From NCBI RefSeq assembly GCF_044704955.1, contig NC_091984.1, forward strand, positions 179,552,001 to 179,616,000: a stretch of 64,000 bases of DNA, in the 5' to 3' direction. The position numbers and the translations under genes are program-made. A model generated the notes under the pieces. It worked only from the letters and a program-made list of their open reading frames with translations. It had not been told where the DNA came from and ran no database searches. This stretch comes from Pristiophorus japonicus. Taxonomy: Eukaryota. Positions 1 through 64,000 of the stretch are shown in pieces; position 1 is the first letter of the stretch; every line of letters starts with the position of its first letter.

Positions 1-284
1 AGTTATAAGCATAGGACACAAGCTTTAATTTAGAAGGTTTACGATTTTGCTGCAAATACTGAATGGCGGAATGTTTGTAACTGCATTTATAATAGCGCAC
101 AAATCGTGACCAGATTAATTCTTAATCTCTGGTGCAATCAAGTTGACTGAGCGACACCCGGTGTTAATTCGAAGTTAAATTCAGAACCACCAATGCTATA
201 CTGCACGGCCCTGGAACTAGATGAAACGCTGGTCACTCTTACATAAAAAAAGTGCTAGTCACTTTCAATACAGATAGGAGAAGG

Positions 285-520
285 CTTAAGCTGACAGGAG
301 TAGGCCGTTCAGCCTTTATAGTCTGTTTCGCCATTAAGTTAGATCATGACTGATTTCTACCTCAAATCAATTTTCCCGCTTTTGTTCCTTATCCGTTATT
401 TAACAAAAATCTGATGATCTCGATCTTGAACATTTTAATTGACCGAGCATCTACAGCTTTCAAGGAGTGCGACTTCCAGACTATCACACCTTTTATGTGA
501 AAAATGCTTCTTGCTTTCAC
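285..520 (-). mobile_element. Degenerate CR1-type LINE 3' end fragment
   Basis: caggagtaggccgttcagcc... matches the reverse complement of the CR1 3' UTR seen in younger copies in this window (e.g. 19140-19200); ORF 389..571 has a decayed 'VIVWKSH...AVDA.S..FK.EI.RFL' ORF2 C-terminus. Confidence 0.7.
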
Positions 521-524
521 AAGA

Positions 525-1205
525 CATTGATGGTAGCAGCGCAGGTTGAGAAAGGTTAAAAAAAAAAGCATACGTGATACTCGGCTGCATAAACAGAGGC
601 ATAGGTTACAAAAGCAATGAAGTTATGATGAGCCTTTATAAAACACTGGTTTTGCCTCAACTACAGTATTATGTCCAATTCTGGGCACCGCACTGTAGGA
701 AGGATGTGAAGGCCTTAGAGAGGGTGCAGAAAGGATTTACAAGAATGATTCCAGGTATGAGGGACTTCAGTTATGTGGCTAGATTAGAGAAACTGGGGTT
801 GTTCTCCTTAGAGCAGAGAGAGTTGAGAGGAGATTTGATACTGGTATTCAAAATCATGAGGGTTCTAGACAGAGTAGTAGAGAGAAATTGTTTCCATTGG
901 CGGAAAAGTCTAGAACCAGAGGACACAGATTTATGCCAAAAGAACCAAAGGTGACATGAGGGAAAACTTTTTTATGCAGCGAGTGGTTAGGATCTGAAAT
1001 GCACTGCCTGAAAAGATGATGAAGGCAGACTCAATCGTGGCTTTCAAATGGGAATTGGGTAAGTATCTGAAGAAAAAAATTGCACGGCTTCGAGGAAAGG
1101 ATGGGGGAGTGGGACTAACTGAAGTGCTCTTGCAGAGATCCGGTATGGGCTCGATAGGCCGAATGGCTGCCTCTTGTGCTATAACCATTCTTGGATTCTA
1201 TCATT
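525..1205 (+). mobile_element. CR1-type LINE 3' fragment (RT C-terminal region + 3' UTR)
   Basis: ORF 574..954 'LYKTLVLPQLQYYVQFWAPH...LERVQK.FTRMIPG...LGLFSLEQR.LRGDLI' is the CR1 ORF2 C-terminal signature; degenerate ttctat tail at ~1190-1205. Confidence 0.9.
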
Positions 1206-1244
1206 CCAAATGTTCTAGTTCAAATTTGAAGATTATACACGAGA

Positions 1245-2350
1245 GAAAATAGTGTTTCTGTATCTACCTATCGAATTGCATAATCATTTTAAATATCTCT
1301 ATTAAATCACCACTCAACTTATAACTCAAGAGCATATAAGCCAGGTTTATGCAAACTATCCTCATAATTTCACCCTTTAAGGGTAATATATCTTTCCTGG
1401 AGTTCAGTGTATAATTCAAAATTAGCACTCCAGATCAGTTCTGCCGAAGGATCGATAGAACCGCAACATCACTTCCTCATTTTTGACTTCCAGCCCCTTT
1501 GAGATAAAGCCCATCATTCCATTAACCCTTTTGATTACTTTTTGTACCTGTGCACTACCTTTTTAGTGATTTGTGTACATGGATGCCTAAATCCTATTGC
1601 ACTGCTAAAAAAATATTCTGAGTTGTCTTTCTTAGATTCAAAGTGGATGACGTTCCCACATTCAATTCCATCTGCCATAGTTTTTCCCAATCAATCTATC
1701 TATGCCATTTTAACTTCCTCGTCCCAGCCTCACAACCATGCCTCCAAAATCAGTGTAATCTGCAAACTTGGATGTATAGCTCTATGTTCCTTGACCTAAG
1801 TCATTTTATATATGGTGAAATGCTGAGACACCAATATACATTCCTGGGGAACACCATCAGTGAATAAAACATTTACACTTATTCCTGCCTCCCAACCAAT
1901 TACCAATTAGTGGCTACCTTATATTTATTCTCCCTGTTCCAGACCTATCCACAAGTGGAAACAGTTTATCTACGTTTTCCCTATCTAACTCGTTCATAAT
2001 TTTAAAGATCTCCATCAAATCTCCTTTTAGCATTCTCTTTCAGAGTTAAAAGACCAGCTGGTATATTTTTCCCTGATAGTTGCATCCTCCGAATTCTGTT
2101 AACTCGTTGAAACTCTTTTCTGAATTCTCTGCTGTGCTTCAATGCATTTTTTTGAGCATGAAGACCAGAATAGTGCAAAGTACTTCAAGTCTGGTCTAAC
2201 CTAAGTTCTATATAAATGTAACATTACCTTTCTGTTTTTGTATTCTATTACCTTAAAAAGATCCCCAGTACTTTGATTGCACCCTTTTTGAGCATAACAA
2301 CTTGTGTTTCTCTGTTTAGCGATTTGTCCATCTTCAGTCCCAATCACTCT
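1245..2350 (-). mobile_element. Old, fragmented CR1-type LINE pieces
   Basis: Decayed antisense CR1 motifs (e.g. gaagaccagaatagtgcaaagtacttcaagtctggtctaac at 2160-2200, atctgcaaacttgga at ~1760). Confidence 0.65.
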
Positions 2351-3158
2351 GAACAAAGTAGACTATGTACTAAAGGGATACACAATTTGTGATTAGTGTT
2401 AAGATGAATTTACAAAGTGCGTTTCTTATCTGTGTTGGACTTAGGCAAATGCGTCAGTGAATTTGTAGTTATGACGGCTTGAGTTGTTGCTAATATCACT
2501 TGCTTCAATATAACTATTATTCAGCGGAATCGGGTGGTTATGAAAGAAAACATGCAATGGCAGAAACTGTACCGCGGTAGTTCGAGGTATCCAAAAGGGA
2601 GACGGGCACAGAGTTTGTCCTGAATTTGTGTAACCATATGATTTAGAAAATCTTACACCACGTGCCTTGAATAGTTCACATAAACACATGGACGCAAGGT
2701 CCTGCTCCTTCCCCACACAGATGAATTCAGTCAGGTCAATTGTTTTTTTTCATCTAATGTCAAACTATAGACAGACATCATGTCTGTACCCTCGCTATAC
2801 CGACTGATTTTACTGATTTTCCTTACAATGTGCAGAATAAAACTTCATTATTAAGTCACATTTATAAAGTTGCCATCGATTGGCACAGAGATATCACACA
2901 GAAAGGAATAACAACGGCTGAGCTAAAGGAATGGTCATTTTATTACACTGTGATATTTGTAAGGTTATACAGAAGCTTTGATCAGTTCAGGGTGAACATA
3001 ATTAAAATACAGACAGCGGGATCCAGCCGACAACTGTACATCCGTTGTCGTGATTTGAATTGTTCCACATAAAAGTAAACATGTAATATCTATTACGCAA
3101 TTTATTTTTAAAAGAAATTTACTAAAGGTATAACAAATCGATACATACGATTTTTGAT

Positions 3159-3784
3159 TCAGATACAGCTGGATCTGGTGATGCTTGTTTGAAGCGGGAT
3201 TGCCTGAGTCTCAATCTTAACCACACTAGAACTAGGGGGCATAATTTAAGAATAAGGACCCACCCATTTAAAACTAAGATGAGGAGAAATTTCTTCTCTC
3301 AGAGGGTTGTAAATCTGTGGAATTCGCTGCCTCAGAGAGCTGTGGAAGCTGGGTCATTAAATAAATTTAAGGCAGAGATAGACAGCTTCTTAACCGATAA
3401 GGGATTAAGGGGTTATGGGGAGCAAGCAGGGAAGTGGACCTGAGTCCATGATCGGATCAGCCATGATCGTATTACATGGCGGAGCAGGCTCGAGGGGCCG
3501 TATGGCTGACTCCTGCTCCTATTTCTTATGTTCGTGTGTAAGCTCGTGTGAGTTCCACTCTGAGGCTGGCAGAGTCAGATAAATGCTCACACTGAACGTG
3601 TTGTCCGTCTCCTGCTGGATCCGACTGGTCTCAGCGCCATTCCCTCTCACACTGCCATCAACAGTCCACTCAATCTCCACAGCGCCGGGATCAAAGCCGT
3701 TCACCAAACACACCAGGGTCACCTGTTATTTGCTGTGATTTGATCCAATGAAGGTGGAAGGACGGTCACTGAGGGGGCACGAAT
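3159..3784 (-). pseudogene. IGLC: Immunoglobulin light-chain (lambda/type II) constant exon, pseudogene, split by a CR1 insertion
   Basis: Acceptor ctacttttcctttcag|ATTC at 3785/3784. Encodes RAPSVTVLPPSLDQITAN..VTLVCLVNGFDPGAVEIEWTVDGSVRGNGAETSRIQQETDNTFSVSIYLTLPASEWNSHEL (3784-3538), then ..VVKIETQAIPLQTSITRSSCI* (3226-3159). Small deletions near the 5' end shift the frame. Collinear with the C exon at 39136-39450. Confidence 0.93.
3225..3537 (+). mobile_element. 5'-truncated CR1 LINE 3' end inserted inside the Ig C exon
   Basis: 'TRTRGHNLRIRTHPFKTKMRRNFFSQRVVNLWNSLPQRAVEAGSL..' plus 3' UTR ending cctatttcttatgttc; Ig C sequence resumes on both sides. Confidence 0.93.
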
Positions 3785-3870
3785 CTGAAAGGAAAAGTAG
3801 AAACTGTGAAGAACCATTCTGAATTGGATGTAAAAAATCGAAATTCAATGTTTTACGTTAACAACGTTTG

Positions 3871-4328
3871 GAGTGTCAGCTATGAATTAGTGGATAGCAC
3901 ACTCGCATCCTGAGTCAGAAGGTTGTGGGTTCAAGACCCACTCCAGAGATGTGTAGCACTTAAAGCTTAACTCACACTCCAGAACAGTGCTGAGGGAGTG
4001 TTGGAGGTGCCGTCGTTCGAATGAGACGTTAAACCAAGGCCTGTCTTTATCAAATGAACATAAAAGATCTCCTGGCACTATTTTGTGAAGAGCAGGGGAG
4101 TTATCCCCAGTAACCTGGCCAATATTCAAGCCTCAATCAATAACACAAAACAAATTATCTGGTCATTTTCAAGTTGCTGTTTGTGGGCGCTTGCAATGGC
4201 AAATTAGCTGCACGTTCCCCACATTACAACAGTGGCTACTCTGTATGAAACGTACTTCATTGGTTGTAAATCGCCTTGAAACGTCTGGTAGTCATGAAAG
4301 GCGCTATATAAATGCAAGCATTTCTTTC
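3871..4328 (+). mobile_element. tRNA-derived SINE with Deu-like central domain (SacSINE1-like)
   Basis: tRNA-like head with B-box ggttcaagacc (~3928); central cagtgctgagggagtg...gaggtgccgtc...gagacgttaaacc; tail gaaaggcgctatataaatgcaagc-ctttc; absent at the equivalent position upstream of the other C exon. Confidence 0.8.
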
Positions 4329-4611
4329 CACTTTTTCAAAGTTTAATACTTGGTACCACTGTACAAGGTTAAAAATCTTACAATGGGTAATGCTGTAACT
4401 AATCACAGGGTCCATTGATCTATAAAACTATGTAACGAATTGAAGAAAATCCGAGGGTTCCGTGCATTTACAAAAGAAATTAACCTGAAAAATTATTCAC
4501 TGTTATTTTGATTAAACCTTTAACCATCTTTTTGACGTGTAGTCAAAATGTATGAGGACAATTATGATGCAAATTTAATAATGCTCAACTGTGTTAACCT
4601 TCTTTTGGATT

Positions 4612-4882
4612 ATTATAGAATTGCATAGAATATCCAGCACAAAAGCAGGCCATTGGGCCCAACTGGTCTATGCGGGTATTTGTGCTCCCTCCACGTTAGC
4701 CTCCACCCATCGACTTCACCCAGCACTATCTGTAAATCCTTCTATTCCTTTCTCCCTCGTGTACTTATCTAGCTTCCCCCTAAAGTCATCTATGCTATTC
4801 GTCTCAACTAATCCCCATGGTAGTACGTTCCACCTTCTAAATACTATCTGGGTAAAGAAGTTTATCCTGAATTCTTTATTGC
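4612..4882 (-). mobile_element. LINE (CR1-type) 3' end fragment
   Basis: atagaattgcatagaa tail followed by aggccattgggccc...; ctatctgggtaaagaagtttatcctgaattc is the antisense of the 'FF.QRV' region. Confidence 0.65.
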
Positions 4883-5111
4883 TTAACACACCGGGGTGGC
4901 CGTTTTCTTTTCTCTGATTTCATCTGATGAAGGGGGAAGGATGTTCACTGAAGGGCCCCATGGATCTAGCAAAATGCAAGAGTGAGCGAAAATTCTCTCT
5001 TAGTTTCATATAAACAGTCGAAAATTAAGTCTTGGGTTTTCTATTTTTAACATTCAGCAAAACATTACAATGGAAGCTAATCAGCGCTCATTAAAGACAC
5101 ATAAACACCGG

Positions 5112-6200
5112 TTTGTCCTCAGCTGGAGTATTGTGCTCAATTCTGGGCTCCGCCCTTTACGATGGAGAGGGTGAAAAACAGATTTCCTGGAATGGTACCA
5201 TGCTGAGGAACTTGTTATGTGGAGAAACTGAGATTGTGTTCCTTACAGCAGAGAAGATGAAAGAGAGACTTAACAGAGGTGTTGAAAGTCATAAAGGGTT
5301 TTGACAGAGTTAACAGAGAGAAGCAGTTTCCAGTGGCAGGAGGTTCGGTAACCAAACACACAGAGGTAAGATAATTAGCAAATGAACCAGAAGGGAGATG
5401 AGATATTTTTTAATCAATGAGTTGTTATGAACTGGAATGCAGTATCCGAAAGGGTGGTGGAAGCGGATCCAAACGTAATTTTCAAATTATACTTGAAAAG
5501 GACAAATTTGAAGGGTTATAGGGAAAGCGCACGGGAGTGAGGCTCTGGGCTAGAATTTCCCCAGCCTATCGCACGACTTAACGTGATTTTTTCGCGTTAA
5601 AAGTGCTTGTTTTTCTTAAAATTAAGTGCACAAAATTCCCCAAACTTTAAGAATGGCATTTTCAAAATATCACCAAAAAGGGGAGCACCAATGTTTAGCC
5701 ACTCGGCGAACCCGTTTTGGGATGGAAAAAAGACGCACGAGAAAAGCAGACGTTGCAGCCTCAGAAACGTCCGTACGTAGGAAGACCTGCAAATAAGGTA
5801 AATTAAAGTTTTCATTTTTTAATTCTTTCGCAGCGATTACTTTGTTATGGGTCTTCTAAATGATTTGTCATTTTTGATATTTTGTTTTTTGCCATTTTTT
5901 TGTGTTTTCTCCCGGCCCAGGGCCTGTATATTTGGCGTTGATAGGCCTTGCTCTAAGGTTGGCAAGATCGCGGTTTTTAACACGAATCGTTGTGCAACGC
6001 CATTTTTTAACTACAGGCGTATTTTATGGCCAAATTTACCACCTTAAAAAATGGCAACATTTTTATTCTAATTTATTGACTAAAATGACGTTATTTATCA
6101 AATAACGAGAGGCTAGGAAATTTCTAGCCCTTAGAGCGTTTTCAACCTGCACAGGCACAAAGGACTGAATGGCCTCCATTTTGCCGTAAAATTCTATGAT
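5112..6200 (+). mobile_element. Old CR1 3' fragment interrupted by a MITE (5547-6130)
   Basis: cagctggagtattgtg.tcaattctgg...; the 3' UTR continues after the MITE (gcacaggcac...gaatggcctcc...ttctatga). Confidence 0.75.
5547..6130. mobile_element. MITE with ~21-bp terminal inverted repeats (PIF/Harbinger-like)
   Basis: Left gggctagaatttccccagcct and right aggctaggaaatttctagccc are imperfect inverted repeats; no coding capacity; TIR resembles the Harbinger end at 39951. Confidence 0.8.
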
Positions 6201-6620
6201 GTAGAACCCAAAGTTTCAGAAGTAGAAATCTAACTTGAAAGAATATCTGCATGGAAGTAATTGAAAATTAAATCCTTTCAGTTCCGAAGCACGGTACAGG
6301 CTCATTGCAGACATTTTTGAGTTACCGCAGCTTTTCTTAAGGATATCTATTTTGTGATTATTACGCCATCTCTTTACACAAGTTTACGAACAATACTTTG
6401 AACTATGTCGAAGATAATCTGTTAAAAGTAATTCCTCATAGGCAGTCCTTCAAAATCGAGGAAGACTTGCTTCCACTCTCAAAGTGAGTTCTCAGATGAC
6501 TGTACAGTCCAATACGGGAATTACAGTCTCTGTCACAGGTGGTAAAGACAGTCATTGAAGGAAATGGGGGGGCGGGGTGGGGGTTGGTTTGCTGCGCTAC
6601 TTCAGCTGCCTGCACTTGTT

Positions 6621-8001
6621 TACAGAGAAATATAGAAAATAGGTGTCACAATATGCCATTCGGCCCTTCGAGCCTGCACCACCATTCAATAAGATCATGG
6701 CTGATCATTCAACTCCGTACCCCTTTCCTGCTTTCTCTACATACCCCTTGATCTCTTTAGCTGTAAGGGCTATATCTAACTCCCTCTTGAATATATCCAA
6801 TGAACTGGCATCAATAACTCTCTGCGGCAGGGAATTCCACAGGGTTAACAACTCTCTGAGTGAAAAAGTTTCTCCTCATCTCAGTCCTAAATGGCCTACC
6901 CCGTATCCTAAGACTGTGTCCCCTGGTTCTGGACTTCCCCACCATCGGGAACATTCTTCCCGCATCTACCCTGTCCAGTCCCATCAGAATCTTATATGTT
7001 TCGATGAGATACACGCTCATCCTTTTAAACTCCATTGTATAAAGTCTCAGTTGATCCAGTCTCTCCTCATATGTCAGTCCAGCCATCCCTGGAATCAGTC
7101 TGGTGAACCTTCGCTGCACTCCCTCAATAGCAAGAACGTCCTTCCTCAGATTAGGAGACCAAAACTGAACACAATACTCCAGGTGAGGCCTCACCAAGGC
7201 CTTGTACAATTGCAGTAAGATTTCCCTGCTCCTATATTCAAATCCCCTAGCTATGAAGTCCAACATGCCATTTGCCTTCTTCACTGCCTGCTGTACCTGC
7301 ATGCCAACTTTCAATGACTGATGAACCATGACACCCAGGTCCCGTTACACCTCCCCTTTTTCCTAATCTGCCGCCATTCAGATAATATTCTGCCTTCGTG
7401 GTTTTGCCACCAAAGTGGATAACCTCACATTTATCCACATTATACTGCATCTGCCATGCATTTGCCCACTCACCTAACCTGTCCAAATCACCATGCAGCC
7501 TTTTAGCATCCTCCTCACAGCTCACACCGCCACCCAGTTTAGTGTCATCTGCAAACTTGGAGATATTACACTCAATTCCTTCATCCAAATCATTAATATA
7601 TATTGTAAAGAGCAGAGGTCCCAGCACTGAGCCCTGCGGCACTCCACTAGTCACTGGCTACCATTCCGAAAAGCACCCATTTATCCCAACTCTCTGCTTC
7701 CTGTCTGCCAACCAATTCTCTATCCATGCCAGTACATTACCCGCAACACCATGTGCTTTGATTTTGCACACCAATCTCTTATGTCGGAACTTGTCAAAGG
7801 CCTTTTGAAAGTCCAAATACACACATCCACTGGTTTTCCCTTGTCTACTCTACTAATTACATCCTCAAAAAATTCCAGATAATTTGTCAAGCATGATTTC
7901 CCTTTCATAAATCCATGCTGACTTGGACCGATCCTATCACTGTTTTCCAAATGCGCTGCTATTTCATCCTTAATAATTGATTCCAACATTTTCTCCACTA
8001 C
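6621..8001 (-). mobile_element. 5'-truncated CR1 LINE nested in the RTE
   Basis: RT motifs [25 protein letters not shown] (ORFs 7247-7654, 6811-7329, 7720-7998); frameshifted. Confidence 0.95.
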
Positions 8002-10122
8002 TGCATGCTCTCAGTGATGAGACTCAAGGTTCTCAGCACCCTCCCGGATATTCTTCCTCCACTTAGGGCAGTCTTTGGCCAAGGATTCCCAGGCATTGAT
8101 GGGGATGTTGCACTTTATCAATCAGGCTTTGAGGGTGTCCTTGAAACATTTCCTCTTCCCACCTGGGGATCGCTTGCCTTGTAGGAGTTCCGAGTATAGC
8201 GCTTGCTTTGGGAGTCTTGTATCGGGCATACGGAAAATGTGGCCCGCCCAACGGAGCTGGTTGAGTGTGGTCAGTGTTTGAATGCTGTATATGTTGGCCT
8301 GATCGGGAACATTGATGTCAGTGCGTCTATCCTCCCAGGGGTTTTGCAAGATCTTGTGGAGATATCGTTGGTGGTATTTCTCCAGCGATTTGACATGTCT
8401 ACAGTATATGGTCCACGTCTCTGAGCCATACAGGAGGGTGGGTATCACTACCGCCCTGTAGGCCATAAGCTTGATGCCAGATTTGAGGGCCTGGTCTTCG
8501 AACACTCTCTTCCTCAGGTGACTGAAGGCTGCACTGGCATAATGGAGGTGGTGTTGGACCTCGTCGTCGATGTCTGCCCTTGCTGACAGTAGGCTCCCAG
8601 GGTATGGAAAGTTGTCCACGTTGTCCAAGGCGGTGCCATGGATTGTGATGACCAGGGGGCAGTGCTGTGTGGTGGGGTCAGGTTGGTGGAGGACCTTTGT
8701 CTTACAGATGTTTAGTGTAAGGCCCAGGCTTGCGTATGGCTCCATGAAGATGTTGACGATTGCTTGGAGTTCAGCCACTGAATGTACAAGCATCATCCGC
8801 ATGCTGTAGTTTGATGACAGAGGATGGGACGGTCTTGGATCTAGCCTGGAGGCAATGAAGTTTGAACAGATTCCCACTGGTTCTATAGTTTAGCTCGCAC
8901 AAGTGGGGAGATTGTTGAGTGTGAAATGCAGCATTACAGTGAGGACGATCAAGAAGAGGGTTGGCGCAATGTCACAACCATGCTTGACCCCGGTCCAGAC
9001 ATGGATTGACTCTGTGATGCATCCATAAGTGAACTTGACTGTGGTGAATAATTCTCGCACATCATGGCTGTCGGCCAGCTGCTGAATCTCCTGTGCTTTC
9101 TCCACCCACCATCTATTCCTTAGATTGCATTTTTTTTGTTGGAACTCGGCCTTCAGCCATCTGTCGAGCTATGTTGCTGCTTCGGAGTTGTCTTGTTGCT
9201 TTAGATTCAGAAATGCCCAGCGTTTGCGGTTTATTAGCACTGGATCTCCTGGTCATTCTCATCAACCCAGTCCTGGTGATTCCTGGTTGAGTGACCGAGC
9301 ATCCCTTCACAGGCACTGGTTATGGTAACCTGTACAGCAGACCAAGCAGTGTGGGCACTCTGCGTCTTGGGGTCATCGGGGGTTGCCAGGTTGGCAGTGA
9401 GGCGCTTGGCTGTATAGTGCTCTCTTAGGTTTTGAGTGCCTCGGTGTTGATTTTTCTGTGGCATTGCTTCTGTTTTCATCATCGCTTTGGGGCTATATTA
9501 ATGTTAATGATGGAATGGATTAGGTGGTGGTCCATCCAGCAGTCGTCGGCTCCTGTCATAGTGTGGGTGATGCGCACATCCTTGTGATCCCTCACTGGAA
9601 TGATGACGTAGTCAAGCCAGTGCTTAGAGTGAGGGTGTTGCCACAATGCCTTCTACTTGTCCCTCTGGCGGAACAAGGTGTTGGTGATGACAAGGTCATG
9701 TTCTAAACACTTTGTCAGGAACAGATTACACTGGAGTTGGTTTTCCCTACCCTCTCTCTGCCAATCACGCCTCACCAGAGGTCTGTGTCCTTACCGACTC
9801 TGGCATTGAAGTTGCTGAGGAAGATCAGTTTGTTGTCCGTAGGGAAGTGGCACAAGGATTCTTGAAAGCTAGAGTAGAATACCTCTTTGGCCTCATTTAT
9901 TGCGTCAAGTGTTGGGGCATACGCACTGATAACTGTGGCACACTGGTTCCGGGATAGGGTGAGCTGGGGAGTCATGAGACGTTCGCTAATCCCACAATTG
10001 GAGTCTATGAGGCGGTTGACCAGCTCGCTCTTGATGGCAAAACCAACTCCATGGACGCAGTGTTCTGCTTCTGGTTTGCCTTTCCAGAAGAAGGTATAAG
10101 CTCCACCTTGTTCTTAGAGCTG

Positions 10123-10880
10123 GCAAGTTATTATTTAAATGGAGAAAGATTGCAAAGTGGTGCAGTACAGCGGGACCTGGGGGTACCTGTGCATGAAACA
10201 CAAAAGGATACCATTGGCCTTCCTGGTCAATTGATCAGGAAGGCCAATGGTATCTTGGCCTTTATTGCAAAGGGGATGGAGTATAAAAGCAGGGAAGTCT
10301 TACTACAGCTATATAAGAGGCCACACCAGAAATACTGCGTGCAGTTTTGGTTTCCATATTAACGAGAGGATATACTTGCTTTGGAAGCAGTTCAGAGAAG
10401 GTTGATTCCGGGAATGAGTGGGTTGACTTATGAGAAAATGTTGAGTAGGTTGGGCCTCTACTCATTGAAATTCAGAAGAATGAGAGGTGATCTTGTCAAA
10501 ATGTATAAGATTATGAGGGGGCTTGACAAGGTGGATTCAGAGAGGATGTTTCCACTGATGGTGGAGATTAGAACTAGAGGGCATGATCTTAGAGTAAGGG
10601 GCCACCCATTTAAAACAGAGATGATGAGAAATTTCTTCTCTCAGAGCATTGTAAATCTGTGGAATACGCAGCTTCAGAGAGCTGTGGAAGCTGAGACATT
10701 GAATAAATTTAAGACAGAAATAGACAATTTCTTAAACGATAAGGGGATAAGGGGTTATGGGGAGTGGGTGGGGAAGTGGAGCTGAGTCCATGATCAGATC
10801 AGCCATGAGCTTATTGAATGGCGGATCTGACTCGAGGTACCGTATGGCCAATCCTGTTCCTATTTCTTATGTTCTTATGT
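10123..10880 (+). mobile_element. 5'-truncated CR1 LINE nested in the RTE endonuclease region
   Basis: 'YYLNGERLQ..AVQRDLGV..' to tail ttcttatgttcttatgt; RTE sequence gagctggc^tcccctgccc resumes after it. Confidence 0.92.
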
Positions 10881-11686
10881 TCCCCTGCCCGCTGGCTCTC
10901 GCTTTGGGCGGCGATGTCAATAGCGAAGCATCTAAGTTCCCGGGCAACGATGGCGGTTCCGATCTGTCGCTATTGGAGTTGCCCAAGAGGGTCCTGATGT
11001 TCCAGGTCCAGAACTTCGTTTTGAAGAGTGGAAGATGCCTATGCATGAGTTCTTTAACGTGAGGTGGCCGTTGCACACCGGCTATCACACGGGCTTAGCA
11101 GAGCAAGGTCTTGGTTCAGTGGCAAGGGGGTCCAAGAAGACTGGAGACCAGGCACTGCTGTATGAGCCTAGTTACCAATGGCGGGATGCGAGCCATAAGC
11201 TCGGTGCTGAGCAGTGCCCTATGGTGAGGTGGTGAATAAAGTGAGGCCTGGCTGAAGGCAGGCATTGGGATGGTCAGAGGTCCACTTCATGGAAGGAGGA
11301 GAGGTCAGAGATATCAAGGGGCCACAGCAATTGTGCATTCCACTCCACTCCACTGGCGACATTCGGGCCTTTCTCCCACCGGCACCGTTCGGGCCTGCAT
11401 CCCTCTGGTGGCGTCCTGACCTTCCTCCAGTGACGTCCTGGCCTTCATTCCTCTGGCGACATGCTGGCCTTCCTTTCTCCAGCAACGTTCTGGCCTTCCC
11501 GTGGCAGCTGGCCCCACTCAATAGCAGAGTCTCTGCCGAGCACGTGGTGTGCACAAAAAGTAATTACTTTGAGATATACAGCTGGCAGACACAGCATTTC
11601 ACAGCGGCAACTCTCGAGAATGGGTATATTTTTGAGGCACAATAAATCGTCCATATTACAATAAATTATTTTCTAAATGTCCCGTT

Positions 11687-11857
11687 AGTAGAAATTTAGA
11701 TGGGGTTCTTCCGATTCCTTACTGTACTTTCATCGGATGATCAGCGAAATTCTCGGAGAACCGGCATGGATCCTTTAAACTCTTTCTCCAGGGGTTCTAT
11801 AAAGATTTTGCCATTAAAACCGGGAGACCGGAAGAACCCCCAGGGAATTTCTACTCC
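11687..11857. mobile_element. Short MITE-like inverted-repeat element
   Basis: agtagaaatttagatggggttcttccg ... cggaagaacccccagggaatttctact form ~27-bp imperfect TIRs. Confidence 0.6.
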
Positions 11858-12109
11858 TAAATCTGTAACCTGGACAGAATACAACTGGTTTGGGTTATTG
11901 GCTGCAGTTCATGTTTCAATACTAAGAATCGTTAATTGCGGATTAAAGCCGCTGATTTTTAAAAAACACAAAATTCGAATTTGAACACAATGTTATTAAT
12001 TTTATTAAATTATTTTGGCCACATGGTATCATCAGGCTCAGAATGAACTGATCTAAGTGCAACTGATACGCGGCATATGTCTCATGAGCCATAGCAGAAT
12101 TTTAGAAAT

Positions 12110-12420
12110 TCTTCTCTTCTTAGGCACTCCCCTGAAGTCGAGGATGACTTGGTTCCACACCAATATAAGTACTAGCATGACTGATGGGACCAATGCGGGA
12201 TCAACAGTCTCTGTCGCAGGTTGGGCAAATGGTGGTTGGTTGGTGGGTGCTTGGTTTGTCATACGCTCCTTCTGCTGTTTGTGCTTCGCTTCCAGGTGCT
12301 CCCAGCGAAGCGACTCAAGGTGTTCGCTGCCTTCTCGGGCAATTCTCCTCCACTTTGAGCCATCTTGGGCCAGGGATTCCCAAAAATCGGTGGGGATGTT
12401 ATATTTTTTCAGGAGCATAG
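12110..12420 (-). mobile_element. RTE LINE 3' end fragment
   Basis: ORF 12053..12418 'LKKYNIPTDFWESLAQD.SKWRR...EG.EHLES.R.EH.EAK' parallels the RTE C-terminus at 8000-8120; 3' end parallels 6432-6540. Confidence 0.8.
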
Positions 12421-13854
12421 GTCAAGGAACATTACAAATCAGAAGGATGCCATTCCGCCCATCATGTCTGTATGAATATTAGCTCTTCGGCTACACCAAA
12501 TCATTCTAATCCATTTCGTCCTGATTTTTCCGTTATCCAGCAAGCCATGAATTTATTGAAAAAGAAGTAACAAATAATAATGCAAGCTCATTTTGTAATT
12601 GTAGCCAAAAATATAGGTGCTTGTTTATTCATTACCAGTCTGGATTGCTTCCCACTGTGAGCAATTTTCACAAGATTCCCGAAGCAAGTTGTAAATCATT
12701 AACTAATGGTTTAGGAATGGAATTATTATTGCCCTGGCCACTCATCTTGAGTCGCCCTTTCTGCAAGAATTCTGTCCTGTCTGACTGTGACTAAGCGGTG
12801 TATGATTTTTTTTAAATATTATCGGATTAAGATAACATAGCCAGGATATGCTGACCGGCGGCATCCCCAGCATCAACTGAAAGGTATTTTGCCAATATTT
12901 AAAGCAGTTTACAACAAAAATAATTAAGGATCACTATGGTAAACTAGTTGTTAAAATTATAATTTCCCAATAATAATCTGAAAAACAATCACAATACTGA
13001 TTTCAGTCATATTTAAATTAAATCTTGCTATGACACTAATTCTGAAATATAATCGATGTCCAAGAAGGAAGACAGATTATCACAAGCGACTGAGCTCTAT
13101 AAGAAGAGTGCCTGTCTCTGTAAGTCACCAGCTGTATCAACATTTATTACATGGAAGCGGTTGATCAAGCATTGAAAATAATAATAACAATAAGGTCTAT
13201 TATAATTCAAAGAACACAATAGCCGAAGCATTAACTCTTTGAGTAGTACAATGAGATAAGTGCCTCATACTCTGTGGAAGTAGATGTTACTTTCACACTG
13301 TAATTTTTACATTCACTTCCTGATCAACACCAATTGATATTTAGGAAGGATCATTTTCACAGTGATTGTCTTTCAGACAGAATGTCAACGCAAACAATTG
13401 TCACAAGTACTGCGCTGGTTATGACAGCGACATAATCAATATGGTTAGAAGAACAATTTATTCAAAATCTGGTGTATTAGTCATGAAACGTGCAACTTTA
13501 TGCGTCCGCCTGGCATTATAACTTAGATCCTAAAATTTCAAGACCTTTAGAGAATTGCCACTTCTGTTCCCTATTGTCATTATTTGCTGTAAAGACCAGG
13601 CAATAACTGGGATATTGCAGGATATCTGCAGTTATCAGTAGTATTTTATTATTCCTATCGTGGACGTTACATCAGAACAAGCAGAACAACAATAGCAACA
13701 ACAGCAACAAAAACTTGTATTTATATAGCGCTTATAAAATAATAATAACAGGAGCATTATAAGACAAAATATATAATAACAAGCACAGAACAAGAATATT
13801 CTCCAAAAAATTGATCAGATTTAAAGGTGAGGAAAAAGGTTAAGGTTTCATTTA

Positions 13855-14000
13855 TAACTCTTCCTCAGAACCCTGATAAAGGTTTCTCAAACGTTAACCT
13901 TGTTTCCTTTCTCTGCAGATGCTGCCGGACCTGACGAGTACTTCCAACATTTTCTGTTTATATTTCAGATTTCCAACAACTGAAGTATCTTGTATTTCGG
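13855..14000 (+). mobile_element. Penelope-like element terminal (pLTR) fragment with decayed hammerhead motif
   Basis: ctgataaagg...aaacgttaac...cagatgctgccggacctgacgagtacttccaacattttctgttt, homologous to the ends at 37075-37165 and 48780-48880. Confidence 0.6.
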
Positions 14001-14547
14001 ATTTGAATATAAAGCTCTGGTAGCTATTACAATATAGACATCATGCAATCATTGTGTGTTATTACACTGAATACAAAATCGATATGAATAATAATTACTA
14101 GTCTAAACGACTGCAAGTGCATGATTACCACAGACATGGTGGATTCATGTGAACTATGGACTGATAATCTTGTACTGAGCGTCTCCGCTTAATTTGCGGA
14201 TTAATTCCCTTCTTTTTTCCCTTCACCACTGGGCGGTTCTGGCCCGATTTCCATCTCATTGATTCAATAGGGATTAGTAACTTGATATTCTAGCTCCTCT
14301 CTAACGATTGATAAAATTGAGGCTTTAAAGTCTGATGTAAATTAATCCGTAAGTGCTGTCTGATACGCTTCTCATTATGTTCTGGATCTTTCTTAGCTAC
14401 CAATTGATGCTGACTAGCACGTTCCATATTAATACAAGTTAAATAAGTACACTAATTTAGAATTAACTTAAATTAATCTTCCGAAAATATCTTTTTGATG
14501 CTTTATTTGGTATAAGCAGTTCGACGAGCATTTTGGAAATAGAACCG

Positions 14548-14932
14548 GAAGGAAGGAATACTTGCATTTATATAGCCTCTTTCACGACCACCGGACGTCT
14601 CAAACCGCTTTACAGACAATGGAGAACTTTTGGAATGTAGTCACTGTTGTAATGTGGGCAACCAATTTGCACACAGCAAGCTGTCACAAACAGCAATAGT
14701 ATAATGAGCACGTAATCTGGTTTTGTTATGTTGCTTGAGGGCTAAATCTTGGCCAGGACACCAGGGATAACTCTGCTGCTCTTCTTTAAAATAATGCCAT
14801 AGGATCTTTTAAGTCCACTTGAGAGAGCAGACGGACCTCGGTTTAACGTCTCATCTGAAAGATGGCACCTCCGACAGTGCAGCACTCCCTCCGCACTGAA
14901 CTGCAGTGTCAGCCTAGATTTATGTGCTCAAG
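14548..14932 (-). mobile_element. Deu-domain SINE (same family as 3871-4328)
   Basis: cttgcatttatatagcctctttcacgacc tail and gtttaacgtctcatctgaaagatggcacctccgacagtgcagcactccctc core are the reverse complement of the 3871 copy. Confidence 0.85.
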
Positions 14933-16118
14933 GAATAGACAAACTTGGATAATGATGGTTTATGCTGAAAAGAGCTCCTACTAAAATGACATTGAAACAA
15001 GAATCGAAAACGGACAATTAAAAATTCACGATCACTGTGGTTTCAACAAAAAGACGGTTCAAGGGCGCAAAAGAACGGGTGTATTCGGGGCTTAGGAGAA
15101 GCAAAATAGGAAAATTCCGAGATGCATTGGCCTTATCGGTATCTATAAGAAAGCTTTGACTGAAAGAAAGAGGGATAAGATAGGAACAGGAATAGCCCCT
15201 CGAGCCTCCTCCACCCTTCAACTGGATTATGGTTGATTTGTGTATCAATTCCATTTACCCGGCGTAGTGGGAAGTTGTTCTTGAGCGAAAGATCAAACCA
15301 TAGGTTTGATTTGTTCAACGCCATCCAGGAGTAGGAATGAGGGGCCAGAATTATTTTTGCATATGGAAACAGGACCTCGAAGTTCACTAGAACTGTGGAA
15401 TATATGAAATCTTCACCCACACATTGACAACGTAGATGTTCATTTTCAGCTTCCCCAGAAGAAGTTAGTTCTGCATCTGATTCATTTATGCCTTATTTAG
15501 GAGCCTTGATATCGACAGCGCGTAGACATCCCTCAATTTAATTAATTAAAAATACCCCAACTTGTATGATGTTTAATGAATTCCAGAAAGCTGTGGAAAA
15601 ATGACTTAAAGTGTAAACAGCAGGAATTATGGTGACACATTTTTCCCGTGTGGGATGCGTCATGAAATTGTGAGCATCTTCTTCATAATTAACCATATAT
15701 ACAACGACGAGAGAAAATCTCCCCTCCTCCATCTCCACAAACTTAATTCAGCGTGATGAGAAAATGGTTGTTAAAACTATCCAGCTTTGCTATGTAGTAT
15801 GTTTAAAGTGCCAGTTCAAAGAAAGTTGCGTAGTTTCCATACGTAATTGACGACTTTAATCAATGTTTGTCCTACATACGAACTGCATATTGTCGTAGAA
15901 AAATGACAAATATTGTTGTAACTTAGTTGTTCAAACAGAATATACTCCATTTTACTTAAAGTTCTTCTCATTCTGCTTAAATAAATCTACGCTGACTTTT
16001 CCCTTAGCAAAGCAATGATGCCCTCACCATAATGTTGCAGTGCATTACAGCATATATTAGTCACGACTTTCAGCTACTCGCTTCACGCAATGTTGATACA
16101 TTTGCAGTTTTTATATTT

Positions 16119-18390
16119 ACGAACATACGAACAATCACCGACAGGTAAAGTCCATCTGGACCATCGAGCTTGTCCCACACAATTGCGATACCTTGTGTAT
16201 CACAACTTATACACTCCAACCCACCAGAAACCATGTGATCTCCTGGGAGAAGCAAAAAAAACTGATAAAAATCCCAGGCCAATTTGGGAGGAAACAACCT
16301 GGGAAATTCCTCTCCGACCCATCTAGGTGATCGAAACTACTCCAGGAGATCACTCTGGCCATTAAATTCCCTGAAGTACCTACCTTCTGTAAGAGTTCAT
16401 CTCCACTGCAGCCAGAAACAAATGCAGCTTTTGCTTGATGGAATTCAGTGTATCTGCATCCACCACATGAGAGGGCAATTTGTTCCAGAGGTCTACTGTT
16501 CTCTAAGAAAAGAACCACTGTAGGAATTCGGTGAAAACATCAGCGTAAACGTTTTGGACTTTCTGGACATTGCTACTATATTCACTATACAGCAGAAGAG
16601 CTGACAGCGTGTCTGGAGCAGGCCCAAAAATGTTTAACTTGAATACACATCAGCTGGGCGGGGATGCGTCAATGGCTGAAAGCAGGAACATCATGGCTGA
16701 TGGGCGCCTTTTGTCATGAAATGGGAGCCCATCAGTGAGACATTAATTAAAGTGACCGGTATTCAGGCCATTGAAAGACAAAGGAAACGATGATGGACAC
16801 TCAGACTTTTCGGAGCCAGATCCACAGGAAGAGGCCCAGTAAGAGAGATAGGCTGGAGATGTTTTTTGTTCTTGCAGTTGTACAGCCTCAGGAGAAGAAC
16901 AGTTGAACTTTTGGCATGAGAAGAAGCAATTTTCAGGTATAAGAGATGGCAGTTTGCAGCCATCTCTCTCTTTTTCCCCTCTTCTACACCTGCTTGCTTC
17001 GTTCAACACAGAAGGACTATGCACTCCATCTGGAATGGAGAGAATAAACACCATCTATGAGCAAAGAGAGCCTGGGAACCTGACCTTGAGACTGGACTTG
17101 AATACCATAGATTGGTACAGACCCAGAAGATACGCCTCATTGGGAGAAGCAGCAAGTAAGCCAGACAGGTAAATGGTGAGCATTTATCCCAGCCCAGACA
17201 TCTTTAAGACCACTGCATAGTGTAAAAGGGTATCATGTGTCCCAACCAAGCATTAGGAGTTTAGTGGGGAGATTTTAGCATGGATCGTAAGCAAATGCAC
17301 AATTCTGTTGGACAGATTTCAGAGGTGCACTATTGAATCTGAGCAGGGGTGCTTGAGACGTGGGTACTTCACGTTAGGGTCCTGTTAAGATGGGCCAAGG
17401 GTTGTGTGTTGTACTGTGTTTGTTTGTTTTACACTACCAGGGGGTGTTTTACTGGGTACAGGTGTGTGCTTTAACTTGAATAAAAGTATTGTGATGGGTT
17501 GAGACCGAAAGATCTGGCTGTAACTGTGTATTTCTGTTCACCACTGTAATTCCGGAGTCTAGACCTGTTGTACAAAAGGTGATTCGAAACCACCAAGGGC
17601 AAAACCACTTACAACATCTCCTGACATCTAACTTAGATCTAGTCTTATATGACTTAAAGGTGTGCCCCCTGGTCCTGCCTAATCTATTTAATTGAAATGA
17701 ATGGTCAGCTCGAAAAATGTCAATTCGCTTCATTACCTTATAAACCTCAATCATATCCCCACTTAGTCTACGCTGCTCTAAGGTAAAGTGTCCCAACTCT
17801 TTTAACCTATCGTGATAACTAAAATGCTTTAGACTTGGAATTGGTATAGTGGCCCTCTTCTGCACCCTTTCCAGAGCCTCAAAATCACCCACCATGTGAC
17901 GAGACCAAACCTGTAAACAATATGCCAAGTGTGACCTGACTAAGGTTTTGTACAAAGACAAAACAGTATGCCTCGTCTTATATTCAATTGTCCTATGGAT
18001 ACACCCCAACAACCTATTTGCTCTAGCAATCACCACACAACATTGCTCGTGTAACTTTAAGGATGTATGCACTAGAATGTCCAAATCTCTTTCTACCTCC
18101 ACTTATCGAAGGTATACTTCATTTTTCACTCATGAGTTCAGTCACCAAACGCATTAAGATCTGCTTGAATCAGACGAGCTTCTTCTATAGTTCTAGCACT
18201 CGCACAGATCTTGGTATCATCTGCAAATTTGCAAATTCTGCCACCAATCCTTCAATCTAGATCATTAATAAAAATATTAAAAAGCAATGGTCCCAACACT
18301 GATCCCTGCGGTACACCACTGAAGACCGGTCTCCAAACGGATCCAAATCCATCTATAACTGCTCTTTGCCTGCGTCCTGCCAGCCAGCTC
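16119..18390 (-). mobile_element. CR1 LINE (distinct subfamily) interrupted by a solo LTR
   Basis: ORF 17449..18102 CR1 RT C-terminus runs to 'LDVRR' at 17614 and resumes 'WFFS*RTVDLWNKLP' below 16518; ttcgtatgttcgt tail at ~16120. Confidence 0.9.
16519..17613 (+). mobile_element. Putative ~1.1-kb solo LTR
   Basis: Begins TGTAG, ends CTTACA; AATAAA at ~17479; precisely interrupts the CR1 reading frame; TSD degenerate (ccac/acat). Confidence 0.7.
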
Positions 18391-19125
18391 TGTATCTGGT
18401 TGGCTGAGTGTGGGCTGCGTGGCTGGTGCTTGCACCTCTATGGGTAGCAGCACCACCCTGGATACTAGTCTTACAGCAACATGCAAGTTGGCAGACACAA
18501 ATGGCAAGCTGCACATGGCAACTCAGGACTCCAACTTGGGATGTAGGTAGCAGCATTGCTGGTCCAGGAGCTGACAGCCATAACAATCCGTGAGTCATAG
18601 GCCCATGCATCATCAGGCCGGCATCTACCCACCGCACCACAGGTAGAAGCGTCATTCACCTTGACTGATGGACAGTGGAGGGGGGCAGTTGGTAGAAAAG
18701 CTCATCTGGGGCACGTGGGCCAAGCAAGGTGCCTTACAATAGATGGGGAAATTAATTCCTGCCTCTACTGCCTCAGCTTTCTACTTCTTGTTGTCGTAGG
18801 GGGAGGGGAGGAGCTGGCTGACTGCACAATATTTGAACATCTGTAAATATTTAAATGTACAACAGTTCTTTTCAAAATTTAGAATTCCATACATTTTTTC
18901 ACTATTGTTCACGTTTGAATTTGATAGATATTGCAGCAAATCTTTGTGGATTTTTGAATAATTTTTGAAACTTGATAAATCCAAGGGTCAAAGGGGGGGG
19001 CATTGTGAATTAATCAAACAGGTGTGATTGTGTACAACTTCAGAAAAAACATTATATTTAAATTAGTAAAGAGCAAAAATCAAACAAAATATCACTTCCT
19101 CTTAAAATACTTTCAAAAGGTTGTC

Positions 19126-21424
19126 ATAGAAACATAGAAAACATAGAAAATAGGTGCAGGAGTAGGCCATTCGGCCCTTCCAGCCTGCACCGCCATTCAA
19201 TGAGTTAATGGCTGAACATTCAACTTCAGTACCCCATTCCTGCTTTCTCGCCATACCCCTTGATCCCCCGAGTAGTAAGGACCTCATCTAACTCCTTTTT
19301 GAATATATTTAGTGAATTGGCCTCAACAACTTTCTGTGGTAGAGAATTCGACAGGTTCACCACTCTCTGGGTGAAGAAGTTCCTCCGCATCTCGGTCCTA
19401 AATGGCTTCCCCCTTATCCTTAGACTGTGACCTCTGGTTCTGGACTTCCCCAACATTGGGAACATTCTTCCTGCATCTAATCTGTCTAAACCCGTCAGAA
19501 TTTTAAATGTTTCTATGAGGTCCCCTCTCATTCTTCTGAACTCCAGTGAATACAAGCCCAGTTGATCCAGTCTTTCTTGATAGGTCAGTCCCGCCATCCC
19601 GGGAATCAATCTGGTGAACCTTCGCTGCACTCCCTCAATAGCAAGAATGTCCTTCCTCAGGTTAGGAGACCAAAACTGTACACAATACTCCAGGTGTGGC
19701 CTCACCAAGGCCCTGTACAACTGTAGCAACACCTCCCTGCCCCTGTACTCAAATCCCCTTGCTATGAAGGCCAACATGCCATTTGCTTTCTTAACCGCCT
19801 GCTGCACCTGCATGCCAACCTTCAATGACTGATGTACCATGACACCCAGGTCTCTTTGCACCTCCCCTTTTCCTAATCTGTCACCATTCAGATAATAGTC
19901 TGTCTCTCTGTTTTTACCACCAAAGTGGATAACCTCACATTTATCCACATTATACTTCATCTGCCATGCATTTGCCCACTCACCTAACCTATCCAATTCG
20001 CTCTGCAGCCTAACAGCATCCTCCTCGCAGCTCACACTGCCACCCAACTTAGTGTCATCCGCAAATTTGGAGATACTACATTTAATCCCCTCATCTAAAT
20101 CATTAATGTACAGTGTAAACAGCTGGGGCCCCAGCACAGAACCTTGCGGTACCCCACTAGTCACTGCCTGCCATTCGGAAAAGTACCCATTTACTCCGAC
20201 TTTTTGCTTCCTGTCTGACAACCAGTTCTCAATCCATATCAGCACACTACCCCCAATCCCATGTGCTCTAACTTTGCACATCAATCTCGTGTGTGGGACC
20301 TTGTCGAATGCCTTCTGAAAGTCCAAATATATCACATCAACTGGTTCTCCCTTGTCCACTCTACTGGAAACATCCTCAAAAAATTCCAGAAGATTTGTCA
20401 AGCATGATTTCCCTTTCACAAATCCATGCTGACTTGGACCTATCATGTCACCAAATGCACTGCTATGACATCCTTAATAATTGATTCCATCATTTTACCC
20501 ACTACCGATGTCAGGCTGACCGGTCTATAATTTCCTGTTTTCTCTCTCCCTCCTTTTTTAAAAAGTGGGGTTACATTGGCTACCCTCCACTGTATAGGAA
20601 CTGATCCAGAGTCAATGGAATGTTGGAAAATGACTGTCAATGCATCCACTATTTCCAAGGCCACCTCCTTAAGTACTCTGGGATGCAGTCCATCAGGCCC
20701 TGGGGATTTATCGGCCTTCAATTCCATCAAATTCCCCAACACAATTTCCCGGCTAATAAGGATTTCCCTCAGTTCCTCCTCCTTACTAGACCCCCCGACC
20801 CCTTTTATAACCGGAAGGTTGTTTGTGTCCTCCTTCGTGAATACCGAACCAAAGTACTTGTTCAATTGGTCCGCCATTTCTTTGTTCCCCGTTATGACTT
20901 CCCCTGATTCTTACTGCAGGGGACCTACGTTTGTCTTACTAACCTTTTTCTCTTTACATATCTATAGAAACTTTTGCAATCCGTCTTAATGTTCCCTGCA
21001 AGCTTCTTCTCATACTCCATTTTCCCTGCCCTAATCAAACCCTTTGTCCTCCTCTGCTGAGTTCTAAATTTCTCCCAGTCCCCAAGTTCGCTGCTATTTC
21101 TGGCCAATTTGTATGCCACTTCCTTGGCTTTAATACTATCCCTGATTTTCCTTGATAGCCACGGTTGAGCCACCTTCCCTTTTTTATTTTTATACCAGAC
21201 AGGAATGTACAATTGTTGTAGTTCATCCATGCGGTCTCTAAATGTCTGCCATTGCCCATCCACAGTCAACCCCTTAAGTATCATTCGCCAATCCATCCCA
21301 GCCAATTCACGCCTCATACCTTCAAAGTTAGCCTTCTTTAAGTTCTGGACCATGGTCTCTGAATTAACTGTTTCATTCTCCATCCTAATGCAGAATTCAA
21401 CCATATTATGGTCACTCTTCCCCA
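19126..21424 (-). mobile_element. Young 5'-truncated CR1 (HER1-type) LINE
   Basis: 406-aa open RT segment 19226..20446 ([18 protein letters not shown]) plus upstream ORF2 pieces 20443-20877 and 20925-21425; (catagaaa)n tail at 19126-19150. Confidence 0.97.
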
Positions 21425-21759
21425 TTGTCGTATAAAACCCACTAACTAGAGTCTTTTACAACAAATTTGCTAATTAGTCGTCTGACGAACAAAAATGCAA
21501 AAGATAAATCTAAACACACCTGTTGAGGCTTAAATGCTAATGTTCAATGCAGAATTTGCAAAATGTTTTCATCCTTCGATCTTATAAATTGAAACAGCAA
21601 ACATTTATATATAGTTACATTTTTTTATCACTGCAAAAAAATTACATTTTTTATATCTGTATTCTATTTATTGTTAACAGTTAGAGAGTTAAATTTCTTG
21701 TAATGGATATCCTTTTAATTTGAACTGATGAATGTCTTAGTTTTATTGTGTTCACAGAC

Positions 21760-22520
21760 CTCGGGGGAGGGTGGTCGATGAGATGGGGTTGCTCATTGTA
21801 TGAACACTTGCTCCAAAACCCATGTTGTGATGGCCTTGCCCTATCGGGCACTTTCCTCCTGTGTAGGTCCTGCTCCAGGACCCGCAATGCTGCATCTTCC
21901 ATCTCATAAGAACATAAGAAATAGGAGCAGAAATAGGTCATTTTGGCCTGCTCCGCCATTCAATAAGATCATGGCTGATCTGATCATGGACTCAGCTGCA
22001 CTTCCCCGCCCATTCCACATAACCCTTTATTCCCTCATCACTCAAAAATCTGTCTATCTCCACCTTAAATAATTTAAATGACCCATCCTCCACAGCTCTC
22101 TGGGGCAGAGAATTCCATAGATTTACAACCCTTTGAGAGAAGAAATTTTTCCTCATCTCAATTTTAAATGAGTGGCCCCTTATTCTAAGACTATGTCGCC
22201 TAGTTTAATTTACCCTATGAGTGGAAACATCCTCTCTGCATCCAACTTGTCCAGCTCATTCATTAACTTGTAATTTTCAATAAGATCACCTCTCATTCTG
22301 CTGAACTCTACCATCTCCTCTCCCAGGATGTTGTGGTCGAGACCTTCGGCTAATACAAAGTTGTGAAAAATGCAGCAATTCACCATAACATAATCCACGC
22401 TCTGTGGGAAATACTCAGTTCACCCCAGATCTGTCCAGATACTTGAAGTGACTCTTCAGCACATCAGTTGTTGTCTGGATGACCTATCTATTGGACACAT
22501 GTGCAGGGTTATCCCTATGC
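21760..22520 (-). mobile_element. Degenerate Harbinger (HARBI1-type) transposase C-terminal fragment, split by a CR1 insert
   Basis: Reverse strand reads N.AH...R.VIQTT.DVLKSHFKYLDRSG ... VNCCIFHN, matching the motif R..IE..G.LK.RF.CLD.SG...CC.LHN also seen at 41480-41620. Confidence 0.65.
21906..22310 (-). mobile_element. CR1 3' fragment with apparent 7-bp TSD
   Basis: cataagaacataagaa tail; flanked by ccatctc on both sides. Confidence 0.9.
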
Positions 22521-22904
22521 ACCTGACAATCTGGACAAAATTTAATGAAAACCCTCAAACAAACGCAATTGGAGGAAACTTGCATTCAGTTCCTGGGCCA
22601 TGGCCAGTTTTATGGGTGATAACTCGTTGGGGCACAATTTTCATTGAGCACACTTCAAAAATGGACCTGTCTATTCTCAGCACCAAAGTTCTGAATTGTC
22701 AGCTTGGAGGACACGACTGATTTCTGATTGGTCCCCTTGGAGGACAACATACACCCAGCAGTTTCTCTAGAATGTGTAATTAGATCCTGCTTGCCTACAT
22801 AATCAATTACTTTGCAAAGTGAAATTCGATCAATTCTGACTGCCAGGCTCCAGACAGAACAGAGCTCACATACCACCCTCGCGGGTTAAGACCTTCTGCC
22901 ACCA

Positions 22905-23190
22905 CCTGCCTAAGTTCCTGACCTCCTTCACCCCCAGCGAGTTCCTGACCTTCCCCATCCACCACATTCCCACCCAAGTTCCTGACCTCCTCCCATCCAA
23001 GTTCCTGAACTCCTCCCCAACCTCACAAATTTCTGACAACTCTCCCCCCTCAGAAAAAATTCTACCTCCTCAACACGCCCAGGTTGCTGACCATCTCCCC
23101 CTCCCAACTTCCTCCCTCAGCCCCGCCCCCATGACCTTCTCCTCCCAAGTTATTTACTTTCCCTCCCGCCCCACCCACACACACACACAC
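22905..23190. repeat. C-rich degenerate minisatellite plus short (CA)n
   Basis: Repeated aagttcctgacctcctcccc-like units, then cacacacacacacaca. Confidence 0.7.
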
Positions 23191-24195
23191 ATTGATGGAT
23201 AGATGGTGCATTGTGCGTGAGTCACAGATTGTTAACACGTTTATTGGGTATGAAGTGATTAGCGACCGTGTCATGATTTCCGGATTTGGTCCAGTCCAAT
23301 GATATCACTTGCCACACACGCACCGAGCTTTCCGAGAAATCAACCAGGTCTAGGAGGAGGAGTACTCGAACATAGTGTGGGTGTAACGGGGTGGGGTGGG
23401 AAGAAAATTTCATCTGGGCACAAACCAGAAGGAATTCCTCATATACTTCTGGAGTGAGGAGGAGGCACGTGAAAACTGTTTTGCAAGAATATGCAATAAA
23501 AATTAGGTTTCCGTTCAGGATCCCCTCAGATTTGTAAGAGAATGGATCAGGAATATCGATTAAATGCGTGATGCTTACTACCACTCATTTTGAATCATTA
23601 ACACCTATCCATTTAATTAACAATGATTAGTACACTGTTCTGTGCTAGTAGGACCATTCCCGAAGACTGTTGAAGCCAGTCACTCCTAAGATGGGCTGAG
23701 CACTAAGCGGAATTGAATCACGAGCATTTGCCGTATTTAACTATAGCTAACGAAGTACAAATTGCACTGTCATAAAGTCGAGAGACAGAAGCTAGAGTAA
23801 TATACTTCCAGAAGAATAACTAATATTTCAGATTAATCTATAGAGCCGAAATCATCTCGACGACAACATCTAACGAACTTTTTGTATTACAATATCTCAG
23901 TATCTCGTGTGTTAATTAGAATATCGGTAAACAGAACAATAGCCAAGATTGCTTCTCATGTTTTAAAACTTGTGAATGGGAGCGATGAACGCAGGACAGT
24001 AATATGAGTGTACTCGGGAAAGTGCTTAAGGAACCAGGACATGGAATTTAAGAACTGCCTTTTTGGTGTAATGATATAGCACTACAATTGCCCAAAACAC
24101 ACGCAGGTCTCAAAATGCCGAAAGCAATGCACGTAACTGCAAATACATATAGAATAAATAACAATTGCCGTGAGGTCCAGCAATCTATCTGTGGA

Positions 24196-24705
24196 GAAAC
24201 ATAGAAACATAGAAATTAGGTGCAGAAGCAGGCCATTCGGCCCTTCGAGCCTGCACCGCTATTCAATAAGATCATGGCTGATCATTCAACCTCAGTACCC
24301 TTTTCGTGCTTTCTCTCCATACCCCTCGATCCCTTGGGCTGTAAGGGCCACATCTAACTCTCTTTTGAATATATCTAATGAACTGGCCTCAACAACTTTC
24401 TGCGGTAGAGAATTCCACAGGTTAACCACTCTCTGAGTGAAGAAGTTTCTCCTCGTCTCGGTCCTAAATGGTTTACCCCTTATTCTTAGACTGTGACCCT
24501 GGTTCTGGAACTCCCCAGTAATGGGAACATTCTTCCTGCCTCTAACCTGTCCAATCCCATCAGAATTGTATATGTTTCTATGAGATCCCCTCTCATTCTT
24601 CTAAACTCCAGTGGATACAAGCCCAGTTGATCCAGTCTCTCCTCATACGTTACTCCTGCCATCCCGGGAAACAAGTCTGGTGAACCTTCGCTGTACTCCC
24701 TCAAC
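24196..24705 (-). mobile_element. CR1 3' fragment (same subfamily as 19126-21424)
   Basis: (gaaacata)n tail; highly similar to 19130-19640. Confidence 0.93.
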
Positions 24706-25071
24706 AATCTTGTATCGTGGGACCTTATATGAGGGAAATAGTGGCAATGGCAATTTTAACGAGGGTTTTTGGCCTGAAGGTGTTTGATTAGGTATCGCTG
24801 CTCACGTAACATTTATGTCCCTGAAGGGGTTGGCACGGGGGACAGAGACATCTTGTTCACAGTACAGAATCCAGCCAGATAATAAACTTCCAGGGTTTTT
24901 TCGCACAACTGCCTCGTTTCCATGGCAACATTTATAAATTCATTGGGGCAGTCAACCATGTGGTTTGTATCTCGCATGTTGCTATTGTGAGCTGCAACTT
25001 CGGAGAATTTTCATATATTTCCTGTTGCTGCTTGAAAGGACATTGCCATTGATTTAACTGTCAGTACCTGG

Positions 25072-25732
25072 GGGCCACAAAAGGAGCGGTGTGCGGCAGC
25101 CCAGGAGCAGCGTGGAGGCCCCAACCTGCGTGAGAATACCAGCGGCAGGTCGGGGCCATAAAGTAGCGGCGTGCGGCGGCCTCGGGAGCAGCGTGCAGGC
25201 CCGACCTGCGTGAGAACATCAGCGGCAGGTCGGGGCCAATAAAAGGAGCGGCGAGCGACGGCCATGGACAGCGTGGAGGCCACTACAAGGTACAGCAGGA
25301 GCTGGTGCAGCAGGGCGATGGCTGTGAAGAGTGACGTCATTAAGATCCAGGTTGGTGATTGGAGCGTGGGCAGGTACAGCAGGAGCAGCGTGCTAGAGAC
25401 TGTGGAGTGACTTCTGGCCCGGGGAGGTGTGAGTTCGGGCCAGGGGCCCAGGGGCAGCATCGGCCAGCCCACACTGCGATACATGTGTGCACTAGGTCAG
25501 TGCAGCAGAGCTGGTCTCCAGTTGTCTTGGGTAATCCTTGCCACTGTACCAAGACCTAGCTCGGTCAAGCCTGTGTGGTGGTTGGTGTGCAACGGCCTGC
25601 CCACATTAAAAAAATTCACTCACAGGCATCTTCCACCCTTCAGGATGTAATTCGGGTCCATCATTGAAAAACCTGTTTTGGGGCATGGAAGCAAGTCATT
25701 CTCGTTTCGAGGGACCACTTATGATGATGATG
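25072..25732 (+). mobile_element. Non-autonomous RTE-derived retroelement (bipartite) with ~80-bp tandem-repeat head
   Basis: 9-bp TSD agtacctgg (25063-25071 / 25733-25741); 25500-25650 homologous to the RTE 5' region at 11020-11160; RTE-like 3' end ggaagcaagtcattctcgtttcgaggga plus (ATG)n tail; ~2.6 copies of an ~80-bp unit at 25071-25290. Confidence 0.8.
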
Positions 25733-26129
25733 AGTACCTGGAAGCAGCTTTTAGATTTGGCTTCAGAGTATTGCAAAGTTATCTTATGGTTTCTTTCGGG
25801 AATAATAGCCTGCACTTGAAAGTTACAACTTCTTGGAACATGCCCAGCAACAATTGTCTTTGCCTTACTAGGTTCCAAAGTCACTGTAAAACGGTAATAG
25901 TGATGCCATTATCTTAAAAAAAAACAGAGTTTGAAAAAAAAGGAAACAATTAACTTTTTTGTAGGTATTTTGGGAGAATTAATTTACGGAACATTGTCGT
26001 CGAGTTCTAGGGAATGAAGTGGGGCAAGTGGAGCATGTTTCAGTGGGCGAGCTACTGAGGAACAGTTATCATAGTATCAGCAGATTTAGTATAATTATGG
26101 GAAAGGAAAGGAACAAGCCAGCATGAAAA

Positions 26130-26935
26130 TAATTAACTGGAGGAGGGCTTCCTTCAAAGAGTTGTAAATGGATATGCCCAGTTGGCAACCTACTAATAAA
26201 CTGCTCACCGCTTAGTTTGGGTTCCCCCAGGTCCACGTAGCGCCAGAGCTCATTACAGCCTTAGTCCAAACATAAACAAAAGAGCTGAATTTCAGAGGTG
26301 AGGTCAGAGTGACTGCCCTGGCCATCAAGGCAGCATTTGACCAAGAGTGGCATCAAGGAGCACGAACAAAATTGAGGTCAATGGGAACAGGGGTGAATAT
26401 TTCCATTGGCTGATGTCATAACTAAACATTGCTTAGGCCTCAGAACTGAACATCACACTTTAGGAACGATGTCAAGGCCTTAGAAAGAATGCAGAAGAGA
26501 TTTACTGGAATGTTACCAGGGATGATGGACTTTAGTTACGTGGAAATTCTGCAGTTGTCATTAATGAGAGAAGGTTAAGAGGAGATTTGATAGAGGTGTT
26601 CAAAATCATGAACGGCCTTGATACAGTAAATAAGAAGAAACTGTTTCCAGTGGTAGAAGAGTTGGTAACCAGAGGAAACAGATTTAAACTGATTGACAAA
26701 AGAACCGGAGGCAACATGGTGTTGTGATCCGGAATGCATTCCCTGAAAGGTTGGAGGAAACAGATCCAAGAGTAACATTCAAAAAGGAAGTAGATAAAAA
26801 CTTATAGCCGATGTTTTTATGGGGCTAAAGAACAGGAGAGTGGAACTGTCTGAATAGCTATGCCAAAGCACCGGTACAAGCACGATGAGACAAATGGCCG
26901 ATTTCTGTGCTGTGTATCATTCTATGATTCTATGG
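26130..26935 (+). mobile_element. Mosaic of LINE fragments (RT fragment 'LITALVQ...VTAL.IKAAFD..WH.G' then a CR1 3' end)
   Basis: Decayed RT motif at 26245-26420; CR1 C-terminus/UTR from ~26450 ending ttctatgattctatg. Confidence 0.65.
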
Positions 26936-27435
26936 TTATAAGTCGTGTTTATTGACCTTGTGGGATTTTAAAAATTAGTTCTTCATCCGCGATGAGCATT
27001 ACATGTTAAGCAGGATAAGGAGATATGCGGACATGCCAATTGTTTCTCAATGCAGGGATTGAATCTCGAACTTGATCTCTCGAGACTGAACAATAAAAAT
27101 CTTGTTTCTCTCATTTCTTCAAAGACACATTGGGTCAAATTGCACTGTGTAGTTTTGCAACATCTACCTTTCAACTTTGCAGAAAATTAATTTGGCCGTC
27201 ACTTTAACAGATTTTAAATAGTGTAACGTCTCTGTTAAATAGCAATCAATGGAATTTCATGTGAAACCATTCAGAGTCTGCAGAGTCTCCATGAGCAAGG
27301 TAATTTCATCTCAACTGTTTCTGCATGTCATGAATGAGTATACTATTGAAAAAAATATATTGGCAAAAATTCGTTTTATGCAAACGTCAATCAAACCAAT
27401 TTCAAGGATCCAATAAACGGCCGCGACGTATAGAA

Positions 27436-27443
27436 ATTTGCAT
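27436..27443 (+). promoter_or_regulatory. Ig light-chain promoter octamer ATTTGCAT
   Basis: Perfect octamer in light-chain orientation ~110 bp upstream of the leader ATG; a degenerate ATGCAAAC lies at ~27378. Confidence 0.85.
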
Positions 27444-27553
27444 AAATAATGTGACCCCTGTACATGCTTTTAGAGAGATTTTGACGAGTACGGCATCATT
27501 GGGTTCGTGTCGGACACAGTTTGTTTTGATCTTGATTTTTAAAAATCAACACA

Positions 27554-27602
27554 ATGAGTGAGTGGCTTCATGTTCTTGCCGCCCTCATGCTTTGTTTGCA
27601 AT
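27554..27602 (+). pseudogene. IGLV: Ig light-chain leader (L1) exon
   Basis: ATG AGT GAG TGG... = MSEWLHVLAALMLCLQ, then a phase-1 donor T|gtaggt; splices in frame to the acceptor at 27865/27866. Confidence 0.88.
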
Positions 27603-27865
27603 GTAGGTACAGGGCTGTAAAATTCTTCAATATTCCTGCTCTTTTATGACACTGATCGTTTGCTGTACTTGAGCTGAACGGATCTGAATTACTATTTGTT
27701 TCCACATGGCCATTTATTAAATCCTTGGAATTGGTCTGATTGGTGTTTCATAAAGCGAATTTTTGCCAGTTTTTCTTACAATACTAGACTCATTCACTAC
27801 ATGCAGAAACAGGTGAGCTGAAATTTTGCTGACGGTCACTTATTAATCACTTGTTATTTCTCCAG

Positions 27866-28194
27866 GTACCAACGCGGGTACTCTGCTCACTCAGCCACCG
27901 TCCATCTCAACTTCACCGGGAAAAACCGTCAAAATCACTTGCACCCAATCCGGAGGCTGCGTGGGCAGCTGCTACACCAGCTGGTACTGGCAGAAACAGT
28001 GCCCCTGCCTTTGTTTGGAGGGACTCTCATTCGAGGAGAGGTGCGGGGATTCCTGAGCGATTTATTGGATCCAGGGACAGGTCGAGCAACGTCATGTGTT
28101 TAACCATCAGCAATGTCCAATCCGGGGATGCGCCAGTTATTACTGTGGTGCCTGGGATAACAATGGTGATGAATTCACTTTCGGGAAAGGAACT
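27866..28194 (+). pseudogene. IGLV: Germline-joined lambda (type II) VJ exon, 5' part; frameshifted pseudogene
   Basis: ttatttctccag|GTACC: (C)[43 protein letters not shown] /fs ~27997/ [44 protein letters not shown] /fs ~28131/ ASYYCGAWDNNGDEFTFGKGT; no RSS between V and J; in-frame stop at 28054. Confidence 0.95.
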
Positions 28195-28462
28195 TGTCAT
28201 GTATCTCACACTACTGTATATAACTGTATCTTACCATGCTACACACGACTGTAACTAGATATGATCTGTAACCACAAGCATACTTTACCACCAGGGGTGC
28301 ACTTGCAGGAGACACTGCATACCTGTCCTACACAGGTATATAAAGGCTGGTCTCAGGCAAGTGTGGCACTCGATTGCTGTGAAATAAAGGTGCAGGTCCA
28401 GAGTGACCTTGACTTCAACATGTGCCTCGTGTAAGTCTGTACTGCAGGGTCACGACGTTATA
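28195..28462 (+). repeat. 5' LTR
   Basis: Starts TGTC; TATATAAA ~28337; AATAAA 28383-28388; directly repeated at 32618-32867. Confidence 0.95.
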
Positions 28463-28463
28463 G

Positions 28464-28482
28464 TGGTGACGAGTTACGGGAT
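28464..28482 (+). other. Primer-binding site, probably tRNA-Ser(GCU)
   Basis: tggtgacgagttacgggat immediately after the 5' LTR resembles the complement (TGGCGACGAG..GGGAT) of the vertebrate tRNA-Ser(GCU) 3' end. Confidence 0.65.
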
Positions 28483-28497
28483 CACAGAATCCACAGA

Positions 28498-31400
28498 ATG
28501 GCTACCAACCGCTCACATGAGAAATACAATGCTGCAGACAATTGGGAGCTCCAGCAAAGCTTTGTAACCAAAGACTGGTTGGGCGACGATATGGCAGACA
28601 AGAGAAGAGCCCATCTCTTGACCAGCTGTGGCTCGAAAACATACGCCTTAATGAAGGACCTGCTGGCACCCGAGAAACCAGCAAGCAAGTCATTTGAGGA
28701 GTTGAGCACACTGGTGAGAGACCACCTGAAGCCGGCGAGCAACCTACACATGGCTAGACACAGGTTCTACAACTGCAGACGCTGTGTGGGCCAGAGCATA
28801 CCCGACTTTGTGGCGGAACTTCGCAGGCTGGCTAGTTTATGTGAGTTCTCTGATGAACTAAGGAGAGAAGTACTGAGAGACTTTTTTATTGCAGGAATAG
28901 GCCACGCAGGCATATTCCGAAAGCTTATAGAGACCAAGAACTTGACCCTAGAGGCAGCAGCACTGGTCGCACAGACATTCTTGGCAGGAGAAGAAGAAAC
29001 GAAGTTGATCTATACTGCGGGTACGACAACTAGCAAAATATCGGAACAAGGGGTTCACAGCGTGAAACAAGCCACTACCCCCACACACAGACAAAGGCAG
29101 GAGAGCAGGCCTTCAACAGCAGGCAGTGGCGCCAGAAGCCATCAAGGGCAACATGAACGGTCACACCTCATCAACGCATAATGCGAGCAATCAACTACAG
29201 ACTGAGAGAAGCTCAAGAGAGATCAGCCAGGCGCAGCTCATCCTTCAGAAACAATGGAAGCGGTCTGTGCTGGAGATGTGGGGGAAGGCACTCAACAAGG
29301 GGGTGTCGATTTCAGCATGCTGTTTGCAGAAACTGCAACTATACAGGGCATCTGGCTCGCATGTGCAGAAAAACAGCAGCTCGGCTGGTATATGAATCGG
29401 AAGGGTCGGAAAGCGGACCAGAAGATGGTGGGGACAGTGCCCGGGACACCGAGGTACAGCAGGTCAACACGATCAATGTCCACTGTTCTTACAACAAGAC
29501 ACCTCCAATAATGATGAAGGTCCTACTCAATGGAATACCCGTCAACATGGAACTGGACATGGGAGCTAGTCAATCTCTCATGAGCATCCAACAATTTGAA
29601 CAGCTGTGGCCGCACAAAAGCAACAGACCAAAACTCACAAGGATCAACACCAAACTAAGGACCTATACCAAAGAAATCGTCCCAGTTCTTGGCAGCGCCA
29701 TGCTCTCAGTCACACACAAAGGGACAGTGAACCCACTTCCCCTGTGGAATGTCCCCGGAGATCTCCCAGCACTGTTGGGGAGAAGCTGGCTGGCAAAACT
29801 AAATTGGAAATGGGATGATGTTCACGCCATGTTGTCAGCGGAATGGACCTCCTGCTCAACAGTTCTAAGTCATTTTGAACATCTTTATCAGCTAGGTGTG
29901 GGCACCTTCAAAGGGGCTAAAGTTAAAATATACATCACACAGGAAGCCAGACCGGTCCATCACAAGGCTAGAGCTGTGTCTTATGTGATAAGGGAAAATA
30001 TTGAACACAAACTGGACTGGCTTCTGCGGGAAGGCATTATCTCACCCATGGAAGTTAGCGACTGGGCAAGTCCCATCATCCCCATCATGAAGCCTGATGG
30101 ATCTGTACGAATCTGTGGGGATTACAAGTCTACCATAAACAGAGTCTCCCTACAGGACCAATACCCGCTGCCCATGGCGGAGGACCTATTTTCCACATTG
30201 GCTGGAGGAAAACTTTTCTCGAAACTAGATCTCACATCTGCGCATATGACGCAAGAACTGACCAAAGAGTCTAAGCTATTCACCACCACCAACACACATC
30301 GAGGCCTTTTCATGTACAATCGATGCCAATTCGGCATCAGGTCGGCAGCTGCTATATTCCAGCGTAATATGGAGAGTCTGCTCAAGTCCATCCCGGGGAC
30401 GGTTGTGTTTCAAGATGACATACTCATCACAGGCAGTGATACCGACTCCCATCTCCGCAATTTGGAGGAAGTACTAAGTCGATTCGATCGGGTCGGCCTA
30501 AGAGTTAAGAAATCCAAGTGTCTGTTTCTCGTGCCCGAGGTTGAATTTTTAGGCAGAAGGATTGCCGCTGATGGAATCCGCCCAACAGAATCCAAAACCG
30601 AAGCAATTCGTCTGGCACCCAGGCCCCAGAATGTCTCGGAACTGCACACCTTCCTCAGGATACTCAATTACTTTGGGAACTTTATGCAGAACTTGAGCAC
30701 ACTGCTGGAGCCTCTCCACGTGCGACTCAGAAAGGGGTGCGATTGGTTTTGGGGAGACGCCCAAGAACGCGCCTTCAATAAGGCATGCAACCTTCTATGT
30801 TCCAACAGTGTCTTAGCCTTTTTTGACCCAGGTAAAAAGCTAGTTCTTACATGTGATGCATCAGCGTATGTGGTCTGGTGCGTTTTAAAGCATGTCAATG
30901 GTGCGGGTAAATTACAACCCATTGCTTATGCCTCCAAGTCACTTTTGCGGGTGGAGCGTGAGTACGGTATGGTTGAGAAGGAGGCGCTCGCGTGCGTGTA
31001 CAGTATCAAAAAGATGGACCAATTCCTTTTCTGGGCCAAGTTCGCATTAGAAACCGAATACAAACCCCTCACATACCTGCTATCCGAGTGCAAGGCAATA
31101 AACGCCAACGCCTCAGCACGCATTCAGTAGTGGGCACTCATGCTGGTGTCTTACGAATACACAATAAGGCACAGACCGGGCACAGACAACTGTGCTGACG
31201 CGCTTAGCAGGCTACCCCTGGCGACCACGGAAGGGTCCAATGAACAGGACTGTGAGATGGTCATGGCAATCAATGTCTTTGAATCCACAGGTGCGCCGAT
31301 GACGGCTCGCCATATCAGAGCCTTGCCGACCAGCGACCCCAAATTATCCTTCGTCAAAAGATGTGTTTTAACTGGTGACTGGGCAGAGGCTCGCGATGCC

Positions 31401-32539
31401 TGCCCCGAAGAGATCAAACCTTTCCATAGGCGCATGCATGAACTATCACTACAGACAGACTGCTTGATGTGGGGCAGCCGAGTAGTTATGCCCTTGTGAG
31501 GCAGAGAGGCGTTTGTCTGGGAGCTCCACCGCGAGCACCCGGGGATCATCTTTATGAAGGCCATAGTCAGATCCCACGTCTGGTGGCCTGACATTGACGC
31601 AGACTTGGAGCTCTGCGTCCTGCGGTGCACCATTTGTGTCCAACTCAGTAATGCCCCCAGGGCAAAATGGGCAAAATTTTCCTCATAGTCGTCGATGCAT
31701 TTTCAAAGTGGATCGATTGCGCCATTTTAAACTCGAGCACCACCTCCACCACTGTGGAGAGCCTTAGAACCATGTTTGCAATGCACGGAATTCCTGACAT
31801 ATTGGTCAGTGATAATGGTCCGTGCTTCACCAGTGCAGAATTTCACGATTTTATAGTTGACCACGGCATAAATCACGTTAAGACAGCACCATTCAAGCCA
31901 GCCTCCAATGGCCAGGCGGAGCGAGCATTGCAAATCATTAAACAAGGCATGCGAAAAATCCAAGGTCCCACGCTGCAGAGCTGCCTGTCGCGACTGCTGC
32001 TGGCATACAGATCTCGACCGCGTTCGTTGACTGGGGTTCCCCTATTGATGAAACGGACCTTAAAGACTAGGCTCTCGTTAATCCTCCCAGACACGCATGA
32101 AATTTTTGAGGCAAAGCACCGGAAGCTAACTGAGTACCATGACCGAAATTCGAGGGGGAGGTGGAATGAGATAGGGGTTAAAGTGTTTGTGCTAAACTAT
32201 GGCAGGGGCCCCAAATGGCTTGCAGGGACAGTAACAGGCAAGGAAGGAAACAGGCTACTGGTTGTACAAATGGACAATGGCCAAACCTGCCGGAGGCATT
32301 TAGACGAAGTAAAAAGTAAATTCACCAACAACCCTGAAGAACCAGAGGCAGACTACAATGTGGAACTCACACCACACCTGGTGGACAGACAGAGGGAACA
32401 ACCTGAGGAAAGGGCAGTCTCAACAGACAGCCCAGGCGAGATACCAGCAATCATATTGAACGAAACAGACAGTACAGGTGAGATACCAGCAATCACACCG
32501 AAAGAAAAACAGGCACCAAGGCGAACAACTGAACCATAA
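28498..32539 (+). pseudogene. Gypsy gag-pol (Gag, double CCHC knuckle, aspartic protease, RT, RNase H, integrase), broken by frameshifts/stops
   Basis: ORFs 28498-29181, 29181-31130 (CWRCG..H...C, C..C...GH....C, LDMGAS, RICGDYK, FQDD, CDAS), 31140-31499 (ADALSRLP), 31667-32539 (VDAFSKW, SDNGPCF, SNGQAER). Confidence 0.95.
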
Positions 32540-32617
32540 CTAAGACGCTCCATGCTGGAGCGTAGACCACCTGAGAGTCTGAATCTATAAAGAAAATAAG
32601 ACCTTGGGGGTGAGTGA

Positions 32618-32867
32618 TGTCTGTATAACTGTATCTTACCATGCTATACATGACTGTAACTAGATATGACCTGTAACCACAAGCATACTTTACCACCAGG
32701 GGTGCACTTGTAGGAGACACTGCATACCTGTCCTACACAGGTATATAAAGGCAGGTCTCACGCAAGTGTGGCACTCGAGAGCTGTGGAATAATGGTGCAG
32801 GTCCAGAGTGACCTTGACTTCAACATGTGCCTCGTGTAAGTCTGTACTGCAGGGTCAAGACTTTACA
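32618..32867 (+). repeat. 3' LTR
   Basis: Ends TTTACA; TATATAAA 32742-32749; poly(A) signal mutated (gaataat); short deletion at its 5' end relative to the 5' LTR. Confidence 0.95.
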
Positions 32868-32888
32868 GAACTAAATTGATTTTGGGCA
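32868..32888 (+). pseudogene. Remainder of the J segment with intact splice donor
   Basis: (GA)ACT AAA TTG ATT TTG GGC A|gtaagt = (T)KLILG, completing FGKGTKLILG; phase-1 donor compatible with the C exon. Confidence 0.92.
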
Positions 32889-33258
32889 GTAAGTAAATTT
32901 TTAGCTATATACTTCTGGGATTTTTGAATTGCGAGTTTTCAATTGTTGGCTTAATCCGGTTGTAGCGAAAATGCTTTCGAACATACATTTATAATTCTCC
33001 GAAACTCTCTTGGTGTTTAGAAGGAGATTTACTGTTTGTCAGATGCAAGAATGTCGCACAACACTTACAATGTTATGGATAAACTGCAGAAATCTTCCGA
33101 ATATTTTTTGGGGGTGGATGCAGTTTCGTGTTACTTGCTGATTTGAAACATATTTGTAAAGCTTAGGTCAATCTGCATGAGACAGCATTTAAAAGTATCC
33201 GGACCCTTGTGATTGAATTACATTGTCCTCCTGTTGTAATTAATAACTTGTGTAGAGC

Positions 33259-33315
33259 TATATATACATCTATATATATATATATATATATATATTTACA
33301 GGTATAGATATATAT
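33259..33315. repeat. (TA)n microsatellite
   Basis: tatatatatatatatatatatata run. Confidence 0.95.
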
Positions 33316-33319
33316 AATC

Positions 33320-36300
33320 ATAAAATCGTACAGCATGGAAGGAAGCCATTCGGCACAACAAGCCTGTACCGGTTCTTTGAAAGCTATCTAATGAGGCCAA
33401 CTTCCCTGCTCTTTTCCCATAGCCCTGCATGTCTGTCCTGTTCAGGTGTTTATCCAATTCCCTATTGCATCGGCTTCCATCACCCGTTCACGCAATACAT
33501 TCCAGATCTTAACATCGCTGCGTGAAAAAAAATCTCATCTCCTCTCTGGTTCTTTCGCCAATTACATTCCACCTGTCTCCTCTGGTTATCGACCCTCCAG
33601 TCAGAGATTTTATGTTTAATATTCTGTTAACCGAATGCTTGTAAGACTGTTACACAGCCATCGCAATGTTATGAATGAAGTGCTAAAATCTTGCGAATAT
33701 TTTATGATTGGTACAATTGAGTCTGCTCCAGTTTCGTTATAATTACTTACTGATTTGTAACATATTCGTACACAAGTGAAAACTTTAACGTGAAATGTTT
33801 TATAATTATCCTGATACAATGCCATTAAACATCCTCAATCAGAGAGTTGGAACGCATGTGGTTTCTGAGGAGACTCATTCATTGATCTTTAAGCTCATCG
33901 GAAAGTGCTCACTTACTTCGACATTCCCAGTGTTGTAGAAACATAGAAACATAGAAAATACTTGTAGGAGTAGGCCATTCTGCCCTGCGATCCTGCACCA
34001 CCATTCAATATGATCATGGCTGATCATTTTTGCAACTTTAGTACCGCATACCTGCTTTCTCTCCATATCCCTTGATCCCTTTAGCCGTAAGGGCCACATC
34101 TAACTCCCTTTTGAATATATCTAACGAATTGATCTCAACAACTTTCTGTGGTAGAGAATTCCACAGGTTCACAATTCTCTGAGTGAAGAAGTTTCTCCTC
34201 ATCATGGTTCTAAATGATTTGCCCCTTTCCCTTAGACTGTGACCCCTGGTTCTGGACTTCCCCAATATCGGGAAGATTCTTCCTGCACCTAACCTGTCCA
34301 ATCCCGTCAGAATTTGATATGTTTCTATGAGATCCCTTCTCATTCTTCTAAATTCCAGTGAATATAAGCCTAGTCGATCCAGTCTTTCTTCATATGTCAG
34401 TCCTGCCAACCCGGGAACCAGTCTGATGAACCTTCACTGCACTCGCTCAATAGCAAGAATGTCCTTCCTCAGATTAGGAGACCAAAACTGTACACAATAT
34501 TCAAGGTGTGGCCTTACCAAGACCCTGTACAACTGCAGCAAGACCTCTCTGCTCCTGTACTCAAATCCTCTCGCTATGAAGACCAACATGCTATTTACCG
34601 TCTTCACCGCCTGCTGTACCTGCATGCCAACATTTGATGACTGATGAACCAGGTCTCATTGCACCTCCCCTTTTCCTAATCTGTCACCATTCAGATAATA
34701 TTCTGCCCTCCTGTTTTTGCCAGCAAAATGGATAACCTCACATTTATCTACATTATACTGCCATGCATTTGCCCACTCACCTAAACTGTCCAAGTCACTC
34801 TGCAGCCTCTTAGCATCCTCCTAACAGCTCACACTGCCACGCAACTTGGAGATATTACATTCAATTCCTTCGTCTAAATCATGCTGGCCATTAAGTCACA
34901 ATTTCAATCATAATGAACTAATAACTATAATACATACTGATAAGTTAGAAATGCTTGATCTGTATGAAACACTAGTTCGGACACAGCTAGAGTACTGCGT
35001 GCAGTTCTGGTCGCCACATTACAGGAAGGTTGTGACTGCACTGGAGAGGGTTCAGAGGAGATTTACGAGAATGTTGCTGGGAGTGGAGAATCTTAGTTAT
35101 GAGGACAGATTGGATAGGCTGGGTTTGTTTTCCTTGGAACAGAGGAGTTGGAGAGGAGACCTCATTGAGGTGTATAAAATTATGAGGGGCCTAGATATAG
35201 TGGATAAAGAGGGCCTATTTCCCTTAGCAGGTCAACAACCAGGGAGCATAAATTTAAAGTAATTGGTAGAAGATTTAGAGGGGATTTCAGGAGAAATTTC
35301 TTCGCCCAGAGGGTTGTGGGGGTCTGGAACTCACTGCCTGAAAAGGTGGTAGAGGCGGAAACCCCCACCATATTTAAAAAGTACTTGGATGTGCACTTGA
35401 CATGCTGTAACCTACAGGGCTATGGACCTGGAGCTGGAAAGTGGGATTAGGCTGGATAGCCTCTTTTTGGCCGGCACGGACACGATGGGCCAAAATGGCC
35501 TTCCTCCATGCTGTAAATTTCTATGATTCTATGATTTTATGAAATGGTAATATAAATTGTGCATTTTAAGAAAGTGATGTTCTTTTTCGCGGGTATCAGT
35601 GATAAGGTGTGATTCGAAGTTGGTTGCCTTTGGAAGGGCTTTATGGATGGAGATGTTCATTTTATGCCTTGTATCGACCTGTGTTATGAAGGAAAATTGA
35701 AACTATTGGGTTTAGCGAGATTCGTTTCAGTAGGTCAAATGATGCGCCCTGAGCTACTATGCCCTCCTTGGTTGATCGCCTTCAAGAGTCCTGGAGACAT
35801 TTTCCAGAGCTCTCCCGGAATTGACCACATCTTTTTCGCTGTTTTGGCTCCCCAGATAAGTGTAAGGGAGGTTGGTGCATAAGTGTATATCCTCAGCAAT
35901 CTGACGTTCCAGCTCATCTTCTTTTCCTATGTTCGTATGTTTTAGTATTGCAATAAAAATCGGTGATTGATCCCGCGCCGATACTATAACCATTAACAAC
36001 TCGTTACCTTCCAATATGATTCAGTTTGTATGAATACTACCACGGAAGTATAATTCTGATAATATTTGTTCCTGTTTTTTAAATAAATTTTTTTCTGTCA
36101 GTTAGAAAGTGCAACCGTACAAATATTCCATGATACTCAAAGGGCATTTTGATTTGATTAATAAGCTGCATGTTGTAGAAACGTTCTTTCAGTTTCTTAT
36201 ATCTTGTTCCATTAAAGTTACATAGTGCGCAAAATTCAAAAACAATTTTAACGAAGAAGGAGATTATACTTTAGATGTATTTACACTTCTGGTGATTGGT

Positions 36301-36680
36301 TTGTCTCAGTTGGTAAATTTCTCAAGTTTGGATCAAAGCATTTTGAATTTAATCCCCTGTTCCAGAATTTACATCAGAATATAGGAGTCGGCTATCGGAC
36401 CCCACGGGATTATTCATCACTATTGGATGATGGCGGATTAGTGCCTCAGCTCAATTTACCCACCTTTGCTCCCTATCCCTTGATACCCGCAGCTTACAAA
36501 AATCTATTTCAGTCTTGAAAATTTAAATTGACTCAGCATCCACAGTCATTTTGGGGAGAGAGTTCCAGAGTTACATCACACTTCGTGTCAAAAAATGCTG
36601 CCTCATTTCACTCCTTAATGGCCTAGCTCAAAATTTAAGATAATGCCCCCTTGTTCTGGATTTCCACAACAAAGGGAAAG
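33320..36680. mobile_element. Cluster of CR1 fragments in the J-C intron (33320-33600 -, 33937-34880 -, 34945-35540 +, 36375-36680 -)
   Basis: CR1 ORF2 C-terminal peptides (ORFs 34038-34409, 34434-34625, 34846-35262) and 8-nt microsatellite tails. Confidence 0.88.
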
Positions 36681-37069
36681 TGGTATGGAAGGGGGCAGTG
36701 CAGCATGGTCAGCAGTGCTTTCCTTTGGAAATAGGGGTCCCAACTTTCTGTTCAAGTAGACATTAACGATCCGCTTGCATCATTCGAAGAAGAGCAGGAA
36801 GTCACAGACAATACCCACAAACCCACCTCAATGATTGGCTCCAAAGAAATGGTGTCTGTAGCTTTATGCTTTGTCACGTTTACCATCACTGTGCATCAAA
36901 GTAATACATGGGAGATCTGATTTGGTGCTAAATAAATGCTATTCAATGTTTTTATAGTAATATAAAAAAATAGAAGTAGCTGCTCTTTCTGCAGCAGATA
37001 ATTCATAATGTGACTAGGCAGCCAAAAACCGAATATGATGAAGCCAAGACAGGTGCACGGAGTTAAAAT

Positions 37070-37600
37070 ATAAAAGGAAAAAATGCTGAAAATCTCAGCG
37101 GGTCAGGCAGCATCTGTGGAGAGAAAAACAGAGCCAACGTTTCATGTCGTTGATCCTTCGTCAGAACAGGCTGGTGTTGGAGGCTGAGGACGGAATTGTT
37201 GGAGTGGGAGTGGAGCGGGTAAGCTCGGGGTCGCCTTTGTTGACTGAACGGAGGTGGTCCGCAAAGTGGTCATAATGTAGCACATCATGAGCAGTGAATA
37301 CAGTGTGCTAAATTTAAGGAAGTATACTAAATACTTTCAATTTAGTATACTGTAGTCGCTGCTCGCGATGTGGTCACCTCTACATTGGGGAGACAAAATG
37401 CAAGGGTGACCCCGAGCTTCCAGTGGCCTGTCACTTTAATTCTCCACTTCCCTTCCACTCCAACATCTCCATCCTCGGCCTCCTACACTATTCCAATGAA
37501 GCTCAACGCAAGCTAGAAGAACAGCATCTCAACTTTCGTTTTCTTACTTTACAGCCTTCTGGACTCAACATCGAGTTCAATCATTTCAGGCTACAAACTC
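37070..37600. mobile_element. Penelope-like element fragment with fold-back (inverted) structure
   Basis: GIY-YIG peptide 'C.RCG.LYIGET.C...VACHFNS...ILGLLH...QRKLEEQHL.FR..TLQPSGLNIEF' on + (37340-37590); inverted copy plus hammerhead-bearing end on - (37075-37330). Confidence 0.8.
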
Positions 37601-37639
37601 TGCACATATTTGGTTCCCTTTCCTCCTATTTCGGCCCTG

Positions 37640-38170
37640 GCTGCAGTATGTGTCCCATTCTGGGCATCACACTTGAGGAAGGACGTGAAGGCTTTGGAGA
37701 GGGTACAGAAGACATTTACCAGAATACTTCCAGGGATGAAGGATTACAGTTACGAGAATAGACTAGAGAAGCTGAGGGTTATTCTCCTTGCAGTAGAGAA
37801 GGCTAACAGGAGATTTCGTAGCTTCCTTAAAATCATGAAGGGTTTAGAGTAAGTAAAGAGAAACTCTTCACATGGCTAAAGAATTAATAACCAGAGAGTA
37901 CATATATAAGGTGATTGACAACAGAACCAGAGGCGACATGAGGAAAACATTTTAACACAACGAGTGGTTAGGATTTGGAATGTACTGCTTGGTAGGGTGC
38001 AGCTTCAATAATAGCCTTCGAAAAGGAACTAGATAAATCCTTGAAGATGAAATATATGCATGGTTGTGGGGAAAGAGCAGGGGAGTGGGACTAGATGGAT
38101 TAATCTTCAAAACAGCTGGTGCAGACTCAGTAGTCTGAACGACATTCTTCCATGCTTTATTATTCTATGA
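37640..38170 (+). mobile_element. CR1 3' fragment
   Basis: 'FWASHLRKDVKALERVQK.FTRILPGM'; tail ttctatga. Confidence 0.85.
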
Positions 38171-38405
38171 TGCTATTGCGTAGCATTTACATCAAACAGC
38201 GTCGGGAGCGAGACTCTGGCAGAGTGCAATGTTTGACCCAGCATTCAAAGAATATTATACTGAAAACGTTAAATAGGCTGGGACTTTGAAAAATTGAACA
38301 GGCTGATGCTCTTTCTCTAGAAAAAAAGTCTGAGGGGTAATAAAGGTTATTAAAATTATGAATGGGTTTGATAGGGTAGACGTGGAGATGTTTCCATTTG
38401 TGGGG

Positions 38406-38915
38406 TGTAGATTTTCTGAATCTTTGCGACCCTTTTACTCCTGAGTCCAAACGATTCCACTTGACCGGTATTGGTGACAGTAATTTTATTTTATTCATTG
38501 TAAGTGAGACTTGGTGCATTACAACATCTGAGCGGTAATTAAACAAGGCGCAATCACATTTAAATTGCCCATAATGACCTGGGTGGAAACCTCGATCCTC
38601 ACGAGTCGACCCCAGGCGACCCTGGACTCGAAGCTCACTCATCCCCAGCGTGAGGCATGTGGTTCCTCCGCTGATCTGAATCCCCCCCCCCCCCCCTCAG
38701 TTCAGCTGGTGGATGTTGCCAAGCGCTTTGCCGAATGCCTCTCCAACCTCAATATCAGAGGGCCCCCTTTTTATATGCTTACTCTCATTCAAAACCCATG
38801 GAGTCCATCTGCAACCAATCACTGGCCAACACCCCAAAGCTAAAATCTAATCATAAAGATGCCATGTCCGCAGCACCATAACTTATACAGGTTCGAGTCT
38901 TATGATACCCTTACA
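38406..38915 (-). mobile_element. Possible solo LTR (antisense) upstream of the C exon
   Basis: TGTAG...CTTACA termini; on the - strand a TATA-like ATATAAAA (~38770) precedes AATAAA (~38490); no TSD found. Confidence 0.4.
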
Positions 38916-39135
38916 TCATCTGTTTTTGACCATCCAGAATTATATCTGAGATAGCCATGGCAACGCAAACAAAGTATGTCTCCAGAGTGTCCTTGTCGTT
39001 TGCCTATCGTAACATTCTTAGGCGTGTACAGTGCTACCGAGCTTTCAAACTTCGAAAAAGTAAAACGTTGAATTTCGACTTTTTACATTCAATTCAAAGT
39101 GGGTCTTCGCGGGTTATTTCTACTGTTCGTTCCAG

Positions 39136-39450
39136 ATCCACGGACCCCCGCAGTGGCCGTCCTTCCACCTTCATCGGATCAAATCGCAGCAAATAACATG
39201 GTGACCCTGGTGTGTTTGGTTTATCCCGGACGCTGCGGAGATTGAGTGGACTGTAGACCGTATTGTGAGAGGGATTGGTGTTGATACCAGTCGTATCCAG
39301 CAGGAGACGGACAACACGTTCAGTGGGACCAGTTATCTGATTCTGCCATCCTCAGAGTGGAACTCACACGAGCTTTACTCCTGTGTGGTTAAACACGAGA
39401 CTCAGGCAAACCCGCTTCGATCAAGCATCGCGAGATCCAGCGGTATCTGA
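39136..39450 (+). pseudogene. IGLC: Ig light-chain (lambda/type II) constant exon, frameshifted
   Basis: gttcgttccag|ATCCA: (N)PRTPAVAVLPPSSDQIAANNMVTLVCLV /deletion+fs ~39220/ AAEIEWTVDRIVRGIGVDTSRIQQETDNTFSGTSYLILPSSEWNSHELYSCVVKHETQANPLRSSIARSSGI*; ATTAAA at 39486. Confidence 0.95.
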
Positions 39451-40634
39451 TTCAAGAATCTGATGCAATCGTCTTTTATATCATTATTAAAATTTATTTG
39501 AACTAAGTTCGCTTTGAACGGCTAGATGTTTAATTTTAATTGCTGTATTTCAATTCATAGCAATAATTGTGCAGTTAGTGTGTTTGCTTGAATCCACTGG
39601 GTGTAATTAAGAGTGTGTTGACTCTGCAGTCATCACTTCTTCTCTATCAACAGGAATGCTGCAGAGTAATACAATTACTGTTATTCTGCCTTAGATTATG
39701 TCACTATTTTCTTCCTGTAATTATCTCCGAAATTTTTACAATTTTAAAACATCAAAATCGCGATTTTCAGTTTTTTTTCTGTAAATTTACATAAAACCGC
39801 CAAACTGTCTATCTCCCCCTTAAATATATTCAATGACCCAGCCTCCATAGCTCTCTGGAGCAGAGTATTCCATAGATTTACAACCCTCTGAGAGGAGAAA
39901 TTCCTCCTCATCTCAGTTTTAAATGGACAGCCCCTTATTCTGAGACTCTGGGGTTAGACTTCCCATTGTTTTTGCATGCATACCGCCCACTTAACTCCAT
40001 TTGAGGTGAAGTATAATGAGGTATAACGCTGAGATACCGCCCATTTAGCCATAAAATGGAAGCTAATGGCCATTTCTCGGTCATCTATCGTCCAACGTTA
40101 CTTTCGGCATGTATTAATGGCGATAAAAAAACTATACCGCCCGCCCACTTCTTTGGGGTGGAAACTTCAGAATTGGCGAACCCAAGACCCATAATATCAC
40201 CCAGCGTTTACTTTCAGCATGTAATTAACGCCGAGATTCAATAATGTCGCCCGCCCACGTTTTTTTGTCATAAGGATCAAATTTGCTGAAACTAACGCCC
40301 AGAATATCGCACAGCGTTATTTAAGCACTTCGTACACATATCGCCCTCAATCTCGCTTGCTGAAAAAAACGCTGTGAAAAAGTTGAACTGACCTGTACTC
40401 ATCACAGCGGTGTGGACGCCATTTTGTAAATCGCAGGTTGCTTCATTTAAAAGACTGCTTCAACTTCTGGGAAGTTTGGATGTACTCTGGATGTACTCTG
40501 GACTTCTTTAAAGATGATGTGACCATCTGAATAAACATCTTTATCATACTGTGGACGATTGGAACTTATTTAGGTGTCTTAGTAGGGACATTTATTGCTT
40601 GTGAACAATCGGTATTATACTGATAGTTATTGGA

Positions 40635-41852
40635 ATGGGGCCAGCCATTTCTCAGCCTGTCTTGATGACAATGCAGATGCTGCAGAGTAGAGATGGCAGA
40701 AAGTATAATCGACAGCATTATGTGCCCAATCTAAGTTGTGCCAGACTGATGAGAAGGACGAGACCATACACCCCCTGCACTTACAGGGAGAAGCGATCTT
40801 ACCTCAACTTATCTGAGAACACCTGCGTTTGGAGACTGCGCTTTCAGAAAGAGGTTATCAGTGAGATATGCCAGCTCATCAGGTCAGATCTGCAACCTGC
40901 CAACACCATCAGGACCGCACTGTCCGTCGAGCTCAAGGTCATTGCAGCACTTGTGTTCAATGCATCGGGTTCCTTTCAGGCCTCCGATGGTGACACTTGT
41001 GCTATATCTCAGCATGCCACACATTGTTGCATCAGACAGGTCACTAAAGCCCTGTACGCATGGATGATGGACTTTATCAGCTTCCCTATGACCACGAAGG
41101 CTCGGACTAAGAGGCCTCTAGGATTCTACCGAATTGCTAACTTTCCCAGGGTGCAGCGAGCAATAGACTGTATGCACATTGCCATGCAGGCACATTTTCA
41201 GGATGCAGAGCCTTTTTGGAACCGAAAAGGATTTCACTCCCTGAAGGTACAACTTGTGGCCGACCACAACCAGATAATTATGGCAGTGAATGCCAAATTT
41301 CCGGGCAGCATCGATGATGCTCACATTCTGCGTGATAGAGCTGTATCTGACATGTTTACCAGTCAGCCACAAGGTCAATACTGGATGATTGGTGACAACG
41401 GATATGGCCTCCCCACCTGGCTGATGACCCCCATGCATGACATCCACACCGAAGCCGAGAAGTGATACAGTGGGAGCCACAGAGCACACGTAATGTTGTC
41501 CAGAAAACCATTGGTGTGCTTAAGCAGCGCTTTAGATGCCTGAAGCACTCAGGAGGGAAACTAAAAATACCACCCTTATCAGGTAGCTCAATTCGTGGTC
41601 GTCTGCTCCATGCTGCACAACTTGGTTATCAGGAGGGGCCAAGAATTGACAGAAGTGGCTGATGATTCACCTCATGAGAGAGAGGAAGAGGAGGACGAGG
41701 AGATGGACGCTGCCCTCGACCCGGACAATCAGGCTGACTATGCAACCATGCCCACGCCCCCCTCCAGACCGCAGGAAAGGGCCCATGATAGCTACATGGC
41801 TGCAGGACTGTTATGTCAGCAGCTCATAAAAGCAGCTCAATACTTTGCCTGA
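40635..41852 (+). pseudogene. Harbinger DDE transposase (HARBI1-like), disrupted
   Basis: ASGSFQ, IDCMH, NRKGFHS, PGSIDDAHI, IGDNGY, R.VVQ.TIGVLKQRFRCL, VCSMLHN; stop at 41463 and frameshifts. Confidence 0.92.
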
Positions 41853-42278
41853 AAGAACATTGCTGTTATTTACAAGGCTGACACACTGCTGTGTGTGCAG
41901 CTCAGACATCAATAGTGGGCATCACCTAGGTGCCAGTTAAAGTTTAAGTTAACTCAAGTACAATTTAATTATACCCTGTCATGTTAATAAATCACCAGTG
42001 TGTCAAGGTGCAGCTATTTGAGACAATGCGCAACAAGGTTATGTTAAATAAAAAACATTTAATCCGACCATTTGTGTGAAATCATAAGTATAACTGTGAA
42101 AAACACCCCAACCCCACCACCCCACCCCACAACACATTTTATAACATTGACATAAATCAAATGGTCAAGATTTCCAGCAGCACGGAACACAAATGCAAAC
42201 CAACAAGGTGGCCATCTCCCCCCTTACCCCAGACCATACAACAAATTTGATACACAAGATGGAAATATTGCAAAGCCA

Positions 42279-44107
42279 TCACCTGTGGACATGCACCTCA
42301 CTGTCCTTCATCCTCCCCCACCCCTCCCCCACCCCTTCTCCCCACCTCTTCCCCTTCCCCTCCTGACTCCACGCCGCCTCACTGAGGAGCTCCTGAGACG
42401 CTGCCTCATTGGGGGGGATGAAGGCAGACCCAGTGGTTGCATGGATACAGGAGAGGAGAGTTACGAGGTGGGAACCTTCTCCAAGCCAGAAGCAAGATGT
42501 TCCTCCTGGCTCGCATGTGTCATTCGTAATGGGGGTGCGGCACCTTGGGGTGCAGTGCTGTGCTGCGGGACCACTGCCACCAGTGTTCCTGGCTATCACC
42601 TCCAGGGCCTCCACCATCCGTGGAACATACTCCGCCATGGTGCCGGACATGCTGGCCAGCTGTCAGGATATGCCCCCCATTTTCTGGAGTATCTGCTGAC
42701 CTATGTCAACACTCCTCCTGGACAAGTCTACCATGTCGCCGCTCAGACCTGCTGCTCGTGGAGCAGACCTGCCGCATCTAAAAAAACCTTCACGGGGTCG
42801 ACGCCATTCTGGGGACACCTGGGGTGTCCTATGGCGAGGTACTTGGGCCCGGTACCTCCACAGTCGAGGTGTGACTGGCTGCAGGAGCACCAGATGGCGT
42901 TGAGGTCGAATTCGTTCTGGACCCTGGCGATGCAGGCTCCTCAAAGTCCGCATTTTCATCCGGAGAGAATGGACCCAGCAGATTCATGAGCAGGAATCCT
43001 TGCTCCTCAGCACCAGATGGAGGATCGTCCGGTGAGTCCGGCCCCACGCCCTCAGCTTCTGAGATTGGTGGTCTTGCCTGGGGACGCGCTGCTGGCTGAG
43101 CTGCAAAACACAAATGAGGCTATTAGAGGGGAAGGGGGGCTAGGGTCACAAGGTGATTACATCGCTACACAAAGCATATGCATGATAAAAGCACCACCGC
43201 TATCAAAATCATCACAGACATCACATTCCATGACCATCAACACATTCTGCATTGCAATGATTCTCATGAAGTCAGCATTATTTCGAGAACACTTTTAGCA
43301 ATCATCTATCTTACATTATTGTTCGGATATGAATGGGTGTGGCATCTATTGACTTTACATCATGCAATGATGTATACTTTGCTCACGTGGCATCACTTCA
43401 GGTTCTGCAGCTGCTTGTGTGGGCAACAGGGGGTGGATCCCCACTAGTGCCAGCACCCGCTCCTCGATATCAGTAATGTTGATGATGACTGGTGGCTGCC
43501 CACCCATTCGCCTCTGCTCGGCCCTATTCTTTGAAACCTTCTTCTGTAAAAGGTAACAACAGGACGACATGGCATGAGATCATTGCGTGATATCATTGCT
43601 AGGTACTGTCACAGAGACTGAGACAACACATAAGTGACAGATGTAATCATGATTATTATGATAATTATCATTCTTTACCTAAACATGTACACCATGAATG
43701 CAGGCTTGGAGTACAACATTCTCGGTAAAAGTGAAAGACCTCACATTTGATTTTAAACATTCATTGCACTTACAAATCAAATTATATAAATTTAGAAGTA
43801 CATGTTAGTAAATGTAATACTTACTCTTGCAAAACCAACAAGGTCGTTCCATCGCTTTCGGCATTGGTTGCCTTTATGCACCTCGCTGGTCATCGACGAA
43901 ACCACCTCGGCTATCTCGGCCTATATCTTCTGGTAGGCCTTTGGGGTGGGCTTTCCATACCCAACCTGTGTCAGTTCACCCCAGCGTGACTTGACCTCCT
44001 GCATGAGGGAGGCATTTGCCTCGTCCGAGAAACTCCTCACTCTCATTCGCCCTCTCAATTGTTCCTCTCCCAGCTTACTGCTCTCACCAGCGTCCGGCTC
44101 CACAGCG
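42279..44107 (-). pseudogene. Harbinger Myb/SANT-like DNA-binding protein gene, 3 exons, disrupted
   Basis: Exon 1 (to 43825) 'RSFSDEANASLMQEV..RW..L....*AEIA..VS.....QCRKRWNDL'; exon 2 43543-43387 'KKVSKNRAEQRRMGG...'; exon 3 from 43100; GT-AG sites read at each boundary. Confidence 0.8.
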
Positions 44108-44572
44108 TCCTTAAATATGGAGACCAAAACTGTACACAGTACTTTAGGTGTGGCCTCACCAATACCCTGTACAGTTGTAGCAGGACTTCTCTGCTTTTAT
44201 ACTCTATCCCCCTTGCAATAAAGGCCAACATTCCATTTGCCTTCCTGATTACTGGCTGTACCTGCATACTAACTTGTTGTGTTTCACATAAAAGGATCCC
44301 CGGATCCCTCTGTACTGCAGCACTTTGCAATTTATCTCCATTTAAATTATAATTTGCTTTTCTATTTTTCTATTTTTTGTGCCAAAGTGCCAAGCTCACA
44401 TTTTCCTACATTATACTCCAATGTCGGAAATATTTGCCCACTCACTTAAACTGTCTATATCGCTTTGTAGATTGTTTGTGTCCTCCTCACAATTTGCTTT
44501 CCCACCCATCTTTGTATCATCAGCAAACTTGGCTACATTACACTCAGTCCTTTCATTCAAGTCATTAATATA

Positions 44573-45137
44573 CAGGCAACTCTGAATTATCCGTACACGG
44601 ATCTAACAGAGAACCCGCTGCAACGGCACTTTTAAAAACTGTGGTAGTGTCCCGTGTACACACAGTCCTGCGCTGATCACTTTCTGCACCTGTCCGCCAC
44701 TGAGGCTACCGCCCAGCCTCGGGGGTAAGTAAAGCCGAGTCTCATTCGACCTCCAGCAGTTGAAGCCTTTACGCTGGCCATTTCACCTTTCAGCCTCGCT
44801 GATGGGCCTGATCGCGGCACTAGCGGGGAATGAGCTCGGGTTTCTAGGCAAGATCTGGGGACCCTGTATGCTGGCACCATCCGGCTTGTCTGTGCTCTTT
44901 CTCCACCGACTGATGACTGCCAAAGGATTGGGGATTAGGCTCATCGAGTTGGTGTTCGAACTAGTTTCAACATTGATTTGAGGGAGTGGTCGTTGACTCC
45001 AGCAATTTAATCGAGCATCAAGTTATAAATTTGGGACCCAAACATTCTCGCCAAGTATGTGTACTCGCCCTAGCGGAAAAATCATTTACCCGGAATAACC
45101 CGTTCCCCGAGAGACCTGGATAATCGAGAGTTGCCTG
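44573..45137. mobile_element. Tc1/mariner (Tigger/pogo-like) MITE
   Basis: TIRs caggcaactctgaattatcc / ggataatcgagagttgcctg; TA TSD on both sides; CR1 host continues ttaataTA^gattgtaaatag. Confidence 0.9.
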
Positions 45138-47010
45138 TAGATTGTAAATAGTTGAGGCCCCAGCACTGATCCCTGTGGCACCGCACTAATTTATGTTTGC
45201 CAACTGGAAAATGACCCATTTATCCGGACTCTCTGTTTTCTGTTAGTTAGCCAATCTTCTGTCAATGCTGATATATTACCCCGAATTTTATGAACTTTTA
45301 CCTTGTGCAGTAATCTTTTATGTGGCACCTTATCGAATGCCTTCTGGAAATCCAAATTCACCACATTCACTGGTCCCGCCCACCCCCCCCCCCCCCCCCA
45401 CCATGCTGACTCTCCTTGACTGAATTATGCTTTTCCAAGTGTCCCGCTTTTTTAATAATGGACGCCAGCATTTTCCCAATGACAGATCTTAGGCTAATTG
45501 GTCTATAGATTCTTGCTTTTTGTCTGCCTCCTCTTTTAAACAGAGGCGTTTCATTTGCGGTTTTCTAATCTGCTGCGACCACCCCAGAATCCAGGGAATT
45601 TTGGTAGATTACAATGAATGCAGCCAGTATCTCTGCAACCACTTCTTTTGAGATCCAAGGATGGGCGCCATCAGCTCCAGATGACTTGTCCGCCTTTAGT
45701 CCCATTATTTCACCGAGTACTACTTCTTTAGTGATACTCCCTATAGCCCCTTGATTACCACTATTGGGATGCTTTTAGTGTCTTCTACCATGGAGACCAA
45801 AACAAAATATTTGTTCATAGTCTCTGCCATTTCCCTGTTCCCCATTATTAATTCCCCAGTCTCATCTCTAGAGGACCACCATTTACTTTAGCCAGCCTTA
45901 TCCTTTTTATGTACCTGTAGAAACTCTTACTATCTGCTTTTATATTTCGTGCTAGTTTACTTTCCTAATCTATCTTCCCTCTCATTTTTTTTGTCATTCT
46001 TTGCTGGTTTTTAAAAGTTTCGCAATCCTCTGGCCTCCCACGAGTCTTGGCCGCAATGTATGCCCTTATTTTGAATTTGATACCATCCCTTATTTCCTTA
46101 GTTATCCACGAATGGTTATCCTTTCTCTTACAGTCTTTCCTTCTGATTGGGATATATTTGTGTTGCGAGTTATGAAATATCTCCTTAAATATCTGCCATT
46201 GCTCATCAACTGTCCCTTACTTTAATCTAATTTCCCCATCTACTTTAGCCAACTCTGCCTTCATACGTTTGTAGTCTCCTTTATTTAAGCTTAGTACACT
46301 GGCTTGAGATCTAACTTTTTCACACTCCAAATGAATTTGAAATTCAATCATGTTATGGTCACTCATTCCTAGAGGATCCTTTACTAGGAGATCATTTATT
46401 AATCCTATCTCATGTCACAATCCTAGTTCTAAGATAGCCTGCTCCCTGGTTGATTCCACAACGTACTGTTCAAGGAAACTATCCCAGATAGACACTTTGA
46501 ACTCTTCCTCAAAGCTACCCTGGCCAATTTGCTTTGTCCAATGAATATGAAGGTTAAAATCGCCCATGATTATTGCCGTTCCTGTTTTACAAAACTCAAT
46601 TATTTCTTGATTTATACTGCGTCCAATAGTGTAGCTATTGTTCAGGGGCTGATAGACTACGCCCCCTACGCCCCCTTATTATTCCTTATGTCCACCGAAA
46701 CTGATTCAACATATTGATCTTCTGAGCCAATATCGTTTCCCACTAACACACTGATCTTATCCTTTATTAACACTGCTACACCACCTTCTTTTCCTTTCTG
46801 TCTGTCCTTCCGAATTATAAACTACCCCTGAATATTTAGTTCCCAGTCCTGGTCACCTTGTATTCATCATGTATTCATGTGAAACATCCACATGCTAGAG
46901 AGTATTTTGAACCCATTTTCTTTGCATACACGAAGAGTATAAAGTTCCCTTTTGTGTAAAAAGGTTAACGAAAGTAAAAGGTGTCTCCTTTCTGACCAAA
47001 GTTGTCACTG

Positions 47011-47612
47011 TGGAGTGTTCGGAGGTGTGCATCGAAAATGGCTAAGCTTGGCTAGCTGGACAGGAGCAGAATGCATTATGCCTCTTGATTATCCAGTATT
47101 GGGAATTAGTACGGTTGCTAGGGGACAAACTCGTTTAGGGATAAAGGAAAGCACAACAAGGAGCTAATCACAGCACGTAAGAAAACAGGCTTAGGAGATC
47201 TTAACTTAAGAGAACTTGAACCATCTCGTACAAATAAGGTTAGAGCAAGGAAGACAAAGTTCACGGTTTACAAGGAGGTCAACGGGCAGAACTACTGCAA
47301 CTCAAATTCAGCTATGCCTGTATGCTAATCTGTATAAAGATAACATGTTCAGCCACAGGATAGCAAACTGCCATGAATGGTATCGTTTGTATTTACCAAA
47401 TAGATATGTTACTTTTGAATAATATAGACATATATCACTCACTTCTAGTTTTAATCTGCTGTCAAATCTCAATAAACACCTGTCAATGTATCACTTACTC
47501 ATGGGTCTTAGAATCTGTTTGTTACTATTTACACAACTGTTTTGGTGACATGTGGCAGGATCCTAAGTGGTAGCTATTTGACCAGCATCTCACTTGATAG
47601 AGACTGTTCACA
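47011..47612 (+). mobile_element. Putative ~600-bp solo LTR
   Basis: TG...CA termini flanked by a 4-bp direct repeat ACTG (47007-47010 / 47613-47616); TATAAA ~47333 and AATAAA ~47471. Confidence 0.55.
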
Positions 47613-48779
47613 ACTGAGTACTTGAGATAATTCAGGAATACAAATTGAAGTTGAAGTTAATAGAAAGTAGAAGCAATAGAGAATTTAGAAGAATATGTAC
47701 ACAAATACACAAGACGCTACTGGCCTTCTGATGGTAGTGGAGTTGATGGGGAGCATCGATGTGTCTGAGCAAGTTGATCCAGGTGCTAGAGGAAGAATTC
47801 TTTAGTGCCGGAAATAAGTATACGAATAATACCAAAGCAGAGGTGGTGCAAGGTTTGTTTGCCATTGCTAAGGCCGTTACAGACGAGAATACGAAACCAA
47901 GAAATAGTATAAAAGAATAGAAGGATGGTTGCAAGGAGTGTGTGTAATGCATTGAAAATTGTAACATGCAGACGATATAAAACAAATCACGTCATCGATG
48001 GTTTGGTCAATTCAAAAGACAGATATTTTGTAATTATTGGAATTACAGCAATTAGAACGTTCATGGAATTGACTGCATGGAATTTACAGCGGGCTATTTT
48101 CGAGTTTGTGTCCTGCTCTAAACATCAAACCTAAACGTGTCACCTCTCTACCCTTTCTGTCCATCAGCGGAAGATCTAAATTGATCTGAAACACATTTGT
48201 GAATGTTACATCATGACACCTGTGTACCAAGTTCAGATAGTGCGAGGATTATTACTTTTGCCAATACTTATGCCAATTTTGCCTGAAAGCCCAGAAATTC
48301 TGCAACTCATTTTTGGTGCAAATAATTCAAGAAAACTGCAGAATTGTGGCAGCAAGGGAAGATTCATGGGCTGTTAACATGCTAAATTTTCATAACAGCA
48401 TCTGTGTTTCGGGTGAGTGCATTCCATCCATTGGCCATTCTACAGATAGAGCGCAGAAGCGTGCTAATGGGAAAATAGTTTCCTCGCGGGACTGACACTT
48501 TGCTTCAAATGGGCGCTGACTGATTTAACAGAAACTTTATTTTTTTTTAGTTTATTAAATTACTAATGAAGACGATTTGAATTTATTTTCACTTTCCACA
48601 AAGCTGAAATAGCGCGAGTCTCAATGAATAATAATTAGTTGTTTAAATGTGTGATAAAGGATGCTAACATTTAATTGTATTTTTCTTTAAAAAAAACATT
48701 CTTCTTGAATAAAGTAAATGATTAATATTGCTAAATACGCGGTGCGGCTGTGGTTACAAATTCGAAGGAACGAATCATC

Positions 48780-51700
48780 AGAGATAAAAACAGAACATGC
48801 TGGAAACTTCAGCGGGTCAGGCAGCATCTATGGAGAGAAGCATAAGTCAACGTTTTGGGTCTGTGAGCCATCGTCAGAACTGGAAACATTCAAAATGTAA
48901 CAGATTGTTAAGGGAGTGCAAAATGCCCTGAAAGGCGAGGGGAGTGAAGACTGTGATAGGGTGGAAGACAGGAGTGATTTGAGAGACAAAAGGGATGAAG
49001 GCCAAATTGAGATGCTATTGGCACAAGTTAAGAAACAAAAGATGAGTCTAGATGGGGTGTGAATGGCAGAATAATTACCAGCAACCATGGGAAAGAAAGA
49101 AAAAATAAATAAAAATGGGACATTTTGTAAAAATAAAAGGGAAGAAAAGGAACAAAATATGGTCAGAAGTTATGGTCAGAATTGTTGTAATCCAGAAGGC
49201 TGAAAAGGGCCGAACCAAAATGCTGTTCCTCAAGCTTGCATTGAGCTTAATTGGAACAGTGTAGGACGCCGAGGACGGAGAGGTCAGAGTGGGAGTGGAG
49301 AATTAAAGTGACAGGTGATCAGAAACTCGTGATCATGCTTACCGACTGAACAAAGGTGTTCTGCGAAGCGGTCACCCAATCTGCGTTTTCTCTATCCAAT
49401 GTCTGAGGGGGAGTGTTTGCTAGTGCTGTTGGGGAGGAGTTAAACTAATATGGCAGGAGGGTGGGAACCAATGCAGGGAGACCGAGGGAAACAAAATGGA
49501 GACAAAAGCAAAAGACAGAAAGGAGATGAGTAAAAGTGGAGGGCAGAGAAACCCAAGGCAAAAAACAAAAAGGGCCACTGTACAGCAAAATTCTAAAGGG
49601 TCAAAGTGTAATAAAAAGGCAACCATGAAAGCTCGGTGCCTCAATTCAAGGAGTATTTGGAACACAGGAGAGGGCTCTGAGCTAGTTAGAGTGGGTGAGA
49701 GCTCAGATGAACAGGACCCCAAGAAAGAATGCAAGAGGCAGGACGCAACAGAGCAGAGTAGCACTGGGGTAAGTGTAAACAACAAGGTGATAGGAAGGGA
49801 CAATATGTATGAATATAAAGGGGCTGCAGGAGGGGTCAAAACTAAAAATCATGGTTTAAAAACTAGTTTTAAAACACTCTACCTAAACGCACGCAGCATT
49901 CGAAACAAAGTAAATGAGTTGATGGCACAAATCATTACAAATGGGTATGATTTGGTGGCCATTACAAAAACGTGGTTGCAGTGTGGCCAAGAATGGGAAT
50001 TAAACATACAGGGGTATCTGACAATTCGGAAAGATAGACAAGGGAAAGGAGGTGGGGTAGCTCTGTTAATAAAAGATGATATCAGGGCAGTTGTGAGAGA
50101 CGATATTGGCTCTAATGAACAAAATGTTGAATCATTGTGGGTGAAGATTAGAGATAGTAAGGGGAAAAAGTCACTGGTGGGCATAGTTTATAGGCCACCA
50201 AATAATAACTTCATGGTGGGGTGGGCAATAATCAAGGGAATAATGGAGGCATGTGAAAAAGGAACGGCAGTAATCATGAGGGATTTTAACCTAGATATCA
50301 ATTGGTCAAATCAAATCGCACGGGGTAGCCTTGAGGAGGAATTCATAGAATGCATACGGGATTGTTTCTTAGAACAGTATGTTACAGAACCTACAAGGCA
50401 GCAAGCTATCTTAGATCTGGTCCTGTGTAATGAGACAGGAATAATAAACGATCTCCAAGTAAAAGATCCTCTCGGAATGAGTGATCACAGCATAGTTGAA
50501 TTTGTAATACAGATTGAGGGTGAGGAAGTAGTGTCTCAAACGAGCGTACTATGCTTAAACAAAGGGGGCTAGAGTGGGATGAGGGCAGAGTTGGCTAAAG
50601 TAGACTGGCAACACAGACTAAACGGTGGCACAATTGAGGAACAGTGGAGGACCTTTAAGGAGGTCTTTCATAGTGCTCAACAAAAATATATTCCAGTGAA
50701 AAAAAAGGGCGGTAAGAGAAGGGATAACCAGCTGTGGATAACCAAGGAAATAAAGGAGAGTATCAAATTAAAAACCAATGCAATAAGGTGGCCAAGGTTA
50801 GTGGGAAACTAGCAGATTGGGAAAATTTTAAACGACAGCAAAGAATGACTAAGAAAGCAATAAAGAAAGGAAAGATAGATTACGAAGGTAAACTTGCGTA
50901 AAACATAAAAACAGATAGTAAAAGCTTTTACCGATATATAAAACGGAAAAGAGTGACTAAAGTAAATGTTGGTCCCTTAGAAGATGAGAAGGGGGATTTA
51001 ATAATGGGAAATGTGGAAATGGCTGAGACCTTAAACAATTATTTTGCTTCGGTCTTCACAGTGGAAGACACAAAAACCATGCCACAAATTGCTGGTCACG
51101 GGAATATGGGAAGGGAGGACCTTGAGATAATCACTGTCACTAGGGGGGTAGTGCTGGACAGGCTAATGGGACTCAATGTAGACAAGTCCCCTGGTCCTGA
51201 TGATATGCATCCCAGGGTATTAAAAGAGATGGCGGAAGTTATAGCAGATGCATTCGTTATAATCTACCAAAATTCTTTGGAATCTGGGGAGGTACCAGCG
51301 GATTGGAAAGCAGCTAATGTAACGCCTCTGTTTAAAAAAGGGGGCAGAAAAAAGGCAGGTAACTATAGGCCAGTGAGTTTAACATCTGTAGTGGGGAAAA
51401 TGCTTGAAGCTATCATTAAGAAAGAAATAGCGGGACATCTAGATAGGAATAGCACAATCAAGCAGACGCAACATGGATTCATGAAGGGGAAATCATGTTT
51501 AACTAATTTACTGGAATTCTTTGAAGATATAACGAGCATGGTGGATAGAGGTGTACCGATGGATGTGGTGTATTTAGATTTCCAAAAGGCATTCGATAAG
51601 GTGCCACACAAAAGGTTACTGCAGAAGATAAAGGTACGTGGAGTCAGAGGAAATGTATTAGCATGGATAGAGAATTGGCTAGCTAACAGAAAGCAGAGAG

Positions 51701-53480
51701 TCGGGATAAATGGGTCCTTTTCGGGTTGGAAATCGGTGATTAGTGGTGTGCCACAGGAATCGGTGCTGGGACCACAACTGTTTACAATATACATAGATGA
51801 CCTGGAAGAGGGGATGGAGTGTAGTGCAACAAAATTTGCAGATGACAGAAAGATTAGTGGGAAAGCGGGTTGTGTAGAGGATACAGAGAGGCTGCAAAGA
51901 GATTTAGATAGGTTAAGCGAATGGGCAAAGGTTTGGCAGATGGAATACAATGTCGGAAAATGTGAGGTTATCCACCTTGGAAAAAAAACATTAAAAGCGA
52001 ATATTATTTGAATGGGGAGAAATTACAACATGCTGCGGTGCAGAGGGACCTTGGGGTCCTTGTGCATGAATCCCAAAAAGTTAGTTTGCAGGTGCAGCAG
52101 GTAATCAGGAAGGCGAATGGAATGTTGGCCTTCATTGCGAAAGGGATGGAGTACAAAAGCAGGGAGGTCCTGCTGCAACTGTATAGGGTATTGGTGAGGC
52201 CGCACCTGGAGTACTGCATGCAGTTTTGGTCACCTTACTTAAGGAAGGATATACTAGCTTTGGAGGGGGTACAGAGACGATTCACTAGGCTGATTCCGGA
52301 GATGAGAGGGTTACCTTATGATGACAGATTGAGTAGACTGGGTCTTTACTCGTTGGAGTTCAGAAGGATGAGGGGTGATCTTATAGAAACATTTAAAATA
52401 ATGAAAGGGATAGACAAGATAGAGGCAGAGATGTTGTTCCCACTGGTCGGGGAGACTAGAACTAGGGGGCACAGCCTCAAAATACGGGGGAGCCAATTTA
52501 AAACCCAGTTGAGAAGGAATTTCTTCTCCCAGAGGGTTGTGAATCTGTGGAATTCTCTGCCCAAGGAAGCAGTTGAGGCTAGCTCATTGAATGTATTCAA
52601 ATCACAGATAGATAGATTTTTAACCAATAAGGAAATTAAGGGTTACGGGGAGCGGGCGGGTAAGTGGAGCTGAGTCCACGGCCAGATCAGCCATGATCTT
52701 GTTGAATGGCGGAGCAGGTTCGAGGGGCTAGATGGCCTATTCCTGTTCCTAATTCTTATGTTCTTATGTAAGAGACCATATCGTGAGCAGCGAATACAAT
52801 ATACTGAATTGAAAGAAGTACAAGCAAATTGCTGTTTCACCTAGAAGGAGTGCTGGGGCCCTCGAAAGTGAGAAGGGTGGAGGTAAAAGGGCAGGTGTTG
52901 CATCTCTTGCACAGGAAGGTGCCGTAGGGAGGGGAGGGGTTTCTGGGGGTGATTCCAGAATGGACCAGGGTGTCTCGGAGGGAGCTGTCCCTTCGGAATG
53001 ATGCGAGGGCATGGAAAGATGTGATTGGTGCTGGGATCACACTGGAGTAGGCGGAAATGGAGGAGGATGATCCGTTGAAAGTGGAAGTTGGTGGGTTGAA
53101 AGGTGAACCCTGTCGTGGTTCTGGGAGGGAGGGGAAGGGGAGAGACCAAAAGTGCTAGAAATAGAATGCGCATGGTGAAAGGCCATGTTATCCACAGTGG
53201 AGGGGAATCCTCGGATGAGGAAAAAGGAAGACATATCAGAGGCACCAGTGTGGAAGGTGGCATCGTCAGAACAGATGCGATGGAGACATAGAAACTGGGA
53301 GAATGGAATGGATGCTGGCTGGGAGGAAGTGTAGTCCAATTAACTGTGGGAGTCAGTGGGATTACAGTGAATGTTTGTCAATAGTCTATTGCCAGAAATG
53401 GAGACAGAGAAGTCGAGGAATGGAAGGGAAGAATCGGAGATAGACCATGGGAAGGTGAGGGAACGGTGGAAATTTATTGA
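48780..53480 (-). mobile_element. Penelope-like element split by a CR1 insertion (48780-49402 + 52769-53480)
   Basis: ORF 53037..53339 'DYTSS...SIPFSQFL.L.RICSDD..F......MSSFF..RGFP'; CxxC..C linker; GIY-YIG region continuous across the CR1 (ccaatgt^aagagacc); hammerhead-type end at 48850-48880. Confidence 0.85.
49403..52768 (+). mobile_element. Near-complete ORF2 CR1 LINE with end of ORF1, apparently chimeric
   Basis: APE (49496-50572), RT (50953-52011, 52008-52673), (ttcttatg)n tail; duplicated APE N-terminal motif. Confidence 0.95.
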
Positions 53481-53519
53481 AGATTGAATTCAAACATCAG
53501 TGTTAAGTGTTTTAGCGGG

Positions 53520-56500
53520 GTGGGGGCGGGGTGGGGGGTTGAGAGTAAACCGTTAAAGGTCGTGGTCCATATCAGGACCAACGATATAGGCAAAAAGAGG
53601 GATGAGGTCCTACAGGCAGAATTCAGGGAGTTAAGAAGAAAATTGCTACCAGTGCCACGTGCTAGGTGGAGTAGAAATAGCAGGATAGCTAATATGAATA
53701 TTTGGCTTCAGGAGTGGTGCAAGAGGGAGGGATTCAAATTCCTGGGACATTGGAACCGGTTCTGAGGGAGGTGGAACCAGTACAAACCGGATGGTCTGCA
53801 CCTGGGCAGGATCGGGACCAATGTCCGAGGAGGAATGTTTGCTAGTGCTGTTGGGGAGGGTTTAAACTAATATGGCAGGGGGATGGGAACCTTTACAGGG
53901 AGACAGAGGGAAATAAAATGGGGGCAGAAGCAAAAGATATAAAGGAAAATATTAAAAGTGGAGGGCAGAGAAACCCAAGGCAAAAATCAAAAAGGACCAC
54001 ATTACAGCAAAACTCTAAAGGGACAAAGAGTGTTAAAAAGACAAGCCTGAAGGTTCTGTGCCTCAATTCGAGGAGTATTCATCATAAGGTGCATGAATTA
54101 ACTGTGCAGGCAGCTATTAACGATTATGATATAATTGGGATTACAGACACATGGCTCCAGGGTAACCAAGGCTGGGAACTCAACATCCAGGGTTATTCAA
54201 CATTCAGGAAAGATAGACAGAAAGGAAAAGAAGGTGGGGTAGCGTTGCTGGTTAAAGAGGAAATTAAGGCAATAGTAAGAAAGGACGTTAGCTTGGATGA
54301 TGTGGAAACTGTATGGATAGAGCTGCGGAATACAAAAGGGCGGAAAACGCTCGTGGAAGTTGTGTACAGACCAGCAAACAGTAGTAGTGAGGTTGGGGAT
54401 GGCATCAAACAAGAAATTAGGGATGGATGCAATAAAGGTACAGCAGTTATCATGGGCAACATTAATCTACATATTGATTGGGCTAACCAAACTGGTAGCA
54501 ATGCGGTGGAGGAGGATTTCCTGGAGTGTATTAGGGATGGCTTTCTAGACCAATATGTCAAGGAACCAACTAGAGAGCTGGCCATCCAAGACTGGATGTT
54601 GTGTAATGACAGAGGACTAATTAGCAATCTTGTTGTGCGATGCCCCCTAGGAAACAGTGAACATAATATGGGAGAATGCTTTATTAAGATGGAGAGTGAC
54701 AGTGTTAATTCAGAAACTAGGGTCCTGAACTTAAGGAAAGGTAACTTTGATGGTATAGACGTGAATTGGCTAGGATAGACTGTAAACGATTCTTAAAGGG
54801 TTGACAGTGGCTAGGCAATGGCAGACAGTTATAGATCACATGGATGAACTTCAACAATTGTACATCCCTGTATGGAGTAAAAATAAAACGGGGAAGGTAG
54901 CTCAACCGTGGCCAAAAAGTGAAATTAGGGATAGTGTTAATCCAAGGAAGAGGCATATAAATTGGCCAGAAAAAGCAACAAACCTGAGGACTGGGAGAAA
55001 TTTAGTATTCAGCAGAGGAGGACAAAGGGTTTAATTAGGAGGGGGGAAATAGAGTATGAGAGCAAGCTTGCAGGGAATATAAAAACTGACTGCAAAAGCT
55101 TCTATAGATATGTGAAGAGAAAAAGATTAGTGAATACCAACGTAGGTCCTTTGCAGTCAGAATCAGGCGAATTTATAATGGGGAACAAAGAAATGGCAGA
55201 ACAATTGAACAAATAATTTGGACCTGTCTTCACGAAGGAAGACACAAACAACCTTCCAGAAATACTAAGTGTTCGAGGGTCTAGCGAAAAGGAGGAACTG
55301 AAGGAAATCCTTATTAGTCAGGAAATTGTGTTAGGGAAATTGATGGGATTGAAGGCCAATAACTCTGGGATAGGCTGCATCCCGGAGTACTTAAGGAAGT
55401 GGCCCTAGAAATAGTGGATGCATTGGTAATCATTTTCCAACATTCTATTGACTCTGGATAAATTCCTATGGACTGGAGAGTAGCGAATGTAATACCACTT
55501 TTTTTAAAAGGAGGGAGAGAAAACAGGGAATTATAGACTGGTTAGCCTGACATCAGTGGTGGGGAAAATGTTGGAATCAATTAGTAAAGATGAAATAGCA
55601 GCGCATTTGGAAAGCAGTGACAGGATCCGTCCAAGTCCGTGTGGATTTATGACAGGGAAATCATGCTTGACAAATCTAGAATTTTTTGAGGATTTAACTT
55701 GTAGAGTTGACAAGGGAGAACCAGCGGATGTGGTTTATTTGGACTTTCAAAAGGCTTTTGACAAGGTCCCACACAAGAGATTAGTGTGCAAAATTAAAGC
55801 ACATGGTATTGGGGGTAATGTATTGACGTGGATAGAAAACTGGTTGGCAGACAGGAAGCAGAGAGTCAGAATAAACGGGTCCTTTTCAGACTGGCAGGCA
55901 GTGGCCAGTGGGGTGCCGCAGGGTTCAGTGCTGGGGCCCCAGCTATTTACAATATACATCAATGATTTAGACAAAGGAATTGAATGTAATATCTCCAAGC
56001 TTGCAGATGAAACTAAGCTGGGTGGCGGTGTGAGCTGTGAGGAGGATGCTAAGAGGCTGCAGGGTGAATTGGACAGGTTAGCTGAGTGGGCAAATCCATG
56101 GCAGATGCAGTATAATGTGGTTAAATGTGAGGTTATCCACTTTGGTGGCAAAAACAGGAAGAAAGAATATTATCGGAATGGTGACAGATTAGGAAAAGGG
56201 GAGGTGCAACGAGACCTGGGTGTCATGGTACATCAGTCATTCAAAGTTGGCATGCAGATAGAGCAGACAGTGAAGAAGGCAAATAGCATGTTGGCCTTCA
56301 TACCTAGAGGATTTGAGTATAGGAGCAGGGAGGTCTTACTGCCGTTGTACAGAGCCTTGGTGAGGCCACACCTCGAATATTGTGTTCAGTTTTGCTCTCC
56401 TAATGTGAGGAAGGACGTTTCTGCTATCGAGGGAGTACAGCGAAGGTTCACCAGACTGATTCCCGGGATGGCAGGACTGACATATGAGGAGAACTTGGAT

Positions 56501-59500
56501 CAACTGGGCTTGTATCCACTGGAGTTTAGAAGAATGAGAGGGGATCTCATAAAAACAGATCAAATTCTGACGGTTTTGGACAGGTTAGAGGCAGGAAGAA
56601 TGTTCCCGTTGCTGGGGAGTTCCAGGACCAGGGGTCGCAGTCTAAGAATAAGCGGTAAGCCATTTAGGACCGAGATGAGGAGAAACTTCTTCACTCAGAG
56701 AGTGGTTAACCTGTGGAATTCTCTACCGCAGAAAGTTGTTGAGGTCAGTTCGTTAGATATATTCAAAAGGGAGTTAGATATGGCCCTTACGGCCAAAGGG
56801 ATCTAGGGGTATGGAGAGAAAGCAGGAAAGGGGTACCAAGGTTGAATGATCAGCCATGATCTTATTGAATGGCGGTGTAGGATCGAAGGGCCGAATGGCC
56901 TGCTCCTGCACCTAATTTCTATGTTTCTATGTTTCTATGTTAAAGGGTAGGACTTCAAAAGTAGTAATCTCCGGTTTACTACCACTGCCACGTGCTGATG
57001 AGTACAAGAATAGAATGATAGAGAGGATGAATGCGTGGCTGGAGAGTTGGTGTAGGAGGGGGGGCTTTAAATTATTGAGGAATTGGTACTGCTTCTGGCG
57101 ATGGGACCTGTACAAACTGGATGGGTTGTATCTCAACAGCGCCGGGACCAATATCCTCGTGGGGAGTCTTGCTAGTGCTGTGGGGGAGAGTTTAAATTAG
57201 CTTGGCAAGGGGATGGGAACCTGAGAATAAATTCAATAGGGAAGGAAGTAAAGAAGAAATTGGACAGTAAGAATTTAGAAAGAAAGTCTGTAATACAGAG
57301 GAAACAGGGCTTAGTATGTAGTAATCAGGGAGGCCTTCCTCTGCTAAATCGTGTATACTTTAATCAAAGGAGTATAGCGAATAACGCAGATGAGCTAAGA
57401 GCAGAAGTAGATAGTTGGGAGTATTATAGCCATTACAGAAACATGGCTGAAAGAGGGGCAGATTTGGCAGATCCATATTCCTTGTTACAGCATTTTTAGA
57501 CAATACAGAGAGCGGGGTAAAAACGGGTGGGGCGTCGTGGTACCGAATAAAGAGACCATTACAGCAGTGAGGAAGGATGATATGTTAGAGGGATCAAAAA
57601 ATGAGCCCATATGGGTCGAATTGTAAAATAGAAAAGGGGCGATCACACTGCTGTGCATGTAATATCGACCCCCAAACAGTGGGAGGGAAATAGAGGAGCA
57701 AATATGTAGGCAAATTGCTATGAAGTACAAAAATCATAGGGTAGTAATAGTAGGGATTTTAACTATCCAAATATTGATTGGGACAAATATAGTGTGAGGA
57801 GTATAGAGGGTGTGGAATTCTTCAAATGTATTCAAGAGAACTTTTTTAGTCAGTATGTAGCAAGCCCAACAGGAGAGGGGGCGGTTTTGGATTTAGTTTT
57901 GGGGAATGAAGCTGGGCAGGTTGAAGCGGTATTAGTGGGAGAGCACTTGGGTGCCAGTGACCATAATTCAGTCAGATTCAAGTTAGTTATGGATAAGGAC
58001 AAGTATAGCCCTGGAATTAAAGTCCTAAATTGGGGGAAAGCTAATTTTGCTAAGTTAAGGAGTGATTTGGCCACAGTGGACTGGAAACAACTACTTGTGG
58101 GTAAATCAGTGTTGGAACAGTGGGAGACATTCAAAAAGGAGATCCGGAAGGCTCAGGACAAACATGTGCCCTAAAGAAAAAGGGTGGGAATAATAATTCT
58201 GGAGCTCCTTGGATGTCTAGGGACTTACGGGGAGGTTGAAGAAAAAAGGGATGCTTATGTCCTATACCAACGGCTACATTCTATAGAATCTTTAGAGGAA
58301 TATAGAAAGTTAAGAGGAAAAATTAAAAAGGATATTAGGAATGCTAAGAGAGAGAATGAAAAATTCTTGGCTAGCAAAATTAAGGAAACTCCATAAATAT
58401 ATTAAGAATAAGAGGGTAACTAAAGAAAGGGTAGGACCCATTAGAGACCATGAAGGTAATCTTTGTGTGGAGGCGGAAGATGTTGGTAAGGTTCTTAATG
58501 AATACTTTGCATCTGTTTTCACAAAGGAAGGGGGAAATGCAGATACTGCTATCGAGGAGGAGTGTGTTATTCTAGAGGAAATTATCATAGTGAGAGAGGA
58601 AGTATTAAGGGGTTCAGCAGCTTTGAAAATAGATAAGTCCCCAAGCCGGGATGAAATGCATCCCAGGCTGTTGAACGAAGTAAAACAGGAAATAGCAGAG
58701 GCCATGAGCATCATTTTTCAGTCCTCTTTGGATTTGGGCTTGATGCCGGAGGATTGGGGGACTGCTAATACAGTACCCCTGTATAAGAAGGGAGAAAGGG
58801 ACAGATCAAGTAATTATAGGCCTTTCAGTCTCACCTCAGTGGTGCGAAAATTCTTGGAAAAAATCCTGAAAGACAGGATAAATCTACATTTGGAAAGGCA
58901 AGGATTAATTAGGGACAGTCAGCACGGATTTGTTAAGGGAAGATCGTGTTTGACTAAGCTGATTGAATCTTTTGAGCAGGCAACCAAGAGGGTTGATAAG
59001 GGTAGTGCATATGATGTAGTGTATATGGACTTTAGCAAAGCTTTTGATCGGGACCTACATGGTAGACTCATCACGAAGGTTAAAGCTCATGGGATCCAGG
59101 GCAAAGTGGCAAGTTGGATCCAAAATTGGCTTAGAGGCAGGAAGCAAAGTGTAATAATTGATGGTTGTTTTTGTGACTGGAAGGATATTTCCAGTGGGGT
59201 TCTGCAGGGCTCTGCACTGGGTCGCTTGCTTTTTGTGGTATATATCAACGATTTACATTTGAATATAGGGAGTATTATCAGGAAGTTTACAGATGATACT
59301 AAAATTGGCTGTGTGGTTGATAATGAAGAGGAAAGTCATGGGCTGAAGGGGGATATCAATCTACTGGACAGGTGGGCAGAGCAGTGGCAAATGGAATTTA
59401 ATTCAGAGAAGTGTGAGTTAAAGCACTTTGGGAGGGCTAATAAGGAAATGGTTTACACATTAAGCAGTAGGCCACTTAATAGTCTAGATGAACGTAGGGG

Positions 59501-59523
59501 CCTTGGGAGTGCTTGCCGACAGA
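53520..59523 (+). mobile_element. Older CR1 LINE (53520-53644 + 56941-59523), truncated by the Tx1 element
   Basis: ORF1 SGNH-like 'VVVHI.TNDIG...RK L|KGRTSKVVISGLLP.PRA' continuous across the nested CR1; ORF2 pieces 57794-58174 and 58341-59552. Confidence 0.88.
53645..56940 (+). mobile_element. CR1 LINE (ORF1 esterase-like end + ORF2), nested in another CR1
   Basis: ORFs 53918-54778 (APE), 55556-56806 (RT 416 aa); (tttctatg)n tail at 56915-56940. Confidence 0.95.
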
Positions 59524-62500
59524 ACTCTTTTGGGAGGAAACTAAAACATTAAATCGTGGCCCCCTGATCTGGGGGAGGCACCAAACATTTGGAAGGCCCT
59601 TTTTTGGGTTTTTTTTTGTTTTTTTTGTGGGTTTTTTGTGTGTTTTTTTTTTGTTTGTTTTTTTTGGGCACTAAAATCATATTTTTTCCTCCAAGTGCCC
59701 CCTATAAAAGGGGAGGGGGACACTAAAAACACCGGCAATTAAAACAAATAAACTTTAAAACATAAAGTCAACTTAAAATTTGGTTGCCGGGGGTGACGAT
59801 GCACTCCAGTCCCTCCGGCGCCCACCTCTCGCGGAAGGCTGTGAGCGTACAGGTGGACACTGCGTGCTCCATCTCCAAGGACACCCTGCCGCGGATGTAT
59901 GCGCGGAAGAGAGGCAGGCAGTCAGGCTGAACGACCGCCCTCGACCGCCTGCTGCCTGGACCGGCTGATGGCACCCTTGGCCATGCCCAGGAGCAGTCCT
60001 ACGAGGAGGCCCTCAGACCTACCTGCTCCACTCCGCACAGGGTGCCCAAAGATCAGGAGTGTGGGACTGAAGTGCAGCCAGAATTTCAGGAGCAGCCCCT
60101 TTAAATAATAAAACAGGGGCTGCAACCTCGTGCATTCGGTAAAAACATGGAACACGGACTCTTCCAGACCGCAGAAATTGCAGGCGGCCTGGGAGCCCAT
60201 GAACCGGCTTAAAAATTTATTGCACAGCACTGCTCCGTGCACCACCCTCCAGGCCAAGTCCCCGATAAATACTGGGAGGACTCCCGCGTAGAGTGCCCTC
60301 CATTGGGGACCCCCGCCTCCTCCGGATGGCAAGATGGTACGCTATGGCGTGTCCGGATGGCAGGCGAGGATGGTAAAGTTGAGAGTGTGCAGGAGCAGCA
60401 CATACAGGAAACCCCTCCGCGCGGAACTGAAAGGCACGGAGGGGATTTCCCCGAGGCGGATCAAGTTGTGAGGCGCCGGCTCCCGAGGGAGGTTCCGGGG
60501 TTTGGCGCCGATGAGGAATTCCGTCTGGACGGGGGTCAGTTCGGACGGGATCTCCCCACGTGCTTGAGCCTCCTCGATGCACCTAACGGAGCCAGGGCCC
60601 AGAGCTGTTTTTAGCGACTCGATGGCATCGGCCGCGCGGCGGACGTTGGCTGAATTTAGGTGCCACGCCAGCGTGTCTGGCGCCATCCAGCCCGCTCCTC
60701 CGCCATCGAGCAGGTCCCTGACCCTGGTCACCTCACCAGCCACAGCCCTCTCGTCCGACCGCCACCTAAAACCTCGGTCGTGGAGGTACGGATTCCCGAG
60801 CAGCGGCTCCTGCAGGACAGCCGCCACTCCAGCTGGTGGAGAGCTGCGCTTGGTGGAGACTTTGTTCCAGACCCTGGTGCGTTCCTTGTAAAAGACAGGC
60901 AGCTCCTGGAAGGCGGTCCTGACGCCCCCCAAGCTCACAAACAGGAGCTGCGCGTCATAGTTGAGGCTGTGCTGCTGGCGGAAGAAATACGTCGCCAGAG
61001 CATGCCACCTGGGAGGGGGCTCGACGTAAAGGTATCTCTGCAGGGTCTGAAGACGGAAAGTCGCGAGCTGGGTGCTGACGCACACCAATGACTGACCGCC
61101 CTCCCCAAGCGGGAGACTCAAGACCGCGGCAGAGACCCAGTGCTTCCTGTTGTTCCAGAAGAAGTCCACCAGCTTCTTCTGTATCTTGGTGACAAACACA
61201 GGGGGAAGGGTCAAAGTGACCAGTTGGTACCACAACATGGCGGCCACCAGCTGGTTTATGACTAGCGCTCGACCCCTGTAGGACAGCACTCGGAGCAGTC
61301 CTATCCAGCGCCCTAGGCGAGCGGCGACCTTGGCCTCCAGCTCTTGCCAGTTCGCCGGCCAGGCTTCCTCGTCGGGGCTAAGGTAGACTCCCAGATAGAG
61401 GAGATGGGTCGTGCTCTAGGCAAATGGCCTGAGCTCCTCTGGCAGGGAGTCCACCCACCACTGACCCACCAGGAGTCCGGAACATTTCTCCCAGTTGATC
61501 CTGGCAGAGGATGCGGCCGAGTAAATCTCCTGGCACACACGCATCCTCCGCAGGTCAGCGGGATCCTCTACCGCGAGGAGCACATCATCGGCGTAAGCCG
61601 AGAGGACGACCTCCACGCCCGGCCCTTGCAGAGCCAGTCCCGTCAACCTCGTCCGCAGGAGGCGCAGGAAAGGCTCCACGCAGATGGCATATAACTGGCC
61701 GGACATGGGGCATCCCTGGCGCACCCCTCTCCCAAAGCGAAGGGGCGCCATCAAGGACCCGTTAACCTTTATCAGACACTCCGCGGCGGCGTACAAAAGT
61801 CGGATCCGGGCAACGAAATGCGTCCCGAACCCGAAAGCGCGCAGAGTTCCAAACAGATAGTCGTGATCCACCCTGTCGAACGCCTTCTCTTGGTCGAGAG
61901 ATAGGAAGGCGACCGCCAGACCAGTCTCCTGGGAATGATGGATAAGGTCCCGGACCAGATGGATGTTATCGTGGATTGTCCGGCCCGGGACCGTGTAGGA
62001 CTGGTCGGGGTGGATCATGTGGTCCAGCACGGCGCCAAGGTGAGCAGACATCGCCCTGTTGAAGATTTTGTAGTCCGTGCTGAGGAGGGAGACCGGGCGC
62101 CAGTTCTTAAGGAGGCGGAGATCGCCCTTCTTAGGCAGCAGGATGATGACTGCCCTGCGCCAAGAGAGGGGCATCTCCCCGGTCGCCAGACTTTCCCCCA
62201 GGACCCGCGCATAGTCGCCCCCCAGAACGTCCCAGAACGCCCTGTGGAACTCCACGGTCAGCAGGTCCAGCCCCAGGGCTTTTCCCCTCGAGAGCCGGTC
62301 GAGGGCGCCGGTCAGCTCCGCCAGGCTTAGCGGAGCTTCCAGATTTTCAGCGCCCTCCCGGCTAACCTTCGGCAGGTCCTCCCACAAAACTCTACGTGCT
62401 TCCTCGCTGGATGGCTCCGGAGAGAACAGAGCCCCGTAATATTCACGGGCCCTGTTGTTGACGCCCTCCGGATCCGAGACGAGAGAGCCGTCGTCGACCA

Positions 62501-64000
62501 GCAGCGTCAAGAGCTGCTTACGGACACTCTGCCTTTTTCCAGCGAGTAGAAGAAGGGGGAGCCGCGGTCCACATCACGCAGGAACCAGATCTGCGACCTC
62601 ACGAACGCGCCTCGGGACCCGACGAGCTGCAGGTCCTTCAGCGCGGCCTTCTTCACTTCGTACACCGTCCGCAGGGCCGGGTCCTCGACAACTTGATCGA
62701 GACGGGACTCCAGGTCAAGCACCTCTTTTTCTAGGCGCCCGACCCTGGCCGCCCGCCTCTTGGTCGACCCCCTCGCGTACTCTTGACAGAAGACGCGTAC
62801 GTGAGCCTTGCCCACGTCCCACCATAGCCTCAAGGAGGGGAAGCCCCCCTGCTTCCTTCTCCAGTGGGCCGAGAAACGACGGAACGAATCCTGGAACCGC
62901 ACATCTTCCAGCAGCTGGTTGTTAAAATGCCAGTACACGGACCCCGTCCTCGCGCGGAGCAAAGCGAGCTCCGCCCACACCAGGTGGTGGTCCTAACATG
63001 GCACCGGCCACATGGAGGCCGCCGGGACGCAGGAAACGTATGCCCGAGACACATAAAGGCGGTCGATTCTGGACCATCCTACTCCAGGCCTCACCCAAGT
63101 AAAGGCGCTGGAGTCGGGGTGGAGATTTCGCCAGACGTCCACCAGGTCGAAGAACCCGACCAGGTCCCTCAACTTCTCCATCGCCGTCATGCTCTGCGGG
63201 GCACCGGAGCGGTCCCTTGCCTCGAGGGTGCAGTTAAAATCCCCCCCGAGGGCAATGCAGTCGCCGACATCGACGGAGCTAAGAAGAGCGGACACTTATT
63301 GGAAGAAGCGCGTTTGCTGCGGGCCGGGCTGAGGGGTGTACACGTTCACGAGATGGAGCGGCATGTCCCCCAGGTGAACCGTGATGTGCAGCAAGCGGCC
63401 TGGCATGGGCTCCTCGACCCCCAAGATCTCCAGCTGAAAATGCGGGACCAGCAAGATGGATACCCCACAAGAAGTGGTGGTGAGGTGGCTCATGCGGACC
63501 TCTCCTTGCCATTCCAGGAGCCACGTGGCTTCGTCTCCCGGAACGGTGTGGGTTTCTTGCAGGAAGCACACCGCATATTTCCCCTCCCGCAGGGATGAAA
63601 ATTTGTTAAATCTACGGTGTGCCTCTCTGCCGCCGTTGATGTTGAGGCTGGCTATGGTTATCTTCATGACAAAAGCATAGTGCAACATCTACCTAACCTA
63701 TTGTGGGGGAGGGGAGTGGAGTCGTTTGTTGACCTCCACTCCTTCAGCGTCCCAGCGAGGAACCTTTTGAGACGGCGCAGCTCAAGGCCTTGCGCCTTTG
63801 ATAACGGCCCGCCCGCGGCCATGGTTTTAATGGCGGCGCGGACGGACGCGATGAGCAGCCCCGGCTCAGACCATTTTTCCCGGGCCAGATGGGCTCGGTT
63901 GCGGCAACCCTGGCTCTGGGCCAAAAAGTCCCGGAGTTCCTTTACAGGAATGAGGGGGGACTCAGCAGCGGGCACGAGGAGATCCACTGCCTCACTGGTG
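59524..64000 (-). mobile_element. Tx1-like (L1 clade) non-LTR retrotransposon; ORF1 end + disrupted ORF2; runs off the window
   Basis: APE 'SLNING', 'LQETH', 'GGDFNC', 'SRIDR'; RT 'WRPVSLLSTDYK', 'LDQEKAFDRV', 'GVRQGCPMS', 'YADD'; C-terminal 'CNFCGLEESVFHVFTEC'; GC-rich; several stops/frameshifts. Confidence 0.95.

Follow-up and report, generated by a model that had tools for sequence, protein, structure and literature searches.

A stretch of 64,000 nt from Pristiophorus japonicus (NC_091984.1, positions 179,552,001 to 179,616,000; hereafter the window, with positions counted from its first letter) contains an immunoglobulin light-chain gene that, with high confidence, is best explained as a broken lambda (type II) copy whose V and J were fused in inherited DNA, likely before the divergence of the main shark lineages, and whose J later received a Gypsy-type retrotransposon, likely by chance. 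A duplication of the lambda lineage in P. japonicus would have left one copy spare, and ordinary decay of that spare copy would account for the frameshifts in its antibody exons. In kind the locus is an unremarkable pseudogene from a known family, and the gene has lost the ability to encode a light chain, since its frame stops inside V and its J is severed from the splice donor.

The gene, all of it on the + strand, comprises a single V, a single J and a single C together with a leader exon, an octamer and canonical splice sites. The octamer of the light-chain promoter (ATTTGCAT, 27436–27443) lies 118 bp 5′ of the ATG. It is followed by the leader exon (27554–27602, phase 1, GT donor), which aligns to the leaders of the references P0007 (Pristiophorus) and P0002 (Heterodontus). 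In the spliced alignment the 5′ part of the joined V-J exon (27866–28194) is preceded by AG and reads YYC-GAWDNNGDEFT-FGKGT up to 28194, GAWDNNGDEFT being the CDR3. The rest of J (KLILG), with a GTAAGT donor after it, occupies 32873–32888. A scan of the whole window for 12/23 RSS gave one degenerate match (12351) and none within the lambda gene. The octamer, the leader, the fused V-J without RSS, and KLILG with its donor had all been named in the first-pass annotation of this DNA, and all were located in the sequence. The C exon that it placed 6.2 kb downstream (39136–39453; Pfam C1-set, E 5.7e-10) lies beyond a J–C intron measured at 6,247 bp (32889–39135), at least 41% of which consists of repeats occurring elsewhere in the window.

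The assignment to lambda is borne out by similarity. Once the insertion is excised, the spliced exons match shark lambda (type II) chains throughout, with 183 of 237 residues identical to P0007 and 175 of 237 to P0002; the alignment to shark type II sequences that had been proposed as a check thus runs end to end. Both the C and the V sequences group with lambda/type II chains, as expected of the germline-joined cluster suggested earlier. The C exon has 89 matches, all 60–84% identical, of which 84 are shark and ray sequences named as lambda or immunoglobulin light chains; the remainder are four catshark hypothetical proteins and one protein without a name. Searches with shorter pieces were uninformative: a protein search with a 46-residue V piece yielded no candidate, the short V pieces went unrecognised by Pfam (V-set came closest at E 0.042, short of the cut-off), and the 60 matches listed from a PDB search with a C piece of 31 residues were all generic mammalian Ig. 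The locus resembles the lambda (NS3, type II) clusters of cartilaginous fish in being a single V-J-C cluster with fused V and J and an octamer promoter, in its 77% identity to the Pristiophorus gene, and in a C region 80% identical to a sandbar shark 'Ig lambda chain'.

Unlike those clusters, the present copy is non-functional, with an LTR element in J, three frameshifts and the loss of the penultimate cysteine of the C region. The frameshifts recur in alignments against all four references and correspond to a 5-nt deletion at about 27997 and a 1-nt deletion at about 28130 in the V-J exon, and to an 8-nt deletion at about 39222–39225 in the C exon. The nucleotides missing from V-J are present in paralogous contigs of the same animal, 12.6–14.1% divergent, whose alignment ends at 28189 or 28194. 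Removal of 28195–32872, which had been predicted to restore the V-J exon, does make the exon contiguous, but its frame is not open, given the frameshifts elsewhere. After excision a stop remains in V at codon 80, so that together with the frameshifts and the change of the C-terminal cysteine to glycine neither an open frame nor that cysteine, both expected of a functional gene, is found.

The element itself spans 28195–32867 (4,673 bp, TG...CA) and lies inside the J motif, FGKGT^KLILG. It is bounded by the perfect GAACT duplication described in the first-pass annotation (28190–28194 and 32868–32872), and the chance of a perfect 5-bp repeat falling precisely at both element ends is about 1 in 1,000. 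Its 5′ LTR (28195–28462, 268 bp) runs from TG to an inner end TA and is followed by a degenerate stretch that, by position, resembles a primer-binding site (28463–28482). Next come a decayed gag-pol with gag, zinc knuckle, protease, RT, RNase H and integrase (28498–32587; Pfam, tblastn), a purine-rich tract (32595–32617) and a 3′ LTR (32618–32867, 250 bp, TG...CA) that lacks 16 + 2 nt near its start. Pfam domains appear in the order RVP (below the cut-off), RVT_1, RT_RNaseH and rve. Paired LTRs, TG...CA ends, a 5-bp duplication and this domain order are those of a Ty3/Gypsy LTR retrotransposon, which we take to be probably of the Mag clade. The closest likeness is to 'K02A2.6-like' Ty3/Gypsy elements, which share the LTRs, the duplication, the protease–RT–RNase H–integrase order and the lack of env. 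Those relatives are single-ORF gag-pol proteins of about 1,150–1,450 aa, the best being 51% identical within the length range searched and no named reference element being among the matches, whereas the present element is decayed. It had been called complete, and its parts list bears this out; its gag-pol, scored by tblastn against three intact relatives, does not, with two frame changes and two to three stops in place of the open frame of an intact autonomous element. An endogenous retrovirus was rejected: env has no place to fit between the end of gag-pol homology at 32587 and the start of the 3′ LTR at 32618.

The LTRs of one element are identical at insertion, and their divergence measures the time since then. 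The 13 substitutions previously counted by eye were reproduced by alignment (13 of 250 aligned sites, plus two gaps), giving a K2P distance of 0.054±0.015. As an absolute date this is rate-limited, at about 12–190 Myr depending on the rate chosen: a rate of 2.2e-10 per site per year gives 123 Myr (56–190), the mammalian rate 12 Myr, and 7e-10 per generation about 39 million generations, the generation times tried being assumed values. The same dating was applied to endogenous elements of the elephant shark (Han 2015, PMC4422223), where the substitution rate was assumed, not measured; the distances there are 0.024–0.033 as against 0.054 here, and those elements are retroviruses with env, unlike the present one.

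The LTR pair had also been offered as a clock for the inactivation of the gene, which requires that no other lesion preceded the insertion. With three frameshifts elsewhere in the exons, the LTR distance can do no more than set a latest date for the death of the gene. The decay of the gene is compatible with either order of lesions. Conserved columns have changed at 14 of 115 positions, compared with 3.7 expected for an intact gene, and neutral change at conserved positions is estimated at about 4% (1.6–7.9%) for the gene versus 2.6% per LTR (1.4–4.4%); these estimates overlap. Among intact relatives, one of nine reaches the rate of change of the window gene for V and one of 52 for J+C. If the element had struck a working gene as its first lesion, the LTR distance would date the inactivation exactly. 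This is possible but the less probable order, even though the pooled decay would fit a gene that died at insertion (P 0.16–0.19 at d = 0.027), V shows no excess of changes (4 versus 5.4 expected) and the indel count (3 in 712 bp) fits the 2.8 expected at the indel rate of the LTR pair. Against it stand the higher point estimate for the gene, the 10 changes in J+C versus 5.1 expected (P 0.037, rising to 0.22 at the upper LTR bound), and a dN/dS of 0.80 when the window's two C exons are compared, which is not different from neutral. Moreover, a piece of paralogous contig X3 (piece 13) that is gap-free over 27997–28194 and leaves at the insertion site may, judged from its alignment coordinates, share the 1-nt deletion. 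On balance we lean modestly towards a gene that was already decaying when the element landed.

The position of the insertion invites comparison with RAG activity. The target duplication starts 11 nt past the end of CDR3 and the insertion is plausibly about 25 nt from the V-J joint; a 5-bp duplication also marks RAG transposition, as stated in PMC2193153. A part for RAG in the insertion is nevertheless very improbable: the ends of the element are LTRs, not RSS, and the cut falls in framework 4, 11–15 nt beyond CDR3, rather than at the V-J boundary. The element family is very abundant, given a summed read depth of about 2e5–9e5 over the element versus 7–46 in the flanks (depth not being copy number), the region is rich in repeats, and there is one event only. 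A RAG/Transib-type transposon was rejected, since the ends are not RSS-like. The likely alternative is a chance landing, integrase making a staggered cut in germ-line DNA that yields the target duplication.

The element splits a J that was already fused, in agreement with the earlier proposal that insertion followed joining. LTRs 5% apart inside the fused exon suggest that the join was inherited and not somatic. How old it may be is better judged from relatives. In a tree of leader plus V (CDR3 left out, 89 rows after one short row was dropped, no kappa or sigma outgroup), the lambda gene falls within a clade of 10 rows supported at 100/99; the same clade appears in a tree of mature V only (47 of 90 rows) with SH-aLRT 97. 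Its nine clade mates come from seven shark species, both squalomorph and galeomorph, and branching within the clade follows the squalomorph/galeomorph split. All nine have an 11-residue CDR3, compared with 18 of 80 outside the clade. Since relatives in both shark groups share this length, the V-J join likely predates the split, at more than 200 Myr. Most relatives are genome-predicted proteins, where V-J continuity is that of the predicted protein. CDR3 length does not always track V (13 changes on the 47-row tree), and classes of other lengths (5 and 9 residues) turn up repeatedly, rays included. The LTR pair is thus valid as the minimum age of the join that the first-pass annotation took it for, but a weak one beside the far older bound set by a seven-species V lineage with an 11-residue CDR3; the LTR date adds nothing to that orthology bound.

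We consider it slightly better than an even chance that this lambda lineage (chains of 240 aa whose CDR3 has 11 residues, in most cases with Trp as the third) has kept a single germ-line V-J join for more than 200 Myr across squalomorphs and galeomorphs as a fixed, innate-like light chain. On this reading, selection would have maintained a few Permian–Triassic joins as the lambda locus, and the gene in the window would be a dead duplicate, with the LTR clock bracketing its loss. No statement of this reading was found in the literature searched, outside which most subscription-journal work on shark light chains lies. CDR3s fixed for so long would, if real, bear on the long-debated issue of a selected, innate-like role for pre-joined antibody genes.

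A recent, lineage-specific join, with the LTR age then an informative bound, appears very improbable. Its model would be some nurse shark NS4 genes (kappa, type III), which also have fused V-J, whose join age was likewise asked about, and whose joins, in Lee et al. (2000, PMC2193156), are attributed to RAG in germ cells and dated to within 7–49 Myr. In its favour, the central CDR3 residues of the present copy differ from those of all relatives, the best match being 7 of 11. However, NS4 is another isotype in which split relatives let phylogeny date the joins, whereas lambda has no known split member, and the join here is apparently far older. All lambda genes studied are joined, according to PMC4279169 and PMC5192425, and the clade follows the squalomorph/galeomorph split with one CDR3 length throughout.

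We give almost no credence to an assembly artefact, a somatic B-cell rearrangement or a retroposed mRNA copy. Contigs from two runs match 27300–28209 without a difference, but they reach only 15 nt into the LTR, short of the 31 letters required for bridging, and both runs come from a single sample, possibly the one that was assembled. None of the 32 listed pieces of 87,824 contains the right junction, so that neither junction is bridged in the listed contigs; nor does any of the 15 joints listed of 42 skip exactly 28195–32872. Nevertheless, the contigs agree into the LTR, the duplication is perfect and the exon picks up in register. A processed pseudogene was rejected, both introns being present, as was a somatic join, the LTRs being 5% apart. 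Runs X5 and X6 do not cover the Ig exons and have no bearing on expression.

As a spare multigene-family copy struck by a common retrotransposon, the locus carries little weight alone, and in the titles and abstract openings searched we found no paper dealing with a shark lambda gene that carries an LTR insertion. The presence or absence of the insertion cleanly marks the lineage carrying it, and typing it in sister species would allow shark neutral rates to be checked. Lambda joins are datable by orthology across shark genomes, and the conserved lineage with a fixed CDR3 is a better lead than the pseudogene itself.

Across the window, Rfam gave 0 matches and repeats make up at least 35% of the sequence. 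Another repeat interrupts the second lambda C exon of the window.

The octamer (27436), leader exon (27554–27602), fused V–J exon (27866–28194), GAACT pair and C exon (39136–39453) of the light-chain gene all lie where the first-pass annotation had placed them. The J tail occupies 32873–32888, and GT/AG dinucleotides mark the true splice ends of the gene. The reported fusion of V to J without an RSS was borne out by a scan of the 64-kb window, which gave zero RSS matches inside the gene and a single degenerate match outside it. Just 5′ of the octamer, a stretch of about 120 bp (27302–27422) is repeated inverted in the leader intron (27708–27825; 82.6% identical). Low read depth over the pair shows that it is not a high-copy repeat, and it is possibly an old local inverted duplication.

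The C exon matches 89 of 118 candidate proteins at 60–84% identity. Of these, 84 are shark or ray proteins named as lambda or immunoglobulin light chains, and the remaining five comprise four catshark hypothetical proteins and one unnamed protein. The sandbar shark 'Ig lambda chain' is among the 89. Lambda is equated with type II/NS3 in two reviews (PMC4279169, PMC5192425), which describe every lambda gene studied as germline-joined. When the element was excised in silico and the exons were spliced, the product aligned end to end with shark lambda chains (183/237 for Pristiophorus protein P0007, 175/237 for Heterodontus protein P0002). Excision thus restored the full-length alignment, but not an open frame, as direct translation stops at codon 80. 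All four references place alike three frameshifts, of 5 nt near 27997, 1 nt near 28130 and 8 nt at 39222–39225 in the C exon; in addition, the penultimate cysteine of the C region is changed to glycine. Same-species contigs, 12.6–14.1% divergent from the gene, retain both the 5 nt and the 1 nt that it lacks in V, and therefore both V deletions are lesions of the present copy. These contigs cease aligning at 28189 or 28194, and the species thus appears to possess close paralogues that lack the insertion. The locus is a newly found pseudogene of a known family, carrying an ordinary insertion.

The inserted element is a decayed Gypsy-type retrotransposon of 4,673 bp, flanked by GAACT at 28190–28194 and 32868–32872. 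Its 5′ LTR (28195–28462), which ends in TA, and 3′ LTR (32618–32867) show 13 substitutions over 250 aligned sites (6 transitions, 7 transversions; K2P 0.054, SE 0.015) and two gaps, one of 16 nt and one of 2 nt. Pfam matches follow the order gag, zinc knuckle, protease, RT, RNase H and integrase, the first three of them below cut-off, with no space left for an env gene. Relatives of at least 1,151 residues each consist of one gag-pol protein, and several bear the name 'K02A2.6-like' (best relative 51% identical); compared with three of them, the element has two frame changes and two to three stops. Our guess is that it may belong to the Mag clade. Loose ends of family contigs at 28548 and 31662 suggest internal deletions in the present copy. 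The family is very abundant, as marked by a summed contig depth of about 2e5–9e5 over the element versus 7–46 over the flanks, although depth is not copy number. The biggest similarity class of family contigs (17,168 of 40,729 in read run X1) is 90–95% alike, comparable in magnitude with the divergence between the LTRs.

An assembly artefact is unlikely, because the duplication is perfect (chance about 1e-3) and J resumes in register. Contigs from X1 and X3, read runs of one sample that is possibly the assembly's own source, match 27300–28209 with 0 differences; they reach 15 nt into the LTR, less than the 31-letter bridging rule, and the right GAACT junction is not among the 32 contig pieces listed of 87,824. 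A 5-bp duplication is also a hallmark of RAG transposition (PMC2193153), which we rejected since the ends of the insertion are LTRs and the cut is located in framework 4.

Repeats cover at least 35% of the window, and at least 41% within the J–C intron. An insertion into an exon that is dead or spare requires no targeting. A second lambda C exon (3156–3783, minus strand) is interrupted by a LINE-like 3′ fragment (about 3227–3539), has its own 1-nt deletion near the start and shares 88% identity with the C exon that starts at 39136. It adjoins a third, a minus-strand stub (4886–4972) comprising the first 29 codons with an intact acceptor and ended by a repeat; an octamer at 4567 lies on the same strand. 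Within the window there is no V for either exon and no J for the second. LINE-like 3′ fragments occur in many copies, 61–94% alike, on both strands (6622–7822, 19133–20431, 24192–24704, 33936–34882, 51469–52754 and 55554–56937). A direct repeat pair (49345–49657/53767–54079; 86% over 262 nt, 4,422 bp apart) has inspected ends unlike those of LTRs.

We next consider the time of death, for which the LTR pair had been offered as a clock. Decay was scored at alignment columns that intact relatives conserve: of 115 such columns, 14 are changed in the gene, versus 3.7 expected if it were intact. This corresponds to neutral change of about 4% per site (1.6–7.9%); each LTR has changed by 2.6% (1.4–4.4%). 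The ranges overlap (P 0.16–0.19 for death at insertion). V alone is compatible with death at insertion (4 changes, 5.4 expected), J+C tends older (10 versus 5.1 expected, P 0.037; P 0.22 at the upper LTR bound), and indels number three versus 2.8 expected. Between the window's two C exons there are 36 differences in 306 nt; their dN/dS of 0.80 (95 codons) is not different from neutral. A gap-free paralogous contig in X3 (piece 13; 27997–28194, 28 differences) lacks the LTR, departs at the insertion site and possibly carries the 1-nt deletion at 28130 too. If so, the gene died before the insertion and the lesions are ordered. The LTR pair therefore gives the latest time of death, and on balance we lean slightly towards decay having started before the insertion.

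The age of the join was approached with a leader+V tree without CDR3 (89 rows, one short row dropped; 115 columns). The gene falls in a 100/99 clade with nine proteins from Heptranchias, Pristiophorus, Heterodontus, two Scyliorhinus species, Carcharodon and Mustelus, mostly predicted from gene models. Within it, the gene joins the two squalomorphs (94/83), separate from the galeomorphs (97/90), and mature V alone recovers the identical 10-row clade (SH-aLRT 97; 47 of 90 rows). All nine relatives have an 11-residue CDR3, versus 18 of 80 proteins outside; because the clade rows are kin, the shared length counts as a single inherited character and not as nine independent observations. The seven clade relatives looked up are all 240 aa long. 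As a caveat, the rest of the 47-row tree contains 13 changes in CDR3 length. According to a recent preprint (10.64898/2026.02.13.705779), sharks and rays other than hexanchiforms had their common ancestor at 256 Ma (212–312), with the hexanchiform split at 278–288 Ma; it also mentions earlier Triassic estimates. Given these dates and a clade spanning shark orders, the V–J join is likely older than 200 Myr. As a minimum age of the join, the LTR pair is a valid bound but gains nothing over the phylogenetic one. It dates to 123 Myr (56–190) at 2.2e-10, the rate assumed in PMC4422223, and to 12 Myr at a mammalian rate. At the pedigree rate from PMC10587355, 7e-10 per generation, the LTR distance corresponds to 39 million generations, or 270 Myr under an assumed 7-year generation. 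With 12, 123 or 270 Myr depending on the rate chosen, the substitution rate is the weak link of LTR dating.

NS4/kappa joins have been dated to within 7–49 Myr by split relatives (Lee et al., PMC2193156), whereas lambda has no known split relatives. A literature search with most subscription journals outside it returned no paper describing this LTR insertion or an orthologous lambda lineage with a fixed CDR3, and cross-order conservation of lambda junctions is a lead worth pursuing. Sequence comparison suggests that lambda joins are ancient, with V homogenised afterwards. Across the 89 light-chain proteins, CDR3 lengths fall into only four classes (5, 8, 9 and 11). Junctions of 5 residues (e.g. 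FAGRT, FAART, YAART) and of 9 residues (e.g. AVAKSGIVT, AVGRSGIYT) reappear in similar form in both sharks and rays, while V frameworks often cluster by species.
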